A stretch of 64,000 nucleotides of DNA, taken from contig JAFGQE010000024.1 in assembly GCA_016935835.1 (NCBI GenBank), positions 12,338 through 76,337 on the forward strand, given 5' to 3'. The notes under the pieces are model-generated. The model was not told the DNA's origin, made no database searches, and saw only the letters and a program-made list of their open reading frames with translations. The position numbers were made by a program, and so were the translations under genes. Shown here one piece after another: positions 1 through 64,000 of the stretch; the first letter of the stretch is position 1, and each line of letters opens with the position of its first letter. The DNA comes from Clostridia bacterium (GTDB lineage: Bacteria; Bacillota; Clostridia; DUPQ01).

Positions 1-201
1 GCCAATGCATTCCGCGGCTGTATTTCAGGCATCCACGAAGTGCTGCGACGGCAGGGTCTCATGGCCAATATACTTTGTCTTTCTGAAAATGAACGGCTTT
101 CGCCGGGCCAGCTCGATGAAATAGACAGGGTATACCGTGATTATCCTGATTTGAACGATGATTCTTTCGTAAGGGAAAACCTCGAAAAATGGCTTAGGTA
201 A
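1..201 (+). CDS. 3' fragment of a gene that begins upstream of the window (C-terminal ~66 aa, ...GIHEVLRRQGLMANILCLSENERLSPGQLDEIDRVYRDYPDLNDDSFVRENLEKWLR*); function not recognised
   Basis: Frame 1 is open from the window edge to a TAA stop at 199-201. I recognise no motif in it. Confidence 0.4.
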   Translation, partial: ANAFRGCISGIHEVLRRQGLMANILCLSENERLSPGQLDEIDRVYRDYPDLNDDSFVRENLEKWLR

Positions 202-643
202 TATCCCTGTCCGAGCCGGACTTTTCTGCGAACACCAGATATATCAGGCCGATCATTATAAGAAGGCCTCCGATTGTCCTGCCGATGGAAACATCCCCTG
301 TACGAACCGCGTCAATAATGGCTCCTGTTCCTATCTGCCCGATGAAAAGGAGTATGGTAACAAATATTATCCCGATTCTGGGGGTTATGTGATTGTTCAG
401 TATGACCACGAAGTATCCTATTGCTCCTCCTGTAAGTGCAATCAGGTCTCCCGGTTCAAAAGCATATGAGCCGATTGAACCTCGCCCGAACGCAAGTGCG
501 ATGGGAATTGCAAGAACCAGGCCTGCCGCATAGTTTATGAATGCCCCTTTGTTCAAACCCCTTAGCGCACCGAGACGGGCGTTCATAAGAATTGCAGCTG
601 CCACTATCCCTCCCGATAATAATGCGAGGAATGAATAAAGCAT
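194..643 (-). CDS. DUF606/YdcZ-like small DMT-superfamily membrane protein (half-transporter)
   Basis: 149 aa and very hydrophobic with 4-5 predicted TM helices. It is paired with a paralogous neighbour, which is typical of DUF606 pairs. Confidence 0.6.
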   Translation of the reverse strand: MLYSFLALLSGGIVAAAILMNARLGALRGLNKGAFINYAAGLVLAIPIALAFGRGSIGSYAFEPGDLIALTGGAIGYFVVILNNHITPRIGIIFVTILLFIGQIGTGAIIDAVRTGDVSIGRTIGGLLIMIGLIYLVFAEKSGSDRDIT

Positions 644-646
644 AAT

Positions 647-1090
647 TCAGGACCAGATTATCATTATGGCTGCGCCTGCCGTCATAATGAGATATGCGGG
701 TGCTTTTCTCAATGTGATTTTCTTTTTTACCATCCCAAGCAACCCCAGATGCTCCGCTGCGGCCGAAGCGATTATCTGGCCGACAAGCGCAAGCCCAAGT
801 GTCATAGACACGCCGATATTATTGACGCACATATTGTTCAATAATATTGTGAAAACTCCGAGTATTCCCCCCATCATATATTTCACCGGGACTCCTCCCG
901 TTATGTCTTTCAGTGATTTTTTGAATATCAGCACTGCCGCCGCCGTTATAAGTCCGATCAAATGGATAATGACAAGCGCAACCCAATTGCCCAGCCTTGC
1001 CGCAAGCACTCCGTTGACGGTGACCATAAGTGCGATCATTATTCCGCCGGAAAGCGCCAGGCCCGAATTTTTGATGAAGGTTTTATTCAT
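647..1090 (-). CDS. DUF606/YdcZ-like small DMT-superfamily membrane protein (paralog of 194..643)
   Basis: Hydrophobic, about 148 aa, tandem with its paralog. The ORF track uses a GTG at 1108; the ATG at 1090 (MNKTF) is an alternative start. Confidence 0.55.
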   Translation of the reverse strand: MNKTFIKNSGLALSGGIMIALMVTVNGVLAARLGNWVALVIIHLIGLITAAAVLIFKKSLKDITGGVPVKYMMGGILGVFTILLNNMCVNNIGVSMTLGLALVGQIIASAAAEHLGLLGMVKKKITLRKAPAYLIMTAGAAIMIIWS

Positions 1091-1320
1091 TTGTATATTA
1101 TACACCACTCGCTCTCATTTTCGATGAATTTGAAAGCATTGCGGGTCCGGATTGATATTCAATATAAATTTTTATTGATAATGTTGTTTTTCAGACAGGC
1201 TCCTGTCCATATGCATTTGTTAAATTATCATTAAAGCCGCTTTTTCAGTTGATTATTCAAATATCCGTGTATATACTTCCCATATGAATTTCATTATGTG
1301 TATGAAAGGAAACCTGGCTC

Positions 1321-1737
1321 ATGGATAAAAAGACAATTGCCTTCGTATGCGTCCACAACTCCTGCCGGAGCCAGATAGCGGAAGGTTGGGCCGGTCATCT
1401 CGGTGGTGATGTCATCGTTCCATATTCAGCCGGAACGGAAAAATACCACGAGGTGAAGCCCTTTGCAGTTAAGGTTATGAAAGAGGCGGGGGTTGATATC
1501 TCCTCCCATCATCCAAAGCTCCTTGATGACATTCCTTTCAAGGTAGACATTCTTATAAGCATGGGATGCGGTGTTTCATGCCCCTTTGTTTTATGCGATT
1601 ATGAAGAAGACTGGGGTATCGAGGATCCTTCCGGCGGGTCGTTGGATGATTTTCGAAGAACCCGTGATATTCTCAGGACCAAAGTGGAAAAACTCATAGC
1701 CGACATCAAGGCCGGCAAATATGAGAAACATTCCTAA
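1321..1737 (+). CDS. arsC: arsenate reductase, low-molecular-weight phosphatase (LMW-PTP) / thioredoxin-coupled type
   Basis: CX5R P-loop 'CVHNSCRSQ' at the N-terminus and an LMW-PTP fold signature. About 138 aa. Confidence 0.75.
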   Translation: MDKKTIAFVCVHNSCRSQIAEGWAGHLGGDVIVPYSAGTEKYHEVKPFAVKVMKEAGVDISSHHPKLLDDIPFKVDILISMGCGVSCPFVLCDYEEDWGIEDPSGGSLDDFRRTRDILRTKVEKLIADIKAGKYEKHS

Positions 1738-2840
1738 ACAGGCATTGCCTCCGCTGTTTTAATTTTAAACGCAGCCTTGTATTCCTCCATTATGGTCGCA
1801 ATCAGCTCTTTTACAGATATTATCCCTTTGGCTCTGTATGCATTTGATCCGGCAAAGGCAAACCCTTTTGACATTCTCCCGTCCTTTGCATTTGTAAGGG
1901 CCAATGCTATGCAATATGGACTCTTCTCCAATGCACAGGTCTTTATACAGTGGAAAGGGCATTTGACCGGCTGCCGCAGTCCTTTTTGAATGTCTGATAT
2001 AAACATGTTTTTGATTGCTCTTCCCGGAAGCCCCACCGGACTGTCGATAATTACGATATCCTCTTTCTTGCAGTCTATATATGTGTTCTTGAATTCTATG
2101 CCGGCATCACACTCGTTGGTTGTAACAAACCTGGTCCCCATCTGAACTCCCGATGCCCCCATATCAAGGAATCTTTTAACGTCCCCTCCGTTGTAGATTC
2201 CACCCGCCGCGATGACAGGTATCTTTTTATTTTGCCTGTCTTCAAAAAACCTTAGCTTATCGATAACATCCCTGACTATGTTTTCGAGGGAGAATTCCTC
2301 TTTGTCGAGCTGCTCCCTTGAAAATCCCAGATGACCCCCGGCTTTTGGTCCCTCAACCACAAATGCATCCGGGGTGTAATTGTATTTTTCAATCCATCTT
2401 TTTGATATCAGGCTTGCAGCCCTTCCCGATGAAACTATCGGAACAAGCTTTGTCTTTTTGCTTCCCCCGAGTAATTCAGGAAGGGCAAGGGGAAGCCCGG
2501 CTCCGGAAAATATTATGTCAATGCCTTCTTCAATGGCCGTCTTCGCCATGTCGATGAAATCTGACAGCGCAGTCATGATGTTTACCCCCAGTATCCCGTT
2601 GCTCTTTTGCCTGGCGCTCCTGATTTCGTTCCTCAGCGCGACAATGTTCGCCTCTTTTATATTCATTCCGCCTTTGTCTTTCAAGGTCATTCCTATTCCC
2701 GCCGCCGCAATGACACCTATTCCTCCCTCGTTCGCAACTGATGAGGCAAGCGACGACAGGGATATCCCCACACCCATGCCTCCTTGGATTATCGGTATCC
2801 GCGCCGTGAGGTTTCCTATTCTGAGTTTCTTTATATTCAT
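1734..2840 (-). CDS. nitronate monooxygenase / FabK-like flavin mononucleotide (FMN) oxidoreductase (NPD family)
   Basis: 'IPIIQGGMGVGIS...GGIGVIAAAG' TIM-barrel flavoprotein motif. An RBS AGGGAGA precedes the ATG at 2840. Confidence 0.7.
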   Translation of the reverse strand: MNIKKLRIGNLTARIPIIQGGMGVGISLSSLASSVANEGGIGVIAAAGIGMTLKDKGGMNIKEANIVALRNEIRSARQKSNGILGVNIMTALSDFIDMAKTAIEEGIDIIFSGAGLPLALPELLGGSKKTKLVPIVSSGRAASLISKRWIEKYNYTPDAFVVEGPKAGGHLGFSREQLDKEEFSLENIVRDVIDKLRFFEDRQNKKIPVIAAGGIYNGGDVKRFLDMGASGVQMGTRFVTTNECDAGIEFKNTYIDCKKEDIVIIDSPVGLPGRAIKNMFISDIQKGLRQPVKCPFHCIKTCALEKSPYCIALALTNAKDGRMSKGFAFAGSNAYRAKGIISVKELIATIMEEYKAAFKIKTAEAMPV

Positions 2841-3017
2841 GATTTCTCCCTTGCCGAAATGCATTTGCCAGGATTTGGTTTAGTCGATATTATCACCGCA
2901 GCCGGATCAAGGCAATCATCATTGCGGGTGATGAAAGGGGTGATTGGCATTCACCGCAGGCCGTGCTTTTTTCCCCTAGTTAATATAAAATGTATTCAGG
3001 CGGACAGGAAGGTTTAA

Positions 3018-3770
3018 ATGAAATTTATTGAATTGATTATAATTCTTTTTACAGGGCTTGCAGCGGGCTTTATCAATGTAAATGCCGGAGGCGGTTCTTT
3101 TCTTACCATACCCGTACTGATATTCACCGGGCTCCCTCCGGCAATGGCAAACGGCACCAACCGTGTTGCTCTTGCCGCCGCCAACATAATCGCCGTCCTG
3201 AATTTCAGAAAGAGCGGCTACTTTGACTGGAAACTGGCACTGCTGCTCGCGCTTCCCGCCGCGGCAGGTGCAATCGCAGGGTCGTTTATATCAATAAACC
3301 TGCCTGATGAACTTTATAATACCATTCTGGCTGTCGTCATAATCATCGTCCTGCTGGTAATCGTGATAAACCCCCGGCGTTTCATCAAAACCCCGGTCAG
3401 GGGTATAAATGCAAAAACCATTGTAATCGGGTCTTTTGTTTTCTTTATTCTTGGAGTTTATGGAGGAGTTGTACAGGCGGGCGCCGGTTTTCTTATCATA
3501 ACCTCACTCGTTTTTCTTACGGGTTATTCACTGGTAAGAATAAATGGCATAAAAGTTCTGATTGTCCTTGTCTACATGACATTTTCCCTTGTCATATTCA
3601 TTATATCGGGAAATGTAAACTGGCTTTATGCGCTTGTGCTGTCAATAGGCAATGGGACGGGGGCTTATCTCGGCAGCCTTTTTGCGGTAAGGCACGGGGA
3701 CAAATGGATAAAGGCCATTCTGGTTATAGCCTCCCTGATCATGGCGCTGAAATTGATTGATGTTATATAG
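3018..3770 (+). CDS. TauE/SafE (DUF81) family sulfite/anion exporter
   Basis: 250 aa, about 8 TM helices, with the Gly-rich 'GGGSFLTIPVLIF' motif repeated in both halves. RBS GGAAGG. Confidence 0.7.
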   Translation: MKFIELIIILFTGLAAGFINVNAGGGSFLTIPVLIFTGLPPAMANGTNRVALAAANIIAVLNFRKSGYFDWKLALLLALPAAAGAIAGSFISINLPDELYNTILAVVIIIVLLVIVINPRRFIKTPVRGINAKTIVIGSFVFFILGVYGGVVQAGAGFLIITSLVFLTGYSLVRINGIKVLIVLVYMTFSLVIFIISGNVNWLYALVLSIGNGTGAYLGSLFAVRHGDKWIKAILVIASLIMALKLIDVI

Positions 3771-3836
3771 ATGTTTGATTTTCAATTGGTTTATAATATA
3801 AAATACAAATAAAATATAACTACCGGAGGTTTTACC

Positions 3837-4571
3837 ATGGAAGTCATCGCATCCCGTGATTTCAACCAGCTTTACATTTACCTTGACATACTTTTTCTCG
3901 CAGGCCTTGCCTCCTTGCTGTTTTATTCAAAAAGGTATATGACTCTAATCTTCGGTCTTTTCGGAGGAGTTGTTTATTTTCTTGTCGATTATGGCATTTT
4001 TTATTTGCTTTTAGGCACAAGGGCGGTACATGGCGCCGACCCCCTTGTTTTTTTACTTTGGCTGAGCATGAGTTATGGTTTTACAAATTTCACCTGGATA
4101 TGGCTTTTTCTAAACCGAGATAAAAGATTCCTGGAATGGTCGGTCCTTATTGTAGCCGGCTGGCTCGCGGTTGCTCTTCTTAGCCAGAATCTCGGTGCCT
4201 CCTTCGGTGAAATATCAATCAGCCGTGGGACATCATCCTACCATGGCGCGATGGCCCTTGTTTTGTTTGCAGGCTATGCCTTTCTTATAGTCCTTAATTT
4301 AAGGAGTGAAAAGGAAGGGAAGCCCCGTATTGACATTGCCCGTCTATTATTCATGGGTATACTCGTGCAGTTTTCGTGGGAAGCCGTCCTTCTTATAACG
4401 GGAATCCGTGCCCCGGGAATTTATCCCCTTGTAATAAATTCTCTTCTTGAGACAAATCTGGGCATGCCTATCATTTATTTCATTCATAAAGCCGCAACCG
4501 GAATTTATTCCGAGGAACTTGGCCATGCCCGTGTCGCAGATGAACGGCCAAAACTAAGAATGATAGATTAG
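3837..4571 (+). CDS. hypothetical integral membrane protein
   Basis: 244 aa with 6-7 hydrophobic helices and an RBS GGAGG. It is immediately downstream of the TauE gene. I recognise no family. Confidence 0.5.
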   Translation: MEVIASRDFNQLYIYLDILFLAGLASLLFYSKRYMTLIFGLFGGVVYFLVDYGIFYLLLGTRAVHGADPLVFLLWLSMSYGFTNFTWIWLFLNRDKRFLEWSVLIVAGWLAVALLSQNLGASFGEISISRGTSSYHGAMALVLFAGYAFLIVLNLRSEKEGKPRIDIARLLFMGILVQFSWEAVLLITGIRAPGIYPLVINSLLETNLGMPIIYFIHKAATGIYSEELGHARVADERPKLRMID

Positions 4572-6550
4572 TCCACTGCGATTATTTCATGTATATCAAC
4601 GGTTGGAATGAAAACACCAAGGGTTTTCTCTTCTTCGTCCCATGTTGTTTCGGGAATATACCCCTTGGGTTCCACCACAATTCTTCCAGGCTTCTTTTCA
4701 AGTCTTACTTTTAACCGAAACGGTCCCGTAGAGGCAATTTCATCATATGTGAATACATCCGGGTCTTCATGCGGCCCCGAGGTGTTCACGAGATTTATCC
4801 TCATGCCGCCTTCCTTTTTCATGACGGTCAGGTCAATCGAACTGTTTCCAATCACTAAAACGACAGGATCATACAAAGTCAACGCAATTTCCCTGACAAG
4901 GTTTCTGTGGACATGGCTTTTCCTGGTCATGTAAATATCCCCGATATTGACAGGCATCAGGCATATCAGTCCCCTCCCGTATGGTACGGTCTTCGAAGCC
5001 GGGGAGAAGAACCCTGCGTCAATGTTCCCGGATACCGCAAGCTTACCCCTGGAACTTCCGTCGAAAGGAAGCATTACCGTCCGGCCGTGGTTATATGCCC
5101 ATGTCAATCCATCCGCCGACAGAAGATACTCGTCCTCGGAAACCTCTCCTTCATAACCAAGCCTTTCCTTGAAACTTGCGAATGGTTCCGTTCCAATCAG
5201 CCAGAGCGAGCCTCCGTTTTTCGCATACCCAAGCAGGTCATCCACAAGATCGCCATGAATATTCCGGGTCTCCGGGACGATGATCAAGGGGAACTCACCC
5301 ATCCGCTTTTTCAAATGATGCTCGGAAACGATCTCAAAAGACTGCCCTGCGTCGCACAGGCATCTCACTATGCCCTGCAATGCGGTATCCTCACCGTCGC
5401 ACTGGAACAAATATTTGCTGGTCGTATATCTGCTGTATGTTGAATTCAAAACCGCAATCTGCGGAATGAATGCGGCCTTGTGACAAAATGGCTCCCTTTC
5501 CCTGCAGAATTCCGATACCTCCTTCATCAGCCGAACCTGCCACATATGTATTCCGCCGTCCTTCCTCTGGGGGTAATAGCTCTGGAAACCGCCGCCCATC
5601 GCCATCACAACCGCTGCTTCTTGTTTCAGCTGCTCCGGATGCTTTGGACAACGCTCATATTTATCCCCGTGCAAGTAACGGAATCCCCATGCCATAAGGT
5701 CCCATGGCTTTCCCTGCGCGGCAAGGCATCTTCCTTCATATCTCGCCGAGTTCACGGAATCCGCCCAAAGATAATCACCGGAAAGAAAATCAACGCCTGC
5801 AGCCGGCTCCTCGGGCATTTTGCTTGAGTACGCCCAGTTGCTCGCTATCTGGAACCTTGGATACACGGCATGGACCTTATCTACATATCTTTTCATATAT
5901 TTGCGGTACTGCTCCCTGCAGTAATCCGAATACTCCTGCCAGTTTGCATCACCCGGTTTCCTTGGAATTGCTTCGTCAAGGATTATTCCTGTCTTCTTCG
6001 CAAATCCTTCAACCGCCTTTTCACAATAATCAATCTGCGTGCCCCAGCATTCCCCGTCAATCCATACGCCGTCGACCTCATACACACCCGCAAGCTCCAT
6101 GAGCTGCGGAATGAGTATCTCATCGACATAGGGACCGAATGTAGAGGTTATGCCCTTTGGTATCCATTCGGGAACCGCTTCTCCTTCGATTCCCTTTCTT
6201 TCCCATTCGGGGTGTTCCTCGCATTGATAAACATCAATAACCCCGGAGTAGTGCATGAAAAGGGCCACTCCGCGTTCGGCGGTTGCCTTTCTCCAGACTG
6301 CCAGGGGATCTCCCTTTATCCTTGGATATGGGTTCCCGGCTTTCGAAGGGTATGAAGACCATCCGGGATGCCCCTTGCAGTCAATCTGAATATAATCCGG
6401 CTTGACCAAATCGATGATGCCGTGGATCATATCTTCGGAGGCACCTTCTATCAGGATTATCCCGCCTTGATCCGCCGGTTTTGCATGGAAATCAAAATGA
6501 AGTCCAAAAAAACAATCTTCTCTTCTTTTTCTTGCAGGCATGCTTTTCAT
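4568..6550 (-). CDS. putative glycoside hydrolase, alpha-L-fucosidase-like TIM barrel (GH29-related, possibly GH151) with a C-terminal beta-sandwich
   Basis: 660 aa. The N-terminal 'FGLHFDFHA' and 'GVWIDGECWG' resemble the GH29 'GLFIHWG' / 'WFDGGW' motifs. RBS GGAGGAAG. The family assignment is tentative. Confidence 0.35.
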   Translation of the reverse strand: MKSMPARKRREDCFFGLHFDFHAKPADQGGIILIEGASEDMIHGIIDLVKPDYIQIDCKGHPGWSSYPSKAGNPYPRIKGDPLAVWRKATAERGVALFMHYSGVIDVYQCEEHPEWERKGIEGEAVPEWIPKGITSTFGPYVDEILIPQLMELAGVYEVDGVWIDGECWGTQIDYCEKAVEGFAKKTGIILDEAIPRKPGDANWQEYSDYCREQYRKYMKRYVDKVHAVYPRFQIASNWAYSSKMPEEPAAGVDFLSGDYLWADSVNSARYEGRCLAAQGKPWDLMAWGFRYLHGDKYERCPKHPEQLKQEAAVVMAMGGGFQSYYPQRKDGGIHMWQVRLMKEVSEFCREREPFCHKAAFIPQIAVLNSTYSRYTTSKYLFQCDGEDTALQGIVRCLCDAGQSFEIVSEHHLKKRMGEFPLIIVPETRNIHGDLVDDLLGYAKNGGSLWLIGTEPFASFKERLGYEGEVSEDEYLLSADGLTWAYNHGRTVMLPFDGSSRGKLAVSGNIDAGFFSPASKTVPYGRGLICLMPVNIGDIYMTRKSHVHRNLVREIALTLYDPVVLVIGNSSIDLTVMKKEGGMRINLVNTSGPHEDPDVFTYDEIASTGPFRLKVRLEKKPGRIVVEPKGYIPETTWDEEEKTLGVFIPTVDIHEIIAVD

Positions 6551-6838
6551 TGGCTTCCTCCGTAGATTAGTTCCCTGATAAACAGGATTTTTAAATGAAT
6601 TGACAGCTCCCTGTTCAATGGGGTTTTCTTTGCGTCCCCTTTGTCATCATACTATTACCGGGCAATGGCTCGGAAAATCGATGCTGTTCTCACTACCTGA
6701 TTATACTATATCCGGGATTGTACAACGCCTTGAAAAAATAAAAAGCTTTAAATGAACATGCTTTTCTCCCCCGCTGATTGATCATAACCCCGCGCTCTCC
6801 AACAGTCTCTCTGCTACAGCTTTTATTCAAGTAAAAAA

Positions 6839-6876
6839 ACCCCGGATATCCAGTATTTACTTTGATTCACCGGGGT
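6839..6876 (-). terminator. weak candidate rho-independent terminator downstream of the OsmC gene
   Basis: ACCCCGG...CCGGGGT inverted repeat followed on the minus strand by T7. The loop is long, so the call is weak. Confidence 0.3.
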
Positions 6877-6900
6877 CTTGCCGATTATTGTTACCTTGTC

Positions 6901-7326
6901 CTAGCCTATCTCTACATTGAACGGGGTTCTATTGGTTATATTGTCGGTTACGGGGCACCTGTCCTCGACAGCCAGAGCCCATTTCTCCAGTGTTTCCTTG
7001 TCTGCCGACGAATCAGGTAAAAGCTTAATGTTGATATTCTTGAAGCCGGCGCGCTCATCGGATGATTTCCCTGCGAATCTCGCCGGATTCATCTCGCCTT
7101 CAATCTTCATGTTCAATCCGTTAAGATCAAAGCCCATTTCCCGCGCAACCAGATTGCCGACCACCGTATAGCATCCGGCCAGCGCAGCCAGCACAAGTTC
7201 AAGGGGATTGGCCCCTTCATCGGTTCCACCTAGATTTTTGGGTTCATCGATGATTATCTCGAACTTTCCCGCTTTTACTACGGTTTTCATTCCACCCGTG
7301 CTGACGGCATCTATTTTAAATTTCAT
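6901..7326 (-). CDS. OsmC/Ohr family peroxiredoxin-like protein
   Basis: About 141 aa with the OsmC fold motif '...LVLAALAGCYTVV...'. An RBS AAAGGAG precedes the ATG at 7326. Confidence 0.7.
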   Translation of the reverse strand: MKFKIDAVSTGGMKTVVKAGKFEIIIDEPKNLGGTDEGANPLELVLAALAGCYTVVGNLVAREMGFDLNGLNMKIEGEMNPARFAGKSSDERAGFKNINIKLLPDSSADKETLEKWALAVEDRCPVTDNITNRTPFNVEIG

Positions 7327-7413
7327 TGCAAAACTCCTTTCATGCATACGCATAAAGAGTAATTACCCCAAAATCAACTCTTTTTAACCGAAATACGATG
7401 ATCTCAACGGGCT

Positions 7414-8610
7414 CTAAAATCTATCCCATATGAAGCATGGTTTTTTTACGAACAGCTTTCCAAGGACCTCTTCATTGCTTTTTACTGAAATATCCGACCT
7501 GACCATCATGGAGCCCAGCGGGAGATATCCGGTGACAAGCTGTGAAAGCGAAGCGGCTTCACACACGATGTCCGCCTCTTCCCCTGTCTTGGAGACCCCG
7601 CAGTCTCCGCCATTCCATTCCACGGCCCAATTTTCTGTATTCCACGGCGCATATTCATCAATGACGCCTATTACGGCCCGCCCCGGCTCAGATGGTTTCC
7701 TTATTGTCTCCAGGGCTTTTTCAATGTTGATTATCCTGCTCATCCCTGTCCGCCGCCTTGATATCTCGAGCGACCAGTTTTCCTTTACCAACAGCTCGAT
7801 AGGAAAATCCCCGGGCACATCCATCTCCAGTTTCCTCAGGTCCCCGGAATATCCTTGCACTATTGCCAGCAAACCCAATATGCCCTCTGCTCCGCTCCAT
7901 GCCGCCTCAATGACAACCAGATCATGGGTATAAGCGGCAACCTGATTCGCCTGCATCCTTAGATATGCAATCGGTTTTTTATCTTCATTATATCTTACGA
8001 ATATTCTCTCCTTTGTCTTGTATGGATCATTTGAGAACAGCTGTTTCCATCGCCACTCATCCCTTGCGATGCAGCAGTTGTAATTTCGGGCGAAATCCGC
8101 ATACACCGACTTGATGTCATCCATGCATTCGCCCGGGAAATACTGTTTTGTGTATCCTGGGATCCTGACTTCCTTCAGCTGCTTGATATCGACCTTTGCC
8201 AGGTTGCTGAAACTTCCCTGTTCATAGCCGTATTTCCTGTAATACTCATGTGAAAATGGATAAAGGTATGACATTACGTCACCTTTTTCATACATCTCCT
8301 TATATGCATTCTTCAGAAGCGTTTTTACCGCCCCGCCGCGCCTGTGTTCAAGCAAAGCCGCCACCCCGGCAATGCCGGACGAGCCCACTGCTTTTCCGTC
8401 AAGATATGCTTTGAACGGGATTATTTCCATAACTGCCGCCAACTTTCCCTCATCGGTGAACGCCCCCCTCGAGGACTCCCATCGCAGTTCGTCCAACCAG
8501 GCGGATGACGCTTCCTCTTTTTCATCATACTTCATGAAATACACTATGGACTGAAGCTTCTTCAGCTCATTCAATTCTTCCCTGGCCAGCCTTCTGTATT
8601 GCATAATCAA
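7414..8610 (-). CDS. acetyltransferase (GNAT family) with a C-terminal sterol-carrier-like domain (Eis-like)
   Basis: 398 aa. The N-terminal GNAT (acetyl-CoA site 'RRGGAVKTLL') plus a long C-terminal domain is typical of Eis-family enzymes. Confidence 0.6.
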   Translation of the reverse strand: MIMQYRRLAREELNELKKLQSIVYFMKYDEKEEASSAWLDELRWESSRGAFTDEGKLAAVMEIIPFKAYLDGKAVGSSGIAGVAALLEHRRGGAVKTLLKNAYKEMYEKGDVMSYLYPFSHEYYRKYGYEQGSFSNLAKVDIKQLKEVRIPGYTKQYFPGECMDDIKSVYADFARNYNCCIARDEWRWKQLFSNDPYKTKERIFVRYNEDKKPIAYLRMQANQVAAYTHDLVVIEAAWSGAEGILGLLAIVQGYSGDLRKLEMDVPGDFPIELLVKENWSLEISRRRTGMSRIINIEKALETIRKPSEPGRAVIGVIDEYAPWNTENWAVEWNGGDCGVSKTGEEADIVCEAASLSQLVTGYLPLGSMMVRSDISVKSNEEVLGKLFVKKPCFIWDRF

Positions 8611-8700
8611 ACACCCCGCTGTTTTTTACTTTTTCATGATATTGCACGTTTATTTTTCTGTCAAATCAAAGGCATGGCGCGCAAGGCCATGGGAATATCG

Positions 8701-8737
8701 AAAAACCGCCGGTTTCAACTCTGTTCCGGCGGTTTTT
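8701..8737 (-). terminator. rho-independent terminator, bidirectional, just downstream of the hydA-like gene
   Basis: AAAAACCGCCGG-tttcaactctgtt-CCGGCGGTTTTT. A 7-bp GC stem is flanked by an A-run and a T-run. Confidence 0.7.
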
Positions 8738-8761
8738 AATAAATTAAATCAGTCAGAATCG

Positions 8762-10594
8762 TCAGTTTGCCGCGCCATGCCTGCCGCGCACGGTGTACGT
8801 GGTATGGAGCAACTCATGGGACGTGTGCCCGAGCGGTTTTCCGAGGAATTCCTCATATATTTTAACTATGTCAGGATTCTCGTGGGATTTTCTGATTTTC
8901 TTTCCCTCATCCTCCCGGTACAATGCAGCCATTCGCTTTTCCTTTGCCTTCTCATCCCTGGGCCTTGGCTGACCACCACCGTTTATGCAGCCCCCCGGGC
9001 ATCCCATTACTTCTATGAATAGATACAGGCTCTCTCCATCCTTGATTTCATTCATAAGAATCCCCGCCCCCACAAGCCCGCTCGTTACGGCTACTTTCAC
9101 GGCGACTCCATTGAGGAAAGCCCATTCCTCCTTTGCATTCTCAATCACAAGCTCCGCGGTCTTGATTCTTTCGAAGCCCGCGATAGGGGCAACATGCAAC
9201 TTGTCAAAAGGCAATTGCCTTCCGGTGACCAGCTCATAGACAGTTCTGAGCGCCGCCTCCATGACGCCCCCTGTTGACCCGAATATATCTGCCGCTCCTG
9301 AAGACAGCCCAAGGGGACTGTCAAATCCGCCATCGGCGAGTTTCTCAAAATTTATTCCGGCTTCCTTGATCATCCTTGCCAGTTCCCTTGTCGTCAGTAC
9401 GGCGTCGACATTCGCAACTCCTCCGTTGACCATTTCAGGTCTGGTTATCTCATACTTTTTTGCAGTGCACGGCATTATGGATACCACATACATATCCTCC
9501 GGCCTTACCCCGATTTTTTCGGCGAAATATGATTTTGCAAGGGCGCCCAGCATCATATGGGGGGACTTGCAGGATGAAACGTTGCCGAGCTGTCCGGGAT
9601 AGTAATGCTCTATGAATTTTATCCAGCCCGGGCTGCAGCTTGTTATCATTGGAATTGTTGCATTGACATTCCTGTGAAGTCCCAGTTCATCAATTTTTTT
9701 TGCAGAAATCGCTCCCTTTTGATAAAGCATCCCGACAATTCTATTTAGGAACTCAGTTCCTTCCTCGATTATAGTAAGGTCGGCCGCGAAGTTTGTGTCG
9801 AATACATGGTCAAAACCCATATCCCTTAGGGCGGAGGCCATTTTCCCCGTGACAAGCGTACCCGCCTCATACCCGAATTCTTCACCCAGCGCCGCCCGTA
9901 TCGCGGGGGCGGTCTGAACAACCACCGTCTTAGCGGGATTTGCCAGCGCAGCCCAGACATCCTGGGTCGAGTCCTTTTCATGAAGTGCGTTCACAGGGCA
10001 TACAACAGTACACTGTCCGCAGTTTGTGCACGCCGCTTGCCCAAGCAGGGTTTTGCCCCCGGCGCTTATAGCCGATGCGAATCCCCTGTCCTGTGCGTTA
10101 AGAATTCCCACCCCCTGCACCTCATTGCATATCGTGACGCATCTCCTGCAAAGAATGCACTTCGCGGCATCCCTTACTATGGAAGGACTGCTTTCATCTA
10201 TATATTCCTTCGATTTCTCTCCTTCATAGCTGCTTTCATCGGCCTGTATTATTTCACCGACAGCCTGCAATTCGCAGCTCTTGTTCCTTGAGCAGCTAAG
10301 ACAGTCCTTGGGGTGGTCGGAAAGGATGAGCTCATACATTATCTTCCTTGATTCGCGAACCCTTTCAGTGTTCGTCCTAACCACCATGCCCTCCGATGCA
10401 GGTGTTACGCATGAGGCCTGCAGAGTCCTGGCTCCCTCGACTTCAACCATGCATATTCTGCACGAACCGGTTTTATGAATATTTTCAAGATGACATAAGG
10501 TCGGTATTTTGACATTAAGTTTCCTGGCGGCATCCAGGATAGTAGCCCCTTCCGGGACGCTTACAGATTTTCCGTTGACAGTCAGATTTATCAT
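8762..10594 (-). CDS. hydA: [FeFe]-hydrogenase-like catalytic subunit (HydA / StnC-like) with N-terminal [2Fe-2S], His-ligated and 2x[4Fe-4S] ferredoxin domains
   Basis: H-domain motifs L2 'MPCTAKKYE' and L3 'EVMGCPGGCINGGGQP' are present. L1 reads 'TSCSPGW' instead of TSCCPxW. The N-terminus has CxxC clusters and 'HPKDCLSCSRNKSC'. ATG at 10594 with an RBS GGAAGG. Confidence 0.8.
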   Translation of the reverse strand: MINLTVNGKSVSVPEGATILDAARKLNVKIPTLCHLENIHKTGSCRICMVEVEGARTLQASCVTPASEGMVVRTNTERVRESRKIMYELILSDHPKDCLSCSRNKSCELQAVGEIIQADESSYEGEKSKEYIDESSPSIVRDAAKCILCRRCVTICNEVQGVGILNAQDRGFASAISAGGKTLLGQAACTNCGQCTVVCPVNALHEKDSTQDVWAALANPAKTVVVQTAPAIRAALGEEFGYEAGTLVTGKMASALRDMGFDHVFDTNFAADLTIIEEGTEFLNRIVGMLYQKGAISAKKIDELGLHRNVNATIPMITSCSPGWIKFIEHYYPGQLGNVSSCKSPHMMLGALAKSYFAEKIGVRPEDMYVVSIMPCTAKKYEITRPEMVNGGVANVDAVLTTRELARMIKEAGINFEKLADGGFDSPLGLSSGAADIFGSTGGVMEAALRTVYELVTGRQLPFDKLHVAPIAGFERIKTAELVIENAKEEWAFLNGVAVKVAVTSGLVGAGILMNEIKDGESLYLFIEVMGCPGGCINGGGQPRPRDEKAKEKRMAALYREDEGKKIRKSHENPDIVKIYEEFLGKPLGHTSHELLHTTYTVRGRHGAAN

Positions 10595-10602
10595 ATCTTC
10601 GC

Positions 10603-13600
10603 CTAACCTTCCCGCCTGTCGCAACGCAGGCACCTCATTGCTTCGGCAGTAGCATTCAGCTTGTGAAATCCCAGTGAAACCTCATTGAAATTACCTTTCC
10701 TGTCCTTTGGATCAAGCCATTTCATCTCGAATCTCTCATGCTCCACCAATTCCGATTCATCGAAATTCATCGGTATTTCAATTTCCCTGCCCTTGTTCAG
10801 AATACCGGTGCCGCCTAGGAATCTATCTATTGCGGATGCGGCTTTCTTTCCATCGGCTATGGCAGTTATTACGGCATCGGATCCCCTGACCACGTCGCCT
10901 CCGGCAAAAATTCCTTCCATGGTTGTCATCTGTGTATCCCTGTCGACGACAAATGTCCCCCATTTCGTTATCTGAACCTCTTCCTTGCTCACAAACGGCA
11001 AATCCGAGTACTGGCTGACCGCCGGAATTATCATGTCGGCTTCTATCCTTACGGTTTCCCCGCTGCATTCCCTCGGAATCTTTCTTCCTCCCGAATCAAA
11101 TCCACGCAGTTCCATTTTTTGGCATTCGACAAATTCAATCTTTCCGTTTCCCCTGAATGCCACCGGCGACATCAACTGGTGAATCCTGACGCCCTCTTCC
11201 ATTGCGTCATTTATTTCCCTGGCATCCGCCGGCATGTCTTTTTTAGTTCTTCTGTACAATATATGAACTTCATCGGCTCCAAGCCTGAGCGCAACCCTTG
11301 CCGCGTCAATCGCCGTGTTGCCACCTCCGATGACAATGACCCTGCCGCTGACTTCAGTAAGCCTGCCAAGATGAACATCCTTCAAAAAGTCGAGCCCATG
11401 GTATACGCCGGGCATGTTTTCCCCTTCAATCCCGATTTCCTTTGAAACCTGTGCACCGGTCGCAATATATATCGAATCATGCCTGTCCTTTATTTCTTTG
11501 AAGGTTATATTCTTTCCCACTTCAGTTTCCGTCAGTATTTTTATGCCTATTTGCTTTAGTGTATTTATTTCCTTTTGCAGTATCTCCTTGGGCAGCCTGT
11601 ACTCGGGTATTGCATAGGCCAGCATCCCGCCCGCTATTTTCTCGGCTTCGTAGACCGTCACATCATACCCAAGCCTGCCAAGATAATATGCGCATGTAAG
11701 TCCCGAAGGCCCGGCTCCGATTATACCGACCGATTTATCCCTTTTTCTTGAAATGATATCAGAGAACGGGCTAGTGTCCTTCATGGCCTCATCGGCCGCA
11801 TATCTCTTCAAATCCATGATTGCAATCGGATCATCCAGCTGAGCCCTTCTGCACCTGCTTTCACAAGGATGCGTGCAAACCCTTCCGCAAACCGACGGGA
11901 ACGGATTCTCCCTTCGGATGAGATTATATGCGTCCTTCACCCTTCCTGCCGCGATAAGCGCTATATAACCCGGAACATTGACTCCCGCCGGGCATGCGTT
12001 TTCACACGGGGATATGAAAAGATCAGAACAAACGCCCGCCCTGCAGTATTTGTCCCTGATATGCTCTTCATATTCCTCCCTGAAGTATTTTATTGTGCTC
12101 AATACGGGATTGGGTGCAGTTTGCCCGAGGCCGCACAAGGCTGTGTCCTTTATCGCCTTTCCAAGCTTCTCAAGCTTCTCGATGTCGCCTTCCTTTCCCT
12201 TTCCCTTTGTAATCCTTTCAAGGATTTCCAGCATTCTTTTCGTTCCAAGCCTGCATGCCACGCATTTGCCACATGATTCATCCTGTACGAACTCCATGAA
12301 GAATCTCGCCACATCAACCATGCAGGTGTCCTCATCCATGCATATCAAACCTCCGGACCCCATGATTGCGCCAAGCTCCACCAAGGAGTCATAATCCACC
12401 GGGACATTAAGATGCTCTCCCGTAAGGCATCCGCCGGACGGGCCCCCGGTTTGCGCCACTTTGAATTTCTTGCCTCTTGGTATTCCGCCGCCAACATCAA
12501 AAATGACTTCACCCAGCGTAATTCCCATCGGAACCTCAATTATTCCGGTATTGTTTATATCCCCTGCAAGCGCAAAGACCTTTGTCCCCTTGCTTTTTTC
12601 CGTTCCTATTTGCGAAAACCAGTCCGCCCCGTTGAGTATGATGCTCCTTACGTTTCCAAAGGTCTCCACATTGTTTATTATGGTCGGTTTTCCGAACAGT
12701 CCCTTTTCAGAAGGATACGGCGGCTTTTGCCTCGGTTCCCCCCTCTGCCCTTCAACTGATGCAATCAGGGCGGTTTCCTCGCCGCATACAAAAGCACCCG
12801 CCCCTATTCTTATTTCAATATCAAAGTCAAGGCCTTTTTCAAAGATATTCTTTCCAAGTAAATTCGCTTTTTTTGCCTGCCCAAGGGCATTCTCAAGTCT
12901 CTCGACCGCAAGCGGATATTCAGCCCTGACATACACATATCCCTTGTTCGCACCGATTGCATATGCGGCTATTGCCATTCCTTCTATCAGGCTGTGCGCA
13001 TCCCCTTCCAAAAGACTTCTGTCCATGAATGCACCAGGGTCCCCTTCGTCTGCGTTGCATATGACATATTTTTCATTCCCCGGGCTCTTGTTGGCAAGCT
13101 TCCACTTCAGTCCGGTAGGGAAACCCCCGCCGCCCCTTCCCCTCAGACCGGACCGGGTCATCTCGGAAATAACATCATCGGGGGTCATTTCCGAAAGAAC
13201 TTTGTACAAACCCATGTATCCATCATTCACAACATATTCCTCAAGCGACAGGCAATCAATGCTCCCGCAGTTCTTCAGCACTATCTTCTGCTGGCTTTTG
13301 AAAAAATCTATGTCCTTGATAAATGGAACCGGTTCGCCCGTTTCCTTGTCCTTAATGCAGAATTCCGTTGCTATCCCGCCTTCGATTATGTCCTTGCGCA
13401 CAATTGTTTCCATGTCCTGTGGCCCAAGGTTGCAATAGAAGACATCCCCCGGTTTTACTATCATCGCAGGGCCGATGTTGCATGTTCCCATGCATCCAGT
13501 CAGTTTCAAGTCTATTTTCTTATCCGGGCAAAGTCTGGCCAGCGCCTTTACAAGGGCATCCTTGACCGCCCCGCAGTTCGATGAAATGCATCCGGCGCCC

Positions 13601-13701
13601 GAACATATCAGTATGGTATAGTCATATTGCCTTTGTCTCTCCAGATAGCCCGCCTTTATTTCTTCAAGGTTCTTTCTTCCATTGATTGGTTTTGAACTCA
13701 T
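10603..13701 (-). CDS. hydB: NuoF-like FMN/NAD(H) subunit (HydB-like), fused at the C-terminus to a GltD/NfnB-like FAD/NAD(P)H oxidoreductase domain
   Basis: 1032 aa. The N-terminus is a thioredoxin-like [2Fe-2S] domain, followed by the NuoF motifs ('GRGGGGFPTGLKW', 'ESCGKCVACRLG'). Then come a GltD-type 2x[4Fe-4S] region and an 'IIGAGPSGL' Rossmann fold. RBS AGGAGG. Confidence 0.8.
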   Translation of the reverse strand: MSSKPINGRKNLEEIKAGYLERQRQYDYTILICSGAGCISSNCGAVKDALVKALARLCPDKKIDLKLTGCMGTCNIGPAMIVKPGDVFYCNLGPQDMETIVRKDIIEGGIATEFCIKDKETGEPVPFIKDIDFFKSQQKIVLKNCGSIDCLSLEEYVVNDGYMGLYKVLSEMTPDDVISEMTRSGLRGRGGGGFPTGLKWKLANKSPGNEKYVICNADEGDPGAFMDRSLLEGDAHSLIEGMAIAAYAIGANKGYVYVRAEYPLAVERLENALGQAKKANLLGKNIFEKGLDFDIEIRIGAGAFVCGEETALIASVEGQRGEPRQKPPYPSEKGLFGKPTIINNVETFGNVRSIILNGADWFSQIGTEKSKGTKVFALAGDINNTGIIEVPMGITLGEVIFDVGGGIPRGKKFKVAQTGGPSGGCLTGEHLNVPVDYDSLVELGAIMGSGGLICMDEDTCMVDVARFFMEFVQDESCGKCVACRLGTKRMLEILERITKGKGKEGDIEKLEKLGKAIKDTALCGLGQTAPNPVLSTIKYFREEYEEHIRDKYCRAGVCSDLFISPCENACPAGVNVPGYIALIAAGRVKDAYNLIRRENPFPSVCGRVCTHPCESRCRRAQLDDPIAIMDLKRYAADEAMKDTSPFSDIISRKRDKSVGIIGAGPSGLTCAYYLGRLGYDVTVYEAEKIAGGMLAYAIPEYRLPKEILQKEINTLKQIGIKILTETEVGKNITFKEIKDRHDSIYIATGAQVSKEIGIEGENMPGVYHGLDFLKDVHLGRLTEVSGRVIVIGGGNTAIDAARVALRLGADEVHILYRRTKKDMPADAREINDAMEEGVRIHQLMSPVAFRGNGKIEFVECQKMELRGFDSGGRKIPRECSGETVRIEADMIIPAVSQYSDLPFVSKEEVQITKWGTFVVDRDTQMTTMEGIFAGGDVVRGSDAVITAIADGKKAASAIDRFLGGTGILNKGREIEIPMNFDESELVEHERFEMKWLDPKDRKGNFNEVSLGFHKLNATAEAMRCLRCDRREG

Positions 13702-13713
13702 ACAGCAATCCTC

Positions 13714-14214
13714 CTATTCATACTGCGCAAGGATCTGACGAAGTTTATTCGGATTTACACGTTTATAAACTGTATCGTCTATCGCAATTGCGGGAGCCAG
13801 TCCGCAGGCGCCGATGCATCTCATGACTTCAAGTGAAAAAGTCATGTCCTTGGTCGTTTCCCCTACATCAATCTCCAGCAATTCCTTTATTCTTTCCACT
13901 ATCTTGCTTCCGCCCCTTACATAACAGGCGGTTCCAAGGCAGACTTTTATGGTATGCTTCCCCTTGGGTTGCGTTGAGAACAGGGAATAAAAGGAAACGA
14001 CTCCCTGGATCCTTGACATGGAAAGATTCATCTCGTCCGCTATTGTAATCAAGACGTTTTCCGGCAGGTAGCCAAAGATCGCCTGCGCCATGTGGAGAAT
14101 TTGAATCAGATTGCTTTCCTTTGCCTCATACTTTTCTATGGTTTGCCTAAGAAGTGAAAATTTCTCATTTTCATTGATTTCGCAGCATCCGCACTGCGTC
14201 TCATTGTTTGACAT
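13714..14214 (-). CDS. hydC: NuoE-like thioredoxin-fold [2Fe-2S] subunit (HydC-like)
   Basis: 166 aa with 'CLGTACYVRGG...CIGACGLAP' NuoE cysteine motifs. RBS GGGGGTG. First gene of the three-gene operon. Confidence 0.8.
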   Translation of the reverse strand: MSNNETQCGCCEINENEKFSLLRQTIEKYEAKESNLIQILHMAQAIFGYLPENVLITIADEMNLSMSRIQGVVSFYSLFSTQPKGKHTIKVCLGTACYVRGGSKIVERIKELLEIDVGETTKDMTFSLEVMRCIGACGLAPAIAIDDTVYKRVNPNKLRQILAQYE

Positions 14215-14470
14215 TGATGCACCCCCGTTATTTTTTCATAATCCCCGCAGAATCAGAGTCATGTGTTTGATTCATTCGGCAATGCCCTCCGTCATGCGGT
14301 TTCGTGCAGTCTCCGGATGTGGGCTGCACGGCAATTCATATGACCCGGACCAAGCTTACTCTTCATTGGAATCCCCAAATTTCCTATGAAAAAACGGATG
14401 CCGCCAAGTCCCTGATAATTAATGATCAACTTGGATGGCCGGGTCTGCAGTGGCAACCGCATTCAAAAGA

Positions 14471-14554
14471 TTGTCAAATATTTATCAATCTTTAATAAAT
14501 ATTATACAATTGTAAATACTGTTTGCGCAAGTACTTTTGTGAATTATTTATCAA
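14471..14554. promoter_or_regulatory. two copies of an 18-bp Rex-like operator (TTGTCAAATATTTATCAA at 14471-14488; TTGTGAATTATTTATCAA at 14537-14554) flanking a candidate minus-strand promoter (-10 TATAAT = complement of 14501-14506)
   Basis: The repeated motif is close to the Rex consensus TTGTGAA-N4-TTCACAA. It lies in the upstream region of the hydC-hydB-hydA operon. Confidence 0.4.
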
Positions 14555-14625
14555 TGTTTCGGGTTATTTTTTGCGCAATAAAATAAAAGGGCAAGGTTTA
14601 AAACATATGTTTTTTATTCGTTGGT

Positions 14626-15660
14626 TTAACCCCTGCTTTGTACGAATGATTTCAATGTTTCCACAATGCGCAGAACATCCTCGCCGGAAACTCCGAAATT
14701 TGTGACAAACCGAAAAACCCCTTGGTCCGGCGGATACACCTTTATGCCATTTTTAAAGAAATATTCTTTGAAATCACTGGAATCGATTGCGAAATCCAGC
14801 CTGAAGAAAACCATGTTTATATCCCGCCTGTCCTCAAATACGCTGACCCCGGCAATTTTTCCAAGTCCTTTTGCAAGAGTGTCCGCGTTTGCATGATCTT
14901 CATCAAGCCTTGCTGCCATCTTTTTCAATGCTATCAGTCCGGGCGCGGCCAGAACCCCCGCCTGTCTCATTCCTCCGCCCATGATTTTTCTTTTATACCG
15001 GGCCCGTTCAATGAAATCCCCGGTTCCGGCTAAAATTGACCCGACCGGCGCACCCAGGCCTTTTGACAGGCAGAACATAACGGAATCACAATGCTTTGTT
15101 ATATCCTCTGCTTCCGTTCCCATGGAAACCGCCGCATTGAACAGCCTTGCTCCGTCAAGATGAACAGGTATGCCAAATCTATGCGCAACATCATATACAT
15201 CCTTCATCTTTTCGGGGGCTATGGCCCTTCCGCTTGAATGGGCGTTCTCAACGCAGACAAGCCCTGTTTCGGGAAAATGGATATCCCTTTCCTTCCTGAT
15301 TCTCTTTTCAAGTTCCCCGGGGTCAAGGATACCCAAAGGGCAATTGACGGCGCGCAACTGGACCCCGGCAATTATAGAAGCGGCGCCGGCCTCATGCTCG
15401 ACTATATGGCAGCTTTCATCCAAAATAACCTCATTGCCCCTGGAACAATGTGTAAAAAGCGAAAGCTGGTTTCCGAACGTTCCGCTTGGAACAAAAATCG
15501 CAGCTTCCTTTCCCGCGACTCTCGCTGATTCCTTTTCAAGCTCGATTACCGTGGGATCATCCCCGCAGACATCGTCCCCGACCTCCGCATTATACATGGC
15601 CAGCCTCATCTCTTCCGTGGGTTTTGTTACGGTATCACTCCGAATATCAATCATCCTCAT
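14626..15660 (-). CDS. ltaE: low-specificity L-threonine aldolase
   Basis: 'IDLRSDTVTKPT' N-terminus, a PLP-lysine region, and the beta-eliminating-lyase family signature throughout. Confidence 0.8.
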   Translation of the reverse strand: MRMIDIRSDTVTKPTEEMRLAMYNAEVGDDVCGDDPTVIELEKESARVAGKEAAIFVPSGTFGNQLSLFTHCSRGNEVILDESCHIVEHEAGAASIIAGVQLRAVNCPLGILDPGELEKRIRKERDIHFPETGLVCVENAHSSGRAIAPEKMKDVYDVAHRFGIPVHLDGARLFNAAVSMGTEAEDITKHCDSVMFCLSKGLGAPVGSILAGTGDFIERARYKRKIMGGGMRQAGVLAAPGLIALKKMAARLDEDHANADTLAKGLGKIAGVSVFEDRRDINMVFFRLDFAIDSSDFKEYFFKNGIKVYPPDQGVFRFVTNFGVSGEDVLRIVETLKSFVQSRG

Positions 15661-16034
15661 ACAATTCTTCCTTTCACCCGGGTTTCAACCGGCATTGTGT
15701 CAGAGTGTTCTAACAATGAAATTATAGTCGGTTGCCTGTTCGCTTCATAATTTATAATATAAAATACCGGGGGTTTTCACAAGTATGCTTCTATCCGGAC
15801 CCAGTATATTTTTGCTGCCCTTATATCAGCATGCCCAACCCGATTATACTGCGGGTCACGACGGCCGCTTTGACTATCCGGCTTATTCCGGTTTTCCTGT
15901 ATGCCGGAAATCTTATCCTCCCGCTTCTGTCAAAAACCTTGTTTATTAAAAAACCGGCAACTATCACTATATAGAAATGGATTTAACCTTCGATTTATAT
16001 TAAAATGTGTTTAAATATTTACAGGAGGCACTTC

Positions 16035-16382
16035 ATGGACAAAATGACAAGAATCGATATCATAACCAGACCTTCGAAATTTGATGAGCTAAAGGAAGCC
16101 CTCAATTCAATCGGGGTTACGGGAATGACCGTAAGCCAGGTGATGGGATGTGGAATGCAAAAAGGCTCCCGGGAGATGTACCGCGGGACCCCTGTTGAAA
16201 TAACGCTTCTCCCAAAGATTAAAATTGAAACCGTTGTCTGCGAAGTCCCTGTTGACCTTGTGATTGAAACCGCAAAAAAGGTTCTCTATACCGGGGAGAT
16301 AGGCGACGGGAAAATTTTTGTATATACCGTTGATAATGCAATAAAGATCCGCACCGGTGAAGAGGGCGTAAAGGCGCTGTAG
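16035..16382 (+). CDS. glnB: nitrogen regulatory protein P-II (GlnB/GlnK family)
   Basis: 112-115 aa with a T-loop 'GMQKGSREMYRG' and the C-terminal 'GDGKIFV' motif. An RBS AGGAGG precedes the ATG at 16035. Confidence 0.8.
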   Translation: MDKMTRIDIITRPSKFDELKEALNSIGVTGMTVSQVMGCGMQKGSREMYRGTPVEITLLPKIKIETVVCEVPVDLVIETAKKVLYTGEIGDGKIFVYTVDNAIKIRTGEEGVKAL

Positions 16383-16408
16383 AGCTTGTTTTCTGTACTT
16401 AGCTTCTT

Positions 16409-16867
16409 TTATTTGCCCAATGCTTCAAGGATTTGCGCCGCATGCTCATTTGGCGAAACCTTCGGGAACACATGTGAAATCAACCGGTCCTCTCCAATTA
16501 TGAAGGTAGACCGCACTATTCCCATGTATTTTTTCCCATACATGCTTTTTTCGCCCCATGCTCCGTATGCCCCGGCCGTCAAATGGTCTTCGTCCGAAAG
16601 CAGATGGAAGGGTAGTCCAAGCTTTTCCCTGAAGTTATCATGTGAGGTTTGTCCATCCGGGCTAATTCCGACAATCACCGCGCCGGCATCCATGATGTCA
16701 TCATAAACATCCCTGAATCCCTCCGCCTCTATGGTGCAACCGGATGTGTTATCCTTGGGGTAAAAATACAGGACCACCTTTTTCCCCTCGAAATTTTTCA
16801 GTGAAATCTCTTTTCCCTCATGGTTTTTCAATATGAAATCAACTGCCCTGTCTCCTGGTTTAAGCAT
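16409..16867 (-). CDS. bcp: thiol peroxidase, bacterioferritin-comigratory-protein (Bcp)-type peroxiredoxin
   Basis: 'FYPKDNTSGCT' peroxidatic-Cys motif. RBS AGGAGG. Confidence 0.8.
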   Translation of the reverse strand: MLKPGDRAVDFILKNHEGKEISLKNFEGKKVVLYFYPKDNTSGCTIEAEGFRDVYDDIMDAGAVIVGISPDGQTSHDNFREKLGLPFHLLSDEDHLTAGAYGAWGEKSMYGKKYMGIVRSTFIIGEDRLISHVFPKVSPNEHAAQILEALGK

Positions 16868-17009
16868 TTCTTCGTCCTCCTGTCAGGTATTATTAATATT
16901 CATACCCCTCTCCAAAGGCGGATAACAGGGCAAAAACAGCTGTTTTTTGCGGATTTGAAGAAAAAAGGCCGCCAATTTGATATATTTTTCAACTAAAAAA
17001 ATAATTCTC

Positions 17010-17038
17010 TTGTGTTAAATATGTTTATACTATATAAT
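17010..17038 (+). promoter_or_regulatory. sigma-A-type promoter (TTGTGT-N17-TATAAT) about 200 nt upstream of the zinc-ribbon (zf-trcl) gene
   Basis: -35 at 17010-17015 and -10 at 17033-17038, with an exact 17-nt spacer. Confidence 0.5.
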
Positions 17039-17245
17039 ACTGTCCGTGAGGGGAAAATTCCCTTGCCCGGTAAAAGCACTTTTGTTTGAATCGGTTGGTT
17101 TGAATAATTGTTGCGGAGATTCGCTTGGTGGAATCAAATGCTCATGGGATAATGTCGGTTTCTCGGTTACCCTGGAGAAAGTTTTCTACACTTCGTCTAT
17201 ACCACAGCAATTAAAAAAAGTTTGTACAGAGAAAGAGGTAGGAAT

Positions 17246-17527
17246 ATGTACGAGGATAAGACATTGACATGTGCTGATTGCGGTGAAGAATTTCAATTCA
17301 CAGTATCGGAACAGGAATTTTACGCAGAAAAAGGGTTCTCAAATGAACCTAAAAGATGCCCTGATTGCAGATCTAATCGCAAAAGAACGCGTTTTAGCGG
17401 CGAACGTCAGATGCATGATGCAGTATGCGCAGGATGCGGGAAAAAGACACAGGTTCCCTTCAAGCCTACGGGTGAACGCCCTGTTTACTGCAGCGATTGC
17501 TTCAAAGCAAAAAGAAGTAGTTATTAA
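17246..17527 (+). CDS. tandem zinc-ribbon protein (zf-trcl-like, 'probable zinc-ribbon domain' repeated)
   Basis: 93 aa with two repeats of 'CxDCGxxFxFTxxEQEFYxEKGFxNxPKRCxxCR'. Confidence 0.6.
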   Translation: MYEDKTLTCADCGEEFQFTVSEQEFYAEKGFSNEPKRCPDCRSNRKRTRFSGERQMHDAVCAGCGKKTQVPFKPTGERPVYCSDCFKAKRSSY

Positions 17528-17562
17528 TAACAAATCTTTAGTCTAAGAGCAACGAATGAAAC

Positions 17563-17588
17563 GGCCCCGCCATGCGGGGCCTTTTTTA
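17563..17588 (+). terminator. rho-independent terminator of the zinc-ribbon gene (convergent with the crp-family gene)
   Basis: GGCCCCGC-cat-GCGGGGCC followed by TTTTTT. Confidence 0.8.
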
Positions 17589-18290
17589 CATCCTGTCGCC
17601 TTCTATTATTTTTTTCATGCCCCCGGGATCAAGAATTTCAATTTGCCGTCCGTTGAATGACAGGACACCTGCATCCCTTAGTTTTATCATCTCCCTTGAT
17701 AATGATGGTCTTTCAACGTTGAAAAATTCAGCAAGCTCATATCTTTTCATGGGTAAGTCTATGATACTTTTGCCTTTTTCCAAATAAATATTGTAAATAT
17801 ATGTACAAATTTTTGTTTTCAATCCCTTTATCGCCATGTATTCGATCCGTTTTGTGAGATTGACAGCCTTCCATGATAATATGCCAAGCATGTTTTGCTG
17901 AATTATGCGGTGTGCCTCGCATGCATTTGAGCACTGCCGCACTATGCTGCCCGGGATAATGTACATCACCGTGGAGTCGGTCAGACTTTCTACCGTGGCC
18001 GGCCACAGTCTCTCAAAGGCAAACGCCGCCGTTTCACCAAACAAGTCTCCTTTTCCAACGGATCCCAGTATAACCCTGTTTCCGGTAATCCCTGTCTTGA
18101 AAATTCCCATGGTTCCGCAAAGAACAAGACCGATTCCAAACAGGTCCCTTCCTTCAACTGCAGCAACATCGCCTTTTTTGTATTTTCTTATTACCGGATT
18201 CATGCATCCCAGCAAATGCTCCATTTCGCCCGATTTTATTCCCAGGAACAACTTGCTCTCCGCCAATGTTTTTATATATGTTCTGTACAT
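17586..18290 (-). CDS. Crp/Fnr-family transcriptional regulator (cNMP-binding domain + C-terminal helix-turn-helix (HTH)); possibly HcpR-like
   Basis: About 234 aa. The N-terminus is a cNMP/effector beta-roll ('GDLFGE...A') and the C-terminus is an HTH 'RYELAEFFNVERPSLSREM'. An RBS AGGAGA precedes the ATG at 18290. Confidence 0.75.
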   Translation of the reverse strand: MYRTYIKTLAESKLFLGIKSGEMEHLLGCMNPVIRKYKKGDVAAVEGRDLFGIGLVLCGTMGIFKTGITGNRVILGSVGKGDLFGETAAFAFERLWPATVESLTDSTVMYIIPGSIVRQCSNACEAHRIIQQNMLGILSWKAVNLTKRIEYMAIKGLKTKICTYIYNIYLEKGKSIIDLPMKRYELAEFFNVERPSLSREMIKLRDAGVLSFNGRQIEILDPGGMKKIIEGDRM

Positions 18291-18303
18291 ATTTCTCCTA
18301 CGT

Positions 18304-18317
18304 GTAACATATGTTAC
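18304..18317. promoter_or_regulatory. perfect 14-bp palindrome GTAACATATGTTAC (GTAAC-N4-GTTAC), a candidate Crp/Fnr(HcpR)-type operator
   Basis: It sits 14-28 nt upstream of the crp-family start codon, in the divergent region shared with the ferredoxin-like gene. Confidence 0.5.
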
Positions 18318-18512
18318 CAATATTATGAGTGAATTATATTATATTTACATTGTCTGTGCAATGGCACGGATAAGCGTGGAAGGTGCAGGGGTTTATACGC
18401 TTTTACCGGGAAATTCCCGGGCCCGGGATGCTTTAAAATGTAAAACAAGGCTATAAACAAGGCATTTTTACATTATCCGGCAAACCCTGGTTACATAAAG
18501 GAGATTAATTTT

Positions 18513-19232
18513 TTGAAAAGAGCAATAATACATATCGACGAGGAAAAATGCAATGGATGCGGGCTTTGCATAAGCGCCCGCCACGAAGGAGCCCTTCAGT
18601 TGGTTGATGGAAAGGCACGCTTGATTCTTGAATCATATTGCGATGGATTGGGAGACTGTCTTCCCGAATGTCCAAAGGGTGCGATAACGCTGGAGGAACG
18701 CGATGCCGCCGAATATGACGAAGAGGCCGTCAAGGCAAGAACAGTTGAAACGCCTTGCCATTCCTCAGAAACACTGGAGTGCGGTTGTCCCGGCTCACAG
18801 ACCCGAACAATCCATCATGAATCCACAAACAGCAAGGATCAGGGAAATACGTCTTTTTCTATTCCGTCCCAACTGCGGCAATGGCCGGTTCAGATCAAGC
18901 TGGTTCCAACAAGGGCACCATTCTTCAACAACGCACGGCTTCTTGTCGCTGCAGATTGCACCGCCTATGCCTATGCCGGTATCCATACTGACTTTATCAG
19001 GGATCGTATAACAATAATCGGATGTCCCAAGCTCGATATGACGGACTACACTGAAAAACTTTCCGCAATAATCAAGAACAATGATATACGCAGCATTACC
19101 GTTCTTAAAATGGAGGTTCCCTGTTGCAGCGGTCTCTCGAACTCTGTCAGGAATGCGATGGTTGACAGCGGCAAATACCTGCCCTGGAATGTTGTAACCG
19201 TTACAACGGACGGACAGCTGATAGAATCGTAG
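18513..19232 (+). CDS. ferredoxin-like iron-sulfur protein (2x[4Fe-4S] N-terminal domain plus a Cys-rich C-terminal domain; FrdX-like)
   Basis: 'CNGCGLC...CPKGAI' and 'CCSGLSN'. TTG start with a strong RBS AAGGAG 9 nt upstream. Confidence 0.6.
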   Translation: MKRAIIHIDEEKCNGCGLCISARHEGALQLVDGKARLILESYCDGLGDCLPECPKGAITLEERDAAEYDEEAVKARTVETPCHSSETLECGCPGSQTRTIHHESTNSKDQGNTSFSIPSQLRQWPVQIKLVPTRAPFFNNARLLVAADCTAYAYAGIHTDFIRDRITIIGCPKLDMTDYTEKLSAIIKNNDIRSITVLKMEVPCCSGLSNSVRNAMVDSGKYLPWNVVTVTTDGQLIES

Positions 19233-19424
19233 GCATTTGTATTAATCCACTGTCTGAACGCGAGCTGCCGCCGGGCTGTATTTTAGGCTGTCTTTCTCCC
19301 TTTGTTTTTGTGGTAAAATATCCTTGGATGGTTAAGCCGCACTTATTGTATGCAAACGCATCGGAATGACGGTTCGAGTTGTTTCCGAAAAGGGCAAGGG
19401 TGGCTGCGGCGGCGTAAGGGAAAG

Positions 19425-21317
19425 ATGAAAAAAACAGTTATTGCCCTGATAATAATAATTCTGCTATGTTCAGCTGTTTTTGCAGCCTTTTATCTTGTGA
19501 CTCAACGGGGTGCACTGGCTTTTGACGCTTGCTTCTATGCAGACGGCGATTTTACCGGACCAGCTGTGTGCTACGATGCGGCCTTGTATAAAAGCAATGC
19601 ATTGCTTGATGCCGTCCGGTCGTCTGAAAAATCAGCGCTTACCGATTTCAATGGTTATTACAAGGGCACCCTGCAAGTTACATACAAGCCGGATATAACA
19701 ATGGATTATACGGTCTTGATAAATCCCTGGTCCGGAATCGGACTGATAGAAAAAGGATTGCTGTCAAAAAAGTATTTTTTGCTTGAACCTTCCGTCATGG
19801 AGTTTCTCCTTGAGCCCATATCCCTTGGAATTGTATCGCCCGGCGACGGGGAGCCCGAGCCAATAAATTGCACCGGCGCCATCACCGCAATACCGTCAAG
19901 CCTTGTTTTTCAAGGCGGCAGGCCCGAAATGTCAAAGAGCACCCGCGAATACAAACTTCATGCCCTGCTGACCGCCGGCTTCACCCTTGAGTATGACCTT
20001 TTCCTTGACATGGAATCAGGAAATGCGTTTGCCAGAACCCCATCAGGATATTATTCAATCCCGGAGGAATGCGCAGAAGTTTTGTTTTCACTTGATTCCG
20101 TTTTCCCCGAGTATATTAGCATAAATCAGCCAATCCCTATGATTTCGCTGACCGCCCCCCATGTTCTTATCCCCCTGTCAACCGAATCTTCCTGGACTCA
20201 TGTAAAACCTTCGGGCGATGAATATATAAGCAATCCTTCCCACCTTGAGTCCAATGTTTCCCAGACCATCGAGGCGGGAACCCAAATCAAGGCTGTTTTT
20301 GAAGATGAAAACGCCCCGGACCGTCTTTCCCTGGTGGAAATCAGGGACGGAGAAATTCACAAAACCTTTGATTTGCTTTCACAGAACGCTTTTGTGCCGT
20401 CTTTCGAGGGACTGATCGAATACCGTCTGGAAGCTTTTTATGACGCGAATAACTATCCGGGGTCGCACGGGACGGTGGTTCAACGTTACATATTCGACAT
20501 GAACCTTCCATCGGAAGCAAAGATGCTTTACAGTGCGGTGCATCCGGGGGACGTGCTTGCATTTTTCGTGGATTATGCGGATGAAGGGGAGTCATACTCA
20601 ATAAAATCAAACCTCAAGGGCTTTACCGGTGAGCTGATGCCATATAATGATAGTCTGATCATTTATATTCCTGTAAACTGGTGGACTTCTCCGGGGACAT
20701 ATTATGCGGAACTATACAAGACTGTGCCGGGTGAAACCGAACTTTTTGAAAAATACTCAATAACCGTACTTCCCGACAATTTTGAGACAACCAACCAGCA
20801 GCTGGTTGTCTCGGATGAACTTGCGGACAAGGCAAGTGCAGATGCATCCGCATATGATGCAATGAGGGTCGCTGCCGCAAAGGCCCGCAGCAATCCGACA
20901 TCGTACCTTGAAGGCGCCTTCGTCATGCCTCTTGACGGTGAGCTTGGAACCAGCTTTGGCCGAACGAGGTATATCAACGGGGCGAATCCATACAGGCACT
21001 CCGGACTTGACATCGACGGGGAAACCGGGGATCCCATAGTCGCGGGAAACAGCGGTGTCGTCGTCATGGCGGAAGAGCTGATAAGATGCGGAAACACGGT
21101 TATAATCGACCATGGCATGAACCTTTTCACGAGCTACCTTCATATGAGCGCATTCGATGTGTCGGTAGGGGATTTTGTTGAAAAGGGAGATTTAATCGGA
21201 AAAGTTGGCTCAACGGGTTTTTCCACCGGCTCGCATCTCCATTGGGCCGCCACATTGAACGGGAATTATATCAGTCCCCTGTGGCTTGTGGAAAATCCCA
21301 TCGTACCCATGGAATAA
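19425..21317 (+). CDS. membrane-anchored M23 (LytM) family metallopeptidase with a large N-terminal extracellular domain
   Basis: N-terminal TM anchor. The C-terminus has M23 motifs 'HSGLDID...' and 'GSHLHW'. Confidence 0.7.
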   Translation: MKKTVIALIIIILLCSAVFAAFYLVTQRGALAFDACFYADGDFTGPAVCYDAALYKSNALLDAVRSSEKSALTDFNGYYKGTLQVTYKPDITMDYTVLINPWSGIGLIEKGLLSKKYFLLEPSVMEFLLEPISLGIVSPGDGEPEPINCTGAITAIPSSLVFQGGRPEMSKSTREYKLHALLTAGFTLEYDLFLDMESGNAFARTPSGYYSIPEECAEVLFSLDSVFPEYISINQPIPMISLTAPHVLIPLSTESSWTHVKPSGDEYISNPSHLESNVSQTIEAGTQIKAVFEDENAPDRLSLVEIRDGEIHKTFDLLSQNAFVPSFEGLIEYRLEAFYDANNYPGSHGTVVQRYIFDMNLPSEAKMLYSAVHPGDVLAFFVDYADEGESYSIKSNLKGFTGELMPYNDSLIIYIPVNWWTSPGTYYAELYKTVPGETELFEKYSITVLPDNFETTNQQLVVSDELADKASADASAYDAMRVAAAKARSNPTSYLEGAFVMPLDGELGTSFGRTRYINGANPYRHSGLDIDGETGDPIVAGNSGVVVMAEELIRCGNTVIIDHGMNLFTSYLHMSAFDVSVGDFVEKGDLIGKVGSTGFSTGSHLHWAATLNGNYISPLWLVENPIVPME

Positions 21318-21333
21318 TCGTATGAGGGGTCAT

Positions 21334-23037
21334 ATGAATCTTTCAATACTTAATTCAGTTCCTTTGGCGGCGCAGGCAAAGAGAATACTTTTGAGCCGTT
21401 TCTATGAAGCCTTCCCTCATTCATTGGAAAATGCAAAAACTTTCATAGTTTCATTTGAAACACGTGAAGCCGGGGGTTATGGACTTTATGTAAAGAACGG
21501 CCATATAATCATATCCGCGGGGAGCGTTTCGGAATTCATCGCGGGAGCCGGGACATTGCTAAACCTCATCAGGATGTCCGTTGTCAACAAAACGGCCCTG
21601 TCGGAAATGCATATTGAGGATGTTCCGGAGTTTTCAATCAGGACTCATTATATGCCGGCCCATTTTGGGAACTCTTTCGAAGCGGCATGGCCAAATGAAA
21701 TGAAACGGTATCTTGAGGATGCTGTCCTGGCCGGCGCGAATGGCTATGGCGACTGGTTCGATCCCAACGACATGCCGGATCCCTACAGTCCCCATGTGTA
21801 TTGCAGCAAATCAATGTCCCTTTGGGAAAAGAAAAAGGAAAACCTCAGGACCGCCAAAACGCTCGGGATGGGCACCATGCTTGTCGTCACGCATAACGTT
21901 GCTTTTACAGACCAGCTTCGCCCTGAATGGCTTGGGAAAAGGAGCCGTCGGCTTCGCGTTCAGGGTCAGGTGCTTTGTCCTTCCAATCCCGCGGCACGTT
22001 CAGTTTGCCTGAAGAACCATGACAATCTTTTTAAGGATCTTCTTGCATCCGGTGTGTTGCTGGACCGCATCGCCCTTTGCCCATACGACGACGGGGGCTG
22101 CGCCTGTGAAAAATGCCAGCCGTATTATCCTGTCTTTTTATCAATGGCTGTCGAAATCCTTGCAATTGCACAGAAATATTTTCCTGCAATCAGGCTTGAC
22201 ATAATCGGCTGGTGGACCTCGGAAGAAGAGATGGGTTTGCTCAGGAATTTTATCCGTTCGATAGGAGAGGAAGTATTCGGTCATTTTCAATTCAACCCCC
22301 CGTATTCCAGAAGTCATGATATTCCTGGGAATATCCGTGAATTCACAGGGGACATTCCTTTAAGCACCTTTGTTCACATAGGTTATTCGGACACCAGGGA
22401 GGATGTCTATAATCGATATGGCGTGCACTCCGCCCCGGATCGGTTGAAATCCTTGATTTCGACTTTCAGGAATGTGGACTGTTCCGGACTCAATACATAC
22501 AATGAGGGATTCGGGGATCACCTTAACATGCATCTTTCCTCCCGGCTTGCCCGCAATCCGGAAACATCCGTGCGGGAAATCATCCTTGATTATTGCGCGG
22601 CTATGTTCGGATGCCTGAAGGAACCAATGGAATCCATCGCCTCGATACTCGGGGAAATGCAATATTCTGATTTTTCAAAGGCAGGGGAATGGTATGCGAA
22701 ACTGGATGGACTTAAAGCTTTAATCAAAACTCCTCCCCGGCAATCCTGGGCATTCGACCATATCATTATAAAAGCCCGGCTCATGGAACTGGATTACCGC
22801 ATAGGAAACCGCATTGACTGGAAGACTCCTGCGGATATCGGCCCCGCAATGAATTTAATTGAAGAAAGACTTGAATTAAGTGAACTATTGTGGAGGGATG
22901 TATACGGTCTAGGGGTTCTTTCCCATGCTTTCATACCGGGCAGGATGTATCCTGAATGGTATGGGAAATATGCATCGATCATGGAAAAGGATAAAAGCCT
23001 GATCGTTCCGGGTTCTGTAATTGGCAAAGATGTCTGA
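21334..23037 (+). CDS. putative glycoside hydrolase (DUF4838-like / GH20-related TIM barrel), function uncertain
   Basis: 567 aa with a Cys cluster 'CPYDDGGCACEKC'. An RBS GAGGGG precedes the ATG at 21334, 17 nt after the upstream stop. Confidence 0.35.
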   Translation: MNLSILNSVPLAAQAKRILLSRFYEAFPHSLENAKTFIVSFETREAGGYGLYVKNGHIIISAGSVSEFIAGAGTLLNLIRMSVVNKTALSEMHIEDVPEFSIRTHYMPAHFGNSFEAAWPNEMKRYLEDAVLAGANGYGDWFDPNDMPDPYSPHVYCSKSMSLWEKKKENLRTAKTLGMGTMLVVTHNVAFTDQLRPEWLGKRSRRLRVQGQVLCPSNPAARSVCLKNHDNLFKDLLASGVLLDRIALCPYDDGGCACEKCQPYYPVFLSMAVEILAIAQKYFPAIRLDIIGWWTSEEEMGLLRNFIRSIGEEVFGHFQFNPPYSRSHDIPGNIREFTGDIPLSTFVHIGYSDTREDVYNRYGVHSAPDRLKSLISTFRNVDCSGLNTYNEGFGDHLNMHLSSRLARNPETSVREIILDYCAAMFGCLKEPMESIASILGEMQYSDFSKAGEWYAKLDGLKALIKTPPRQSWAFDHIIIKARLMELDYRIGNRIDWKTPADIGPAMNLIEERLELSELLWRDVYGLGVLSHAFIPGRMYPEWYGKYASIMEKDKSLIVPGSVIGKDV

Positions 23038-23107
23038 CCATCCATGTCTTTCCGGACGCATCGCACATTGACCGGTTGCATTCATCTGCCGATTCAAAGG
23101 TTGCCTT

Positions 23108-25312
23108 TCATTCCAACTCCGGTTCCTTGTCCGTCATTTGAAGCACAAGGGTTCCCCCGCCTGCAAGATCGTCATGATATATCCTTGAGTCAACGAGATG
23201 TTTTCCATTGAACATGGCTGAATCCACATATGGCCTGTCCGGCGAATTGTTCTTCATAATAATCCTAAACTCATCTCCGGTATAATATTTTTGATCAAGG
23301 CTTATGATAATTTCATCAAATATCGGCGAACCTATTTCATATAAAGGCTTTTCATACGCCCCTCCTTTCAAATCAAACAGACCGATGGCAAGAAGTATGC
23401 TCGTACCAGCAGAAAGTCCACAGTCGTCATCCTCACAAAACCCGCATAGCCCCGTTGATGAAAAAAGGGCCTGTCTGACCTTTCTGCTCCATTTTTGGGA
23501 GAGGCCGCACGCACCTGCATGATTGAAAAGCGACACAGTAAACCTTGTGTTTTCATTGCCATAATTAATGAATGCCCTGTCCCTATGCAATTCGGGCTTA
23601 CCGGCATAATAATTCATTTCACCTGCCATTTGAAAGGCATGATTCAACTTATCGATAAAAGCCCGCCTTCCGCCCATCAGCTCAATCAAACCGGGGATAT
23701 CGTGCGGCACATAGAAAGTATATCCCCATCCGTTTCCCTCGCAGAATCCCTTCAATGACAGCGGATCATATGGTTCGATAAAACTTCCATCCTCATTTCT
23801 AGGCCTCATGAACCCCGTGCCTGAATCAAAAAGATTCCTGTAATTCCCTGATCTTTCCAAAAATAGCTCGTGGTCCCCGTATTTGCCCAGGCTTTTTGCA
23901 AGCATGGCAATGCACCAGTGGTCATATGAGTATTCAAGTGTCTGCGCTGCTCCATCACAATGGTATCCCGGTGATTTTCTTTCTCTCTCCGGGATATATC
24001 CTCTTTCTATAAAAAATTCTATTCCTCCGTCCAGGCAGCTGCCGTGCTCATATCCCGACTTGCTCATAAGCCCCCCCGGGAATGCGTTCTTTCTAATGCC
24101 TTCATAGGCAGCCTCTATGTCAAAATTCCGTATTCCCTTCATGTATGCCGAAGAAATAAAAGCACCGGAGTGCGCTGCAATCATTACAAAGGTATAGTTT
24201 CCTCCCGATGGACCCCTGGGTATCAATCCGCCGTTCCTGTACATCTCTACAAGCGACCGGCAGTAATCGTTCTTGATATCGGGGTAAGCAATATCCCATA
24301 GCAGGCCCAGGCTCCAGTGGGCTCCCCAGAATATATCTGCGTTTGATAAAAATTGATGTTCCGGATTTCCGTTTTCATCAATGGGAATCTGCCTGATTAC
24401 AGGCTTGCCGCCGGTCATATCGCAGTATTTTCCGTCTATGTCATTTATGATATGTCCCCCGAAGGAAGTTCTCCATAAATCCGTGTAAAATTTTATTTTT
24501 TCTTGCTCTTTTCCTCCCCTGACCTCTATCCTCCCAAGAAATTTATCCCATTCGATCCTCGACTCGGAAACAACCCTGTCAAAATCCCAGTGGCAGACTT
24601 CGGCCATCATGTTTTTTGCAGCCTGTTCAGCACTTACAAACGACAATGCAGTTTTAACTATGACTTCCCGTGAGTTATGGTCTTCAAAATAAAGTGAAAA
24701 GCAATTTCCTTCCTTTTCAACCATTTCCTTAATTTGAGCGCTGAATTCCATGTGGTAATATATCCTGCATTCCCTCGGTCTTCTTATCGTCGGCGCGTTT
24801 TCCGTAAAGCCTTCAATGGCTGACCCTGAAACCATTTCAAGTTTTCCGGCGCTCATGCTGCTAGGTCCGAGTGTTTTTCCCAGGTCAATCATCAATGCCC
24901 TGCCGTGCCCGGGTTGAAACGTATACCTGTGGATACCAACCCGCTTGGTTGCGGTAAGTTCAGCGGTTATACCACATTCTTCAAGAATAATTTTGTGATA
25001 TCCGGGCCGGACCGACTCCGACTCGTGGGAATAAAAGTACCCGTCTTTGATTCCTTCATTGAATTCACCGCTGAATGGGAGAACCGGTATTGCGCCCAGC
25101 TGCCAGGAATGCATATGTGAAAAACACTTGATTCTTGGAGAGTTATACCTATAGCCCACTCCCCAGGTACCATCGGTATCTGTATCGGGGCTCAGTTGGA
25201 CCATTCCAAAAGGCATGCTTGCGGATTGGAAGAAAACCCACCTTGGATTTGGTTTAGCTGTGTCAATCAGAGGATTTACATAATCATATGGGCTTTTTGA
25301 TTGGCCGGGCAT
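23108..25312 (-). CDS. GH92 alpha-1,2-mannosidase
   Basis: 734 aa. N-terminal 'VNPLIDT...RWVFF...GMVQLSPDT' is diagnostic of GH92. RBS AAAGGAG. Confidence 0.8.
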   Translation of the reverse strand: MPGQSKSPYDYVNPLIDTAKPNPRWVFFQSASMPFGMVQLSPDTDTDGTWGVGYRYNSPRIKCFSHMHSWQLGAIPVLPFSGEFNEGIKDGYFYSHESESVRPGYHKIILEECGITAELTATKRVGIHRYTFQPGHGRALMIDLGKTLGPSSMSAGKLEMVSGSAIEGFTENAPTIRRPRECRIYYHMEFSAQIKEMVEKEGNCFSLYFEDHNSREVIVKTALSFVSAEQAAKNMMAEVCHWDFDRVVSESRIEWDKFLGRIEVRGGKEQEKIKFYTDLWRTSFGGHIINDIDGKYCDMTGGKPVIRQIPIDENGNPEHQFLSNADIFWGAHWSLGLLWDIAYPDIKNDYCRSLVEMYRNGGLIPRGPSGGNYTFVMIAAHSGAFISSAYMKGIRNFDIEAAYEGIRKNAFPGGLMSKSGYEHGSCLDGGIEFFIERGYIPERERKSPGYHCDGAAQTLEYSYDHWCIAMLAKSLGKYGDHELFLERSGNYRNLFDSGTGFMRPRNEDGSFIEPYDPLSLKGFCEGNGWGYTFYVPHDIPGLIELMGGRRAFIDKLNHAFQMAGEMNYYAGKPELHRDRAFINYGNENTRFTVSLFNHAGACGLSQKWSRKVRQALFSSTGLCGFCEDDDCGLSAGTSILLAIGLFDLKGGAYEKPLYEIGSPIFDEIIISLDQKYYTGDEFRIIMKNNSPDRPYVDSAMFNGKHLVDSRIYHDDLAGGGTLVLQMTDKEPELE

Positions 25313-25367
25313 GATTTATTCTCCTTTTTGAACTCCGCCCTGCATTCGTCTTCTATAAAAAAGCAGC

Positions 25368-26747
25368 CTATCTCCTTCTGCCGGTTCTCTTGCGGATATT
25401 TGCAAAAAGTTCCTTCTCCTTCTCAAGCCCGGTTTCTTTTTTGCTTTTCAAAAGCAGTGTGATGTTCAGTCCCATCAAGGAAATGAAAGTAAGGAAGAAC
25501 AGTATCTTGAACTCCATATATGGTATGAAGGAAATCCCATTCTCGAGCACGGAGCCCCTTATCAGATTGGCAATCGTAGGGGCAATAAGTACAAGTATTG
25601 CAATGGTCGTCGTGAAGAATCCATCGTATATCGTCCTTCCTTCCCTCGGTACATGTGAAAACCTTTCATTGAATGTGGACAAACCCCATGCCGGATTAAG
25701 GATGGCTCCGTTTATATTGAGAAAGAATATCAACAGATGAGCATTTGTCCTGAACATTATCAAATACAAGGCCGCATGTATCATGAAAAACACCATTGCA
25801 AGCCGCATGACCAGGTTTGAACCGTATTTGTCCATGAATTTTCCCCAAAGGGGATATAAAAGCATTTGTATCACTGCGCTCATCGAACCCATGACGGTAA
25901 GATAAGTATAGGATATCTCCATGTACTTGATTTCATATACAGCCGCGAATGTCATGGAAAGAAACCAGAACATGTGGAAGACTACCTGTATTATCAAAAA
26001 ACCCCGGAACTTTTTATTTTTCATCGGAATGCTGAACAGCTCGCCGAATTTGATTTTCCTACGGGTTCCTTCATGGGCAGGGGGATTGGTTATCTTATAA
26101 AAGGCATAAGATTCAAACAGTGAAAAAATCCATGCCGCGGAATATATTATGCAAAACGCAAGATACTTGTCTACACTGGAATCAAGGAAGTTCCCCGATA
26201 TGACGGGAAGTATGGCTGAGACAACAAGCGAAAAAACGGACCTGACGCCCATGTAGCGGCCCCTGATGGACGAATCTATGGTGTCTACGAACCAGCTGTT
26301 GATCAATATTGACATTACGGCATTGACCGTAAGCCCGAAGAATGTGAACGGAAGCATCACAAATGGGGCTATTTCCCGCGAAACAATAAGAGGAACCCAG
26401 ACCGCGGCGAAAATAAACGTCTTGCCTATGAAGTTAAGTATTATAACAAGTCTTCTGACATTCTTCACCCTCTCGGTCAGGGATCCCATGAATACAAGGA
26501 ATATTCCCGCAAGGTTAGGCAATATCGGAATATAGGCCATTATCGTGTCGGAAGCACCCATGTATATGTATAGGCCCGTCAGGAAGACTCCCAGGAACAA
26601 TGAGATTGTCATGGTCCCGAAAACAGACTGCAATATGAAGAAGTCCCTGTCTTTTTTCCCGGGGAATGTAAGCAGCTGCATATCGTTTCTGTAAAAAAGC
26701 AATATGAATGTTTTATATAATGCTGTTTTCAGCTTTGATTTTCTCAT
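25368..26747 (-). CDS. MFS/GPH-family glycoside:cation symporter
   Basis: 459 aa, 12 TM helices, sugar-symporter-like. Immediately upstream of GH92 on the same strand. Confidence 0.65.
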   Translation of the reverse strand: MRKSKLKTALYKTFILLFYRNDMQLLTFPGKKDRDFFILQSVFGTMTISLFLGVFLTGLYIYMGASDTIMAYIPILPNLAGIFLVFMGSLTERVKNVRRLVIILNFIGKTFIFAAVWVPLIVSREIAPFVMLPFTFFGLTVNAVMSILINSWFVDTIDSSIRGRYMGVRSVFSLVVSAILPVISGNFLDSSVDKYLAFCIIYSAAWIFSLFESYAFYKITNPPAHEGTRRKIKFGELFSIPMKNKKFRGFLIIQVVFHMFWFLSMTFAAVYEIKYMEISYTYLTVMGSMSAVIQMLLYPLWGKFMDKYGSNLVMRLAMVFFMIHAALYLIMFRTNAHLLIFFLNINGAILNPAWGLSTFNERFSHVPREGRTIYDGFFTTTIAILVLIAPTIANLIRGSVLENGISFIPYMEFKILFFLTFISLMGLNITLLLKSKKETGLEKEKELFANIRKRTGRRR

Positions 26748-26966
26748 CCCCGGTGCTCATTCCTTTTACACTAAATATAACATGAACACAATAGCACGAT
26801 ATCAAAAATATTAACAGTACCCGCTGCCATTTTAAGGTTAAAGTTTAATTCTGCGAAAAGCCTGGCGGCTACACTTAGTATGATCTTTCCCGCCCGGACC
26901 AATCCTTGGTCCCCGGCCCATCATATTGTTCCCGTAAAAGTTTCACCTTGAAATACATCATCGCCT

Positions 26967-27746
26967 TTAGGATGAGGCAAGGAAGGAAATCGCATCATAC
27001 ACATTATATACACACAGCAGGATTACGATGACAACGGTTGCGTCGAAAACAAGACTCAATTTCTTTTCGCTAATTCTTGAATGAATCAGCATCCCTGCTA
27101 TGCCGCCAACTATACCGGCCGGTATCATATACCAAAGCATAGTAAGGTTATATTGTGAAAACCCCATATCAACTGCAACCGCCGCCAGCTTTGACGATTG
27201 GGCCAGCAGAATGATGAAGATAGAGCTTACCGCCGAGTCCTTCATGTTCATATTCAAAAGAATATAAAGAACCGCTACATTAACCGGTCCTCCGCCTATA
27301 CCCAGAAATGACGATATCATCCCCAGAACAGCGCCGACAATGAAAACAATCGGAATCCTGTCCAGGCAAACCCTTGGTATCCTGTTCTTGAACAATATGA
27401 TGATCATCAGGATAATTATGAAGATTGATTGAATTATTTTTAAGGCGGAATCCCCCGCAACCCCTACAAGAAGGTAAAACAGTTCTTTTCCCGCAATTCC
27501 GCCGGCAATGGCGCCAAGGGATAAAACAATAACCTTTTTGCTTATCTTCAAGCCTCCCGATACTCTTTTTACGGTTGTTACGACTGCCATTGACAGGACT
27601 GATGCAGATGAAAGAATCCCAATGGTTTCAATGTCAAAATGACCAAGGGCATCAAGCGCCGGCTTGATGATAACCCCTCCGCCCACACCCGCAAGCGCAC
27701 CCGCAGTGGTTGCCACCAGGACAATTATAAAATATACCGCCGCCAT
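26967..27746 (-). CDS. TauE/SafE (DUF81) family anion exporter (second copy in the window)
   Basis: 259 aa with a 'GVGGGVIIKPAL' motif and hydrophobic repeats. Confidence 0.65.
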   Translation of the reverse strand: MAAVYFIIVLVATTAGALAGVGGGVIIKPALDALGHFDIETIGILSSASVLSMAVVTTVKRVSGGLKISKKVIVLSLGAIAGGIAGKELFYLLVGVAGDSALKIIQSIFIIILMIIILFKNRIPRVCLDRIPIVFIVGAVLGMISSFLGIGGGPVNVAVLYILLNMNMKDSAVSSIFIILLAQSSKLAAVAVDMGFSQYNLTMLWYMIPAGIVGGIAGMLIHSRISEKKLSLVFDATVVIVILLCVYNVYDAISFLASS

Positions 27747-27931
27747 TGTTACTGTTCCACCTTTATCGATTTATTATACATAAGCTGGGGTTCATTTTCA
27801 AATCCTCTTTTTATTATCTGGTTATATACCCTGTTAATATTATATGGTATTATTAAGCAAGTCCCCGGAGATTTATTCAATTCGGCAGGATTAATCCGGA
27901 AATGATTATTCTATTGTCTGGAGGTTATGAA

Positions 27932-28504
27932 ATGGCTGAGAGAAGATACCTTACGGTTCCCAATTTTTTGTCGGTGTCAAGGGCGGTGTTCCTGCCTTTG
28001 CTGTATTTATTTGTACTCAACGGAATGGAAACAGCGTTTCTCATCGGATACATTCTATTGGGCTCAACCGATTTCTTCGACGGGCTTATTGCCAGGAGGT
28101 TCAACCAAAAAACCGAGATAGGCAAAGCCCTTGATTCAATCGCAGACCTTTTCTTCTATATTTCATCGGCATATTTTCTTTCCGTCCTTTATCCCGAGTA
28201 TCTGGTCCCGAACACGGTTTTGCTGGTTGTGTTTTTCTCGCTGCTTTTCCTGTCTTTCGTGGTTTCCGGTATATTGTGCAAAAAGCCCATAATGATGCAC
28301 ACAACCCTGCTTCGTCTTGGAGGAGTGCTTGTTTACGCTGCAATCATAATGTCATACTTCATTGATACATCCTGGTTCATAGCACTGGTTCTGATCAATT
28401 ACCTCGTTGCCTTTTCGGAGGAAATCCTGATATTCATAAAGCATGGGGAAGTTGATGCGGATACTACCTCGATATTCAGGATTATCCCAAAGACAAAAAC
28501 CTGA
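27932..28504 (+). CDS. CDP-alcohol phosphatidyltransferase family protein
   Basis: 'DFFDGLIARRFNQKTEIGKALDSIADL' matches D-G-x2-A-R-x8-G-x3-D-x3-D. Confidence 0.7.
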   Translation: MAERRYLTVPNFLSVSRAVFLPLLYLFVLNGMETAFLIGYILLGSTDFFDGLIARRFNQKTEIGKALDSIADLFFYISSAYFLSVLYPEYLVPNTVLLVVFFSLLFLSFVVSGILCKKPIMMHTTLLRLGGVLVYAAIIMSYFIDTSWFIALVLINYLVAFSEEILIFIKHGEVDADTTSIFRIIPKTKT

Positions 28505-28529
28505 TACATAAACAATGGTATCCGGCGCT

Positions 28530-29723
28530 TTAATCGGCGGCTTTTGCGCTTTTTATTTTTTCCAGGACCTGTATTCCCTTCAAATAGAACCTTGGCACAT
28601 GAAACGGGCCTTTCCAGACAGAGCCCTTTACCGATGAGGCCAGGCTTCCGTCCCTGTGCAGATAACCAAACCACTCGCCGTATTCCTCATCGTTGAACCT
28701 GGCGAACGACCAATCGTGAACCTTTTCATACCATTCGCTGTATTTTGGATTTCCCGTCGCATGAAAGGCCAGCAACAATGCGTATAAAGCCTCATTATGA
28801 GGCCACCACAGCTTCATGTCCCATTCAAGCGCATACGGGGGCTTTCCCTCCGAGTCAACAAAATAAAGCAATCCGCCGAATTCCCTGTCCCATCCAATTT
28901 CAAGCGAATCATCAAGTATGCCAAGCGCCGCTTCCTGTAATTCCATATTATTCTGTTCCATGGCCTCTTCGAGTATGAACCATGCGCTTTCAATGGCATG
29001 GCCCGGATTTACGCATCTCCCTTCAGGAATATGGCTCATATATTCACCAAAAGGCCCGGTATTCTCAAGCAGGCAGCCAAGCTCCGGCTTATAAAAGCTT
29101 TTTGTTATAAGCCTGCATGAATCATTGATTATCCCGGTGTAATCAAATGTGTCGTCAACGGCCCGCATGGTCTTGCAGAGGTCGATTATTATCATTGACG
29201 GGGAATGCGCCTTGAAGTTCATCATTTCACCCTGATATTTAGGGGGTATGGCTCCCGGGACATTGAATGCGTCATATACCGTGCGAAAGGATTTTTTGGC
29301 AAGCTCCAGTGCTTCTTCATCTTCGGTGGCACGGTAATATTCGGCAAACCCCGCGGCCGCAAAAACATCTGAAAACACATATCGCCTCTTCATCACAGGA
29401 TTTCCTTCGCGATTCATCCTGAAGAACATCCTTCCGTCCGAGTCCTTGCAGTAATTTTTCAGAAACCGATAGCCCTGCACTGCGGCCTCAAGGTATTCGT
29501 CATTTTTTCCGAACTCATTGAACAGGCGCGAGAATGTCCAGACTCCCCGCCCCTGCATCCACACCGGCTTATCAGTGCTAATGATCTTCCCGTCCCTGTC
29601 GAGCCATGTCATGTATCCGCCGTATTCATGGTCGATTGCGTTATTAATCCAAAACGGCATGACCTTGTCAAACAAATCCCTTTTATAAAGGGCAGTCAGA
29701 TTCTTTGCATTCAATGTTTTCAT
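28530..29723 (-). CDS. N-acylglucosamine 2-epimerase (AGE) superfamily protein (GlcNAc 2-epimerase / cellobiose- or mannobiose-2-epimerase-like)
   Basis: 397 aa (alpha/alpha)6-barrel signature with 'WMQGRGVW' and 'HNEALYALL'. RBS AGGGGGTG. Confidence 0.65.
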   Translation of the reverse strand: MKTLNAKNLTALYKRDLFDKVMPFWINNAIDHEYGGYMTWLDRDGKIISTDKPVWMQGRGVWTFSRLFNEFGKNDEYLEAAVQGYRFLKNYCKDSDGRMFFRMNREGNPVMKRRYVFSDVFAAAGFAEYYRATEDEEALELAKKSFRTVYDAFNVPGAIPPKYQGEMMNFKAHSPSMIIIDLCKTMRAVDDTFDYTGIINDSCRLITKSFYKPELGCLLENTGPFGEYMSHIPEGRCVNPGHAIESAWFILEEAMEQNNMELQEAALGILDDSLEIGWDREFGGLLYFVDSEGKPPYALEWDMKLWWPHNEALYALLLAFHATGNPKYSEWYEKVHDWSFARFNDEEYGEWFGYLHRDGSLASSVKGSVWKGPFHVPRFYLKGIQVLEKIKSAKAAD

Positions 29724-29824
29724 ACGGCACCCCCTGGTTTATAGAATGATTATACAACAAAGCCTGCCATGGGTTTGACCGCGCAGCATAAAAATATGAA
29801 TATTATCATCATGGTTGATATTCT

Positions 29825-31018
29825 TCAGCCAAGGGCTGCCTTGAATTCCTTTATCAACAGAGGCAGGATTTCCATTGCATCGCCGACTATGCCAAAGGTG
29901 GCAACCTTGAAGATGGGAGCGTCGGGATTCTTGTTAATGGCGACTATGATGTCAGATGATGACATACCCGCAAGATGCTGCACGGCCCCGGAAATTCCAC
30001 AGGCAAAATAAACATGGGGTCCGACGGTCTGCCCCGTCTGTCCGACCTGGTGGTTGTATTCTATCCAGCCCGCATCCACGGTAGCCCTTGATGCCCCCAC
30101 CGCACCGCCCAGCACTTCGGCGAGCTCGTTTATCAATTTGAAATTCTCAGGGGCCCCGAGTCCCCTTCCTCCCGAAACTATGACATCGGCTTCCGCCAGC
30201 GAAACCATTTCAAATATCGTCTTTACAACTTCCCTGACCTTGACCGATGTCTCCCGGGGGATACTGACCTCCGGCCTTGTCACGAGGCCCTTCCTGCTGT
30301 AGTCAGGTTCGAGCGGCTTCATTACCTTGTGCCTGACGGTTGCCATCTGGGGCCTGTGGTTGGGGCATATTATGGTTGCCATCAGATTGCCGCCGAACGC
30401 CGGCCTGGTCTGAAGAAGCTTGCCGTCCGCCGGGTCTATCTCAAGCCTTGTGCAATCCGCAGTCAGGCCTGTGTTTATTCTTGACGCTATCCTTGGTGCA
30501 AGAGATCTTCCATATGTAGTCGCCCCCATAAGAAGTATCTCCGGCCTTCCTTTTCTTATCATCTGCACAAATATGTCCGAATAGGATTCATCATTATACA
30601 CTGCAAGTGACCCGTCCTCGACTGCCATTACTTCATCCGCCCCGTATGCTATGAGCTTTTCACATGCATCCGAAAGCTTGTCGCCGATGACCACCGCAGT
30701 CAGCCGCGTTTTCCTGTCGTCGGCCAGTTTCCTGCCGGCTCCGAGCAATTCGTATGAAATGGGCTCGGGCACCCCGTTCTTTTGTTCTGCAAAAATCCAA
30801 ACCCCGCTGTATTTTGTTATGTCAACAGCATTTGATACCGGCCCTTTTTCATAATCAATCGCATTGAATTTGCATGCGGGCACACATATTCCGCACAAAG
30901 TGCAGTTATCAAGTATCACCGCTTTTCGTCCGTCCATCCTGATTGCCCCGAAAGGGCATGCCTTGACACATAGCCTGCATCCTATGCAGCTTTCTTCGAT
31001 TATTCTTATTCCTGACAT
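29825..31018 (-). CDS. etfA: electron transfer flavoprotein alpha subunit with an N-terminal 2x[4Fe-4S] ferredoxin domain (CarE/FixB-like)
   Basis: N-terminal 'CIGCRLCVKACP...CTLCGICVPACK', then the EtfA fold and FAD-binding C-terminus. RBS GGGAG. Confidence 0.8.
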   Translation of the reverse strand: MSGIRIIEESCIGCRLCVKACPFGAIRMDGRKAVILDNCTLCGICVPACKFNAIDYEKGPVSNAVDITKYSGVWIFAEQKNGVPEPISYELLGAGRKLADDRKTRLTAVVIGDKLSDACEKLIAYGADEVMAVEDGSLAVYNDESYSDIFVQMIRKGRPEILLMGATTYGRSLAPRIASRINTGLTADCTRLEIDPADGKLLQTRPAFGGNLMATIICPNHRPQMATVRHKVMKPLEPDYSRKGLVTRPEVSIPRETSVKVREVVKTIFEMVSLAEADVIVSGGRGLGAPENFKLINELAEVLGGAVGASRATVDAGWIEYNHQVGQTGQTVGPHVYFACGISGAVQHLAGMSSSDIIVAINKNPDAPIFKVATFGIVGDAMEILPLLIKEFKAALG

Positions 31019-31030
31019 TTGTATCTCCCG

Positions 31031-31825
31031 TTATTTGACTGTCATGAATTTCATTGACAGCAATTTTTCCGCCAGCCGTTTTACCTGTTCCCCGGGGGTT
31101 CCCTCTATCATTTCGCTATTGACATCATGCACCGGCACAAATGTTTCAACCACCTGTGTCGGCGAGCCCTTAAGACCGCACAAATCCTTGTCCGCCCCTA
31201 TATCGTCGGCCGTCATTATCCTGATTTCCGCTTTTTTCGCCTTCATCATTCCCTTGAGAGAGGGAAGCCTTGGTTCATTTATTTCCTTGACAACCGTAAT
31301 GACCGCAGGCAGCGGCATCTCTATAACCTCATACCCGTCCTCGGTCATCCGCTGGCACCTTATATAGCCTTTGCGGATTTCCTCTATTTTCCTGACATAT
31401 GTCGTATGGGGTATGCCAAGTTTTTCGGCAAGTCCCGGGCCCACCTGGGCGGTATCCCCGTCCATTGCCTGCTTGCCGCAAATGACCAGGTCGAAATCGC
31501 CGATTTTGTTTATCCCCTTTGACAGGGCATATGAAGTCGCCAATGAATCGGAGCCTGCAAAAGCCCTGTCGCTGAGCAAAACCGCCTCATCTATGCCAAC
31601 CGCAATAGTTTGCCTGAGCAGCTCAGCGACGCTGGGGATTCCCATGCTTATGACCGTGGCCTTGCCGCCTGTCTGTTCCTTGATCCTGACACCTTCCTCA
31701 ACGGCATATGTATCAAAGGGATTTATTATCGCTTCCGCTCCTTCGCGTATTATCGTATTTGTTTCCTTGTTCATCTTTACTTCATTGGTTCCGGGAACCT
31801 GCTTCACGCAGACTATTACATTCAT
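31031..31825 (-). CDS. etfB: electron transfer flavoprotein beta subunit
   Basis: 'MNVIVCVKQVPGT...' EtfB N-terminus. RBS AAAGGAG. Confidence 0.8.
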   Translation of the reverse strand: MNVIVCVKQVPGTNEVKMNKETNTIIREGAEAIINPFDTYAVEEGVRIKEQTGGKATVISMGIPSVAELLRQTIAVGIDEAVLLSDRAFAGSDSLATSYALSKGINKIGDFDLVICGKQAMDGDTAQVGPGLAEKLGIPHTTYVRKIEEIRKGYIRCQRMTEDGYEVIEMPLPAVITVVKEINEPRLPSLKGMMKAKKAEIRIMTADDIGADKDLCGLKGSPTQVVETFVPVHDVNSEMIEGTPGEQVKRLAEKLLSMKFMTVK

Positions 31826-31843
31826 CTTTGCTCCTTTGCCATC

Positions 31844-33001
31844 CTATTTAGAAACCTTCTGGCTCTTAATCAATTCAAGCGCGATTACATTTCTCTGAAT
31901 CTGGTTCGTGCCTTCGTAAATCTGTGTTATCTTGGCGTCCCTCATCATTTTCTCAACGGGATATTCCTTCATGTACCCATATCCGCCCATTACCTGAACG
32001 GCGTCGACCGTGACCTTCATCGCCGTATCTGATGCAAAGACCTTTGATATCGCCGATTCCTTCGATATGGATTTTGCACCGCCGTCAATGTGCCTGCAGG
32101 TCTGATATACAAGGCACCTTGCGGCTTCTATCTGAATAGCCATGTCGGCAAGCATGTGCTGTATGGCCTGGAAGGATGATATCGGTTTGTCAAACTGAAC
32201 GCGCTCGCCGGAGTATTTAAGCGCCTCGTCAAAAGCCCCCTGTGCAATTCCCAGTGCTTGCGAGGCAACGCCCGGCCGTGTCCTGTCCAGCGTCTTCATT
32301 GCAACCAGGAATCCCATTCCTTCCCTTGCAAGAAGATTTTCCCTTGGAATCCTGCAGTCTTCAAAGACAAGCTCGCTGGTTACGGACGCCCTGATTCCCA
32401 TCTTGTTTTCCTTTTTGCCAAAGGAAAACCCAGGCGTGCCCTTTTCAACTATGAATGCGCTGAAGCCCCTTGCACCCTTGGATCTGTCGGTGCACGCTAT
32501 TACTGTATATACCTCGGCCTCTCCCCCGTTTGTTATCCATTGCTTGGTGCCGTTAAGGATATATTCATCCCCGTCGGCCTTTGCAGTTGTTTGTATCCCC
32601 GCGGCATCGCTGCCCGCGTTTGCCTCGGTGAGCCCGAATGCGGCAAGCTTCTTGCCTTGGGCTATGTCGGGCAGATATTTTGCCTTCTGTTCCTCTGTTC
32701 CGAAAAGTATTATCGGGTATGTACCCAGGCCGGTTCCTGCATATGCAAGCGCTATTCCCCCGCAAGCCCGGCTCAACTCCTCTACGACCAGCGCCATTTC
32801 AAAAATTCCACCCCCGAAACCGCCGTACTCCTCAGGTATGTATACTCCGAAAAGGTCGGAGTCGGCAAGCACCTTCACTATATCCCTTGGGAAAATTCCC
32901 TCTTCGTCGTATTTCAATGCCACCGGTTTTATCTTTTCGTCGGCGATCTTTGCAGCCAGGTCTTTTATCATCTGCTGTTCTTCGGTTAAAAAATAATTCA
33001 T
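31844..33001 (-). CDS. bcd: acyl-CoA dehydrogenase (butyryl-CoA dehydrogenase / CarC-like)
   Basis: 385 aa with the acyl-CoA dehydrogenase signatures 'GLTEANAGSD' and 'QWITNG', and a C-terminal catalytic Glu region. RBS GGGAGAG. Confidence 0.8.
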   Translation of the reverse strand: MNYFLTEEQQMIKDLAAKIADEKIKPVALKYDEEGIFPRDIVKVLADSDLFGVYIPEEYGGFGGGIFEMALVVEELSRACGGIALAYAGTGLGTYPIILFGTEEQKAKYLPDIAQGKKLAAFGLTEANAGSDAAGIQTTAKADGDEYILNGTKQWITNGGEAEVYTVIACTDRSKGARGFSAFIVEKGTPGFSFGKKENKMGIRASVTSELVFEDCRIPRENLLAREGMGFLVAMKTLDRTRPGVASQALGIAQGAFDEALKYSGERVQFDKPISSFQAIQHMLADMAIQIEAARCLVYQTCRHIDGGAKSISKESAISKVFASDTAMKVTVDAVQVMGGYGYMKEYPVEKMMRDAKITQIYEGTNQIQRNVIALELIKSQKVSK

Positions 33002-33082
33002 ATGTTCTCTCCCATAAGTTATCCTGCCACGGCAGTATTTATCAGTTGATATTATTATCAGGTAACAACTTAGCTGTTCTAT

Positions 33083-33111
33083 ATTATATATTAGGGAATG
33101 CTGAATAACAA
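33083..33111 (-). promoter_or_regulatory. sigma-A-type promoter of the bcd-etfBA operon (TTGTTA-N17-TATAAT on the minus strand)
   Basis: -35 is the complement of 33106-33111 and -10 is the complement of 33083-33088. The predicted leader to the ATG at 33001 is about 75 nt. Confidence 0.5.
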
Positions 33112-33610
33112 GGGATTTTAGATATTCAGCACCGGCGGCAGCCGGATGGATTGAAAACAGTTAATATTACGGCTTTTCAATCCATTTCCCTAATATCCGG
33201 CGAACCGAATAAGGCAAAGCAAGGTCTTAAGGCCTGTGAAGGCGCAGGGTTTTTACACATATATTAAGAAAAGCCTGTGCCTGAACCGCTTGAAAATGCA
33301 AAGCAAGATTATAGGCAGGGCATTTTCAAGTTATTCGGCAAGCCCTATATCGGGAATGCGAAATAACAAGGGATTTTAGATATTCAGCACCGGCGGCAGC
33401 CGGATGGATTGAAAACATTTGGTATTACGGCTTTTCAATCCATTTCCCTAATATCCGGCGAACCGAATAAGGCAAAGCAAGGTCTTAAGGCCTATGAAGG
33501 TACAGGGCTTTTACATATATATTAAGAAAAGCCCGCGCCTGAACCGATTGAAAATGTTAAGCCGGAATGCAAGCAAAGTATTTTCAAGTTATTCGGCAAG
33601 CCCTATATAA
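33094..33610. repeat. tandem direct repeat: two copies (~33106-33363 and ~33364-33621), period 258 bp, about 90% identical. Each copy has about five internal hairpins / inverted repeats.
   Basis: The copies align directly. The arms are GCTGAATA/TATTCAGC, CCGGC/GCCGG, ATGGATTGAAAA/TTTTCAATCCAT, GGGCTTTT/AAAAGCCC and CTTGAAAATGC/GCATTTTCAAG. Confidence 0.85.
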
Positions 33611-33708
33611 ACCATGCGCAAAGCACAAGATTAAAATATTCCACTGATAATCCTAATCTTTTTGATGATTTCCTGTTATTGCTTTTCAATCCAACGGCTG
33701 ATGTCCAT

Positions 33709-33741
33709 AAAAAAATGGATCCGTTCCATGAACGGATCCAT
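33709..33741 (-). terminator. rho-independent terminator of the subtilisin gene
   Basis: ATGGATCCGTTC-cat-GAACGGATCCAT. A 12-bp stem is followed on the minus strand by T7. Confidence 0.8.
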
Positions 33742-33754
33742 CTGATAAAATTTT

Positions 33755-34924
33755 CTATGGTGCAAGAAGCATGGCCGGGACATCTACCAGTCCATAACCG
33801 TAAGATGTGTCGTATCCAAGCGCCCCCAAATCCTCTACCGTTTCGGTGATTATACCATATACATCCTCTGGTATAAGCGCACCGTTGGTTGTCAGGAGCA
33901 CCGCCACCGCGCCGGTCACATGGGGAGCCGCCATTGAGGTTCCGCTCATGTATGCATAAACGCCGCCTTTGTAAGTCGAATAAATGTAACCACCCGGGGC
34001 CGCAACATCCACCTCGGGTCCGATTGAGGAAAACGATGAAATCGTGTCATTGCTGTCAATGGATGATACCGCGATGACCTGTGGATATGCCGCGGGATAA
34101 CCGACGCTTCCGCCATAGCTGTTGCCGGCCGAAGCCACCAAAACGATTCCCGCATTGTAAGCTTTTACCACCGCTTCTTCCAAAGATGAGCTCCCCGCTC
34201 CCCCGAGGCTCATGTTTATGACATCCATGCCGTTCGCTATCGCCCATTCGATTCCTGCGATTACCGTGGATATCGTTCCGCTTCCCCTTCTGTCAAGTAC
34301 TTTCACGGCATAAAGGTTCAACGTGGGACCCACGCCCACAACACCAAAGTCATTGTCGACCGCCGCAATGATTCCTGCGACATGCGTTCCGTGGCCGTTG
34401 TCATCGTCGGCTGTCTTTCTCGGTGAAATAAGGTTGTATCCGCCCTTGATGTTTGCAGCAAGGTCCGGATGGTCGAGGTCTATCCCGGTGTCAATAACAG
34501 CCACCTTCACCCCGGTGTTAACAACCTGCTCCCATACCTCATCAGCTCCTATCCTGTCCACTCCCCACGGCAGCACCTCGCTTGGCGCCGGCGGCGGGGT
34601 TTCGGTGGGTACCGGAACCGGTTTCTTGTCCATCGTCACAATAGAGTCGTTTTCGATGCGCTTGATATTTTTTTCCGTCGCCAGCCTTTTCAATGCCGCG
34701 TCCGGCAGATAAGCGGAGACGGCGTTGATTATGGAAAGATGCCTTTCAACGGTACCCCCCGCGGCATTTACGAGCGCATCCATTTCATCCTCATCCGAGA
34801 AGCTCTCCTCGAATACTATTATTTTTTTATTGTTGTTTGCCGCAGATGAAGGATGCGAATATGCGTTTGAAAATACCAGCGCCAAAACCATTATGATTAC
34901 CAGTAATAATTTCAGCTTTTTCAT
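33755..34924 (-). CDS. secreted subtilisin-like serine protease (peptidase S8) with an N-terminal inhibitor (I9) propeptide
   Basis: Signal peptide, then catalytic-triad motifs 'DTGID', 'HGTHVAG' and 'GTSMAAPHV'. RBS GGGGGAGG. Confidence 0.85.
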   Translation of the reverse strand: MKKLKLLLVIIMVLALVFSNAYSHPSSAANNNKKIIVFEESFSDEDEMDALVNAAGGTVERHLSIINAVSAYLPDAALKRLATEKNIKRIENDSIVTMDKKPVPVPTETPPPAPSEVLPWGVDRIGADEVWEQVVNTGVKVAVIDTGIDLDHPDLAANIKGGYNLISPRKTADDDNGHGTHVAGIIAAVDNDFGVVGVGPTLNLYAVKVLDRRGSGTISTVIAGIEWAIANGMDVINMSLGGAGSSSLEEAVVKAYNAGIVLVASAGNSYGGSVGYPAAYPQVIAVSSIDSNDTISSFSSIGPEVDVAAPGGYIYSTYKGGVYAYMSGTSMAAPHVTGAVAVLLTTNGALIPEDVYGIITETVEDLGALGYDTSYGYGLVDVPAMLLAP

Positions 34925-34985
34925 TTTTATCCTCCCCCACTCCCATGGCTTTGAAAGCCGAGGGAATACGCCTTCCGGCGCAACT

Positions 34986-35120
34986 TTATTTATTTTTTTC
35001 CTCTTTATTTTCTTCTTCCTTTGCTTTTTCTGCCTCAGTTCCCTTGTCCTTCTTGACTTTTGCCTGCTCTTTCTTCTTCTGTATCCTATCCCATCTGTTT
35101 TCCTGGAATATGTTCTTCAT
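34986..35120 (-). CDS. small (44 aa) Lys/Glu-rich hypothetical protein, MKNIFQENRWDRIQKKKEQAKVKKDKGTEAEKAKEEENKEEKNK
   Basis: Not in the ORF track (below 60 aa). An RBS GGGGTG lies 8 nt upstream. Its own promoter is TTGTAT-N17-TATAAT (complement of 35152-35180). Confidence 0.45.
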   Translation of the reverse strand: MKNIFQENRWDRIQKKKEQAKVKKDKGTEAEKAKEEENKEEKNK

Positions 35121-35200
35121 TTATATTCACCCCTATATAATTTATATGCATATTATACTCCCAATTTAGCCTGTATACAAAATCGGGAATGAACGGAAAT

Positions 35201-35821
35201 TTATAAATCTGTCAGAATTACCCGCGCAGGAGCTCCGTCACCCCCCTTTATTTTAAGCGGAAGGGCATGCATCATATAAGTGCCCCCGGGAACATCCCTG
35301 AGCCTGAGTCCCTCAATGATTATGCAGCCTGCGTTCATCAGTGCAAGATGCGTTTCGTGCCCCGGCTGTCCCCTTTCAATTCCCAGCGCGTCTATTCCAA
35401 CCCCGGGCACTCTTTTTTCAGCCAGGAAATCAGCGCCGCTTTTCTCCAGATATACGAAGTTGCCGTCGAATTCATCAGTAAACGAATTCCGGGTCTTCAT
35501 TATTACAAAATCATCCGGGTCAATCCTTTCCTTTAGCAGCCTGGCGGCGGTTATGCCATCCTCCACGTCAGTCAGGTCGATGACCACGGCCCTGGAAATC
35601 AGCTTTGCCAGGTCGACCGATTCGATGGTTGCGCCGTTCTTGAGCATATGAAAAGGTGCATCAATATGGGTTCCGGTATGCAAACCGATCGTCATCTTTG
35701 ATTCATTTATGCCCTTTTCCCCAAACTCATGAATCATCTCTTTTTTCAGCCTTTTTGAGTCACTATTATTATAAGCCATCATGTTTTCATGAATTTCCAT
35801 TGATATATCATATATTCTCAT
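35201..35821 (-). CDS. cyclase family protein (kynurenine formamidase-like)
   Basis: 'HTGTHIDAPFH' metal-binding motif of the cyclase family (PF04199). An RBS AGGAGGG precedes the ATG at 35821, and this start overlaps the zwf stop by 14 nt. Confidence 0.7.
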   Translation of the reverse strand: MRIYDISMEIHENMMAYNNSDSKRLKKEMIHEFGEKGINESKMTIGLHTGTHIDAPFHMLKNGATIESVDLAKLISRAVVIDLTDVEDGITAARLLKERIDPDDFVIMKTRNSFTDEFDGNFVYLEKSGADFLAEKRVPGVGIDALGIERGQPGHETHLALMNAGCIIIEGLRLRDVPGGTYMMHALPLKIKGGDGAPARVILTDL

Positions 35822-37346
35822 TTTTTCCCTCCTTTTCGTGCCACCAGGCCCTTCCGTCTCTTTCAATCATTTCGTATGCTTCCGTCGGGCCCTTTGTCCC
35901 GGTTGCATAATTGGGGTAATCGCGTCTGCCTTCGGATGCCATCCTGTCAATGCTTTCTATAAATCTCCATGAAAGCTCCAGTTCATCCCACCTTGTGAAC
36001 AGGGATGCATCATTGTTGACGGCTCCCATTATCAACTTTTCATATGCCTCGGGCGAATTGTCCTCATACAGGCAGCTGTGGCAGTAATTCATGTCCACCG
36101 GTCCGAAATTAAATCCGTCGCCCGGTTTTTTTGCATTGATTCTGAAAAAAACGCCTTCCTCGGGCTGTATCCTGATAACCAGGACATTCTGTTGTATATG
36201 TCCTGCACTCCCCGGGAACATGGGGACTGTTTTGTCTTTAAAATATATTATGACACACGTGGCCTTTTTATGCAGTCTCTTGCCTGCGAATATGTAAAAC
36301 GGGACGCCTCTCCATCTGCGGTTGTCGATGCGAGTTTTCAGCGCTATGAAAGTTTCTGTTTCAGAATCCGGGGGAATTCCTTCTTCCTGCCTGTATCCCG
36401 GCGCCCCGGCCCCTTCGGTGAATCCTTCCCCGTACTGGCCCCTGACGATATTTTTGCCCGGGTCGCTTCCATCATACAGCCTGATGTTTTTCAGAACCTT
36501 CACTTTCTCATCCCTGATGGCCTCGGGGCCCAATGATGCGGGCGGTTCCATCGCAATCAGGGAAAGCATCTGGAGAATATGGCTCTGAAGCATATCCCTT
36601 ACTATTCCGGTCTTGTCATAATACCGTCCCCTGCTCCCCACTCCAAGCGTCTCGCTTGAAACAATCTGTACATTGTCTATGTATTTTTCATTCCAGATTG
36701 GTTCAAAAATTGAATTTCCAAAGCGAAGCGAAAGTATATTCTGGATCATTTCCTTTCCCAGATAGTGGTCTATCCTGAATATCTTGTCCTCGGGCAGCAT
36801 CTTCGATATGCTCTGATTCAGTCTCCAGGCTGTTTCAAGGTCGGATCCAAATGGTTTTTCAATCATTACCCTCTGCCACGAATCCTTGTTATCAAGCATC
36901 CGGTGCTCATAAAGTTTTTTGATTATCATTTCAAAGAACTCGGGGGCAACCGCCAGATAATACATTCTATTTCCCTTGGTTTTTCTCCCAGGATCCATTT
37001 CCGAGTAAGCTTTTTGCAGTTCTTCATATCCTTCGTCCTTATTGAAATCAATGTTTTTATAAACAACCCTTTTCCTGAAAGTTTCCCAATCCCTTTCATT
37101 AATTGTCTTTTTTAATTCATTTTCAATGAAATTCTTCATTTCACCCATATAGGACTCATTGCTCTTGTCGCGGCGGCCGACCGCGACAATGAAAAAGTCT
37201 TCAGGCAGCCTGTTTTGGCCATGCAGGGTGAACAAGGCAGGAATCAGCTTTCGTTTTGTCAGGTCCCCCGTTGCGCCGAATATTGTAAAGATGCAGCTTT
37301 CAGATATTTTCATTGCCGTACTCGCTTTCAGTTTCATATTCATCAC
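35808..37346 (-). CDS. zwf: glucose-6-phosphate 1-dehydrogenase
   Basis: 'FGATGDLTKRKL' NADP site and the 'DHYLGKE' active-site motif. The start is ambiguous between the ORF-track start at 37346 and the ATG at 37310. Confidence 0.85.
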   Translation of the reverse strand: MMNMKLKASTAMKISESCIFTIFGATGDLTKRKLIPALFTLHGQNRLPEDFFIVAVGRRDKSNESYMGEMKNFIENELKKTINERDWETFRKRVVYKNIDFNKDEGYEELQKAYSEMDPGRKTKGNRMYYLAVAPEFFEMIIKKLYEHRMLDNKDSWQRVMIEKPFGSDLETAWRLNQSISKMLPEDKIFRIDHYLGKEMIQNILSLRFGNSIFEPIWNEKYIDNVQIVSSETLGVGSRGRYYDKTGIVRDMLQSHILQMLSLIAMEPPASLGPEAIRDEKVKVLKNIRLYDGSDPGKNIVRGQYGEGFTEGAGAPGYRQEEGIPPDSETETFIALKTRIDNRRWRGVPFYIFAGKRLHKKATCVIIYFKDKTVPMFPGSAGHIQQNVLVIRIQPEEGVFFRINAKKPGDGFNFGPVDMNYCHSCLYEDNSPEAYEKLIMGAVNNDASLFTRWDELELSWRFIESIDRMASEGRRDYPNYATGTKGPTEAYEMIERDGRAWWHEKEGKNENI

Positions 37347-37468
37347 GTTGCCGTGCTATTTTATTTTATACCCCTGTGCGGCGATTGCAACACCATGGTC
37401 AGCCACTGGTTTGATTGTTGTGTTTCCATTAAAAATCTGGGTAAGAATAAAAAAAGGACCTTTAATAT

Positions 37469-37945
37469 ATGAAAAAAACAAAAATTCTGACATTGGCATC
37501 CATACTGTTGATTATATTCGCTCTTGCGGCATGCTCAAAAGCTGTTGAAGCACCATCCGAAGGAACAATCTTATCCCCGGAGCCCTCTTCTTCACCATCT
37601 TCCACCCAGGGTGAATCACCGGATGCGTCCGTCTCCGCTCCTCCGACGGCGGTTGACGGCAGCGGGTCTCCATCGGATTCAGAAAACGCAAATGTTCCCG
37701 CCGACTATGGAGAAACAGTCTTTACCCTGGCCGAGCTTGCCAGATATGACGGAACCAACGGAATGCCTGCATACATTGCAGTGGACGGGGTTGTTTACGA
37801 TGTGTCAAATGTGAGCGCATGGCGAAACGGAAGGCACAATGGATTTACGGCAGGCAAGGATCTTACCGAGGAGATAAAAAACATATCTCCCCATGGTACA
37901 AGCACCCTTTCCGGGCTGCCAGTGGCAGGCACTCTTTCCGAATAA
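37469..37945 (+). CDS. lipoprotein with a low-complexity Ser/Pro linker and a C-terminal cytochrome-b5-like heme/steroid-binding domain
   Basis: Signal peptide with lipobox 'LAAC'. The C-terminal 'LAELARYDGTNGMPAYIAVDGVVYDVS' resembles the cytochrome-b5 / PGRMC (progesterone receptor membrane component) fold. Confidence 0.55.
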   Translation: MKKTKILTLASILLIIFALAACSKAVEAPSEGTILSPEPSSSPSSTQGESPDASVSAPPTAVDGSGSPSDSENANVPADYGETVFTLAELARYDGTNGMPAYIAVDGVVYDVSNVSAWRNGRHNGFTAGKDLTEEIKNISPHGTSTLSGLPVAGTLSE

Positions 37946-37981
37946 CTGCGAAAAACGGCGGTTCGCCGATTGGCATAATAT

Positions 37982-38012
37982 GTGCCGGGTATTTTTGCCC
38001 GGCACATTTTCA
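37982..38012 (+). terminator. rho-independent terminator after the lipoprotein gene
   Basis: GTGCCGGG-tatttttg-CCCGGCAC followed by ATTTTCATCTTT. Confidence 0.6.
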
Positions 38013-39074
38013 TCTTTGTCTTTGGCCGAGTTTTTTGCAGGAATCGAAATACTGTTCAATGTTTTCCAGGGGAATGTTGTGGGGAAGATCGCCTGCGGCG
38101 CGTATGAAGTAACCCGGATACTTTTTGCCAAGGTCCATGCAACGGCCCACTTCCCTGCGCACATCCTCCCTTGTTCCGCAGGTAAGTATGCGCGAATCCA
38201 CATTGCCGCATATCACCTTTGATTTTCCATATTTTTCAAGAACCGGTCCAAGATCAACGTAATTGTCAACGATCAGTCCGTCGACGCCGACCGCGAACAG
38301 GTCGTCTATCAATTCGGTATAGTTGCCGTCCGATACAAAAATGAGTTTTTTCCCGGCTTTCCTGATGGGTTCAAATATTCTTTCATATCCGGGGAATATG
38401 TTATCCCTGTACCATTCCTTCGGGAAGACAAGCCCCCTGGTCAGGGCCAGGTCGTCGTGGCAGAATATGACCTCGGAGCCCGAGACAACCCATTCCTTTA
38501 TATTCCTTACGGAAAATTCAGTGAACAGCTCAATTTTCCTCCTGAACCTTTCAGGCTCGGTTCGTGCGGTTACAAGAAACATTTCCCATCCAAAGGCCAT
38601 TATGAAACATTGGAACAACGTGGTATAGTACAATCCCGTAACCAATGCCGAATCCCCTGCCAGCCTTGATCCCCTTATACATTCATCGAGGCGGTTTTTA
38701 CGGTATTCCTCCGAAACTATCCTTACTCTTCCCGTGTTGTCCTCCAATGGATTGTATTCAAGGATCTCATCCTCGTCCCTGAAGACCCCGTCCTCCTCCC
38801 ACTGGCTTCCCGTAAAGCCCCATTCGGTATAATGCACCCCATCCTCTATTCGCGAAGATTCCCCGGCGGAAAACTTATGTGATTTTTCCGGAATCGCCAC
38901 ATACCAGTCGATGTCAAGCTTTTTAATCAGCTCAATGATGGCTTTTTCCGGTTGTTCGAAAGGATCCAGCCCGGTTGTCTTCCTGATGAATTCAGGATGG
39001 TCCACCCATTCCTGGGCCGGAACCCGGTCTGTCGTTTCGAGGTTCATGGCCTTGACCGCGCGTTCTCTTGACAT
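38010..39074 (-). CDS. URO-D-like (uroporphyrinogen decarboxylase family) protein, function unknown
   Basis: About 354 aa. The N-terminal 'SRERAVKAMNLETTDRVP' is typical of URO-D/MtaA-like TIM barrels. RBS GGAGGT. Confidence 0.55.
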   Translation of the reverse strand: MSRERAVKAMNLETTDRVPAQEWVDHPEFIRKTTGLDPFEQPEKAIIELIKKLDIDWYVAIPEKSHKFSAGESSRIEDGVHYTEWGFTGSQWEEDGVFRDEDEILEYNPLEDNTGRVRIVSEEYRKNRLDECIRGSRLAGDSALVTGLYYTTLFQCFIMAFGWEMFLVTARTEPERFRRKIELFTEFSVRNIKEWVVSGSEVIFCHDDLALTRGLVFPKEWYRDNIFPGYERIFEPIRKAGKKLIFVSDGNYTELIDDLFAVGVDGLIVDNYVDLGPVLEKYGKSKVICGNVDSRILTCGTREDVRREVGRCMDLGKKYPGYFIRAAGDLPHNIPLENIEQYFDSCKKLGQRQR

Positions 39075-39179
39075 TTGGTACCTCCGCAAAAATATGGTTC
39101 ACTAACAAATTATAACATGCGGGCATGCGCATATTGAAGGATAAGCAAATAAAAAAGGCGGGCACACCCGCCGTTTTAA

Positions 39180-40142
39180 TTATTCGCTTTTTATATCGTC
39201 AAGGAATATTTCGCCGCCCCCCTGGCGTCGGCTTTTTATTCCTCCCGCTATTATTTTCATGCATTCTACCGTTTCACTGAAATCAAACGGAGCCTCGCCC
39301 GTCCTCAGGTAAGATATAAATGCCTCCAACTGCGCCCTGAAAGAATGATATGTGCCGCCGGATTCAGCGAATTCAAACGATTTGTCCCCGGCAAACATGG
39401 CTTTCCCAAACGACCCGAACATATCGTATATGGCGGCTATCACTATGTCCGCACCGCACGAATGCTTGAGGTGAACAATGTTCCTCTTCTCGTCCCCGGT
39501 GTTCCGCACGGATATGAAGCCGGGTCCCAGAATGGGATATATACCTTCAAGTGCATGTATTCCATATCTTTCCCAGGTCTTTGGGGTGGTTATCGTAACG
39601 TATTTCAGTTTGCCCAGATGATCGGCGGACCTTCTCAGCTTCTCAAAACCGGGGCTGTATCTCATTGAGCTTGATGACATGAATTTCCCGCCTTCCCTAT
39701 GCCACTTGACAAAGGTCCGAAGGTCTTCCTCATTGTCGCACATGGGTTTGTCAATGAAAACCGGAATTCCCGCCTCGATGAAAGGCCTTGCTCTGTCGAC
39801 ATGCTCCCATCCCCTGTCCGTTGCTATTATTACCGCGTCAACTTTTCCGATTACATCCTCCGCCCGGGCAACCGGATTAGGTATGAGCGATGCCGCGGCG
39901 ACTTTTTGCGTATCCTCCGGATCGTCGCACCACACATGCGTTACATTCACATCTGGAATTCTGAGGGTTTCCTTCGGTTGCTCACCCAGATAGTCCGGTA
40001 TTGTCGGATATGGGCAAAGAGCCATTTTCCCTTCATCGTATCCATTGCAAATCGCGCTCCATGAATACGGATGCCCGTTGCCGTCAACCATTCCCAGCAT
40101 AGCCAGGTTGATTTGCCTTTTATTCACTATTGGTTTTGCCAT
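39180..40142 (-). CDS. Gfo/Idh/MocA-family oxidoreductase (atypical)
   Basis: 320 aa with an N-terminal Rossmann fold 'LAMLGMV..' and a C-terminal alpha/beta domain. RBS GGAGG. Confidence 0.55.
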   Translation of the reverse strand: MAKPIVNKRQINLAMLGMVDGNGHPYSWSAICNGYDEGKMALCPYPTIPDYLGEQPKETLRIPDVNVTHVWCDDPEDTQKVAAASLIPNPVARAEDVIGKVDAVIIATDRGWEHVDRARPFIEAGIPVFIDKPMCDNEEDLRTFVKWHREGGKFMSSSSMRYSPGFEKLRRSADHLGKLKYVTITTPKTWERYGIHALEGIYPILGPGFISVRNTGDEKRNIVHLKHSCGADIVIAAIYDMFGSFGKAMFAGDKSFEFAESGGTYHSFRAQLEAFISYLRTGEAPFDFSETVECMKIIAGGIKSRRQGGGEIFLDDIKSE

Positions 40143-40160
40143 CTGCCTGCCTCCGTAATC

Positions 40161-40946
40161 TTATTTCGCGGTCAGTCCGCCGTCAACCGGGATGTTTGCT
40201 CCCGTTATGTACGAAGATGCATCTGAAGCAAGGAAAACAATGATTCCCATCATGTCCGTATCATTCGCCATGCGCTTCAAGAACGTCTTGTCAATATAGT
40301 TCTCCTTGAAATCAGCGGGTGTGGCCGGTGTTTCATATCCCCCCGGATGAATGCAGTTGAACCTTACCTTCGAGGAGCCATAGTATCCCGCGAAAAACCT
40401 TGTCGCGTTGGCCATTCCCCCTTTATTGTAATAATATGCGGCTCCCCCGGTTTTCTGCAGGCCCGTTCCCTCATACAACCAGTTGTCATAGCCTACCAGG
40501 CCATATATGGATCCGATATTTATGACAGAGCCTCCGCCGGAATCCGCCATTGCCTTTGCGAATTCCCTGCACATCAATATCAGGCCGGTTGCATTTACAT
40601 TGAAATCCTCATCAAGTTTTTCAGCCGTCAGATCATCAATGTGGCCGGACCTCGCGACTGAATTATTCACCAGAACATCTATTTTCCCGTCCTGTCTTAG
40701 TATGTCGTCCAACAGCCCCTTGATTGAATCCTCATCGCCCTGGTCATATGCGATTGGAAACACATCAAGGCCTTCCTCTTTTAAAGCCCCGGCAAATTCA
40801 GCAAGCTTATCCAGATTCCTGGAAGCCATATATGTCTTCGCCCCCGCCTGTGCAAGGGCCCTTACCATCTGGCGCCCGTACAGTCCGGACCCTCCCGTGA
40901 CCAACGCAACCTTTCCCTTCAAACTGAAACTGTCCAATATGTTCAT
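40161..40946 (-). CDS. SDR-family oxidoreductase
   Basis: 'ALVTGGSGLYG' cofactor motif and a 'YGSSK' catalytic YxxxK. Confidence 0.75.
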   Translation of the reverse strand: MNILDSFSLKGKVALVTGGSGLYGRQMVRALAQAGAKTYMASRNLDKLAEFAGALKEEGLDVFPIAYDQGDEDSIKGLLDDILRQDGKIDVLVNNSVARSGHIDDLTAEKLDEDFNVNATGLILMCREFAKAMADSGGGSVINIGSIYGLVGYDNWLYEGTGLQKTGGAAYYYNKGGMANATRFFAGYYGSSKVRFNCIHPGGYETPATPADFKENYIDKTFLKRMANDTDMMGIIVFLASDASSYITGANIPVDGGLTAK

Positions 40947-40950
40947 AACA

Positions 40951-41871
40951 TCATCCTTTCACCTTGTCCCAGAGCCATGGATAGAAAAGCCAGTCAGGCG
41001 CACCCCTCAGCCCCTCCCTTACCTCCTCCATCCTGGCCTCATCAAGCGAAGATTCCCCGACCATCCGGGCGTTTTCCAAAACCTGCCGGGGGTTGTCCGC
41101 ACCTATTACCAGCGACGTCACATATTCAAGGCTGTTCACATAGCCGATTGCCAGCCGGGCCGCAGACATCCCGTATCCGGATGCCAGTTCCCGGATTTTC
41201 ACAATATAGCCGCCGATTTGCGATAGATTACCCTTCAATTCCCCCGGTTCCATGAAAAACAGTCCCTGAAGATAGATGCTTCTGGCAAAAACCGTCCTTC
41301 CCCAAAGCCTTTCCTTCATTTTTGAATCTGAATTCCTTTGGTCGAGCATATTGACCGGCATCTGGAAGGCATCATACATGCTGTTTTCCAGAAGCGGCTC
41401 TATTTCCTGCAGCGAGTAACCCGATGCACCGGCTTTTTTTATCATTCCAAGATCCTTCAATTTTCTTATCGATGAATCTATCTGTACTTTGTATTTTAAA
41501 TATTCCTTCGCATCATGCATAAGGATGAAATCAACATAATCAGTCTTCAGATTCACAAGCGACTTTTCAACCGATTCAATCAGTACATGCTGCGCCTCAT
41601 CCTCCTTGACGTCGCCAAGCTTGAATTTGGTTGAGATGAAAATCGAACCCCTTGAAATGCCGTTGCCCTTCAAATACTCTCCGATGACTTTTTCAGAATC
41701 GCCGTATGCGGCGGCCGTGTCAAGGCAATTGACCCCGCATTCAAGCGCTTTGTCCAAAATGGAAAACGCCTTTTTTAAATCCGGCTTTCCCTCTTTGTTT
41801 GCAATCCCGTAGTCAAGGCCAAGCTGTACCGTGCCGAGCGTCATTCGGGATATAACCTTGGAATCCATCAT
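40951..41871 (-). CDS. aldo/keto reductase
   Basis: 'LGTVQLGLDYG', 'DTAAAYGDSE' and 'ISTK' AKR signatures. Confidence 0.75.
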   Translation of the reverse strand: MMDSKVISRMTLGTVQLGLDYGIANKEGKPDLKKAFSILDKALECGVNCLDTAAAYGDSEKVIGEYLKGNGISRGSIFISTKFKLGDVKEDEAQHVLIESVEKSLVNLKTDYVDFILMHDAKEYLKYKVQIDSSIRKLKDLGMIKKAGASGYSLQEIEPLLENSMYDAFQMPVNMLDQRNSDSKMKERLWGRTVFARSIYLQGLFFMEPGELKGNLSQIGGYIVKIRELASGYGMSAARLAIGYVNSLEYVTSLVIGADNPRQVLENARMVGESSLDEARMEEVREGLRGAPDWLFYPWLWDKVKG

Positions 41872-42743
41872 ATCTCTCCTGTTTCCTTCATGCATTCATA
41901 TACCTTCCGCCTGACGCTCTCCCCGGCCGGCGCATGATAATCCGGCTGATACTCGCCCGGCATCCCCAGAAGTTCCATTGCATGGGAATAAGCGGAAAAA
42001 ACCGACCCCCTTACAAACTCGTCCCTCAACCTCACTATGTTGGCCAGATGAACCGAAACCCCCGGATAATCCCCGTTCCTTGCGCACAGGTACATGCTTT
42101 TCGTGTTTTTGGGCATGCAGGTGAACATTCCGTCAAGGTTCTTTGCCAATCCGTTTTGAATCGCCTTGTCAAAAACGTCAAGCCCACTGAAAAGCACCTC
42201 GAAACCTTTTCTGAACCTGTTTTCATCCATGAATGACTTAAGGAGATCATAATTCGCCGATTTTATTCCCGCGATGTTTTCATTCCCGGCCAAAGCTCCC
42301 AGCGAAATGGCATCCAGCGGCGATTGCGTCACCGACGGGAGGTCATAGACATACACCGGGTAGTATGATTCAGAAGCCAGCTTTTCAAAGAAGCTTATTA
42401 TTTGTTCAGGGGAAGATTTATAATAGTAAGGCGTAGTGGCCACCACTCCTTCTATTTCAATATCACCAAGGGCGTATATCCTGTCCATTACCCTGGAAAC
42501 CGAGTTGTCCATGACCCCCACCATAACCGGCACTCTTCCGGCTGCGGCGTTGACGCAGGCTTCGGCGATGTCCGGGTAATCCTGGTCGCGTATGGAAACC
42601 ATGTTCCCCATGGACCCCATGCACAAAAGTCCCGAGGCGCCTGCATCAATCATTTTTTCTATCTGCATCCCGAAGCTTGCTCTCTCCAGGCTTCCTTCCC
42701 GGTCCAGGGGAGTTCCAAGCGCCGGGAAAAATCCATCCTTCAT
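41868..42743 (-). CDS. DapA-family (dihydrodipicolinate synthase / N-acetylneuraminate lyase-like) class I aldolase
   Basis: 'FPALGTPLDREGSL' N-terminus and a Schiff-base Lys region 'GIKSANYD'. Confidence 0.65.
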   Translation of the reverse strand: MKDGFFPALGTPLDREGSLERASFGMQIEKMIDAGASGLLCMGSMGNMVSIRDQDYPDIAEACVNAAAGRVPVMVGVMDNSVSRVMDRIYALGDIEIEGVVATTPYYYKSSPEQIISFFEKLASESYYPVYVYDLPSVTQSPLDAISLGALAGNENIAGIKSANYDLLKSFMDENRFRKGFEVLFSGLDVFDKAIQNGLAKNLDGMFTCMPKNTKSMYLCARNGDYPGVSVHLANIVRLRDEFVRGSVFSAYSHAMELLGMPGEYQPDYHAPAGESVRRKVYECMKETGEI

Positions 42744-42744
42744 T

Positions 42745-43788
42745 TTAAAACCTCTCATATCTTTCTTCAGACGAGGTCCTGTACGCTGATTGTATTACTC
42801 TCTGAACCTGCACCGCATCCTCAGCCGGAACCTCTATATCCGTTTTGTTGATTATTGAATTGGAAAAAGACTCAATTTCCTTGGTATACATATTGCCGAA
42901 TTCGACTTTTACATCAATGGGCTCGACCCGGTTCCTGTCCTGTGCGGCATCATACCCGAGCGTGTCGTCGGATAGCATGACCTCAAGCTTTCCGCCCTCC
43001 GCCTGGCTGATGGTCCCCTCCGCAAGCATGCTGCCTTTTGTCCCGTAGATCTCAAGCCGCCCCCTTGCCGCGGCGTCGGGTATGTTGAAATTTGCCTCTA
43101 TGTGGCACAGGGCCCCGTTCTCAAGTTCGACAAGCAATGCCCCGCTGTCCTCCACCTCATAACCAAATGTCAGTGTTTTAGCCATTCCCGCGGCTCTTTT
43201 CGCCCTGGACCCGGTTATATGCTGTATAAGGTCAAGGCAATGAACGCCCATGTCCATCAATGCGCCTCCGCCGGAAGATGCGAACGATTGCCTCCAGCTT
43301 CCGGGAATATCGGGATACCAGCATGTCAGCTGAGCCCTGCAGGAAACTATCTGGCCCAGTTTTCCTTCCTCAACAAGCCTCTTCATCGCCACGTGGTATG
43401 CATGAAAGCGCATCATGAAGCCCGTTGCAAGAAGAACGCCTTTCCTTTTGCAGTACTCTATTACTTCCTGGCCTTCCCCGACCGTAAGCGCTATGGGTTT
43501 TTCCAGCAATATATGTTTCCCGTAATCAGCCGCCATCATCGCCTGCTCCTTGTGAAACACAACCGGAGATGCTATATAAACGGCTTCCGTCCCTGGGTCC
43601 GACAGAAGGTCCCTTGCATTCGTGAAAGCTTTGTCCGCCCCGTACTTTGCCCTGAGATTTTCCGAAACATCCGGGTCTATCTCCATGACAGAGCGTATGC
43701 GCGCATTCCCTGCAAGCATCATGCCCGGCATTGTCCTTCTGTCCGCGATGCCTCCCGCGCCCAAAACACCCCAATTAACCTTTCTCAT
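42745..43788 (-). CDS. Gfo/Idh/MocA-family NAD(P)-dependent oxidoreductase
   Basis: 'VNWGVLGAGGIA' Rossmann fold, 'EKP' motif and a C-terminal dimerisation domain. RBS AAGGAG. Confidence 0.7.
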   Translation of the reverse strand: MRKVNWGVLGAGGIADRRTMPGMMLAGNARIRSVMEIDPDVSENLRAKYGADKAFTNARDLLSDPGTEAVYIASPVVFHKEQAMMAADYGKHILLEKPIALTVGEGQEVIEYCKRKGVLLATGFMMRFHAYHVAMKRLVEEGKLGQIVSCRAQLTCWYPDIPGSWRQSFASSGGGALMDMGVHCLDLIQHITGSRAKRAAGMAKTLTFGYEVEDSGALLVELENGALCHIEANFNIPDAAARGRLEIYGTKGSMLAEGTISQAEGGKLEVMLSDDTLGYDAAQDRNRVEPIDVKVEFGNMYTKEIESFSNSIINKTDIEVPAEDAVQVQRVIQSAYRTSSEERYERF

Positions 43789-44869
43789 CGGTTATTCTCC
43801 TTCCGCCTGATATGACTTCATAAACATTTGCTTCCTCATCCATTATTACAATATCCGCTTTTTTACCCGGTTTTATACTTCCGGTCTTACTATCTATGCC
43901 AAGAAGCCTCGCCGGATTCAGCGAGCCCATCCTTACCGCTCCGGACCAGCCTATTCCAGTGTGCCTTTTCATGTTTGCAACAGCCCTGCCTACGCTAAGC
44001 AATGATCCGGAGAGTTCCCCGGCTTCATTGTAATTCAGGTCTCCTTCGACGCCCGCTTCCGGCGTCGATACCGCGTCGGAAATAAGGATCAGCCTGTCGC
44101 CCATGATTTTATATGCAATAACAAGCAGCTCCCGCGGAACATGCACTCCGTTGGAGTCAGCTATTATCTCTGCATAAAGATTGCCGTCCGCAAGCACTGC
44201 CTCCGCTGTTCCATTTTCATGTATCGCCGCACATTCCCTGCTTTTTGGTCCCATTGCGTCAAACAGGTGGCATACCAGCCTGATTCCTCCCAGTTTGTCC
44301 GCCTTGCATCCGGTATGTCCCGCGCATGGGATTATCTCTTCCTTAGAAGCGAGGAATGCCTTGAATTCGTCCGCTCCTTCGAGCTCGGGAGAAAATGTCC
44401 AGATTCTTATCCTTCCCTTGCCCGCACTGTAAATATCTTCATATATGCCCTGTTCAATGTCGCTGGCATATCTTGTGTCTGCACCATATTCCTGATTGAT
44501 GAACGGGCCTTCGCAGTTGATGCCCAGGATTTCATTTTCCTCCATGGATGCAATCCCGGAAACAGCCAAAAGGAATTCCGGCATTGTCATGTTGTAACCG
44601 ATGGTGGGAAGAATGCCCAGCGTTCCCCTGGTCCTGTGAGCCCGAAGCGCAACCCCGGGATCCTGTGAGAACAGCCTGCCTCCTCCCCCATGGCAATGTA
44701 TGTCGATGAATCCCGGGACTACAAGCCTTCCCTCCGCATCGATGCTTTCTTCCGGCATAAAAGCGGGAAATCCCGGGGCCATTTCGGCAATGATTCCGTT
44801 TTCAATGCCAATGAAGCCATCGAATATTTCATTTTCCGCCACTATCCTGCCATTTACGACATACAGCAT
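43775..44869 (-). CDS. nagA: N-acetylglucosamine-6-phosphate deacetylase
   Basis: 'PGFIDIHCHGGGG' amidohydrolase metal site, and NagA family features throughout. Confidence 0.8.
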   Translation of the reverse strand: MLYVVNGRIVAENEIFDGFIGIENGIIAEMAPGFPAFMPEESIDAEGRLVVPGFIDIHCHGGGGRLFSQDPGVALRAHRTRGTLGILPTIGYNMTMPEFLLAVSGIASMEENEILGINCEGPFINQEYGADTRYASDIEQGIYEDIYSAGKGRIRIWTFSPELEGADEFKAFLASKEEIIPCAGHTGCKADKLGGIRLVCHLFDAMGPKSRECAAIHENGTAEAVLADGNLYAEIIADSNGVHVPRELLVIAYKIMGDRLILISDAVSTPEAGVEGDLNYNEAGELSGSLLSVGRAVANMKRHTGIGWSGAVRMGSLNPARLLGIDSKTGSIKPGKKADIVIMDEEANVYEVISGGRRITDEKG

Positions 44870-44885
44870 GAGTCAACCTGTCCCC

Positions 44886-45836
44886 TCAATTGCAATCCGC
44901 TTCGAGAGGCCCGGCAAGTTCCTTCAGGAAGAATAGCTTTCCCGGAAGGGTTGGCATAAACGAAGAAGGAACCCACATATCGGGACCATATCTAAGGGTC
45001 ATCCACAGCGACATGCCCTGCCATTGCATTCCCCTGCCCAGCGCACCGTCGCAACCGCCTATGATCTTGTCGGATTTCAGGAACAATCCGGGTCCGACGG
45101 TGTTCGCCCTGCACGGCACGAGGGTCGTCCTGCTTTTGAAACTGGTTATGGCATTTTGTTCTATTGTAAGAGGATGCAAAAGGGCCCCGGTTCTGTGAGT
45201 TTGTTTCTTCCATTCGTCAACCGATGAAAACTCTCCTGCAAATTGTGGTTCCCAGAATGCTATGTGGCACATCCTGCCGATACCGAATACGGTTACAAGC
45301 CGGGCTCCCTCTTCCTTCAGTGCCGCTATTTTACCGACATATGTCGGGAGGTTTTCTTTCGTTGCAAAATTCCTTTGTCCGGGCGGAACCGTCAGTTCTC
45401 CCAGCGGACCATAGAAAGCCTGTTCCATGGCATTCTGAAAAGACCCGGGATCATCCGGCGCAAGGGTGTTCCCATCCCCGTCGCTCCACTCGTCCATGTT
45501 GAATCCATGAACATGCGCGGCGCCAGTTCCCCATTCCTTCAGAAAGTAAACGGCCCATCGGTACATCCCCATCGGACCCACCGGAAGAATCATTGCGAGC
45601 TTTCTTTTTTCATCCGCTGTCTTCCTGATCTCCATCGCTATTTCATGGCCCATCATCATGTCGAAGTCATTAATGTTGCCACACTCCACCGGAATGAAAT
45701 CCCTGTTCCAGAATGGCTGTCTTTTCAATATGTCCCCGGGTGAATTTGAACAGCACCCATCGATTTTACCAAAGTCCCATCCGGCGGGATAAAAGCCTTC
45801 GAGCAGGGACCCTTTTATTGTGTCCATAAAGTTCAT
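44886..45836 (-). CDS. nagB: glucosamine-6-phosphate deaminase/isomerase (NagB family)
   Basis: NagB/6-phosphogluconolactonase fold with 'ILPVGPMG' and 'HIAFWEP'. The likely start is the ATG at 45836 (MNFMDT), which has an RBS GAAAGGA. Confidence 0.65.
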
Positions 45837-45875
45837 AATGATCATCCTTTCAGTCTTTGCCTTCTTTTCGGCGTT

Positions 45876-46583
45876 CTACGGAAGCAGTCTTTCGGTCGAC
45901 TGCCGCGGCCATGTCCTGCAAAAGCGGAATCCCTCGGCATACTCCACTCCGCACTGAAGTCCCCTGAATTTTGAAACAGTCCTCACAAAATCAAGGAAAT
46001 CAATGCCGTCGTGGTCCCTCATCCACTTGACCTGGCTTTCATGTTTTTCAAGCGCCTTCAGCTTTGTTTGCAGTGTTTCCGTTATGTCGACATATTCCTC
46101 GGGAAGAAATCCCACGCCGGCCAGGGTATCCATATAATATATAGGGACTATTTTGCCAAAAGCCCCTCCGTTGGCGCCATAATGCGGAACACTTGATGAA
46201 AATGATGCGTCGAACACCATCCTTCCGGTCTCGACATGGTCCTTCATATAGTCTTCAGGCGAATGGGTTATGATCAGATCCGGCCTGACATCACGTATTA
46301 CCTCAATTAACTTTTTGACCGTGCCCTCATCCCGCGAATCCACTGTGAGGTCGGGAACATCAATGTTGAAAACCCGGCCGGCACCCAGGATTCTTCCGGA
46401 TTCCTCCGCCTCCGCGGTTCTGATCTCCCTCAGTTCCTCCGGCATGATCACGGCATGCCCCATGTTGCCGTTGGCAACATGGCACGTGAACACATCATGT
46501 TTTTTCAGCGCGAACTTTGCAAGCGTTCCCCCGCAGCCTATCTCAAGGTCGTCGGGATGGCATCCCACAGCTAAAACTCTCAT
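45876..46583 (-). CDS. PIG-L/LmbE-family N-acetylglucosaminyl deacetylase
   Basis: 'LAVGCHPDDLEIGCGGT' zinc-binding motif. Confidence 0.75.
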   Translation of the reverse strand: MRVLAVGCHPDDLEIGCGGTLAKFALKKHDVFTCHVANGNMGHAVIMPEELREIRTAEAEESGRILGAGRVFNIDVPDLTVDSRDEGTVKKLIEVIRDVRPDLIITHSPEDYMKDHVETGRMVFDASFSSSVPHYGANGGAFGKIVPIYYMDTLAGVGFLPEEYVDITETLQTKLKALEKHESQVKWMRDHDGIDFLDFVRTVSKFRGLQCGVEYAEGFRFCRTWPRQSTERLLP

Positions 46584-46593
46584 TTCATCCCCT

Positions 46594-47865
46594 CTACTTT
46601 ATATGCTTTCTGCAAACTTCCAGAAAAGCATCTATGCATCTCTTTATATGCTCGTCCTCCCAGCTTGGATGCAGGAACAGGCTCACCGTCCTCGACCTCA
46701 GGGAGTTTGCCATCGGACAGAAGACCTCATCATATCTTACGCTCTTTTTATCCGTGTATTCCCTTGACTTGAACGGAAACTTGTGCGCGCCGAATCCATT
46801 GTGCTCCCTGTAGGCTCTTTCGCGATAGGCTTCGGGCCATTGTATCCCGTAGCAGGGTATTCCCATATCGTGCAGTTCCTTGGTGAATTCCACCGCATCT
46901 ATATCCAGGACATCCGTATTAAGCACTATCGGGTACCACCAGTATGCATTCCTTCTCTCATCAGTGTTCACCGGGAGCTTGCCTATGCCCCTTTGGTTCC
47001 GAAACGCCTCATCGTACATACCCGCATACCTGTATCTTCTTGCCAGATTCCATTTATCCAATCTTTTCAGCTCATTGATTCCTATGATGGACTGTATTTC
47101 AGTCATCCTGTAATTAAATCCCACACGGTTGTGTATGTACGGCAGCTTCTCCTCAAGCGCAAGCATGTTCATCCTTTCCCTGACATCGTATCCATGGTCC
47201 CTGAATGAACGGAATTCCCATGCAAGGTCCTCGTCGTTTGTAACAACCATTCCTCCTTCGCCGCCCGTCGTGAAGTGCTTGCTCTGGCAGAAGCTGAAGC
47301 ATCCCGCATCACCGATCACCCCTGCCTTGACGCCCTTGAATTCGCCCCCGAAGCACTGCGCGCAGTCCTCAATGACCTTCAGTTTGTGCTTTTTGGCTAG
47401 GTACAATATCGGCGCCATGTCCGCCATGACACCGTAAAGATGCACGACTACTATTCCTTTGGTCCTGCGGGTTATAAGGTCTTCTATTCCATCGGGGTCT
47501 ATCGTATGGTCTTCCGTCACATCGCAGAAAACAGGTATGGCCCCCGCCTGCACGATTGCAAAGGATGATGCTATGAATGAATATGACGGAACTATAACTT
47601 CATCCCCCGGCCCGATGCCAAGTCCCGCCAGCGCTATATGAAGGGCCGCCGTTCCATTGGTACATGACACCGCGTATTTCGCGCCGTTCCATTCAGCCCA
47701 TTTTTTCTCAAACTCCATGCCTTTTTGACCCGTCCAGTAGTTCACCTTTCCGCTTTTCAAGGGTTCCTGGATGTCTGCCAGTGTTTCCGGTGCAAACTGC
47801 GGCCACATCGGGAATCCCAGGTCTTTTATCCCCGCGCCGTTCATTACCTTTTTTTCTTCTTCCAT
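46594..47865 (-). CDS. DegT/DnrJ/EryC1/StrS-family PLP-dependent (amino)sugar aminotransferase
   Basis: 423 aa with a 'SFCQSKHFTTGGEGG' PLP-lysine motif. RBS GGGAGG. Confidence 0.75.
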   Translation of the reverse strand: MEEEKKVMNGAGIKDLGFPMWPQFAPETLADIQEPLKSGKVNYWTGQKGMEFEKKWAEWNGAKYAVSCTNGTAALHIALAGLGIGPGDEVIVPSYSFIASSFAIVQAGAIPVFCDVTEDHTIDPDGIEDLITRRTKGIVVVHLYGVMADMAPILYLAKKHKLKVIEDCAQCFGGEFKGVKAGVIGDAGCFSFCQSKHFTTGGEGGMVVTNDEDLAWEFRSFRDHGYDVRERMNMLALEEKLPYIHNRVGFNYRMTEIQSIIGINELKRLDKWNLARRYRYAGMYDEAFRNQRGIGKLPVNTDERRNAYWWYPIVLNTDVLDIDAVEFTKELHDMGIPCYGIQWPEAYRERAYREHNGFGAHKFPFKSREYTDKKSVRYDEVFCPMANSLRSRTVSLFLHPSWEDEHIKRCIDAFLEVCRKHIK

Positions 47866-47886
47866 TTGAATCTACCTCCCGATTTT

Positions 47887-48321
47887 TTATTTCTTTGTTA
47901 CCGTTGCACTGCATCTGGCCATGCCGGTCATGCTAAGGTCCATCGAGTACTCATAGCCAAGCGGTTCAAGCACCCTGCTGTATATCGCCGGGCAATGCCC
48001 GCAGTATTCTTCATAGGGTTCCATGTAATCCAATTCGATCAACATGGCTTTTGACGGGCACTTATGCATTTCTATGCGAAACTCGTTTTTCCCCTCATCA
48101 AGAGTCATCCTGAAATCCGCGGCTTCTTCATTCAGGGCTTTCTCCCAATACATGAAGCATCCCCTAATGCCATGTTCCGACACAAGCTTCCTCAGGCTGT
48201 CCCTTAGATAATTATCTGATAAATAATCCCAGAAACGCCCGACCTCGGCCCGGCCGCCTTTTTTTTCAATGAAGCGAAACCCCTCGCTGTAGGCTGGTAT
48301 GAATTCGGTGCATGATATCAT
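47887..48321 (-). CDS. hypothetical Cys-containing protein, paralog A (about 144 aa)
   Basis: The ATG at 48321 has an RBS AGGAGG 8 nt upstream. Conserved 'HKCP...YCGHCP...C' positions are shared with the upstream paralog. Confidence 0.5.
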   Translation of the reverse strand: MISCTEFIPAYSEGFRFIEKKGGRAEVGRFWDYLSDNYLRDSLRKLVSEHGIRGCFMYWEKALNEEAADFRMTLDEGKNEFRIEMHKCPSKAMLIELDYMEPYEEYCGHCPAIYSRVLEPLGYEYSMDLSMTGMARCSATVTKK

Positions 48322-48783
48322 GGCATGTTCCTCCTGAAAAACCTCTGTCTGCATGCGCCTTTTTCATCGTCAAAGTATTCCAGCCTGTATTCATACGGAG
48401 TCCCCGCGCACATAGCTTCATATACGGTTCCATATGTCTCGCGGTACTGTTTTATTGGTTCAAGGCCGGCTTTCCTGATATGCGAAATGCCCGGGCACGA
48501 CTCCTGTGTTATAACAAGTTCTTTATCTTCCATCAATATTTCAACGGGCCATTCCTCCTTCTTGTAAATCTCCCTGAAGTATGACTCCAGTGAAGCAAGG
48601 TCGTCTGCAATCAGAAACTCTTTTCTGGGGGCGTGAAACGCCGAGGAGAATTCAACAAGGTATTCAATAAGCGCATTCTCGCCGAAAACCGAGCAAATAT
48701 AATCCATAAGCATATTCATCGATATGTGGAAGTCCCGGTGCAGATATTTGTTATCGGAAGCTTTTCTCTCAATAACTTTCATT
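48318..48783 (-). CDS. hypothetical Cys-containing protein, paralog B (about 155 aa)
   Basis: 'ESCPGISHIRKAG...MCAGTPYEY...GACRQRF' aligns with paralog A. ATG at 48783. Confidence 0.5.
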
Positions 48784-50121
48784 TTGCAATTCCTTTTTAT
48801 TTGCCAGTGGTCTAAGGATCTTGCCGTCGACCATCTCCACGAGAATATCGCCGGCGTTATATACAAGCTGGCTCGACCATGCCGTCCTTACTTCATATCC
48901 CCCTTGTAAAAAAGCTTCTTCCTTCGGGATATATCCCGACTGGCTGTTGGCAAGTCCGATTACCATCGTATATTCAAATGCCGATCTTTTCTTTACTTCC
49001 AGACCGAACTCAACATAAACTTCCCCGGGGAAAGTTACAAATGCAAATTCACCTACAGCCATACCCTGCATCACGGTCTCGAACTCTTTGTCCGGCCTTT
49101 CGAGCATTCCCTTTATCATCTTTGCATAGGTCTTGTCGGGTATTCCGTCGAACATGTCCTCCACTTTGTCCCTGTCCCTTTCGAGAACCATGTCGGCCCA
49201 TTCCCTTTCCTGTAGTGTTATTTCGCGAAGCGGTATTGCGACGGTCTTGGATTCATATGATACCGGGCCTTCGATTGGATGTGATAATTCGATGCATTCC
49301 TTAGAATGACGGCCAAGCTTACGCCCTATTCGCCTGGTCTCCCGAAAATCCCTCCATTGATTTGTTTTTTTGAAATTCAGGTGGTTTATATTGCCTTCGG
49401 CGCCGTTTGCAAAAAGCACGACGGCATCCCTTCCATATGAATCCAGCAGATATTCGTCAAGATAGTGTATGAAATCCCTTGATATGAGCCATTTGTAGCC
49501 GACAAGAATGGCCGGGTGAAGGGTGAAGTTAACCAGACATGCAAGCAGTTCACCCGTCTTTTTCCAAACGGAAAGAACAAGAAGCTCCGGGTCTGTCGGC
49601 CCGGTCGCCCCGACAATGTCTTCAGCTTCAAATTCCTCAAAATTCATGACCACCGTGCCGTCCTTTTTGACAAGCCGCCTGTTGAAACTAAGGTCACTGA
49701 TTTCCTTCCGGCCTATCCTCAGGTCCGCCTCTATATACCTTTTATGTATTTCCCCGGCTCCATCCGCAACTTTGACTGCCGTTTCACCCAAATATTCGCC
49801 GATGATTTCATCTATCCCATGGTACATCCGCATGCACGTGTCCGGCCCCGAATGCGTGTGTGTTCCCCAGATCGTTATATTCGAAGCCGCAATCCCGGTT
49901 GATTTGGAAACCTTCTTCCTGATGTCGTTGCAAGTTTCGTATTTGAGTCCGACGAAATCAAATCCCATCAGGCACACTTCGGTCTTTCCATCATCAAGCA
50001 TCAGTATATTGCAGAACAAATCGTCATGAACTCCCCTGGATTTATTGTCAATCCTTACGTTTCCACCCATCGGGATGCCGTTCCCGGGCGTTATCTTAAC
50101 TCTTCCGGCTGCTGCTTTCAT
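48769..50121 (-). CDS. neutral/alkaline ceramidase-family hydrolase
   Basis: 'GRVKITP' N-terminus and the 'IWGTHTHSGP' zinc-site motif of the neutral ceramidase N-terminal domain. RBS AGGAGA. Confidence 0.65.
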   Translation of the reverse strand: MKAAAGRVKITPGNGIPMGGNVRIDNKSRGVHDDLFCNILMLDDGKTEVCLMGFDFVGLKYETCNDIRKKVSKSTGIAASNITIWGTHTHSGPDTCMRMYHGIDEIIGEYLGETAVKVADGAGEIHKRYIEADLRIGRKEISDLSFNRRLVKKDGTVVMNFEEFEAEDIVGATGPTDPELLVLSVWKKTGELLACLVNFTLHPAILVGYKWLISRDFIHYLDEYLLDSYGRDAVVLFANGAEGNINHLNFKKTNQWRDFRETRRIGRKLGRHSKECIELSHPIEGPVSYESKTVAIPLREITLQEREWADMVLERDRDKVEDMFDGIPDKTYAKMIKGMLERPDKEFETVMQGMAVGEFAFVTFPGEVYVEFGLEVKKRSAFEYTMVIGLANSQSGYIPKEEAFLQGGYEVRTAWSSQLVYNAGDILVEMVDGKILRPLANKKELQNESY

Positions 50122-50129
50122 CTCGTCTC

Positions 50130-51326
50130 CTAAAATATTTTATTGAATATATATCTCGCCCCGCCTGCTGTAACAGGGTTCCCTTCGAATTCCGACATAA
50201 TGATCTTTGTTCTGCGATTTCTGTCAAGGCCTATCCTTCTCTGAACTTCCACAACCTTCTTCAAAAACCCGCTGCCCATGGCGGTTATTTTGCCCCCTAT
50301 TACAACAGCCCCCGGGTTAATCAGGTTGATGGCGTTATTGATTCCGTACGCTATATATTCCGCCGTCTTGTCAATTTGCCCGGAATACCTTTTTTTGCCG
50401 ATGTATTCCATTGCGATTATCCTCAGCTTCTCATCTTCCGTCCTTGTCTCCGGATGTTCTTTTAAAAAATCCGTTTCGCTTTCAATGTTTGCCACAAGGG
50501 CGGGGATGCTTGCAAGAATTTCAAGGCAGCCCCTGCTCCCGCATTTGCACACGGGCCCGTTGAGGTCGATCGATATGTGCCCGAACTCACCCGCAAGCTC
50601 ACCAGAGCCTTCATATATGCTTCCGTTTATTATTATTCCGGCTCCTATACCGGCATGAATGTCAATGTAAAGCAGATTGTCCGTATGTCTTCCGATTGCC
50701 CCGTACTGCGATTCCGCGTAAGCACATAAACCGGATTCGTTCATTATTTCCACCGTAACATCCGGAAAAGCTTTTTTCAATTTTTCATAAAACAGGTTTG
50801 ATGTTTCCAGTGGTATTATGGTGGAAGACACCACCCTCCCCTTCTTTCTGTCGATTATACCGGGCGCACCGACGCATATGCCAAGCAATCGATCGACTCC
50901 ATAACCGCATTTTTCAAGAAGAATCGCCGTATTTTCAACTATTGACGAACCCAGCGCTTCATAATCTTTCAATGGTATGAACACCTCGTCCAGTGATTGG
51001 CATTTCAAATTGAAGATTCCAAGATAATACCCGTTCTTTTGAAGGTCAGCCGCTATTATTGCCCCTCCGCCGGGATTGACTTCCAGCATAATGGGTTTTC
51101 TTCCGCTTGTTGCCAATTCACCAGCCCCGGTCTCGATTACCAGGCCCGATGAAATCAATCCGTCCGCAAGAGTTGACACAGTAGTGGGGCTCAATCCTGT
51201 ACTGGCTGCTATCCCTGCCCTTGAAATCCCTTCGTTAATGCAAATCAATGCAAAGATACGCCTCATATTGGCTTCTTTTATAAGCTGCTGGCTTGATGTC
51301 TTTTTAGGTCCGACGTCAGTAAACAA
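50130..51326 (-). CDS. ROK-family transcriptional regulator (NagC/XylR-like)
   Basis: N-terminal HTH ('QQLIKEANMRRIFALI...ISRAGIA') followed by a ROK sugar-kinase-like domain with a 'CKCGSRGCLE' zinc motif. TTG start with an RBS GGAG. Confidence 0.75.
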   Translation of the reverse strand: MFTDVGPKKTSSQQLIKEANMRRIFALICINEGISRAGIAASTGLSPTTVSTLADGLISSGLVIETGAGELATSGRKPIMLEVNPGGGAIIAADLQKNGYYLGIFNLKCQSLDEVFIPLKDYEALGSSIVENTAILLEKCGYGVDRLLGICVGAPGIIDRKKGRVVSSTIIPLETSNLFYEKLKKAFPDVTVEIMNESGLCAYAESQYGAIGRHTDNLLYIDIHAGIGAGIIINGSIYEGSGELAGEFGHISIDLNGPVCKCGSRGCLEILASIPALVANIESETDFLKEHPETRTEDEKLRIIAMEYIGKKRYSGQIDKTAEYIAYGINNAINLINPGAVVIGGKITAMGSGFLKKVVEVQRRIGLDRNRRTKIIMSEFEGNPVTAGGARYIFNKIF

Positions 51327-51529
51327 TTAATTTCTCCAGTGGCTTTATTAATTGTATGTTATCACTGTTTCATCAGGGCGTCAACCGCTCCCGCCGCACA
51401 TTCCTTTTGTTTTTCCATGCTCGCACCGTCAGCTGAATGCAACCGCATGCGGTTCGCCTATCCCGGCCTTTCAAGAACCGGTACAGGCGGATATATTGGT
51501 TTGTTTTATCCCGTCGACGGCAACCCGGA

Positions 51530-52792
51530 TCACCACATCCTGTCGATGAGTTCCCTTACTATCTTCACGGCCTTGCCTGCTTTTTTAAAATCATCGGTAA
51601 GAGTGTATACATCCCTGAATATAATCTCCATATGGCATCCTTTGCCTGCCTTCAATGTCCTTTCGATATGCTTTCTGAAGGCTTCCTCGTCGAAGCTGCC
51701 GACTCCAAGGAAATTCGGACTGGGTTTCCTTGAATATATGACGTTGCCGCCCCTTAAAGCCTCTCCCATGAGTTCTTCATTACACCAGGGTGAGATTGAT
51801 ACTTTTCTAAGATTTTTCAACTTGCTTACGCATGTTTCCCATATTTCGTGGACCGGCTCGCAGCAACCGTAATAAACAAGCCCGAACCTTTCGGCGGCTT
51901 TTCTAAAAATAGGAAATACAAACTCCTCATACATCGAAGGGGATAATCCAACGCTTTCCTGGGAATTCATGTTTCCCCAGATGTCCCTTGTGGTAATCCT
52001 TCCCGTTTTTTTATAATCCTCGGATGGAAGTTCATCGGTAAACCCGTAACTGCCCGCCCCCGCCCTGATATTCCCGTTGTCCAGTGCAAGCAGTCCGTTC
52101 TGTTCCTGCCAGTCCATGTATTCGAAGGAATCCTCGAGTATGAAGTCAAAAAGCTCCCTTGTCTCGTCGGGGTAGTCCATTATTGAATACATAAGGGTCT
52201 CAAGCCCCATCATATTGACCGCCCTGGCTGTAAACGACATGAACCAAAGCAAAGAATTGTTCACAAGCTGTATTTTCAGAATATCGCCAAGCAGATCCTG
52301 CATGAATTCAAAATGGCTTTGAGTCCCCTTGGCGTCATAATTGTAAACGGATTTTTTAAGCATCCCGAAATCCCTTGCCAGGTCCTTGATCGGATGTTCG
52401 CTGCTGTATCCCAGGTTCCTGCCCTTGGAATCAGCCGCCCGGTGAATTACCCTGTCGGCATCAAGCTCCCTCATATTGATTCTCATCCCGACGGGGAAAA
52501 AATCAGGAACCACCTTGTCGTCATCCACCAGTTCATGGCTGCTTATATTTGACAAGAGCTCATTCTCAACCGCAACCGCTGCCTCGGAAACACAAAACCT
52601 TTCCGGAAACAGCTCCTCCCGGAATGGCCCGGTCTCGACGACGACCATCGGTTTTTCACCCCTCAGACCGTTGTTGTCATACCAGTTCTTTCTTCGCGCC
52701 TCCATTACGGGGAGCCTTGAAATATCCAGTTGCTTCTTCGCCAGATCCCTTAGATATTCTTTTTCTTTTTTTAGTATAAAATAATCAGCCAT
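51530..52792 (-). CDS. hypothetical TIM-barrel protein, possibly URO-D/methyltransferase-like; first gene of the long minus-strand locus
   Basis: 420 aa with an RBS GGAG. I cannot assign a family with confidence. Confidence 0.4.
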   Translation of the reverse strand: MADYFILKKEKEYLRDLAKKQLDISRLPVMEARRKNWYDNNGLRGEKPMVVVETGPFREELFPERFCVSEAAVAVENELLSNISSHELVDDDKVVPDFFPVGMRINMRELDADRVIHRAADSKGRNLGYSSEHPIKDLARDFGMLKKSVYNYDAKGTQSHFEFMQDLLGDILKIQLVNNSLLWFMSFTARAVNMMGLETLMYSIMDYPDETRELFDFILEDSFEYMDWQEQNGLLALDNGNIRAGAGSYGFTDELPSEDYKKTGRITTRDIWGNMNSQESVGLSPSMYEEFVFPIFRKAAERFGLVYYGCCEPVHEIWETCVSKLKNLRKVSISPWCNEELMGEALRGGNVIYSRKPSPNFLGVGSFDEEAFRKHIERTLKAGKGCHMEIIFRDVYTLTDDFKKAGKAVKIVRELIDRMW

Positions 52793-52942
52793 ATTACACT
52801 CCGTTTGTTTTTTTCATTATACTATATGTGAATTTGGTTTGACATACACCGCTTCCTTGCAACAAAAATTATACCGTATTTGAAATTATCAATTCCATGC
52901 AATATACTGTAAGAGGATAATAATTATTAAAGGAGATGCCTT

Positions 52943-53401
52943 ATGTTTTGTGAACAATGCGGTAAGGAAATACCTGAAAACTCCAAGTTCTGTTCCGGAT
53001 GCGGAGCGAAAATCGAACCTACGGAAAACATCCTTGAAGAGTCCATGTCTGAACCCACGGCAGCGGAAGCCTCTTATTTTGAAGAACCTCCCCGGGCAGA
53101 ACCCGCCAAGCCGGTTCCCCCTCCTGCGCCCGTAGTGCAAAAAGCACAGTACAACGATAAGAACAACCTTGTAAAGCCGCTGAGCATAGGCGCCTATGTC
53201 GGCATGCTCATCCTGCTGTGGATACCTATCGTCAACATCATAATGCTGCTTGTCTGGAGTTTCAGCGATACCGTAAACGTAAACAAGAAGCATCTGGCAA
53301 TCGCAATACTCATACTGGCTTTGATAGGAATCGTACTGGGAATCATATTCGGCGTCCTGACCGCAATCCTCGGAGCCGGTTTTTACCGTTATTATTTTTA
53401 G
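52943..53401 (+). CDS. zinc-ribbon domain membrane protein
   Basis: N-terminal 'CEQCGKEI...CSGCGAKI', a Pro-rich linker and two C-terminal TM helices. RBS AAGGAG. Confidence 0.65.
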   Translation: MFCEQCGKEIPENSKFCSGCGAKIEPTENILEESMSEPTAAEASYFEEPPRAEPAKPVPPPAPVVQKAQYNDKNNLVKPLSIGAYVGMLILLWIPIVNIIMLLVWSFSDTVNVNKKHLAIAILILALIGIVLGIIFGVLTAILGAGFYRYYF

Positions 53402-53425
53402 AATCAGCAATCAAGGAGATGAACA

Positions 53426-54043
53426 ATGGGAAATAATTTTTGCGGCAATTGCGGCGCGGCATTGAAGCAAGGCGTGAAATTCTGCGGCAAATGCGGACAT
53501 GCGGTTCCCGGTGTCCCTGTTACCGGCCCAAACCCGGCTGCTCCCGCAGGTAAAAGCATGTCTTATCGCCTGATGATTCCGGCGTCATACAAAAAAAACC
53601 TGATTTCCATTAAGGGCTGTACACTGATTTTTTCCGACTCGCAGATATTAATCGCCTTTTTCAATCAGAAACTTATGAATCAACACATAAACGAGGTCCG
53701 GAACGAGGCAAGGGACGAGGGTTTCTTTAAAAGAGCCGCGGCGGTCATGTCCGCCGGATTCTCCTACTCGGAAAGATACCGGACAATGCTTCCCGATGCG
53801 ATACTCGCAGAATCACCCGACAACTTTTCGATACTGAACAATTCGGTTGAGTTAGTCAAATTCAAGCATTCCCGGACCAGTTACAATTCCGATGAAACGA
53901 CTCACACATACCCGCCCGAGCTGACCATAAAATGTCCGGGGGGAAAATACAATTTCTCGCTCAACCTGTCTTCCGACAGCGGTAACCTGGTCAGGGTCCT
54001 GCACGAATTATTCCCTGAAAGATACAAAGGCCCGAAAAGATAG
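53426..54043 (+). CDS. zinc-ribbon domain protein with an uncharacterised C-terminal domain
   Basis: N-terminal 'CGNCGAAL...CGKCGHAV'. RBS AAGGAG. Confidence 0.6.
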   Translation: MGNNFCGNCGAALKQGVKFCGKCGHAVPGVPVTGPNPAAPAGKSMSYRLMIPASYKKNLISIKGCTLIFSDSQILIAFFNQKLMNQHINEVRNEARDEGFFKRAAAVMSAGFSYSERYRTMLPDAILAESPDNFSILNNSVELVKFKHSRTSYNSDETTHTYPPELTIKCPGGKYNFSLNLSSDSGNLVRVLHELFPERYKGPKR

Positions 54044-54070
54044 CCTGTCGTTGACCGGCAAAAAGAAAAG

Positions 54071-54106
54071 AGCGGCATGTCGTTTTATGACAGCCGCTTA
54101 TTTTTA
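54071..54106. terminator. bidirectional rho-independent terminator between the zinc-ribbon gene and the convergent M29 aminopeptidase
   Basis: AAAAGAAAAG-AGCGGCATGTC-gttttat-GACAGCCGCT-TATTTTTATT. Confidence 0.55.
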
Positions 54107-54152
54107 TTGCCTGTGATTGTCCTTGATCACAACTTGGCCTGGCTGCTTTTCT

Positions 54153-55262
54153 CTATTTTAGATTTTCAGGATTCAGGCACAGCAATTCGTCTGTCACAAA
54201 GATGCCGTCTTTTCTCACAAGGACATCATCAAAATAAATATTCCCCCCGCCGTATTCCGGTGTCTGTATAAGGACAAGATCCCAGTGTATTGCGGAATCG
54301 TTCCCGTTCGGAGCTTCCTCATAGCACTGCCCCGGCGTCAGGTGAATGCTTCCGGCAATTTTCTCGTCAAAAAGCGTGTCCTTCATCGGATCCGTTATAA
54401 ATGGATTCACTCCTATCGCAAACTCACCGACATATCTGGCGCCTTCATCAGTATCAAGCCTTTTGTTTGTCTTTTCAGTATTTGATGATACCGCCTTTGT
54501 AATTTTACCGTTTACGAATGTAAAGCTGATGTTCTCAATTGCTTCCCCTTCGCTCATCGCAGGCGCATTGAAGGTTATCCTCCCGTTGATGCTGTCCCTG
54601 ACCGGCGCCGTGAATACTTCCCCGTCAGGTATATTCATTTCACCTGCGCACTTTATGGCAGGGATTCCCTTGATTGAAAATTCAAGGTCGGTGCCCGGGC
54701 CTTCAATCCTGACCTTGTCGGTTTTGTTCATCAGGTTCACCAGATTATCCATTGCCGCGGACATTTTTGAATAATCCAGGTTGCAGACGTCAAAAAAGAA
54801 CTCCTCGAATTCGTCCGTTGGTTTTTGGGCAAGCTGAGCCATCGAATCGTTGGGATATCTCAGGACACACCACCTCGTGTTATTTACCCGCTCGTCAAAT
54901 GCCGGCTTCATAATTCTGGAAAACATGGCTGTCTTTTCCGGCGGTATTATACTTGATTCAAATATATTGTCCATTGCCCTTATAGCAATGTAAGCGTCCA
55001 TATGCTTCATCATTGAAAGCTGGCCGTCGTTCATTATTTCCAGCTGCTCTTGCGTTATATCCTTGAGCAGCAGGCATTTTATCTGGTTGTCTGTATAATT
55101 TACAAACGGAAGTCCGCCGGCTTCATATGCTTTTGAAACAAGCTCTTTTATAAGGGCATTGTCCTTCCCGGAAAACTCAATCAGGAGCTTTTCCCCGGTC
55201 TTAATCTTCACGGAATAATTTATAAGGTTGTCCGCCAGTTTTTCATATCTTGCGTCTTTCAT
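54153..55262 (-). CDS. M29-family aminopeptidase (AmpS/PepS-like)
   Basis: 369 aa with M29 thermophilic-metalloprotease signatures ('GEFAIGVNP', 'HWDLV'). RBS AGGAGG. Confidence 0.75.
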   Translation of the reverse strand: MKDARYEKLADNLINYSVKIKTGEKLLIEFSGKDNALIKELVSKAYEAGGLPFVNYTDNQIKCLLLKDITQEQLEIMNDGQLSMMKHMDAYIAIRAMDNIFESSIIPPEKTAMFSRIMKPAFDERVNNTRWCVLRYPNDSMAQLAQKPTDEFEEFFFDVCNLDYSKMSAAMDNLVNLMNKTDKVRIEGPGTDLEFSIKGIPAIKCAGEMNIPDGEVFTAPVRDSINGRITFNAPAMSEGEAIENISFTFVNGKITKAVSSNTEKTNKRLDTDEGARYVGEFAIGVNPFITDPMKDTLFDEKIAGSIHLTPGQCYEEAPNGNDSAIHWDLVLIQTPEYGGGNIYFDDVLVRKDGIFVTDELLCLNPENLK

Positions 55263-55587
55263 TTTTCCTCCTGTTTTACAGGCTTATGGCCTTATTATAT
55301 TTTGGTCCGAATGCCTGCCTGCAGGCACTTGCTTTCCACTCCCTGCCTTTTAAAGCATCCTTGAACAAATGCCATTATACCACAGCATATTATTTAAACG
55401 CAGGGAACACCCGCTACTGTCTATATTGACCGCAAGCAATCAGTATGAATTAAATGCTTCTTGTAATCAGCCTTTCCTTTCCCCTGTTACCGCAAATGAT
55501 ATTGCCTGTTGATTCAAACAGTCAGTGAAAAAGTGTATAATTACAAAAGTGGAATCAAAATACCCGGTTCCCGCCAAAGGACAGAAA

Positions 55588-58587
55588 ATGATTTTTCGAA
55601 ACAGTGTAAAAAATATAATCCGTTCAGGAAAGAAAACAGCGTTGTTTATAATCCTGATAACAATCCTGACCTCAACCCTTTGCCTTGGCCTGAGCATTTG
55701 GATATCCGCGGACCAGTTCCTTTTGGAATGCAATGCCAATTATATGACCATCGGTCTTCTTGAATACATGGGTCCCGAGTATCCCGACGAATCCGTTTTT
55801 GATGAAGGAATGAGCAATGCGATCTCAGATTTTGATTTTTCATTGATATCCGGGAATGAAAATGTTTTATTATGGGAAAGGTCCGCCCGGGCGCTTGGCT
55901 ACATCGAGGGCCTTGTACGCACGGATGTTTACGCCCCGCTCAGAGAATCCGGGGTTGTCATTGTAAGCAATATAGGAAATTTCAATAATTACTCCCCCAA
56001 AATCGCGGTGATTGAAAAATCACTTTTTTCCACAAGGAATCCTGACGGGAAAATGGTGCTGATAGAACCGGACGGATTTGAATTAAAGCCCGGGCGTTCA
56101 TATGTGCTCAACGGGAGCTTCACAACGGGCAAAACATCCTATATGTACTTCGTGGTCACCCCTTTTGTCAATAAAGCCGCTTCCAACGGCGGATTTATAG
56201 GCGAAGATTCCATTAAGGCGGATGATATAACCGGTAAAATCCCTTTCAGCCTTTCGGACGAAAGTAATATTTTTAATAAAATCGCTCGAACATACAGTGT
56301 CATCAACAACAGTGTTTCGGTGCATTCCACGCGGAATCTGAACTCCTTGCCGGATTTTCATCAGCAGCGGCTTTTCATTGAAAAGGGAAGGGACTTCACA
56401 ACTGAGGAGTACGAATCAGGTGCTAAGGTCTGCATAGTATCGGAACTTGTCGCCGCTTCCCTGGGAAAAGGGATCGGAGACAGTATCGAACTATCCATTG
56501 CCATATCGGAAGATACACCGTTTTTTGAAAGCTATTGGGTAGATTCGGGGTTTACCCACAGCGGGACGTATGAAATAACAGGCATATGCAATTCAACCGG
56601 CAAAATGTCATATGATGTATTTATTCCCGCTAACAGCGATGTTGACTTTACGGTTAATCAGATTGGCTACACACTGGGTCAGGCTGTGATTGCCAATGAC
56701 AGGGCCGGTCTTTTTTATGATGAAATCAATCCATTGCTCCCTGACAGGATGAGGCTGACAATATATGACCAGGGTTATGCCTCCGTTGCGGAACCATTTG
56801 AAAAGGTAAGGCGGATTGCCTTTATAATCACGCTGGCATGCGTAATTGTCAGTCTTGCCGTTCTAGCGCTCTTTGGATTTTTATTCGTGTACAGGCAGCG
56901 CGATACAGCCGATATCATGATTAAGCTGGGAACTGGCAAAAGACGCGTATACAGATATTTTTTATACGGCTCAGGCCTTATATCTTTATTTGCGGCGGCC
57001 TTGGGTTCCGCGGCCGGTTTCTATCTGTCTGGATTTGCAACCGGGCTTGTTAATTCCACTGCCTTGAATTACAGCGTATCCGACACCAGGTACAGCATCG
57101 GCAGCCTTTCCATCCAAAAACCCCTTGAGTGGATACCGGACATTGAATACGGTGTGTTCGGGTTAACCGCGCTGTGCCTGCTGCTTGTCTCCCTGATAAG
57201 CTGCCTTTCATTTGCCACGGTTATCCTTGCCCGCAAAAATAAAAAACCAAGGGGTAAGAAGAGAAAGCCCCCATTGCCGTCAGTCAAAGGCCTTGCCCTG
57301 TCCGGGATTTCCGGAGGCCCTTTCAAATATTCGTTAGTCTCCATCTTCCGCGGTGGACAGCGCAGCATAATAACCATTTGTGTCGCCCTCTCGTCCGTTA
57401 TATTCCTTAACCAGCTTGCCCATACATCCGGGGGATACAATGCCCGGCTTTTGGAAATATATGAGGATTCTGTGATAACCGGCCAGTTCATGGACTCCGG
57501 CGGAATCTATCACAACAAGCTCTCCCTGGAAGCTTTCCAATTGAATGATCTATATAACTCCGGATACGTTGACAGCCTTCATCTTTCCCGGGAAGTCCCA
57601 TATTATTATCTTGGAAGACCGGATCCGAAGGGCGAAGATGAAAATCCGCTTACGTTTGTTCTTCCCAAGGAATTTGCACTGGAAACCTTCCTCGACAAGC
57701 TTACGGCCGGTCCTAAGATCATATATACCAACAGTATCTCGGCATCGCCTGAATTCATATACAGCACTGGGCTTTCCGTCGAATATCTGCAAGGCTTTGA
57801 CGAATCATTTCTCGCTCAAAAACCTGACGGGATTCCAAACTGCCTGGTTTCCACTGATTTCATGGAGGAAACCGGATCCCGGCCGGGTGATGTAATCAGG
57901 GTTTTAATATGGACTTACAAGGGCATCGAGCATGATATGAAGATTGTCGGAAGTTATGTAAAGGAAGGAAAAAAGGACAATATATACTGTCAGCTCGGTG
58001 TGTATGTCGACCTTGATTTGCTTTATAGCAGCGACCCCGGGGCAAACGAGGATCTGTATAGTTATTATTTTGACAGTGCAAATTTCGTCATTTCGGATGC
58101 ATCGAAAATTGACGATTTCAAAACATATCTGTATGATTACGGCTATTCTGAGGTTAACAATTTCCGTTCAATCCGGCAATTCATCGTATTGGACGACAAG
58201 AGCTTCAACAGCATGAAAAACGGCATTTATCAGAAGATCCGGCACACTAAGGTACTGCACCCCTTCCTTTATACATTGACCGGCATTATCGCATTTGTTC
58301 TGTCCTATCTTCTTATTGCAAGCCGCAAGAAAGAGCTGGCTTTGATGCGCGGCCTCGGCGCCGGTAAATTTACGATATTCCTGTCGTTTTTTATTGAGCA
58401 GGCGCTGCTGTGCCTGATTGGCTGTGCCCTGGGAATAGCCGGATGGACATTGTTTGCCGGCAGGTTGGATGAATTGCAGCAATTACTGGCCCTGGGATAT
58501 ATCGCATGCTATTTCCTGGGCACTGCGACCGCAATTGTGATTATGAACCATACCGTCGTTCTTTCAATATTGAACGAAGAGGATTAG
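55588..58587 (+). CDS. large MacB-like ABC transporter permease with two FtsX modules and large extracytoplasmic domains
   Basis: About 1000 aa. Two repeats of TM + large loop + 3 TM, which is the FtsX/MacB architecture. An ATPase gene follows directly. Confidence 0.7.
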   Translation: MIFRNSVKNIIRSGKKTALFIILITILTSTLCLGLSIWISADQFLLECNANYMTIGLLEYMGPEYPDESVFDEGMSNAISDFDFSLISGNENVLLWERSARALGYIEGLVRTDVYAPLRESGVVIVSNIGNFNNYSPKIAVIEKSLFSTRNPDGKMVLIEPDGFELKPGRSYVLNGSFTTGKTSYMYFVVTPFVNKAASNGGFIGEDSIKADDITGKIPFSLSDESNIFNKIARTYSVINNSVSVHSTRNLNSLPDFHQQRLFIEKGRDFTTEEYESGAKVCIVSELVAASLGKGIGDSIELSIAISEDTPFFESYWVDSGFTHSGTYEITGICNSTGKMSYDVFIPANSDVDFTVNQIGYTLGQAVIANDRAGLFYDEINPLLPDRMRLTIYDQGYASVAEPFEKVRRIAFIITLACVIVSLAVLALFGFLFVYRQRDTADIMIKLGTGKRRVYRYFLYGSGLISLFAAALGSAAGFYLSGFATGLVNSTALNYSVSDTRYSIGSLSIQKPLEWIPDIEYGVFGLTALCLLLVSLISCLSFATVILARKNKKPRGKKRKPPLPSVKGLALSGISGGPFKYSLVSIFRGGQRSIITICVALSSVIFLNQLAHTSGGYNARLLEIYEDSVITGQFMDSGGIYHNKLSLEAFQLNDLYNSGYVDSLHLSREVPYYYLGRPDPKGEDENPLTFVLPKEFALETFLDKLTAGPKIIYTNSISASPEFIYSTGLSVEYLQGFDESFLAQKPDGIPNCLVSTDFMEETGSRPGDVIRVLIWTYKGIEHDMKIVGSYVKEGKKDNIYCQLGVYVDLDLLYSSDPGANEDLYSYYFDSANFVISDASKIDDFKTYLYDYGYSEVNNFRSIRQFIVLDDKSFNSMKNGIYQKIRHTKVLHPFLYTLTGIIAFVLSYLLIASRKKELALMRGLGAGKFTIFLSFFIEQALLCLIGCALGIAGWTLFAGRLDELQQLLALGYIACYFLGTATAIVIMNHTVVLSILNEED

Positions 58588-58599
58588 AAAGGATTTATC

Positions 58600-59271
58600 A
58601 TGGCAATACTTGAATTAAAAAATGTAAGCTACAGCTATAACAACCTTCACCATCCCGTCGAGGCAATCAAGGATATGAGTCATTCATTTGAACGCGGAAA
58701 GGTTTACGCAATCGTTGGAAAATCCGGCAGCGGGAAGAGTACCCTGCTGTCGCTGCTTGCCGGCCTTGACACCCCCCATTCGGGAAAGATTTTCTTTGAA
58801 GGCATCGCAACAGCCGACATGGACCTTGATGAATACCGGCGGACTTGCACAGCCGTCATTTATCAGAATTTCCGTCTCTTCCCTCTTCTTACGGCATTGG
58901 AGAATGTAATGTACCCGATGGAATTATGCAATCTGAAAGGCAGAAAAGCCGAGAATACCGCCATTGGCCTTTTGGAAAAAGTCGCCCTGCCCGTCAATGC
59001 CCGGGACCGTTTTCCGGGTATGCTCAGCGGCGGCGAGCAACAACGGGTTGCGATTGCACGGGCTCTTTCCATGAACAGGCGTGTGATACTTGCCGATGAA
59101 CCGACCGGAAACCTGGACACGGAAAATGGAGACAATATAATTGAAATTCTGATAAATCTGGCCCATGAGGATAATTACTGTGTCCTGATAGCCACCCATG
59201 ACCTTAACATAATCCAAAAAACAGACGAAGTCCTTTATATCTCCGATGGAAAAATCGCAGGGCATGAATAG
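58600..59271 (+). CDS. ABC transporter ATP-binding protein (MacB/LolD-type)
   Basis: Walker A 'GKSGSGKST', signature 'LSGGEQQR' and Walker B '[11 protein letters not shown]'. Confidence 0.85.
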
Positions 59272-59324
59272 AAATTAACTATACATGGGTTTGCGGTTTC
59301 GTTGTTGTCGACCAATATAGACTT

Positions 59325-59897
59325 TTATTTGAAATCCGCGATCTTATCCGACTTGACACCCTTGTTGTCAATATAATAAATTTGTATATTGTATGGTTCC
59401 GAAACATTGAACCATGTGATTATTGAACCGATTAGATTTTCGACCGAACCGCTTCCGCCAAGGGAATACTCCGGGTTACCCGTCAGGAACACCGCGGGAT
59501 TCCTTCCTTCAGCTATGCTCCCTCCCGAAGGGGTGTCCGCAGCCAGGATCTTTTTGCTCCTTGAAACCGGATTCAATATGGAGTCCTTGTTGCTGTTGAC
59601 CTGCCAGTTTTCGAGTTCTTTTTCAAGGAAATTATTAAGACTGTCCTCGTTATAGTCAAAATCCCCTCCGCTTCTTTCCGAATACCTGTTTTCACCGTCA
59701 TATTTATATATATTGAAAGCTATAAGCTTCACGATATATGTGCTGTTGTATTTAAGGACGGCATGCCTCGCGTTGTCGGTTACATCCACGAAAAGGGGAA
59801 CGGCTATGGCCACCAGGATAGCCAGTATAACCACCACGATCAGAACTTCTACAAGCGTAAATCCCTTTTTGTCCGGCGAGCATAATATTCGCTTCAT
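59325..59897 (-). CDS. prepilin-type N-terminal cleavage/methylation domain protein (type IV pilin / pseudopilin-like)
   Basis: 'KKGFTLVEVLIVVVILAILVAIAVP' class-III signal with E at +5. RBS GGAGGA. Confidence 0.7.
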   Translation of the reverse strand: MKRILCSPDKKGFTLVEVLIVVVILAILVAIAVPLFVDVTDNARHAVLKYNSTYIVKLIAFNIYKYDGENRYSERSGGDFDYNEDSLNNFLEKELENWQVNSNKDSILNPVSRSKKILAADTPSGGSIAEGRNPAVFLTGNPEYSLGGSGSVENLIGSIITWFNVSEPYNIQIYYIDNKGVKSDKIADFK

Positions 59898-60014
59898 CCT
59901 GTCCTCCGAATCAAAAATGTTTTTTTACTGCAGATAGCAAAGAAAAAACTGCCACTGCAATTATATCACGACTCAGTTGGATTACAAACATAGATTCCCG
60001 TGATTCGTCCTGTT

Positions 60015-61256
60015 TTAATCATAAGTGCCCGAAAAATCCATCCTTACCACCATAACCTCACCCGGGAATTCATCAACGGGAAGGTTGTGAAGCCTAAGGA
60101 ACGGTCCGTCCTCATCGAATGTGGACGGGGTGGTTTCCACCAGGGCATCAATTTTTTTCATGTTATTGAGGAGGATGGCGTTTTTTGGGGCTTTTTTCAT
60201 GGGTTTCAGCCAGACCACCGAGCTTTTTGGGAATCTATACATATGAACATAGACGAATCCGTCCTTTTTTGTTAAAAGAACATCCCTGTTTGCTGTGAGT
60301 CCCGGAACAGGTTGCGCACCCTCAAAGGCTTCCTTTGTCCTTGAATACCATTCCCCCAGCTTTTCCAATATTTTTTTTGCCTCCCGGGGGAAATTCCCAT
60401 CGGAGTCGGGGCCGGCATTAAGAAGATAATTCCCGCCTTTTGCAAGTATCTTGTCTATGCTTTCAATCAGATACCTTATGCTGTAATAATCCTCATCCTT
60501 CCGGTATCCCCAGCTCTCGGTCCCCGTAGACTGGCATGCTTCCGTCGGGAACCCAAAACTTTGGTCGCTGTCCACATATTCATACCAATCCCTTTCCGGC
60601 GTCCTGAAATCCCCTTCGCCAAAGCCCCTGCCGTTGATCAGTATCCCGGGTTGCATTTGTCTTATCATTTCATTCAAGGAGTCGTCCTTATAATCAAGTA
60701 CATGCCCCGAATCCCACCAGAATTCGTAAATTTTGCCGTAATTTGTGCAAAGCTCCTTTATCTGCCGCTTCATGAAACCGATATATTCATCCAGATCCGG
60801 TTTGTCACCTTCCTCCGCCTCCTTCAATTCATACGGGTGTCCGTAAAAAGGATAGTTGCGCTGGTTTCTGTCAATTGTTGAATAATATACTGCAAGCGGG
60901 AATTTGCGTCTTTGGCATTCATCGGCAAGCTGCTTTAAAATATCCTTTCCATATGGAGTATTCATTATATTGAATTTTGTTGCCTGTGTATCGAACATGC
61001 AAAACCCGTCAATATGCTTGGCAGTAAAACATATATAACTCATTCCGGCGGCAACCGCCATATCAACCCACTCCGACGGATCAAATTCACGCGGATTGAA
61101 TTTTTCAGCCAGTTTTGCATATTCATTTCTCTTCATGTTTTTCCGATATCCGTGCTGCTCATGCCAGGCCTCCACGGAATATATGCCCCAGTGAATGAAC
61201 AGCCCCAGCCTGTTGTCAAAAAACCTGTCCCGGCTATCATTGAAATATGCTTTCAT
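60015..61256 (-). CDS. GH29 alpha-L-fucosidase
   Basis: 'GLFIHWGIYS', 'AKHIDGFCMFDT' and 'WWDSGH' GH29 signatures. RBS GGAGGT. Confidence 0.8.
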   Translation of the reverse strand: MKAYFNDSRDRFFDNRLGLFIHWGIYSVEAWHEQHGYRKNMKRNEYAKLAEKFNPREFDPSEWVDMAVAAGMSYICFTAKHIDGFCMFDTQATKFNIMNTPYGKDILKQLADECQRRKFPLAVYYSTIDRNQRNYPFYGHPYELKEAEEGDKPDLDEYIGFMKRQIKELCTNYGKIYEFWWDSGHVLDYKDDSLNEMIRQMQPGILINGRGFGEGDFRTPERDWYEYVDSDQSFGFPTEACQSTGTESWGYRKDEDYYSIRYLIESIDKILAKGGNYLLNAGPDSDGNFPREAKKILEKLGEWYSRTKEAFEGAQPVPGLTANRDVLLTKKDGFVYVHMYRFPKSSVVWLKPMKKAPKNAILLNNMKKIDALVETTPSTFDEDGPFLRLHNLPVDEFPGEVMVVRMDFSGTYD

Positions 61257-61396
61257 AGTAACCTCCGCATGTTCTCATTCTACCACATTGACCCGCCTGC
61301 GCATTTGTTCACATTATGTTTTTGGGATCCCGACCCTTGCCGCCGCCTGTTTTTCATGTTACTGTTCTTTCAAAGTATACTATTCCGGAGGAACAG

Positions 61397-62491
61397 ATGA
61401 ATTCGCGCGAACGTTTCATTGCCACATTTGATTTTCGAAAAACCGACAGGCCCTTCCGCTGGGAAACCCCCGGGGCCTGGGCGGCGACAATACAGCGATG
61501 GACAAGGGAAGGCTTTGAAAAACCGGCGGGGGTAAGATTTTCAGATTTTTTCGGAATGGATTCCATGGAATGGCTTCCGTTCAAGGGCGGATGGGTCGGA
61601 AACCCATACCACCCCATGTTTGAAAAACAATTCCTTTCTGACGATGGTGAAAACATCATACTTGTAGACAACTATGGGATAACAAAGAAAGAACGCAAGG
61701 AGAACCCGGAGACATCAATGCCCCAGTTCCTCGATTTCCCCGTAAAATCCAGGAGGGATTTTACCGAAAAAATCCTTCCGAGGCTGAATCCCGAAAGCGA
61801 CGGAAGATTTCCAAAAAACTGGAAGGAACTTGTCAAAAAATACAATGAACGGACTTTTGTACTTGGGATGTATGTAATCGGACCCTTCGGATATCTGAGA
61901 AATCTCATGGGCGACGAGGGGCTGATGTACGCCTTGCATGACGACCCGGAATTTATTCATCTGATGATGTCTTCCTGGCAGTCATTCTATACCGGTTTTA
62001 TAAACAGAGTCTGCGTTCATACAGTTTTTGATTTTGCAATGATATGGGAAGACATATGTTACTCAAACGGCCCGCTCGTCTCCCCTGCGTCGTTCAATGA
62101 ATTCATGGCGCCTTATCTGAAAAATGTTGTTTCGGTCCTTAAAAATAATGGCATCAGGGGGGTTGTGGTCGACACCGACGGGGACTGCTCCAAGATGCTG
62201 CCGATCTATATTGAATGCGGGGCAAATGGTTTTTATCCTTTCGAAGTACAGGCCGGCATGGATATCGTCGAAATACGAAAGAAATACGGCGAATCCTTTG
62301 TCATCATTGGCGGACTGGATAAGAAAACCCTCGCAATCGGGAGCGAGGCCATTAAACAGGAACTTGACCTTAAGGTTCCTTTCATGCTTTCACAAAAAGG
62401 GTATATCCCGATGCTCGACCACACGGTGCCCCCGGATGTTCCCTATGACAATTTCAGATGCTTTTTGAATTATGTGAGAACCTTCGAATAA
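61397..62491 (+). CDS. URO-D-like (uroporphyrinogen decarboxylase family) protein, function unknown
   Basis: 'NSRERFIATFDFRKTDRP' N-terminus and a URO-D-like length. RBS GGAGG. Confidence 0.55.
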   Translation: MNSRERFIATFDFRKTDRPFRWETPGAWAATIQRWTREGFEKPAGVRFSDFFGMDSMEWLPFKGGWVGNPYHPMFEKQFLSDDGENIILVDNYGITKKERKENPETSMPQFLDFPVKSRRDFTEKILPRLNPESDGRFPKNWKELVKKYNERTFVLGMYVIGPFGYLRNLMGDEGLMYALHDDPEFIHLMMSSWQSFYTGFINRVCVHTVFDFAMIWEDICYSNGPLVSPASFNEFMAPYLKNVVSVLKNNGIRGVVVDTDGDCSKMLPIYIECGANGFYPFEVQAGMDIVEIRKKYGESFVIIGGLDKKTLAIGSEAIKQELDLKVPFMLSQKGYIPMLDHTVPPDVPYDNFRCFLNYVRTFE

Positions 62492-62606
62492 GGCCCGGGT
62501 ACCGCGGTACCAGAAATCCCGGCACCGGTCGCCATTGGAAATGAAAAGAACCCGCCTGTCCATTGCTTGCTTGACAACTTGAGAAAACCGTGTGATTCAG
62601 CATTAT

Positions 62607-63227
62607 TTACTTATTGTTTTTCCTGTTCTTTATTACCTTGAGCCGGGAGAAATCCTCCCTTTCTTTTTCCTCTATATATTCCTGTATGTATTTTACGATT
62701 TCCCTGTATTTGGGAATTACGATGTTCTTGAGGGCATTCGCTCTTTTTTTTGTCTTTATTACATTTACGGCCAGCCTGTATACGGCATTTTCCACTTCCG
62801 CAAGCTCCGCCGTAAGCGCCTTCACCTCGTTGAATTTTTCATATGCCTCATCAAGGGCGGAACTCGTTCTTGAGAAACCGTACTTGGGTTCGAGCCTGGG
62901 CTTTACAAAATCAACCATCGGTATTTCGACCCCCATGATGCTTCGGAACCTTATCGAGACCGAGTCATCTTCCGGGAACGTATATCCCAGCTGCTCCACA
63001 TTGCTTATGCCCAGGGTTATATTGGCCGACTGCAGGGCGTAATATGCATCCTTGAACGTCGAATCGATTCTCGACTGAACCACCTGGGCTTTATCGATTA
63101 GGGACATCATCTCCATGGTCAGGATGTTTCTTTTTTTATCAAGAAGCTCATAACCCTGGCTTGAAAGCGAAAGGGTGTTCTTTGCCTTTATCAGGTTTCC
63201 CTTCGTTGGAGAGATTCCGGGTTCCAT
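62607..63227 (-). CDS. ntpD: V-type ATP synthase subunit D
   Basis: 206 aa coiled-coil protein 'PTKGNLIKAKNTLSL...'. It follows subunit B with abutting stop and start codons. RBS GGAGGAGG. Confidence 0.8.
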   Translation of the reverse strand: MEPGISPTKGNLIKAKNTLSLSSQGYELLDKKRNILTMEMMSLIDKAQVVQSRIDSTFKDAYYALQSANITLGISNVEQLGYTFPEDDSVSIRFRSIMGVEIPMVDFVKPRLEPKYGFSRTSSALDEAYEKFNEVKALTAELAEVENAVYRLAVNVIKTKKRANALKNIVIPKYREIVKYIQEYIEEKEREDFSRLKVIKNRKNNK

Positions 63228-64000
63228 CAGATTACCCCTCCTCCCGATTCATCGTAATATTTTTCAAACAGTTCAGGTGAAAGCCTGTCCAGCTCCTCCC
63301 TGGGAAGGCTTGATATTATTTTCCATCCGAGATCCAGTGTCTTTTCCATGTCCCGGTTCTCGTCATGAAGCTGTTTTAGGAATTTTTCCTCGAACATTCT
63401 TCCGAATTTCATGTACTTCCTGTCCGTTTCACTCAGCTCATCCTCGCCTATTACTGTTGCCAGTGCACGTACTTCCTGGACCTTTGCATATGATGCGAAC
63501 AGCTGATTAGATATGCCGGGATGGTCTTCCCTGGTCAGGCCCCCGCCTATGCTGTCTTTCATCAGCCTTGACAGCGACATCAGAATGCTTACCGGCGGAT
63601 ATATTCCCCTTTGAGACAAGTCCCTTTCGAGGACAACCTGCCCCTCGGTAATATATGCGGTAAGGTCCGGCACCGGATGGGTTATGTCATCATTCGGCAT
63701 TGTAAGTATGGGAATCTGGGTAATCGAGCCCTTCCGCCCCTCGATTATGCCGGCCCTCTCATACATTGAGGCCAGATCGCTGTACAGGTACCCGGGGAAC
63801 CCTTTCCTGCTGGGTATTTCCTCCATGGATGAGGATATTTCCCTTAGTGCTTCAGCATATGAAGTCATGTCCGTCATTATTACAAGCACATGCATTCCTT
63901 TTTCAAACGCAAGGTACTCCGCGGCGGTCAGCGCGCATCTTGGAGTCGTTATTCTTTCTACAACAGGATCATTTGCAAGATTAAGAAACATGACAACCTT
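63227..64000 (-). CDS. ntpB: V-type ATP synthase subunit B (partial; 5' end lies beyond the window)
   Basis: '...[29 protein letters not shown]...' nucleotide-binding beta-like subunit C-terminal half. Confidence 0.85.

Follow-up and report, generated by a model that had tools for sequence, protein, structure and literature searches.

In anaerobes, H2 exchanges electrons with the NADH and ferredoxin pools mainly through HydABC-type hydrogenases, and in the canonical enzymes the second electron branch departs from the HydB/HydC core by way of a 2x[4Fe-4S] domain at the C-terminus of HydB, which passes the electrons to ferredoxin. Seen structurally and biochemically, this domain serves as the ferredoxin exit, because ferredoxin is located 12.8 Å from B3/B4 in Tsi NfnABC (PMC12018979) and because deletion of the HydB C-terminus results in low bifurcation activity (PMC10021017). 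In Stn, a GltD module is found in StnC, the subunit at the BfuA position. StnC joins this module to a NuoG/formate-dehydrogenase-like domain and has no H-domain, and the ferredoxin-like C-terminus of StnB is retained (PMC10482914). For the classification of hydrogenases, the HydDB rule is that group A2 has GltD without NuoF, and that group A3 has NuoF and is assigned even if GltD is also present. Our literature search for other HydB proteins with a glutamate-synthase-type domain returned only the archaeal one of Greening et al. 2024. Moreover, no biochemical description of a bacterial NuoF-GltD hydrogenase was found in the openly searchable literature, and this architecture is not mentioned in the 2018 review of multimeric hydrogenases, the 2022 Bfu survey, or the Stn and Nfn-Bfu structure papers. 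Here, we analysed an operon in a 64-kb stretch of DNA from a Clostridia bacterium (hereafter, the window), which represents an uncharacterised HydABC variant with a widespread architecture, in which a putative NADPH-binding module takes the place of the ferredoxin-docking domain.

Operon organization and upstream region

The operon consists of three minus-strand open reading frames (ORFs), these being hydC (13714-14214), the gene for a NuoF-GltD fusion of 1032 aa (10603-13701), and hydA (8762-10594). Both the ORF list and the domains found with Pfam and NCBIfam bear out the composition given by an earlier sequence-only reading, namely a NuoE-like, a 1032-aa NuoF-like, and a HydA-like protein. 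HydC, a NuoE/BfuC-like protein of 166 aa, belongs to PF01257 (8e-52) and has a thioredoxin-like [2Fe-2S] cluster site (C1) with its Cys residues in CLGTAC and RCIGAC. Among solved structures, it is best matched by BfuC chains from bifurcating hydrogenases (7t2r_C, 8a6t_C, and 7q4v_C), with a value of 2e-36 against A. woodii HydC. [quoted passage not shown] As its start, the ORF listing has a GTG at 10633, but the ATG at 10594 is preferred, since the alignment with solved HydAs begins at residue 3. A terminator-like hairpin is positioned ~70 nt past the hydA stop codon (8673-8691, minus strand), and the gene after hydA has a promoter of its own (TTGACA-17-TATCAT, 8636-8664).

On the upstream side, hydC is preceded by a 5' leader of ~250 nt (14215-14470) with no recognised RNA element, for which an Rfam scan gave chance-level matches only. 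A weak terminator-like hairpin is also seen in the leader, at 14393-14405. Adjacent to the leader are the paired Rex-like operators that had been proposed for 14471-14554, and we find both boxes on the minus strand. When judged against the Rex operator consensus (an inverted repeat, TTGTKAA-N4-TTMACAA, in a promoter region), box 1 (TTGATAAATAATTCACAA, 14537-14554) has one mismatch to TTGTKAANNNNTTMACAA and is placed immediately 5' of, or overlapping, the -35 region, and box 2 (TTGATAAATATTTGACAA, 14471-14488), at a distance of 66 bp from box 1, has two mismatches and is found 3' of the -10 element. Between them is a putative extended -10 element (TGTATAAT, 14501-14508, minus strand) read from the letters themselves; a consensus promoter scan called no full -35/-10 pair at this element. 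While these two boxes are the sole matches to TTGTKAANNNNTTMACAA at up to two mismatches in the whole window, such a count is not unusual, as 27 of 100 shuffles reach it, and the notable point is that both are clustered within 84 bp at one promoter. The closest ortholog (L002) also has paired boxes, 68 bp apart. At the threshold used, Rex-like boxes upstream of distant orthologs were found only in L002, L004, and L047, and so support for Rex control extends to close relatives only. Expression of the operon would then putatively follow the NADH/NAD+ ratio through Rex, and no rex-like gene is present among the annotated ORFs of the window.

HydA and its L1 motif

According to Pfam, HydA comprises Fer2_4, NuoG-type 4Fe-4S, two Fer4, Fe_hyd_lg_C (3.6e-89), and Fe_hyd_SSU domains. 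It passes the NCBIfam models NF040763 (FeFe_hydrog_A6; 853.9 bits for a cutoff of 765) and TIGR02512 (478.1 bits for a cutoff of 405.95), and its best solved-structure match is A. woodii HydA (7q4v_A, 1.9e-179). The L2 (MPCTAKKYE) and L3 (EVMGCPGGCINGGGQP) motifs are canonical, just as had been stated for them, and the F-domain clusters and the proton-relay Cys320 are intact. More conspicuously, the L1 motif (residues 318-324, 9623-9643, minus strand) reads TSCSPGW, and its codons (ACA AGC TGC AGC CCG GGC TGG) leave no ambiguity about the Ser that the sequence-only reading had placed at the complement of 9632-9634, as the second AGC (Ser321) is at 9634-9632. Ser321 aligns with Cys300 in CpI, Cys299 in T. 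kivui, and Ser301 in A. woodii. It was also correctly recognized that the replaced Cys is a ligand of the [4Fe-4S] subcluster of the H-cluster, this being seen in the alignment with solved HydAs (PMC10021017). Directly before L1, there is a clade-specific loop insertion of ~22 aa in the alignment (residues 287-313, 9656-9736, minus strand).

The Ser in L1 had led to the suggestion that HydA is without a normal H-cluster, with the proviso that an active homolog having TSCSP would speak against this. A. woodii HydA is such a homolog: its PMITSCSPGW (with Ser301) is identical, its structure is solved, and it is a spectroscopically normal and active bifurcating hydrogenase (Katsyv et al. 2023, PMC10021017), by which the suggestion is refuted. 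Furthermore, among 42 related HydAs, 39 carry TSCSP, both with and without a fusion HydB, and the motif is a clade trait rather than the mark of a lost H-cluster. A literature search for the string 'TSCSP' gave irrelevant matches apart from one Melainabacteria genome paper. HydS-like sensor paralogues flank the orthologous operons, and these we counted toward a real hydrogenase. As for the maturase genes hydE, hydF, and hydG, none is found among the 50 annotated ORFs of the window, and none is recurrent beside 22 orthologous operons, though this search tells nothing either way, since maturase genes frequently lie apart from the hydrogenase operon. Overall, the operon is predicted to encode a genuine three-subunit [FeFe] hydrogenase of the HydABC type. 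TSCSPxW is a normal working variant of L1, and filters that demand TSCCPxW will miss real hydrogenases.

The NuoF-GltD fusion

Residues 1-558 of the fusion (12028-13701, minus strand) form its HydB/BfuB core, which matches A. woodii HydB (7q4v_B) at 739 bits. Here, Pfam identifies a thioredoxin-like [2Fe-2S] domain (residues 22-102), Complex1_51K (182-351, 6.5e-48), SLBB, and NADH_4Fe-4S (463-547, 6e-36). By their motifs, we located the N-terminal [2Fe-2S] domain (B5) at residues 33-74, the FMN/NADH site GRGGGGFPTG at residues 188-197, the [4Fe-4S] cluster B1 at C477, C480, C483, and C523, and the Zn(B2)-site linker at His547/Cys553/Cys558. Among the Bfu features, the C1 cluster of BfuC and the FMN, B1, B2/Zn site, and N-terminal [2Fe-2S] (B5) of BfuB are all present, but the C-terminal ferredoxin-like domain of BfuB with B3/B4 is missing, there being no CxxCxxCxxxCP domain after residue ~562. 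In fact, when aligned with four solved BfuB subunits, the fusion loses its HydB homology past the Zn-site linker, at residue ~562 (after EHIRDKYCRAGVC).

From residue 564 onward, the alignment of the fusion with GltD-type modules is full-length, and profile and solved-structure matches together with conservation place a GltD/NfnL-type module at residues 563-1032 (10606-12015, minus strand). A GltD-like C-terminal domain had been claimed pending an HMM search, and this is now confirmed by Pfam (Fer4_20 at residues 554-642, 5.7e-25; Pyr_redox_2 at residues 657-951, 4.8e-34) and by NCBIfam, which agrees on the GltD type (TIGR01316 gltA, 2e-112; PRK12814, 1.4e-146). The best solved matches of the module are 9n5u_A (NfnA), 9bov_A, and 8oh5_C (StnC), and then NfnB from 4ylf_B (1.2e-97) and 5jca_L (6.9e-95). 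In the module alignment, there are eight Cys for two [4Fe-4S] clusters (C566, C570, C605, C609, C613, C617, C1024, and C1027), an FAD motif (GAGPSG, residues 662-667), and a conserved Arg702. The motifs GGGNTA (residues 792-797; GxGxxA) and YRR (residues 816-818) are of the NADPH type and match those of NADPH-binding homologues, a motif similarity from which the putative NADPH specificity of the module is derived. With the NuoF core and the GltD module combined, the expectation of two flavin and two pyridine-nucleotide sites in this one subunit is supported.

The module is circularly permuted, with NFNEV...RCLRC located at the C-terminus (RCLRC at residues 1023-1027). Moreover, Lys632 is found at the proximal-cluster position that is K170 in StnC and Glu in NfnB (PMC10482914), and this Lys is kept in 170 of the 173 homologues. 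The second Cys motif, CGRVC, keeps the extra Cys of the NfnB type, whereas StnC is without that first Cys, and so cluster ligation may differ from Stn. When compared with the hallmarks of Stn/Nfn-Bfu, a GltD module with the Lys, the permuted RCLxC, and the NADPH site is present, but a BfuA-position subunit with GltD plus a NuoG/Fdh-like domain is not. By these similarities, the GltD module belongs to the Stn/Nfn-Bfu type, which is non-bifurcating. Between the last Zn-site Cys (C558) and the first Cys of the GltD clusters (C566) there are just 7 residues, a spacing by which the first GltD cluster takes the place of B3 in the sequence. At the level of aligned residues, a domain replacement is evident, as the module stands where the ferredoxin-binding 2x[4Fe-4S] domain of canonical HydB sits.

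Distribution and conservation

Across 173 fusion homologues from many phyla, the cofactor ligands are 97-100% conserved and the ligand motifs of the BfuB and BfuC features 94-100%, and the ligands of the fusion appear to be under purifying selection. Operons with the order hydC-fusion-hydA are seen repeatedly, in Clostridia, Peptococcaceae, Firestonebacteria, and Spirochaetota, and hundreds of genomes have the subtype, among them Bacillota, Spirochaetota, Firestonebacteria, and others. An identical fusion type pairs with formate dehydrogenases in Chloroflexota, Aminicenantes, and Deltaproteobacteria. In a neighbor-joining tree of the NuoF cores, which is too coarse to tell multiple origins from losses (midpoint root, with a regex fusion call that mislabelled L034 and the truncated L039), the fusion cores are in one large Firmicutes clade and in several scattered clades among plain HydBs.

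Proposed reaction and alternative readings

Our best reading, to which we give about an even chance, is that the enzyme couples H2 to NAD(H) at the FMN and to NADP(H) at the FAD. HydA would make or consume H2 at a normal H-cluster, the [4Fe-4S] subcluster of which would have a Ser for one Cys, as in A. woodii, and electrons would run via the Fe-S chain of HydA into the HydB/HydC core, with its FMN and NAD(H) site, B1, and the mobile [2Fe-2S] of HydC. Because the ferredoxin domain is replaced by an Stn-type GltD module, the second branch would most likely end at NADP(H), by way of two [4Fe-4S] clusters, the FAD, and the NADPH site. The predicted reaction is 2 H2 + NAD+ + NADP+ <-> NADH + NADPH + 2 H+, in which the stoichiometry and the energetic coupling are likewise presumptive. 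NADP(H) would act as the lower-potential partner, given in vivo potentials of ~-370 mV for NADPH (with H2 at 250 Pa being ~-340 mV; PMC6288185) and ~-280 mV for NADH (PMC9304861). In a fermenter, the enzyme might jointly vent NADH and NADPH as H2 at low H2 pressure, and when working in uptake it could form NADPH with H2. Counting against this best reading, NfnB-type modules dock ferredoxin at the distal cluster, and there may still be a place for ferredoxin between HydC and the GltD module. Also counted against it were the guess by Greening et al. 2024 that the GltA-type domain of archaeal HydB passes electrons to ferredoxin, and the lack of hydE/F/G and of a rex gene in the window.

A rather unlikely alternative is a four-substrate enzyme that would go on bifurcating or confurcating with ferredoxin, in which the GltD clusters functionally replace B3/B4 and dock ferredoxin, the FAD/NADPH site is an extra entry or exit, and H2, NAD(H), NADP(H), and ferredoxin are interconnected by a hydrogenase that is also an Nfn/Stn-like transhydrogenase. 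It would fit with the retention of all bifurcation-linked BfuBC features (N-terminal [2Fe-2S], FMN, B1, Zn-site linker, and C1 of HydC), with the binding of ferredoxin near the distal cluster in NfnB-family modules (PMC5861303), with the NfnB-like Cys pattern of CGRVC, and with ferredoxin as the assumed acceptor at the archaeal GltA-type domain (Greening et al. 2024). A fusion operon is moreover found in Treponema (at the genus level) and other Spirochaetota, and Kremp et al. 2020 noted acetogens, including Treponema primitia, without both Nfn and Stn and asked about a third system (PMC7483475). However, the ferredoxin site mapped by experiment uses the ferredoxin-like domain of BfuB, which is absent here, and by Lys632 and the circular permutation the module is of the kind that takes in NADPH and is non-bifurcating. 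If instead the best reading is extended beyond this operon, the NuoE and NuoF-GltD pair would be a portable bifurcating module with NADP(H), not ferredoxin, as the low-potential partner of NAD(H), serving a ferredoxin-independent H2:NAD+/NADP+ bifurcation or confurcation and, with FdhA, formate versions of it, and might supply NADPH, as the 'third system', in anaerobes without Nfn and Stn, a generalization that we consider doubtful.

We judge it quite unlikely that the enzyme is a non-bifurcating dual-cofactor hydrogenase, where FMN/NADH and FAD/NADPH would be uncoupled entries to the H-cluster, working only at low H2 partial pressure. This would be an NADPH extension of the ferredoxin-independent NADH-dependent hydrogenase that Syntrophomonas wolfei reportedly has. 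Its appeal comes from the NCBIfam name of the HydA family ('NADH-dependent [FeFe] hydrogenase, group A6'), the existence of non-bifurcating relatives without B2-B5 (PMC9304861), the common role of GltD modules as plain NAD(P)H:FeS input modules (PMC7483475), and the coupling of HydA with a GltD-like protein in HydDB group A2. Yet, unlike S. wolfei-type HydB, the fusion retains the N-terminal [2Fe-2S] and Zn-site linker of bifurcating BfuB, and its core has the 739-bit score to the bifurcating A. woodii HydB. As for the Stn/Nfn-like NADH/NADPH/ferredoxin transhydrogenase that had been suggested, with an H-cluster made defective by the Cys-to-Ser change and no H2 metabolism, we find this highly improbable. 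While Ser321 at a cluster-ligand position, the lack of maturase genes in the window, and the Stn-like GltD module agree with it, the same L1 serves an active and spectroscopically normal hydrogenase (PMC10021017), the remaining H-cluster motifs are intact and under selection, and the ferredoxin-binding domain needed for the Stn reaction is absent. Moreover, true Stn/Nfn-Bfu have no H-domain at all rather than a mutated one (PMC10482914), whereas here the H-domain of HydA is intact and GltD is on HydB.

Comparison with known systems

A. woodii HydABC(D) (PDB 7Q4V/7Q4W/8A5E; Katsyv et al. 2023) resembles the present complex in its three core subunits, PMITSCSPGW, and canonical L2/L3, and its HydB is like the fusion core in the N-terminal [2Fe-2S], FMN, B1, and Zn-site linker. 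In contrast, the C-terminus of A. woodii HydB is a bacterial-ferredoxin-like 2x[4Fe-4S] domain (B3/B4) serving ferredoxin, where we find a GltD module of ~470 aa with FAD/NADPH, and A. woodii HydA is without the extra loop before L1. Stn/Nfn-Bfu (S. ovata 8OH5, C. saccharolyticus 9N5U, and T. sibiricus) have the same module type, permutation, Lys, Arg, and NADPH motifs. However, in Stn/NfnABC the module stands in for the H-domain as mid-potential input, with the ferredoxin domain of BfuB retained, whereas here the module is on BfuB and the H-domain is complete. The composition earlier given for Stn was imprecise as to the placement of GltD, which is on StnC, the H-domain, which is absent, and the ferredoxin domain of StnB, which is kept (PMC10482914). 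NfnAB (NfnSL) has a homologous FAD/NADPH and 2x[4Fe-4S] subunit, the CGRVC...C...C pattern of which is kept here. Here, though, there is no NfnA/NfnS partner (PyrK-like, with FAD and [2Fe-2S]) in the operon, the segment that is N-terminal there is found at the C-terminus, and a Lys is found where bifurcating NfnB has a Glu ligand at the proximal cluster. The archaeal hybrid [FeFe]/[NiFe] complex (Greening et al. 2024) likewise has a HydB with a GltA-type domain, but it is archaeal, is composed of a group F HydA-HyhS fusion with HyhL and HydD, and is modelled only, with ferredoxin assumed as the acceptor.

With respect to HydDB, the partner of HydA has GltD (as in A2) and NuoF (as in A3; Complex1_51K and NADH_4Fe-4S) in one polypeptide, and present tools label a HydA with a NuoF-type partner as an NAD plus ferredoxin bifurcating 'A3'. 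If NADP(H) is a substrate, cofactor bookkeeping would be wrong in models of H2 production or consumption and of NADPH supply, and the reaction, if true, would be a new coupling for enzymology and for NADPH-regenerating biocatalysis. Judged by its domains, the enzyme is described by neither the A2 nor the A3 label, since it has both domains and is without the ferredoxin domain of A3, a group assumed to use NAD and ferredoxin.

Organization of the operon and its upstream region

The three minus-strand genes proposed in the sequence-only reading were recovered here, and comprise hydC (13714-14214, 166 aa), the NuoF-GltD fusion gene (10603-13701, 1032 aa), and hydA (8762-10594, 610 aa counted from the ATG; the mechanically delimited ORF reaches further, to a GTG at 10633). 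Since a terminator-like hairpin (8673-8691) is followed by a separate promoter of the next gene, we regard these as a transcription unit of their own. According to Pfam, HydC is a thioredoxin-like [2Fe-2S] protein, the fusion consists of an N-terminal thioredoxin-like [2Fe-2S] domain followed by Complex1_51K, SLBB, NADH_4Fe-4S, Fer4_20, and Pyr_redox_2, and HydA contains Fer2_4, a NuoG-type [4Fe-4S] domain, two Fer4, Fe_hyd_lg_C, and Fe_hyd_SSU. Moreover, HydA exceeds the curated NCBIfam cutoff for 'NADH-dependent [FeFe] hydrogenase, group A6' (853.9 versus 765 bits). Residues 7-11 of HydC (14182-14196, minus strand) form a Cys-rich QCGCC before the part homologous to solved BfuC, and a 'CC' near the N-terminus is likewise seen in aligned T. 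kivui HydC.

The paired Rex-like operators expected upstream of hydC were found by consensus matching as two predicted 18-bp boxes, TTGATAAATAATTCACAA and TTGATAAATATTTGACAA, which lie 66 bp apart, flank a TGTATAAT element, and are the sole matches with at most two mismatches in the 64 kb. Two such boxes, 68 bp apart, occur in the closest ortholog, and they are mostly missing upstream of more distant orthologs at the threshold used. The 5' leader between the putative promoter and hydC (14215-14470, minus strand) is unusually long, at about 250 nt; it has a weak terminator-like hairpin (14393-14405) and no Rfam match, and is possibly an additional regulatory layer.

The L1 motif of HydA

The L1 motif is indeed TSCSPGW, its second Ser being encoded by AGC at 9634-9632. 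Ser321 aligned with Cys300 of Clostridium pasteurianum CpI, Cys299 of Thermoanaerobacter kivui HydA, and Ser301 of Acetobacterium woodii HydA (7q4v_A), which upholds the view that a ligand of [4Fe-4S]H is replaced and the proton-relay Cys kept. However, the suggestion that this Ser marks an atypical or lost H-cluster is refuted, as the HydA of the A. woodii bifurcating hydrogenase, a close homologue of demonstrated activity (Katsyv et al. 2023), has an identical L1 (PMITSCSPGWIKFIE); the variant is thus already known. In fact, among the 80 related genome loci, TSCSP is present in 39 of 42 full-length HydAs, both at fusion loci (25 of 26) and where the only HydB is a plain one (14 of 16), and so belongs to the normal make-up of this HydA clade. 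The motif carries no loss-of-function information and is not linked to the fusion.

Directly before L1, we noticed a loop insertion of about 22 aa (residues 287-313; 9656-9736, minus strand). It is kept in the closest fusion-linked HydAs (loci L001-L009 and L016), and the next clade (L010-L017 and L032) has a shorter version. HydAs that go with a plain HydB do not have it, nor do any of the solved structures. This loop could be where the extra GltD module makes contact.

The HydB core and the GltD module of the fusion

Aligned with four solved BfuBs, namely A. woodii HydB (739 bits), Acetomicrobium mobile NiFe-HydB, S. ovata StnB, and T. kivui HydB, the fusion is homologous up to about residue 562, just past a conserved EHIRDKxCxAxxC linker that holds the Zn/B2 site. 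From residue 564 to the last residues it aligns with GltD-type modules, foremost C. saccharolyticus NfnA (9n5u_A, 1.5e-117), 9bov_A, and S. ovata StnC (8oh5_C), and then the classical NfnB/NfnL chains 4ylf_B and 5jca_L. The GltD-like nature of this C-terminal half, as surmised from the sequence alone, is borne out by GltD/gltA-type NCBIfam models (1e-112 to 1e-146). Canonical HydB has at this place a 2x[4Fe-4S] domain of bacterial-ferredoxin type (B3/B4), which the module replaces. In T. sibiricus NfnABC, ferredoxin was seen bound at this domain, 12.8 Å from B3 and B4 (PMC12018979), and HydABC lacking the domain had lowered bifurcation activity (PMC10021017). The spacing between the last linker Cys (C558) and the first GltD-cluster Cys (C566) is just seven residues, which puts the first GltD cluster at B3's sequence position.

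Three features place the module in the Stn/Nfn-Bfu type. The NFxEV...RCLxC segment is at the extreme C-terminus in the fusion, StnC, and NfnA, whereas it is N-terminal in NfnB and GltD, indicating a circular permutation. Lys632 aligns with StnC Lys170, the non-Cys ligand position of the FAD-proximal cluster, which is a Glu in bifurcating NfnB (PMC10482914). Moreover, the GxGxxA and YRR motifs match those of NADPH-binding homologues. The first Cys of CGRVCTHPCESRC, in contrast, is NfnB-like and missing from StnC.

Conservation and distribution of the fusion

A protein identical to the fusion, MBN2557496.1, comes from a Clostridia MAG and has no annotation beyond 'FAD-dependent oxidoreductase'. 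More than 120 clusters (at 90% identity) have the same length as the fusion and are at least 67% identical to it. Cultured carriers of close homologues include Clostridium sediminicola and Sinanaerobacter chloroacetimidivorans. In a 50%-identity representative library, the Firmicutes fusions form one cluster, beyond which are about a dozen full-length fusion clusters (33-46% identity) and many junction-spanning fragments. Across 173 aligned fusion proteins, all predicted ligands (the B5 Cys, FMN loop, B1 Cys, His547/Cys553/Cys558, the eight GltD-module Cys, Lys632, Arg702, GxGxxA, and YRR) are 94-100% conserved. The hydC-fusion-hydA operon also occurs in Clostridia, Peptococcaceae, Ca. Dichloromethanomonas, Sporobacter, Fermentithermobacillaceae, Firestonebacteria, and Spirochaetota/Treponema. 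Separately, library proteins of about 640-650 aa (P0212, P0227, P0241, P0250, P0252, and P0280-P0284) match only fusion residues ~430-1029, and so cover the NuoF C-terminal [4Fe-4S] (B1) domain and the GltD module without the FMN domain. These may be a related stand-alone family (cf. NCBIfam PRK12771) and a possible evolutionary intermediate.

Partners other than HydA were found in Dehalococcoidia, Aminicenantes, and Deltaproteobacteria, where NuoE and the fusion adjoin an FdhA-type formate dehydrogenase or a small NuoG-like protein together with a GltB-like one. The former arrangement, with FdhA following the pair in place of HydA, is seen in Deltaproteobacteria, Dehalococcoidia, and Chloroflexi MAGs (L028 9088-11770, L029 9017-11756, L031 8997-11772, and L034 9006-12015). 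The FdhA frame of L034 is broken directly after 'HCARL' by an in-frame stop, consistent with a selenocysteine codon. In MAGs of Aminicenantes and Pseudomonadota (L024 9139-11516 and L035 9171-11444), the genes after the fusion encode a NuoG-like FeS protein (about 240 aa) and a second protein (about 530 aa) whose sequence, on reading, looks like a GltB-like glutamate synthase FMN domain, which suggests a third kind of catalytic partner. With such varied partners, the NuoE-fusion pair behaves as a portable module. In some genomes (L003 6050-9446 and L021 9072-11829), a canonical set of NuoE, plain NuoF (no GltD), and BfuA lies directly downstream of the fusion operon, which argues for different functions and non-redundant types; the third gene of this set is a full TSCSP HydA in L003, and in L021 it matches the NuoG-like N-terminal part of HydA only.

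Genomic surroundings

The operon is surrounded by housekeeping and carbohydrate genes that bear no relation to it (GNAT, OsmC, threonine-aldolase-like, PII, peroxiredoxin, Crp-family regulator, GH92, and fucosidase), and ordinary V/A-type ATPase subunits D and B (62607-63991, minus strand) lie at the window edge. Neither hydE/F/G nor rex was found within the 64-kb window, and no maturase genes recur beside 22 orthologous operons. Of 69 ORFs at the flanks of these operons, five weakly match [FeFe]-hydrogenase family models (TIGR04105, best 1.7e-58) and look like HydS-type putative H2 sensors upstream of the operon. As the scan gave counts only, the ORFs assigned (L005 1926-4598, L009 2573-5188, L018 2276-4039, L019 2154-4022, and L041 2225-4057) are candidates, with HydA tblastn matches supporting just L009 and L018; the window has none.

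Farther off, also on the minus strand, are EtfA bearing a 2x[4Fe-4S] ferredoxin domain at its N-terminus (29825-31018), EtfB (31031-31825), and an acyl-CoA dehydrogenase (31844-33001), a flavin-based bifurcating system of the CarCDE/Bcd-Etf type and hence a second potential ferredoxin-reducing module on the hydrogenase's contig. An NADPH-generating glucose-6-phosphate dehydrogenase (35808-37346, minus strand), encoded within the 64 kb as well, may be relevant to an NADPH-venting role.

Proposed electron path and alternatives

On the best-supported interpretation, the operon encodes a real hydrogenase, and its second electron branch leads to NADP(H), not ferredoxin. Electrons would pass between the H-cluster, the HydA FeS chain, and B1/FMN (NAD(H)), and, in the second branch that we infer, between the mobile HydC cluster, the GltD clusters, and FAD (NADP(H)). 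Coupling both nucleotides is energetically sensible given in-vivo potentials of about -280 mV for NADH (PMC9304861), and about -370 mV for NADPH and -340 mV for H2 at 250 Pa (PMC6288185). During H2 uptake, the exergonic reduction of NAD+ could pull along that of NADP+ when H2 is low, while in the evolution direction added NADPH would permit a higher H2 ceiling than NADH alone, with no need for reduced ferredoxin.

Alternatively, this may be a four-substrate enzyme, with ferredoxin still docking at the GltD clusters, or the NAD(H) and NADP(H) sites may work independently of each other. A transhydrogenase devoid of hydrogenase activity is very unlikely, the L1 of HydA being that of an established bifurcating hydrogenase.

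Comparison with known systems

A. woodii HydABC is the closest system, and judging from sequence the present hydrogenase probably works like it. Identity with Stn/Nfn-Bfu was rejected, as the enzyme has an H-domain and carries its GltD module on the other subunit, as was identity with NfnAB (no NfnA; Lys, not Glu, at the ligand position) and with HydDB group A2 (NuoF present). The enzyme lacks one of the features by which Schut et al. (2022) define the Bfu family, the invariant B3/B4. By the HydDB rule, 'GltD ... but not NuoF' denotes A2 and 'NuoF' A3, and so NuoF-GltD fusion enzymes are silently labelled A3. The one published mention that we found of a HydB with a glutamate-synthase-type domain deals with a hybrid [FeFe]/[NiFe] complex of archaea that was modelled but not assayed (PMC11216029). 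The NuoF-GltD fusion is widespread and biochemically uncharacterised. Given the modularity of Bfu enzymes, such a variant is unsurprising in principle, and the fusion hydrogenase offers a concrete, testable candidate for ferredoxin-independent H2:NAD+/NADP+ coupling.

Follow-up and report, generated by a model that had tools for sequence, protein, structure and literature searches.

Members of the HcpR2 branch of regulators were described from Clostridium, Bacteroides, Thermotogales and T. denticola, where they co-localise with hcp (PMC1274295). In this branch a proline replaces Glu181 of CRP, and the core targets include frdX as well as hcp (PMC1274295). The consensus operator of HcpR2 is GTAACnnnnGTTAC (Rodionov et al., 2005; PMC1274295). 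In Clostridioides difficile, exposure to NO led to a roughly 200-fold, HcpR-dependent activation of frdX and hcp (PMC12915319, 2026), and knockdown of frdX sensitised the cells to NO (PMC12915319). The HcpR of P. gingivalis is an NO-responsive activator of hcp and binds haem through Met68 and His149 (bioRxiv 2024.09.06.611725).

We analyzed a 64,000-nt stretch of DNA (64 kb; hereafter the window) from an uncultured Clostridia genome, in which a Crp/Fnr regulator gene and a ferredoxin-like gene are transcribed divergently, with a perfect palindrome between them (Table 1). The analysis indicates, with a probability of roughly 0.8, that the pair is a two-gene HcpR2-type module with predicted class II activation of frdX, predicted autorepression, and NO or nitrite as the most likely signal.

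Table 1. Features of the divergent regulator-frdX region, in window coordinates
Feature	Coordinates	Strand	Remarks
GC-rich hairpin	17563-17581	.	terminator-like on both strands; separates the regulator stop codon from the convergent zinc-ribbon gene
hcpR2-type Crp/Fnr regulator gene	17586-18290	minus	234 aa; ATG start at 18290-18288
Regulator ribosome-binding site AGGAG	18299-18295	minus	read from the sequence
HcpR2 operator GTAACATATGTTAC	18304-18317	.	perfect 14-bp palindrome, GTAAC-N4-GTTAC
Predicted -10 hexamer TATAAT, regulator's own promoter	18333-18338	minus	consensus promoter scan
Predicted -10 hexamer TATATT, HcpR-dependent frdX promoter	18340-18345	plus	32-nt spacing
Leader insertion of ~117 nt, specific to the organism	~18375-18495	plus	absent from L001-L005 (alignment)
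frdX ribosome-binding site AAGGAG	18498-18503	plus	read from the sequence
frdX-like Fe-S protein gene	18513-19232	plus	239 aa; TTG start

The mechanical open reading frame of the regulator spans 17586-18320 and extends to a TTG at 18320. The start was placed at the ATG because an identical 234-aa NCBI protein and all homologues begin there; this entry, a Crp/Fnr protein labelled 'MAG: Clostridia bacterium', is 100% identical to the regulator. The divergent region had been given as 190 bp, a length that fits only when counted from the TTG at 18320; the two start codons are in fact separated by 222 bp (18291-18512). The regulator displayed the two-domain architecture of the Crp/Fnr family, with an N-terminal cNMP-binding-like sensor (PF00027 cNMP_binding, E 4.9e-12) and a C-terminal HTH_Crp_2 domain (PF13545, E 1.3e-12), both above the Pfam gathering scores. 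In NCBIfam, neither the regulator nor the frdX-like protein reached any curated cut-off.

The recognition helix of the regulator was E-R-P-S-L-S-R-E, and a proline occupied the position of CRP Glu181, with the CRP numbering matched by inspection of our own alignment. The RPSLSR string did not vary among 37 aligned database homologues. Among 81 regulators, R194, S198 and R199 were invariant; the two arginines of the R-P-x-x-x-R helix were kept in all 81 and its proline in 74. The corresponding helix of T. maritima 1O5L is RPALSR. RPSLSR was also identified in Listeria Lmo0753, therefore the helix is not exclusive to HcpR.

For a comparative survey, each GTDB species was represented by one genome, and a scan with the alignment of the regulator yielded 80 loci with flanks of up to 10 kb. 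The regulator and the homologues of FrdX and Hcp were placed by tblastn, and palindromes by regular expression. The regulator was located near frdX, hcp or frdX-hcp in 74 of the 80 loci. It was divergent from frdX alone in 32, from hcp alone in 21 and from an frdX-hcp operon in 11; five regulators preceded hcp in the same orientation, and five were 1.5-9 kb away from frdX, with or without hcp. The other six adjoined neither gene. The hcp gene was present in 39 of the 80 related loci, and the frdX-only arrangement is common in these data. In 42/80 loci, the 520 nt upstream of the regulator contained an exact GTAAC-N4-GTTAC, with its centre typically 19.5-30.5 nt before the start codon. Presence of the motif followed the helix across the 80 loci: relatives with RPSLSR have the exact site, whereas RPSMSR clades (e.g. 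Ruminiclostridium) are without it. Helix-motif co-variation of this kind had been reported in 2005 (Rodionov et al., PMC1274295). On the basis of the operator, the recognition helix and the linkage of the genes, the window regulator was assigned to the HcpR2 family as a probable member. The original prediction had proposed an HcpR identity and named a ferredoxin-like frdX as a common target of such regulators. Both proposals were supported, the former by the RPSLSR helix, the published operator and the frdX/hcp linkage, the latter by the core regulon (PMC1274295) and by the linkage to frdX and/or hcp in 74/80 loci.

Reading of positions 17400-19400 confirmed that the palindrome is located 14-27 nt 5' of the regulator ATG. 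Its type had been ascribed to HcpR, and GTAAC-N4-GTTAC indeed equals the published HcpR2 motif (PMC1274295), so that an exact site of the GTAACnnnnGTTAC type is present at 18304-18317. The operator GTAACATATGTTAC was the sole match to GTAAC-N4-GTTAC in the 64-kb window in a pattern search that allowed one mismatch. By chance, 0.01 exact matches are expected per 64-kb window, and 0.54 matches with one mismatch; an exact match was produced in 1 of 100 dinucleotide-preserving shuffles. A weight matrix, 24 nt wide and derived from 47 sites in other genomes, scored the operator at 20.2 bits, whereas the second-highest score in the window was 6.6 bits. With the one-mismatch pattern search and the weight matrix, no further operator above shuffle noise was detected in the 64 kb. 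The sequence CAAACCCTGGTTAC at 18481-18494, which carries two mismatches and scored 0.3 bits with the weight matrix, was taken as a chance match.

Phylogenetic analysis by neighbour-joining (81 relatives; unrooted, without Fnr, ArcR, Flp and CooA) placed the window regulator in a sub-clade that was a deep sister of the hcp-linked clades. This deep branch contained the window together with L001 (89% regulator identity) and L002-L005 (54-58%), and all other loci of the survey were at most 43% identical. Including the metagenome contigs L084/L085 and L086, eight sub-clade loci were available. The regulator was divergent from frdX in all eight, and hcp was detected in none of them, the sequence covered past frdX being ~0.9 to 10 kb long, or 45 kb for the window. 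The lack of a hybrid-cluster-protein gene in the window, noted at the outset, was confirmed by tblastn with E. coli Hcp and by the list of open reading frames. Since the 64 kb contain neither hcp nor a second operator, the name-giving target is not seen in the window; this counts against the HcpR2-type module, as do the deep branching of the sub-clade and its identity of at most 43% to hcp-linked relatives.

Each of the eight sub-clade loci had one exact palindrome 17.5-20.5 nt before the regulator start, and its position was the same as in the window in L001-L005, L085 and L086. In the seven other loci the operator was ~66-86 bp from the frdX start, as obtained by subtraction. Gene order was also shared within the sub-clade. 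The syntenic neighbourhood comprised an [FeFe]-hydrogenase operon, threonine aldolase, a P-II protein, a peroxiredoxin, a zinc-ribbon protein, hcpR and frdX, with an M23 peptidase further on beyond frdX. Therefore, the pair appears to be a stand-alone unit that is stable in this lineage and passed on vertically. The original prediction had suggested a stand-alone autoregulated module. The stand-alone part was partly borne out, as regulator and frdX were paired without a nearby hcp in 8/8 loci; the autoregulated part stays a prediction from promoter-like hexamers.

The divergent gene had been described as encoding a 239-aa ferredoxin-like protein with a TTG start and an AAGGAG ribosome-binding site. 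This description was borne out, and the TTG is considered the right start because homologues of 236-247 aa cover the open reading frame from end to end. Fer4-family matches were found at residues 5-62, and the C-terminal domain corresponded to PF27217 AF_0155. The protein thus displayed the domain layout of FrdX, an N-terminal ferredoxin-type cysteine motif with a conserved cysteine-rich domain at the C-terminus. The FrdX family is very large and highly conserved; more than 8000 homologues were found and 8000 candidates were scored, many of them ~62% identical over the full length. Cys90, 92, 149, 171, 204 and 205 were invariant. FrdX homologues were located directly upstream of hcp in 11 divergent and two distant loci. 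Because homologues with 50-63% identity (tblastn) are located between hcpR and hcp in 11 loci, the 239-aa protein was assigned to the FrdX family. The window copy of frdX has the HcpR site and lacks hcp.

The ferredoxin-domain cysteine set of FrdX (C13, C16, C19, C23, C43, C49 and C53) was incomplete in the window. Position 23, the fourth cysteine of the first CxxCxxCxxxC motif, was arginine, whereas it was cysteine in 46 of 47 aligned family members and was kept in the 84%-identical FrdX of L001. The Cys23-to-Arg change may impair FrdX. An assembly error behind Arg23 and the leader insertion was ruled out by an independent Logan assembly of run SRR13394436, which was identical over 461 nt and confirmed the CGC codon of Arg23. 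Both features are therefore real, being reproduced base for base.

The frdX leader of the window was predicted to fold at -51.2 kcal/mol (z = -3.4), stabler than shuffled sequence. The intergenic spacer was 83-92 nt in L084-L086. A search of the insertion against Rfam (E <= 10) returned only two chance-level matches with E about 2, far below gathering, and blastn detected no second copy in the window or in the 80 loci; a known RNA or repeat was rejected on these grounds. The insertion places the operator ~200 bp from the frdX start codon, which counts against the HcpR2-type module as proposed.

To describe promoter geometry, 36 site-bearing loci were aligned on the palindrome. The consensus on the target-gene side was GTAAC-N4-GTTAC-CGATTT-N9-ATTaTAcTAcAAT. 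Measured between centres, the distance from the site to a TAnnnT on the target strand was exactly 32 nt in 28 of the 36 loci, the window included, and that to a TAnnnT on the regulator strand was 25 nt in 30. The TATAAT hexamer (18338-18333) was invariant in a six-locus alignment. These promoter elements are consensus matches and are to be read as predictions. A -10 hexamer is centred at -9.5, and the 32-nt spacing would accordingly put the operator at about -41.5. A site centred at -41.5 is in the class II position of Fnr and Crp activators. From TATATT, the predicted frdX transcription start is near 18352. From TATAAT, the regulator transcript is predicted to begin around 18326, which would put the operator at approximately +10 to +23 in the leader.

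The following mechanism may be proposed. As a dimer, the 234-aa regulator would use its R-P-S-L-S-R recognition helix to bind the single operator, GTAACATATGTTAC. When activated, the regulator at about -41.5 would act as a class II activator like Fnr and Crp: it would recruit RNA polymerase and switch on frdX, which encodes a two-domain iron-sulfur protein. Occupancy of the operator would simultaneously lower transcription of the regulator gene, resulting in negative autoregulation, because the operator is located in the regulator's leader and the two predicted promoters overlap back to back. Given the homology with the characterised HcpR systems of C. difficile, P. gingivalis, B. thetaiotaomicron and Desulfovibrio, the most likely activating signal is stress from NO or nitrite, which a cofactor of the N-terminal domain would sense. 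FrdX might act as an electron carrier.

The nearest solved structure to the regulator was full-length P. gingivalis HcpR (9DAY; phmmer, E 6e-20). In the phmmer alignment to 9DAY, by our own count, the positions of Met68 and His149 are taken by Lys65 and Glu148, so that the haem ligands of P. gingivalis HcpR are not kept in the window regulator. Cys29, Cys120 and Cys124 were found in 81/81 regulators, those adjoining hcp included, and His127 in 75/81. This pattern of residues suggests a cofactor site different from the haem site of P. gingivalis HcpR.

Other explanations of the locus were also considered. The recognition helix and the operator do not differ from those of hcp-linked relatives, and the three cysteines invariant in 81/81 regulators argue for one shared sensing mechanism. 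Both points speak against a paralogue of the HcpR2 branch which would bind the same operator, respond to another signal (redox state, O2 or CO) and control frdX alone, independently of Hcp and nitrosative stress. There is a precedent for such a paralogue in C. tetani, where the HcpR2 paralogue CTC0896 controls only an operon that codes for a permease and for a ferredoxin-like protein (PMC1274295). It would also be in agreement with the deep branching of the sub-clade, whose eight examined loci all lack a nearby hcp and whose conserved neighbourhood includes an [FeFe]-hydrogenase operon as well as genes for a peroxiredoxin and a zinc-ribbon protein, and with haem ligands that differ from those of P. 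gingivalis. However, in C. difficile NO induces frdX itself, and tolerance of NO requires this gene (PMC12915319), and on balance we regard a paralogue with a different signal as unlikely.

The palindrome might instead serve as an autorepressor operator only, with an independent frdX promoter that could be located inside the 117-nt insertion. The asymmetry of the site, 14-27 nt from the regulator ATG versus ~200 bp from the frdX start codon, is compatible with such an arrangement, and promoter-like A/T-rich stretches in the insertion are possible when inspected by eye. However, the consensus scan detected no promoter inside the insertion, the operator is only ~66-86 bp from frdX in the seven other sub-clade loci, and the exact 32-nt spacing to a -10-like hexamer on the target strand recurred in 28/36 loci; thus, we consider this arrangement very improbable. 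A chance occurrence of the palindrome without any regulatory role is effectively refuted by the conservation data. It could draw on the single site in the window and on the 0.54 one-mismatch matches expected there, but exact matches are expected only 0.01 times, the palindrome equals the published operator of the same regulator family, and its position was kept in 8/8 sub-clade loci despite diverged flanking intergenic sequence.

The HcpR2-type module with NO or nitrite as signal therefore remains the preferred reading. A more far-reaching picture may be drawn from the same data and is put forward as speculation that is probably not correct as a whole. It would combine a self-contained HcpR-FrdX circuit in an hcp-less lineage, in which FrdX has its own part to play in protection or signalling, with sensing by clostridial HcpR2 through a metal or Fe-S centre at Cys29, Cys120, Cys124 and His127, and not through a Met/His haem. 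In this organism the circuit would also be in flux, as the structured 117-nt insertion and the loss of Cys23 might indicate.

The window pair is an ordinary member of the nitrosative-stress switch of anaerobes known since 2005. With the operator defined, the labels 'Crp/Fnr family regulator' and '4Fe-4S binding protein' can give way to HcpR2-type regulator and FrdX target, respectively, and the locus has little significance beyond the annotation of these two genes in an uncultured Clostridia genome. The comparative data make modest additions to the 2005 regulon, namely a predicted fixed class II spacing of 32 nt with an overlapping promoter on the regulator strand, a large set of divergent regulator-frdX pairs without hcp, and the correlation of RPSLSR versus RPSMSR with the presence or absence of the GTAAC motif. 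The invariant Cys-Cys-Cys(-His) sensor signature could guide work on NO sensing by clostridial HcpR.

Compared with the published HcpR2 regulon (PMC1274295), the window shares the Crp/Fnr architecture, the proline at CRP Glu181, the GTAACnnnnGTTAC operator, frdX as target and the divergent arrangement of regulator and target. It differs in the lack of hcp in 64 kb, in belonging to a sub-clade at most 43% identical to hcp-linked members, and in the operator spacers of this sub-clade, which are A/T (ATAT, AATT, AAAT, ATTT) instead of the usual C-NN-G. The C. tetani CTC0896 system (PMC1274295) is likewise of the HcpR2 branch and divergent from a ferredoxin-like gene without an adjoining hcp, but its target operon includes a permease, and the likeness of the two ferredoxin-like genes is one of description.

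The C. difficile system also pairs an HcpR of the class Clostridia with a ferredoxin-like frdX and a shared upstream site (PMC12915319). However, frdX is paired with hcp there and stands alone in the window, and the C. difficile regulator has serine at position 181 and another motif (Rodionov, PMC1274295), whereas the window motif is of the canonical GTAAC type. The HcpR of P. gingivalis (9DAY, 6NP6) belongs to the same two-domain fold family and differs in its RQSLAR helix, its motif and its haem ligands Met68/His149, in place of which the family of the window regulator has the invariant Cys29, Cys120 and Cys124, plus His127. As in class II promoters of Fnr and Crp, the distance from the site centre to the -10 element is 32 nt and the promoter-proximal half-site overlaps the -35 position; in the window, unlike those promoters, this geometry is predicted from sequence conservation.

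Exact GTAAC-N4-GTTAC palindromes (HcpR sites) were present upstream of the regulators carrying an RPSLSR recognition helix among the 80 related regulator loci from other genomes (L001-L080). The RPSMSR clades of this set (Ruminiclostridium and others) were also divergent from frdX but had no exact GTAAC-N4-GTTAC, so a variant operator is presumably in use in these clades. The recognition helix of the Crp/Fnr protein Lmo0753 from Listeria (PDB 7T8O) is the identical RPSLSR, and therefore the helix signature by itself is insufficient to identify HcpR.

Three loci (L006, L009 and L046) each displayed two exact palindromes, one before the regulator and one before a frdX-hcp operon. This operon was adjacent to the regulator in L046 (474 bp away) and located about 8.5 kb from it in L006 and L009, which are examples of a dispersed HcpR2 regulon.

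The genes beside the module in the window (8762-17527) retained their synteny across the sub-clade, that is, the window and seven loci in which the regulator diverges from frdX without a nearby hcp. No HcpR site was detected at the hydrogenase, threonine aldolase, P-II, peroxiredoxin or zinc-ribbon genes of this region.

Features of the window beside and within the module
Feature	Position	Location or type	Remark
[FeFe]-hydrogenase operon	8762-14214	three genes, NADH-dependent (HydABC-like) type	
Threonine aldolase gene	within 8762-17527		
P-II protein gene	within 8762-17527		
Peroxiredoxin gene	16409-16867		
Zinc-ribbon protein gene	17222-17527		
Leader insertion, ~117 nt	18375-18495	frdX 5' leader	missing from 7/7 other sub-clade loci
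HcpR-like degenerate sequence CAAACCCTGGTTAC	18481-18494	3' end of leader insertion	2 mismatches
frdX codon 23, CGC (Arg)	18579-18581	frdX	Cys in 46/47 aligned FrdX family members

The insertion in the frdX leader was structured (z = -3.4) and was also found in an independent assembly. It gave no significant match to Rfam, and a search for a second copy found none. An RNA locus, SnoA, has been described between hcpR and hcp in Bacteroides (2026 preprint, PMC13370916); it is pure speculation that the insertion could be analogous to it. The HcpR-like CAAACCCTGGTTAC lies directly upstream of the frdX ribosome-binding site; its score of 0.3 bits is at noise level, and it is probably a chance occurrence.

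In the Fe-S protein FrdX, residue 23 stands where the first CxxCxxCxxxC motif has its fourth Cys. The CGC codon was seen again in a second assembly, and Arg23 may have cost FrdX a ligand of one Fe-S cluster.

In the window regulator (17586-18290), Cys29, Cys120 and Cys124 were invariant in all 81 related regulators (81/81), and His127 was shared by 75 of the 81. These four residues may constitute a distinct cofactor site of clostridial HcpR2 proteins. By comparison with the haem-binding HcpR of P. gingivalis, the nearest solved structure, the haem ligands Met68 and His149 are not conserved in the window regulator.

Follow-up and report, generated by a model that had tools for sequence, protein, structure and literature searches.

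The three-gene operon at positions 29825-33001 of the 64-kb window (the whole stretch of DNA analysed here) has, in our estimate, about an even chance of encoding an NADH/ferredoxin-bifurcating enoyl-thioester reductase that is controlled by FapR and works in the synthesis of membrane fatty acids, and possibly represents a new class of enoyl-ACP reductase. Such a role in a lipid-synthesis regulon is therefore proposed from three observations, namely a dehydrogenase subunit that forms a separate clade, a FapR-type operator at the promoter and the embedding of related genes in FAS II operons. The enzyme is probably neither a butyrate enzyme nor a caffeate enzyme. If the proposal is correct, strict anaerobes may possess an unrecognised, energy-saving route of fatty-acid synthesis, and making fatty acids would yield reduced ferredoxin.

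Operon organization and flavoprotein subunits

Three minus-strand ORFs follow one another in the order originally predicted, ACAD-EtfB-EtfA: an ACAD-family flavoprotein of 385 aa (31844-33001), the small Etf subunit EtfB of 264 aa (31031-31825) and an EtfA of 397 aa with an N-terminal ferredoxin domain (29825-31018), all assigned by ORF and Pfam analysis (ETF in the case of EtfB) and separated by only 18 bp (ACAD/EtfB) and 12 bp (EtfB/EtfA). Direct reading of the sequence places a ribosome-binding site, GGGAGAG, at 33007-33013 on the minus strand, 5 nt upstream of the ATG at 33001.

The dehydrogenase contains all three ACAD domains (Pfam), the conserved catalytic Glu363 within YEGT, and the conserved Etf-docking residues E198, E346 and Y347, which correspond to E198, D/E345 and Y346 in the Bcd/EtfAB complexes of Clostridioides difficile (PDB 5OL2) and Acidaminococcus fermentans. 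Its closest solved relative is C. difficile Bcd, with 57% identity and 451 bits compared with 45% and 330 bits for CarC. In a neighbour-joining tree, the protein belongs to a third clade beside Bcd and CarC (100/100 bootstrap), here called clade A, whose members are 61-100% identical to each other, at most 59% to Bcd and at most 45% to CarC, whereas true CarC orthologues share 67-78% identity with CarC. On these grounds, orthology with Bcd and a CarC-like identity were both rejected. The clade-A signatures W155 and M344 are located in the ACAD interface with the Etf alpha-FAD, replacing the inter-flavin residues F155 and T343 of Bcd. Across Clostridia families the dehydrogenase is 82-91% identical, compared with only 64-78% for EtfA.

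An ordinary bifurcating Bcd/EtfAB, reducing crotonyl-CoA for the formation of butyrate or another short-chain acid with crotonase, Hbd and thiolase encoded elsewhere in the genome, is in our view rather unlikely. The similarity to C. difficile Bcd is in keeping with such an enzyme, as are stand-alone Bcd-EtfB-EtfA(Fd) trios lacking crt/hbd/thl neighbours in loci of the Anaerovoracaceae, a family of butyrate producers. Against it stand the position outside the Bcd clade, a FapR-type operator common to the trio, fapR and a phospholipid gene, and the occurrence of the clade within FAS II operons of other lineages (see below). Moreover, a domain scan of the sizeable ORFs across the window found no thiolase, crotonase or 3-hydroxyacyl-CoA dehydrogenase, bearing out the claim that butyrate-pathway neighbours are absent, and no crt, hbd or thl gene was present in the clade-A loci checked. 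In all close relatives fetched, whose loci were read over ±10 kb each, the trio is either stand-alone as it is here or linked to FAS II genes; the same EtfA in a butyrogenic operon beside crt, hbd and thl, an arrangement raised with the original prediction, was found in none of them.

EtfA comprises a 2x[4Fe-4S] ferredoxin-like domain (aa 4-57; 30848-31009, minus strand) recognized by Fer4 matches and cysteine motifs, followed by ETF (aa 73-252) and ETF_alpha (aa 274-353) domains. The first cluster motif, C11xxC14xxC17xxxC21P, is as previously described, and the second requires a minor correction as it ends in CK rather than CP (C39xxC42xxC45xxxC49K). All eight cysteines are invariant in an alignment of 19 relatives. 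The likeness to CarE that had been claimed for this subunit is well founded: the two proteins align over their full length, ferredoxin domain included, with 52% identity (PDB 6FAH_A; E = 3.5e-131), and R205 corresponds in the alignment to CarE R203, a residue that makes a hydrogen bond with the bifurcating FAD. EtfA R311 aligns with R243 of C. difficile EtfA, a residue engaged in a salt bridge with the dehydrogenase. The five best PDB matches of EtfB are all bifurcating Etfs, led by CarD (6FAH_B, 235 bits) and followed by LctB and the A. fermentans, T. maritima and C. difficile proteins, compared with at most 97 bits for non-bifurcating ETFs, and we predict that EtfB carries the bifurcating FAD and the NADH site.

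By analogy, the EtfA ferredoxin domain probably relays electrons from the bifurcating FAD to an external ferredoxin. This redox relay role has been demonstrated for the homologous domain of Ldh-EtfAB (PMC9232219), and for the CarE domain an adaptor role has only been suggested (PMC5861303). The fusion itself is too common to serve as the hallmark of CarCDE it was taken for, being found in EtfA relatives encoded at no fewer than 598 genome loci and in all of the best 120 clusters of related proteins, with partners that include true CarC orthologues, true Bcd orthologues (Anaerovoracaceae) and Lct-type FAD-oxidases. The description of a CarCDE-like operon thus holds for the Etf subunits, whose best matches in the set of solved structures are CarE and CarD, and fails for the dehydrogenase and for the gene context. 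Like the trio, CarCDE of Acetobacterium woodii (PDB 6FAH) has three subunits, ACAD, EtfB and EtfA, and shares the two-cluster domain. A reductase of CarCDE type acting on caffeyl-CoA or another phenylacrylyl-CoA compound is nevertheless highly improbable, given that the ACAD is far less similar to CarC than true orthologues are and that Car-type operons with a true CarC also encode an AMP-ligase, a family III CoA-transferase and a dehydratase activase, none of which was detected in the ORF domain scan of the window. No carA/carB-type CoA-transferase or ligase is present here, and both the regulation and the genomic surroundings suggest lipid synthesis rather than caffeate respiration.

Promoter and predicted FapR-type operator

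The predicted sigma-70-type promoter was recovered at 33083-33111 on the minus strand, with TTGTTA (33111-33106) and TATAAT (33088-33083) separated by a 17-nt spacer and 10 of 12 positions matching the consensus. It abuts a tandem repeat as described, its -35 box lying inside the last repeat copy. The TGATA-N4-TATCA inverted repeat reported in the leader is present (33060-33047) and proves to be a fragment of a larger element, overlapping a conserved 17-bp palindrome, TTGTTACCTGATAATAA (33052-33068, minus strand), that we predict to be a FapR-type operator based on its conservation and likeness to fapO. The palindrome closely follows the -10 box, spanning approximately +8 to +24 relative to the inferred start of transcription. 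In both geometry and placement it agrees with the fap operator described in the literature, an inverted repeat of 17 bp that lies in the promoter or immediately after it (PMC5052256). It matches the Bacillus subtilis fapO, TTAGTACCTAGTCTTAA (PMC12281612), at 11 of 17 positions by hand count. These features fit a binding site for the lipid-synthesis repressor FapR, which we predict binds the trio promoter.

The motif recurs with no more than two mismatches in the corresponding position before the ACAD gene in 15 other clade-A loci (L002-L007, L009, L010, L015, L017, L025, L086-L088 and L157). It also precedes fapR in five loci (L004, L005, L086, L087 and L089); the L086 FapR protein scores above the equivalog cut-off (249 vs 183 bits) and the other four are 73-88% identical to it. 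The 64-kb window, which contains no fapR gene, has four matches with up to two mismatches compared with 0.17 in shuffled sequences; these represent three sites because two of the matches are the two strands of the 33052-33068 palindrome. A search of 797 kb of metagenome loci returned a single match, again upstream of a clade-A ACAD. One of the further boxes in the window, ATATAACCAGATAATAA (27811-27827, minus-strand reading, two mismatches to the consensus), is located in the promoter region of a CDP-alcohol phosphatidyltransferase gene (200 aa; 27902-28504, plus strand; Pfam PF01066), and a matching box precedes the orthologous gene in L003 and L002. The phosphatidyltransferase has weak NCBIfam matches to ClsA and PgsA, both under cut-off, and is predicted to be a phospholipid-synthesis gene co-regulated with the trio, outside the enzyme complex. 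Membership of a FapR-type regulon would be a feature shared with fabI, which belongs to the fap regulon of B. subtilis.

The tandem repeat comprises two copies of a MITE-like element of ∼256-258 bp (about 33092-33608; TRF period 258, 2.0 copies, 90% matches) with 18-nt terminal inverted repeats, TAGGGAATGCTGAATAAC and GTTATTCGGCAAGCCCTA, and it matches no Rfam family. L003, a 93%-identical relative, lacks the insertion at the same promoter and carries a 41-bp fragment of the element elsewhere. The element entered the promoter at the ancestral -10 region, and the present -35 box is part of it.

Linkage to FAS II genes in relatives

No FAS genes adjoin the trio in the window, and we draw its link to fatty-acid synthesis from the operator and from orthology. 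In several lineages the clade-A ACAD gene lies inside or adjoining a FAS II operon with the order plsX-fabH-ACAD-etfB-etfA-fabD-fabG-acpP-fabF, and plsX-fabH-fabD-fabF clusters are confined to clade-A loci among the first 89 examined. For example, stop and start codons overlap in the L074 operon plsX-fabH-ACAD-etfB-etfA-fabG-acpP-fabF, the gene order is fabF-rnc-ACAD-etfBA in the Firestonebacteria loci, and several Clostridia loci have a fapR-plsX-fab operon nearby on the opposite strand. In a metagenome scan, the ACAD gene lies on the same strand as a FAS II gene and at most 3.2 kb from it in 57 of 80 loci (35 of the 43 informative ones), these loci having been selected by similarity to one FAS-embedded ACAD and thus not being independent samples. 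At least six arrangements occur among them. All 32 adjacent EtfA genes encode both cluster motifs. Against the proposal, 14 of the 35 FAS-linked informative loci, of a Syntrophorhabdaceae type, have no adjacent etf genes.

Within these operons the trio sits between fabH and fabD (or fabG), a slot occupied by fabK in Clostridia and streptococci. The trio is unrelated in fold and cofactors (ACAD plus Etf, with three FAD and two [4Fe-4S] clusters) to FabI, FabL and FabV (SDR) and to FabK (FMN TIM barrel), and a 2022 review of enoyl-ACP reductases includes no ACAD/Etf type. One of these enzymes, FabI, FabK, FabL or FabV, may exist elsewhere in the relatives' genomes, as only ±10 kb was read. A FabK-like gene adjoins the trio in L048 (227 bits, under the 453 cut-off), a FabX-like gene is part of an ACAD-containing FAS operon in L103, and the window itself encodes a FabX-like protein, 27 kb from the trio, that retains the FabX [4Fe-4S] ligands. 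With such genes present, the trio may be redundant or the work may be divided in another way.

The operator and the FAS II synteny would also fit an enzyme that is linked to fatty-acid synthesis without being the elongation reductase, such as an acyl-ACP dehydrogenase working in reverse or a maker or editor of special primers or acyl chains. Such a dehydrogenase would work by ferredoxin-driven confurcation and, like FabX, supply the trans-2/cis-3 enoyl-ACP from which unsaturated fatty acids are made anaerobically. The ACAD gene occupies the fabH position in some operons with no etf genes nearby, the L048 arrangement places a FabK-like gene beside the trio, and Lct-type Etf complexes run in the confurcating direction (PMC9232219). 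We consider such a function doubtful, however, as oxidation of an acyl thioester (E0' ∼-10 mV) by NAD+ would by our estimate be unfavourable even if reduced ferredoxin served as co-donor, there is no sign of an isomerase function, and the FabX-like protein of the window could cover unsaturated fatty acids.

Degradation or scavenging of exogenous fatty acids, with an acyl-CoA dehydrogenase passing electrons to Etf, is very unlikely. An ACAD with an Etf partner is typical of beta-oxidation, but no other beta-oxidation gene is found nearby, the Etf is of the bifurcating, NADH-linked type, the gene is located inside biosynthetic fab operons, and FapR is not known to control lipid degradation. The process under FapR control is lipid synthesis (PMC5052256).

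Proposed mechanism and related complexes

As an elongation reductase, the trio would form a three-subunit flavin-based electron-bifurcating complex of the Bcd/CarC-EtfAB type, with steps taken over from the homologous solved complexes. NADH would reduce the bifurcating FAD held by EtfB and EtfA, from which one electron would reach the FAD in the ACAD subunit by way of the swinging FAD in domain II of EtfA; after two rounds the ACAD subunit would reduce a trans-2-enoyl thioester. The other, low-potential electron would travel through the two [4Fe-4S] clusters of the EtfA N-terminal domain to ferredoxin, giving a predicted stoichiometry of 2 NADH consumed and 2 ferredoxins reduced per reduction. 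As a malonyl-CoA/FapR-controlled member of the lipid-synthesis regulon, the complex would perform the enoyl reduction in fatty-acid elongation, on enoyl-ACP or possibly enoyl-CoA. Against a role in fatty-acid synthesis, ACADs normally use CoA rather than ACP thioesters, and the ACAD is 57% identical to a bona fide crotonyl-CoA reductase.

The same bifurcation mechanism is expected as in Bcd/EtfAB, from which the trio differs in its additional EtfA ferredoxin domain, its predicted FapR operator and the lack of a crt/hbd/thl context. The A. woodii LctBCD complex (Ldh-EtfAB; PDB 7QH2) likewise has a ferredoxin-fused EtfA, whose ferredoxin domain has proved indispensable as a redox relay, but it contains one cluster rather than two, has an Ldh partner of FAD-oxidase type and operates in the confurcating direction. 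Helicobacter pylori FabX (PDB 7E1Q), similarly an Fe-S flavoenzyme, takes acyl-ACP as its substrate in FAS II, but it is a member of the NMO/FabK family and, rather than being a reductase, acts as a dehydrogenase/isomerase in the formation of unsaturated fatty acids. The mitochondrial 2-methyl-branched-chain enoyl-CoA reductase of Ascaris is also an ACAD-family enzyme working in the reductive, biosynthetic direction with ETF as donor, although it is eukaryotic, rhodoquinone-linked and non-bifurcating and has no ferredoxin domain. The window also encodes a HydABC-type hydrogenase, which could use reduced ferredoxin arising from fatty-acid synthesis.

Gene organization and predicted electron bifurcation

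Three tightly spaced minus-strand ORFs make up the operon (the trio): an acyl-CoA dehydrogenase-family subunit (ACAD; 33001-31844, 385 aa) with all three ACAD domains, EtfB (31825-31031, 264 aa) with an ETF domain, and EtfA (31018-29825, 397 aa), in which Fer4 at aa 4-57 is followed by ETF and ETF_alpha (all Pfam). The ferredoxin domain carries the motifs C11xxCxxCxxxC21P and C39xxCxxCxxxC49K, and a minus-strand promoter, TTGTTA-N17-TATAAT, lies at 33111-33083. Among 47 sizeable ORFs distributed over the 64-kb window, Pfam detected no thiolase, crotonase or 3-hydroxyacyl-CoA dehydrogenase, and crotonase, Hbd and thiolase genes are also absent from the checked loci of clade A, the ACAD clade containing the window protein. 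The original prediction's description, an operon with a ferredoxin-domain EtfA, a promoter and repeats and without butyrate-pathway neighbours, is borne out by the ORFs, the Pfam domains and the sequence. None of the three subunits reaches a curated NCBIfam equivalog cut-off (e.g. AcrC, 477 vs 640), and these models accordingly assign them no function. The gene immediately downstream of etfA, also on the minus strand and separated from it by a 101-bp gap in which no terminator was predicted, is of the N-acylglucosamine 2-epimerase family (28530-29723), and beyond it are a GH92 mannosidase and an MFS transporter (this stretch also takes in 23108-25312, minus strand).

A ferredoxin-fused EtfA is not confined to caffeyl-CoA reductase (CarCDE) of A. 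woodii. A Fer4 domain was present in all of the best 120 EtfA homologue clusters from at least 8000 candidates scored, and a scan of one genome per species confirmed at least 598 EtfA relatives, with the N-terminus covered by nearly all of the best 80 of these. The partner dehydrogenases at these loci fall into several distinct groups including the window's own, the others being true CarC orthologues (647 bits to CarC), true Bcd orthologues in Anaerovoracaceae (559 bits to C. difficile butyryl-CoA dehydrogenase, Bcd) and FAD-oxidase (Lct-type) enzymes. The annotated example of a CarC-type locus (L033) has an AMP-ligase, a CoA-transferase III and an activase as neighbours.

Like CarE, the EtfA of the trio has an N-terminal 2x[4Fe-4S] domain with eight cysteines, and the two align over their full length including this domain (6FAH_A; E = 3.5e-131, 52% identity); the nearest solved structure to EtfB is CarD. 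The best PDB matches of both Etf subunits are all known bifurcating Etfs, with non-bifurcating ETFs scoring far lower. EtfA R205 aligns with CarE R203, the arginine that hydrogen-bonds the bifurcating FAD, and R311 aligns with C. difficile EtfA R243, the dehydrogenase-docking arginine; both are invariant in 19 relatives. The subunits combine Etf folds nearest to bifurcating (group 2) EtfAB with conservation of both key arginines. In the ACAD, E198, E346 and Y347 have as their aligned Bcd counterparts the inter-flavin interface residues E198, D345 and Y346, and the catalytic Glu363 is conserved. Based on this resemblance to solved bifurcating complexes and the conserved mechanistic residues, the complex should work like Bcd-EtfAB or CarCDE, and we consider it very likely to be a bifurcating ACAD/Etf(Fd) complex. 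We predict that NADH reduces the bifurcating FAD, from which one electron would travel by way of the swinging FAD of EtfA to that of the ACAD and on to the enoyl thioester, while the other would leave through the two [4Fe-4S] clusters of EtfA to ferredoxin. A relay role for the ferredoxin domain is established for Ldh-EtfAB (PMC9232219), and an adaptor role has been suggested for CarE (PMC5861303).

The window also contains a HydABC-type [FeFe] hydrogenase cluster (8762-14214, minus strand), comprising a 623-aa HydA with an H-cluster domain, then a 1032-aa ORF, and a thioredoxin-like [2Fe-2S] HydC. This cluster is likely a sink for reduced ferredoxin and NADH, and could use up ferredoxin reduced by the trio.

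The clade-A dehydrogenases

The ACAD scores 451 bits to C. difficile Bcd, its closest solved structure, and only 330 bits to CarC. In an alignment of 67 ACADs, members of clade A share 67-100% identity with each other and no more than 59% with Bcd or 45% with CarC, and the clade was recovered in 100/100 bootstraps of a neighbour-joining tree, on which ground Bcd orthology of the window protein was rejected. The protein itself is 57% identical to C. difficile Bcd, against 61-74% inside the Bcd clade, and 45% identical to CarC, against 67-78% inside the CarC clade. Conservation of the ACAD within Clostridia is unusually high, at 82-91% identity vs only 64-78% for EtfA, and there are more than 120 ACAD clusters at ≥85% identity. 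That the trio is an ordinary Bcd for butyrate formation is unlikely: Bcd is the closest characterised relative of the ACAD, but clade, regulation and synteny all differ. A role in fatty-acid degradation is more doubtful still, the supporting gene context being absent.

The CarCDE-like reading of the operon holds in that EtfA and EtfB are closest to CarE and CarD, but the ferredoxin fusion on which it drew is common and the ACAD is not a CarC orthologue. A Car-type phenylacrylate reductase is accordingly the least probable of the alternatives, having failed both on CarC orthology and on linkage, as no CoA-transferase or ligase gene (carA/carB) accompanies the trio in the ORFs scanned across the 64-kb window.

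Clade-A signature residues include W155 and M344, which in Bcd correspond to F155 and T343, two residues in contact with the Etf FAD. Reading chain length from pocket residues was therefore abandoned, since these interpretable signatures sit at the Etf interface, outside the substrate pocket; two others, G82 and A88, are not interpretable because MAFFT and HMMER align the helix-E region differently.

Predicted FapR control and linkage to fatty-acid synthesis genes

Aligned ACAD upstream regions of relatives have in common a palindrome of 17 bp (consensus TTRTTACCWGNTAATAA) that immediately follows the -10 box. The window copy, TTGTTACCTGATAATAA, occupies 33068-33052, its start lying 14 nt beyond the -10 box, and is a predicted operator of the FapR type, FapR being a repressor of lipid synthesis. 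Allowing up to two mismatches, the palindrome is found ahead of the ACAD at 15 further clade-A loci, and the same motif precedes fapR itself in L004, L005, L086, L087 and L089; the L086 FapR scores 249 bits against an equivalog cut-off of 183, and the proteins of the other four are 73-88% identical to it. A second box in the window (27811-27827) lies upstream of a CDP-alcohol phosphatidyltransferase gene (27902-28504), a placement repeated in L002 and L003. Four motif matches were observed in the window (two strands of one palindrome included) vs 0.17 expected by chance, and the metagenome loci (797 kb in all, for the most part from outside the close Clostridia clade) contained a single match, upstream of a clade-A ACAD. 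Fap operators are defined as 17-bp inverted repeats inside or just downstream of the promoter (PMC5052256), and the B. subtilis operator fapO is TTAGTACCTAGTCTTAA (PMC12281612), with which the window site agrees at 11/17 positions by hand count and in geometry. The trio shows the operator placement of a FapR regulon member and a box shared with the fapR operon of relatives and with lipid genes. The window's annotated ORFs do not include a fapR gene. From the motif shared with fapR and lipid genes, its rarity and its likeness to fapO, we conclude that the trio operon very probably belongs to a FapR regulon controlling fatty-acid and phospholipid synthesis. The TGATA-N4-TATCA inverted repeat (33060-33047), earlier singled out as a possible regulatory element, overlaps the right half of the palindrome and loses that standing, as only the overlapping 17-mer is kept in relatives and the repeat itself is not conserved.

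Upstream of the ACAD, the trio promoter is overlapped by a tandem repeat of 258 bp x 2 (33094-33608; element 33092-33608). Relative to L003, a 93%-identical relative without the insert, ∼516 bp have been inserted into the ancestral -10 region of the window. The insert consists of two tandem copies of a ∼256-bp element with 18-nt terminal inverted repeats, which appear to be copies of a MITE-like element, and a 41-bp piece of it occurs elsewhere in L003 (11271-11311). A structured-RNA family was considered and set aside: Rfam returned no family match for the upstream region and repeat, its only sub-threshold match falling on the neighbouring terminator, and a MITE-like insertion fits better. 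It is from the outward end of the element that the promoter now takes its -35 box; the FapR-type operator further downstream is intact.

In the window the link to fab genes consists of the operator only, the trio having no fab neighbours. Several other Clostridia loci have the trio divergently adjoining rimO-pgsA-fapR-plsX-fabH-fabD-fabG-acpP-fabF-rnc, and in two Firestonebacteria MAGs it follows fabF-rnc. At L074 it is flanked by fabH and fabG, stop codons overlapping start codons, and the ACADs of L056, L073 and L074 are likewise in or beside a fab operon. Among the first 89 loci, plsX-fabH-fabD-fabF clusters were confined to those with a clade-A ACAD. A metagenome scan seeded with the clade-A alignment returned 80 loci, which are not independent samples; a type II fatty-acid synthesis (FAS II) gene lay within 3.2 kb on the ACAD's own strand in 57/80 of them, and in 35/43 of those whose flanking sequence reaches 1.5 kb or more on each side. 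The arrangements include plsX-fabH-ACAD-etfB-etfA-fabD-fabG-acpP-fabF-rnc, plsX-ACAD-etfBA-fabG-acpP-fabF, fabF-(rnc)-ACAD-etfBA and, lacking etf, plsX-ACAD-fabD-fabG-acpP-fabF (the example searched, L156, is from Syntrophorhabdaceae), with further variants. Where an EtfA gene adjoins a metagenome ACAD, both cluster motifs are present (32/32). Even though the loci are not independent, this variety of arrangements and lineages shows a persistent functional link, and a connection of the trio with lipid synthesis is probable.

Three further contexts were observed. On L122, a fermentation-metagenome contig, the trio is directly upstream of yceD-fapR-plsX-fabH-fabD-fabG-acpP-fabF-rnc on one strand, and the box upstream of its ACAD (about 3790-3810), ATATTACCAGGTCTTAA, is as B. 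subtilis fapO at 13/17 positions (hand count). In L143, L150, L154-L156, L160 and others, the clade-A ACAD occupies the usual fabH slot between plsX and fabD, and operons of this type have neither fabH nor etf adjacent. In a Bacillota MAG (L018, 4974-7554) the trio directly follows kdsA-, kdsC- and kdsD-like genes of Kdo/LPS synthesis, which is another envelope-lipid context.

A candidate enoyl reductase

The architecture of the trio is by itself common; what is notable is its combination with a separate ACAD clade, a FapR operator and fab-operon linkage, which together suggest a functionally new version of a familiar machine, and possibly even an additional class of enoyl-ACP reductase (ENR). 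In Clostridia and streptococci, fabK sits where the trio does, between fabH and fabD/fabG, and fabI belongs to the FapR regulon of B. subtilis. The usual substrates of ACADs are CoA esters. Given its position in fab operons, the FapR regulon and the enoyl-thioester chemistry of the family, a role in enoyl reduction is the simplest reading, and we put the probability that the trio is the enoyl reductase of fatty-acid synthesis at about 0.4-0.5. The complex would then carry out the enoyl-reduction step of elongation while reducing ferredoxin, so that each elongation cycle would use two NADH and return two reduced ferredoxins, and membrane-lipid synthesis in strict anaerobes would thereby partly conserve energy. 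The trio genes are found in, or are predicted to be co-regulated with, fab operons. We tentatively propose, as a bolder step, that they may represent a widespread and unrecognised class of bifurcating ENR, FapR-controlled in Clostridia and placed within the operon in Syntrophorhabdaceae, Firestonebacteria and others. Some ACAD-containing fab operons have no adjacent etf genes.

Enoyl reduction is a major target of antibiotics, and the enzymes that catalyse it are well known for their lack of orthology. If the proposed role is correct, the trio would be an enzyme of a mechanistically new kind for the step that closes the elongation cycle, beside FabI, FabK, FabL and FabV; electron bifurcation would reach from catabolism into core anabolism, and this would explain how energy-limited anaerobes, syntrophs and Clostridia of digesters among them, recover the large drop in free energy that accompanies enoyl reduction. 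Clade-A genes are routinely annotated "butyryl-CoA dehydrogenase", an annotation that would wrongly attribute butyrate production to many genomes and metagenome bins that are not butyrogenic. Should the substrate differ, the FapR operator and fab synteny still define a coherent, uncharacterised family of lipid-linked enzymes. A 2022 review of enoyl-acyl-carrier-protein reductases includes only FabI, FabK, FabL, FabV, FabL2, FabI2 and FabMG, and we found no report tying ACAD/Etf to fab operons or FapR in the open-access literature.

An enzyme tied to fatty-acid synthesis could also serve another role, such as that of an acyl-ACP dehydrogenase in unsaturated fatty-acid formation. We consider this rather unlikely, though less so than butyrate formation: it is energetically unfavourable, and the window already encodes a FabX-like protein of the NMO family (1734-2864, minus strand, 376 aa). 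Against H. pylori FabX (7E1Q) that protein reaches 262 bits, compared with 98 bits against the best FabK structure, and it conserves all four of the cysteines that ligate the [4Fe-4S] cluster in FabX; its identification as FabK was ruled out, at 131 bits against a cut-off of 453 and with the much better match to FabX. O2 is the only electron acceptor known for FabX. Within ∼20 kb per genome, searches for other ENRs near the trio with FabI and FabK-like seeds matched only L048, L103 and the window's FabX-like gene. The L048 match is a FabK-like gene next to the trio that scores below the equivalog cut-off, and in L103 a related FabX-like gene (15183-16169) is located between acpP and fabF of an ACAD-containing fab operon.

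Follow-up and report, generated by a model that had tools for sequence, protein, structure and literature searches.

The window analysed here, a stretch of 64,000 nucleotides from a contig of a Clostridia bacterium, carries on its minus strand a gene for an S8 peptidase (33755-34924), followed by an acyl-CoA dehydrogenase gene (bcd; 31844-33001) and then by the genes for EtfB and EtfA. These assignments come from Pfam, and together with a scan for terminators and promoters they confirm the flanks that an earlier note on this DNA had given to an unusual repeat, namely the terminator of the S8 (subtilisin) gene on one side and the promoter of the bcd-etfBA operon on the other. EtfA (29825-31018) carries a two-[4Fe-4S] ferredoxin domain at its N-terminus; its Pfam matches are Fer4 families together with ETF and ETF_alpha, and such an architecture is unusual for the Etf of a bcd-etfBA operon.

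Between these flanks lies a single tandem array (33094-33608 in Tandem Repeats Finder: period 258, 2.0 copies, 90% matches, 0% indels, score 862). A second repeat search delimited units of 33094-33351 and 33352-33609 with 90% identity, and a direct comparison of one unit with the other found 25 of the 258 positions mismatched. The two tandem copies of about 90% identity and 258-bp period that had previously been recognized are hence borne out by all three approaches. The earlier note had also asserted that no terminal inverted repeat was present, and in this it was wrong. Each 252-bp unit has imperfect terminal inverted repeats (TIRs) of 16-18 bp (GGGAATGCTGAATAAC / GGGCTTGCCGAATAAC), and an 18-nt inverted repeat, TAGGGAATGCTGAATAAC / GTTATTCGGCAAGCCCTA, which is 83% complementary, ends both the bcd-proximal copy, E1, and the distal copy, E2 (Table 1). 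Because the TIRs stand at the unit ends, the natural units are 33094-33345 and 33352-33603 with TATATC between them, and the phase originally given to the copies (33106 and 33364) was arbitrary. It was the mistaken claim about the termini that led to an under-weighting of one of the three readings first proposed, that of a miniature inverted-repeat transposable element (MITE).

The TA-rich runs that flank the units, TATATTA, TATATC and TATATA, fit a target duplication of 2, 4 or 6 bp. In the left flank the ATTATATA part is ancestral, since it is found in the empty site described below, and TTA is either new or the end of the element. Among open reading frames of 40 aa or more, just one is contained entirely in the array, a 47-aa GTG ORF (33236-33379) that runs across the unit junction; a 156-aa plus-strand ORF (32638-33108), situated over the bcd coding region, clips only the first 15 bp of E1.

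Table 1. Element copies, their termini and hairpins, and neighbouring signals. Positions refer to the window, except where preceded by the number (L) of a locus fetched from another genome.
Feature	Position	Strand	Details
E1, bcd-proximal element copy, 252 bp	33094-33345	+	nhmmer E = 4.5e-84
E1 left TIR	33094-33109		GGGAATGCTGAATAAC
E1 right TIR	33330-33345		GTTATTCGGCAAGCCC
E2, distal element copy, 252 bp	33352-33603	+	nhmmer E = 8.5e-80
E2 left TIR	33352-33367		GGGAATGCGAAATAAC
E2 right TIR	33588-33603
Left TA-rich flank	33087-33093		TATATTA
Spacer, E1 right end to E2 left end	33346-33351		TATATC, TA-rich, 6 bp
Right TA-rich flank	33604-33609		TATATA, apparent target duplication
Promoter-like sequence for bcd	33083-33111	-	TTGTTA-17-TATAAT, 10/12 consensus matches
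Intrinsic terminator of S8 peptidase gene	33713-33743	-	14-bp stem and T run; kept in L001; upstream of the element on the gene strand
Hairpin H1	33100-33107 / 33123-33130		GCTGAATA/TATTCAGC; E1
Hairpin H2	33132-33145, 33390-33403		CCGGCGGCAGCCGG
Hairpin H3	33146-33185, 33404-33443		ATGGATTGAAAA-N16-TTTTCAATCCAT
Hairpin H5	~33238-33290		E1
Hairpin H7	33289-33330		CTTGAAAATGC-N20-GCATTTTCAAG; E1
c3, 117-bp right-half fragment	18374-18490	+	unit positions ~140-258; 71% identity to E1; nhmmer E = 2e-19
Second head-to-tail dimer, sister MAG	L019 6104-6360 and 6363-6619		~83% identity to E1; between dapB and TPR gene
Full-length single copy, third MAG (uncultured Clostridiaceae bacterium)	L020 2417-2166		~70% identity
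Full-length single copy, third MAG	L007 7731-7981		~70% identity
Mini, 46 bp, both ends kept, sister MAG	L001 7253-7298		perfect 16-bp TIR, GGGAGTGCTGAATAAC…GTTATTCAGCACTCCC
Mini, 52 bp, both ends kept, third MAG	L021 1426-1375
Right-hand fragment	L013 4219-4285		upstream of zwf
Right-hand fragment, third MAG	L020 3-94

The empty site and the promoter of bcd

The closest relative is a sister MAG (GCA_046484775.1) whose Bcd is 98% identical and whose corresponding locus, L001, has the same gene order as the window: G6PD, cyclase, S8 peptidase, bcd, etfB, etfA and GlcNAc 2-epimerase. The spacer between the S8 gene and bcd measures 237 nt in this relative and 753 nt in the window, a difference of exactly 516, or 2 x 258. 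When exactly 516 bp are taken out of the window's spacer, what is left aligns colinearly with that of the sister MAG (237/237), and the BLAST breakpoints of L001 on the window fall at 33090 and 33604 with a 4-nt overlap, TATA. The element is absent upstream of bcd in each of L001-L006, the more distant of which (L002-L006) have a Bcd of about 90% identity and are without the S8 gene. The empty site in L001, combined with the absence of any trace in L002-L006, gives the event its polarity: a gain in the window's lineage. In the comparison with L002-L005, where the order is cyclase, 40-aa ORF, bcd, the S8 peptidase gene occurs only in the window and the sister MAG; it is a lineage-specific gain adjoining the bcd promoter.

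The insertion took place in a TATATA run that overlaps the upstream edge of the old -10 box. Upstream of bcd, the empty site reads TTGTGC-17-TATAAT in the alignment, a sequence that the consensus scan did not list because its first hexamer has only 3/6 matches; the old -35, TTGTGC, now lies 516 bp away in the window. The -10 hexamer of the window, TATAAT (33088-33083), is ancestral and also present in the empty site, and the -35 hexamer TTGTTA (33111-33106) is situated inside the left TIR of E1, just as it had been placed in copy 1 from the start. On the gene strand, the sequence running outward through the left end of E1 is CCC TTGTTA TTCAGCATTCCCTAATA TATAAT, with a 17-nt spacer. An identically placed TTGTTA-17-TATAAT precedes the TPR gene at the second dimer, in L019.

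Such an arrangement suggests that the insertion would have parted the -35 (TTGTGC) of the old bcd promoter from its -10 (TATAAT), that the left end of E1 would have donated an outward -35, TTGTTA, at 17 bp, and that the resulting hybrid promoter would drive bcd-etfBA. Judged from sequence, the chances that this putative hybrid promoter with its element-donated -35 is functionally important for bcd-etfBA appear about even. At the ends of IS1, IS2, IS26/IS257 and IS30, hybrid promoters are formed from an outward -35 within the terminal inverted repeat and a -10 already resident 16-18 bp away. The donor in our case differs in being a non-coding miniature element, and here an old promoter was apparently replaced, with no silent gene activated. 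Further downstream, the bcd leader includes a block of about 35 nt (33036-33072; TTTATCAGTTGATATTATTATCAGGTAACAACTT) in which CTGATAA is repeated on the gene strand; L001 matches this block at 100% and the remainder of the spacer at about 80-85%, and the block is a candidate operator of bcd-etfBA.

Dispersed copies of the element in three genomes

The search of relatives that the earlier note had proposed, carried out by BLAST and with an nhmmer profile, yielded 12 copies or fragments at unrelated loci in three MAGs, which are uncultured Clostridia or Clostridiaceae by annotation. All of the copies are intergenic, the young ones being situated in TATA runs, and the genes beside them have unrelated housekeeping functions (dapB/TPR, a DUF3604 gene, a beta-galactosidase gene and zwf). 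Conservation across the copies is best at the right end, TTA often precedes the left end, and no target duplication was seen around the copies of the third MAG. The element is antisense to both of its neighbours in the window and in L019, and sense in L020 and L007. The dapB and TPR genes that surround the L019 dimer are 16 nt apart, in an apparent operon, in a relative with a 2.45-Mb genome (L028 1984-2001).

Three pairs of filled and empty sites were found, that of the bcd spacer, that of the 46-bp mini in L001 and that of the fragment c3. A TGTATAAT box directly precedes the mini of L001, which is situated upstream of the GlcNAc 2-epimerase gene; in the window, the orthologous etfA-epimerase spacer (29724-29824) lacks this mini and is therefore an empty site. 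In c3, by comparison, it is the window that is filled. This fragment, a clean insertion, retains the natural right end and has neither a left TIR nor a target duplication. The orthologous spacers between the Crp-family and 4Fe-4S protein genes in the sister MAG (L025; 105 vs 222 nt) and in L026 are both without it. A candidate left TIR just to the left of c3 was rejected, since the sister genome shows that stretch to be ancestral flank. The fragment lies in sense orientation between a promoter/operator region (a GTAACATATGTTAC palindrome and a -10-like box) and the RBS of the 4Fe-4S protein gene, whose leader it lengthens by 117 nt. The palindrome is perfect (18303-18316) and stands between the divergent genes for a Crp/Fnr-family regulator (17586-18290, minus strand) and the 4Fe-4S protein (18513-19232, plus strand). 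Both the sister MAG (L025) and L026 conserve it, and presumably it is a Crp/Fnr-type (HcpR-like) operator.

A scan with a right-end pattern of one genome per species gave 16 matches, 5 of them true and located in two MAGs; the other 11 came up by chance in unrelated phyla, one of them being L011, in coding-like sequence. In the JGI metagenomes the right-end pattern had 0 matches and a two-block pattern had 1 chance match (L023), and no family member was found in viral contigs (two pattern scans) or in plasmids and phages (BLAST). As the metagenome, viral, plasmid and phage searches were all empty, the family seems to be confined to a narrow clade. A search of the window and of 29 loci from other genomes detected no autonomous element (a related IS) and no transposase sharing these ends, and no transposase gene adjoins any copy.

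Fold of the element and alternatives to a MITE

All of the inverted repeats that had been listed for the two copies were found at the places given for them (Table 1), including the GGGCTTTT-N14-AAAAGCCC hairpin of copy 2; its counterpart in copy 1 (GGGTTTTT/AAAAGCCT) has two G.T positions and not, as had been stated, one mismatch. Copy 2 is weaker in its first hairpin (GCGAAATA) and in its last (8 bp only). The reported recurrence of the heptamer TTGAAAA/TTTTCAA was likewise confirmed, with 8 occurrences in the 516 bp vs 58 in the other 63.5 kb. On the plus strand, a terminator-like hairpin with a T run (CCTGTGAAGGCGCAGG GTTTTT; 33233-33257) occurs in copy 1 only, the corresponding stretch of copy 2 (33491-33515) having a weakened stem and a GCTTTT tail. 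Outside the repeat, positions 33668-33693 match the 3' arm of H3 (ATTTCCTGTTATTGCTTTTCAATCCA) at 21/26 positions, and a weaker version is present in the empty-site genome; this H3-like flank may be the remnant of an older insertion.

One unit folded as RNA reaches -98.6 kcal/mol on the plus strand (z = -8.2 vs dinucleotide shuffles) and -86.8 kcal/mol on the minus strand (z = -5.8). For the six full-length copies RNAalifold gives -63.3 kcal/mol (plus strand) and -48.0 (minus strand), with covariation terms that are unfavourable on both (+3.3 and +2.9 kcal/mol, respectively). When pairs are counted on a two-domain fold of E1, 87.5% of the cells are paired and 8 pairs have changed on both sides, a number reached in 5/500 shuffles, and the covariation score exceeds all 500 shuffles, in a set of 6 related sequences of which two pairs are near-identical over half their length and one supplied the structure. 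The pairs kept number 78/85 in A19, 63/85 in L020 and 61/85 in L007, for which neutral simulation predicts 68 +/- 2.4, 55 +/- 3.1 and 54 +/- 3.1, respectively, and pairing is slightly better on the plus strand through G.U pairs. These values hint, weakly, that the hairpins are maintained somewhat better than drift predicts and that there is some selection on structure, for which a MITE regarded as mere junk would have no need. The kept pairing is compatible with a role of the hairpins, or of the repeated TGCYGAATAA and TTGAAAA motifs, in transposition. A search of Rfam 15 at E <= 10 over 32500-34300 produced matches at chance level only, the best within the repeat being RAGATH-9 (16.2 bits vs a gathering score of 75.2, E = 9.8), in agreement with the initial failure to match the element to any riboswitch.

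One could nonetheless view the repeat as a structured ncRNA gene or cis-regulatory RNA, transcribed from the plus strand and only secondarily spread. The great stability of the plus-strand fold, the pairs changed on both sides, the covariation score, the pairing kept above neutral simulation and the sense orientation of c3 in a 5' leader would all suit such an RNA, but Rfam recognizes no family even at E <= 10, the covariation term of RNAalifold is unfavourable, and the six sequences compared include the two near-identical pairs. Moreover, the orientation of the element to its genes is not fixed, no promoter or terminator is defined for a plus-strand transcript, and presence or absence between near-identical loci is unlike the behaviour of a conserved RNA gene. 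This option, which the earlier note had raised, gains no positive support beyond hairpin maintenance, and we consider it very improbable. The other proposal, in which the repeat serves the bcd-etfBA promoter specifically as an array of upstream regulator sites, fares still worse. Its repeated TTGAAAA/TTTTCAA arms and its position directly upstream of the promoter are what such an array might look like, but the element is absent from the bcd promoters of all the relatives examined (L001-L006), even where Bcd is 98% identical, and it stands elsewhere beside dapB/TPR, the DUF3604 gene, the beta-galactosidase gene and zwf. A locus-specific array is refuted by this distribution, and we give it practically no credence.

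A more substantial alternative is that the element is mobile but not a classical DDE MITE, being copied instead from its right (3') end in a strand-specific fashion, by a single-strand HUH/rolling-circle transposase or through an RNA intermediate. Such a mechanism would give 5'-truncated, duplication-free insertions as well as tandem copies. It would accommodate c3, with its natural right end, internal left boundary and clean insertion without duplication, which is not predicted by simple DDE cut-and-paste, and also the L013 and L020 3-94 fragments, which keep only right-hand parts. The conservation of the right end, the subterminal hairpins at both ends, the slightly better plus-strand pairing and the TTA at the end of many left flanks point the same way. 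Nevertheless, the inverted termini are clear, the minis keep both ends in the manner typical of TIR transposons, the young copies are flanked by TA-rich repeats, and neither a poly-A or other retroelement signature nor a nearby gene for an HUH transposase or reverse transcriptase was found. In addition, the clean truncated insertion is a single case, and ordinary MITE families also have 5'-truncated copies (PMC10969869). All in all, we think copying from the right end unlikely. The same doubt applies to its strongest version, a strand-specific, right-end-copied element with hairpins under selection that systematically rewires promoters; if true, right-end copying would account for c3, for the recurrence of head-to-tail dimers whose left domains are homogenised, and for the repeated arrival of the element, with its outward -35, at TATA boxes that resemble a -10. 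IS200/IS605-derived PATEs share with the family the subterminal hairpins, the strand bias in pairing, one duplication-free insertion and the TTA left flank, but they lack inverted termini, which the family has. PATEs insert 3' of a fixed short motif; the copies of the family are too few for a target motif to be defined, and a TnpA or TnpB gene was not found. Finally, nothing suggests a diversity-generating retroelement, as the mismatches between the units are not adenine-specific.

A probable small MITE family and its possible history

The reading that we favour, and hold to be very probable, is that the repeat consists of two head-to-tail copies of a 252-bp non-autonomous MITE-type element that belongs to a small family. 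Prokaryotic MITEs are shorter than 500 bp, have TIRs of 4-30 bp, AT-rich intergenic targets and stable stem-loops, and come in size variants and 5'-truncated copies, some with sigma-70-like promoters (PMC10969869). At 252 bp, the element of the window is of the appropriate size; it has TIRs, a stable fold and no transposase gene, and its dispersed copies occupy AT-rich intergenic sites and show insertion polymorphism. The MITE-like option, the last of the three put forward at the outset, is hence supported by the TIRs, by the 516-bp-shorter empty site in L001 and by the unrelated loci in three genomes. The resemblance to type II MITEs, which are tied to an IS only by their TIRs (PMC10969869), includes their size, their non-coding nature, their TIRs (16-18 bp here), TA-rich intergenic targets, apparent short flanking repeats at young copies and a stable foldback. 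It extends to deletion and 5'-truncated derivatives, to presence/absence polymorphism and to a promoter-like hexamer in the end. In contrast to prokaryotic MITEs, however, the family has few known copies, no partner IS identified in the fetched DNA, and tandem dimers at two independent loci. The family, whose ends are GGGnnTGCYGAATAAC, seems to be a new and apparently undescribed MITE family. Its ends were compared with those of IS1 (GGnnnTG), the IS1595/IS1016 group, IS903/IS5 (…TTGAATAA…), ISAs1 and Tn3 (GGGG…); the similarity is suggestive at best, and we claim no family for them.

Other small bacterial repeats offer partial parallels. The Correia elements (CREE/NEMIS) of Neisseria are small TIR elements found just upstream of genes, where their sigma-70-like promoter parts can drive the neighbour (PMC10969869). 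Their likeness to the family described here is functional only, since the host phylum and the TIR sequence differ; unlike it they have TIRs of about 26 bp, a length of about 105-155 bp and hundreds of copies, and the element of the window supplies only a -35, the -10 being that of the host. Correia elements have TA-type targets and undergo RNase III processing. The BOX, RUP and SPRITE repeats of the pneumococcus are intergenic and bunched, being inserted beside or into each other (PMC10969869). The modular build of BOX recalls the left and right domains of our family and its right-half-only fragment, but there is no sequence similarity, and it is the modules inside a single BOX element that vary in number, whereas our family repeats its whole units head to tail.

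Under the MITE reading, a transposase that recognizes the GGGnnTGCYGAATAAC ends would move the element in trans, with a preference for TATA-type targets and, probably, a duplication of 4-6 bp. The dimer could have arisen when a second copy inserted into the TA-rich site re-formed at the end of the first, or else by local duplication, after which a local sequence exchange would have made the left ~140 bp uniform. Within either dimer, the two units are 96-99% identical over their left ~140 nt and only 83-88% identical over their right ~110 nt; between the two dimer loci both halves are about 80-83% identical. The simplest way to read this pattern is an exchange confined to the left domain, odd as it is to find the same boundary in two genomes; c3 starts at nearly this boundary as well. 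That the left domain is a younger element lying beside an older right-domain element was considered and rejected, the junction being conserved in 6/6 full-length copies, including those of about 70% identity. A descent of the two dimers from one ancestral dimer moved as a unit is unsupported, the right halves being closer within a locus than between loci.

The recognition of this repeat as mobile removes a false lead, for the hairpin-dense sequence is neither a new riboswitch nor a bcd-specific control region, and it should be masked in searches for RNA motifs and operators in this clade. The pairs of filled and empty sites are useful as strain markers and for finding the transposase. To judge from the two versions of the spacer, the bcd locus would provide a clean natural example of a miniature element that splits a core metabolic promoter, that of butyryl-CoA dehydrogenase and the electron-bifurcating Etf, while supplying the replacement -35. 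As a consequence of the insertion, the expression of bcd-etfBA could differ between two otherwise near-identical organisms.
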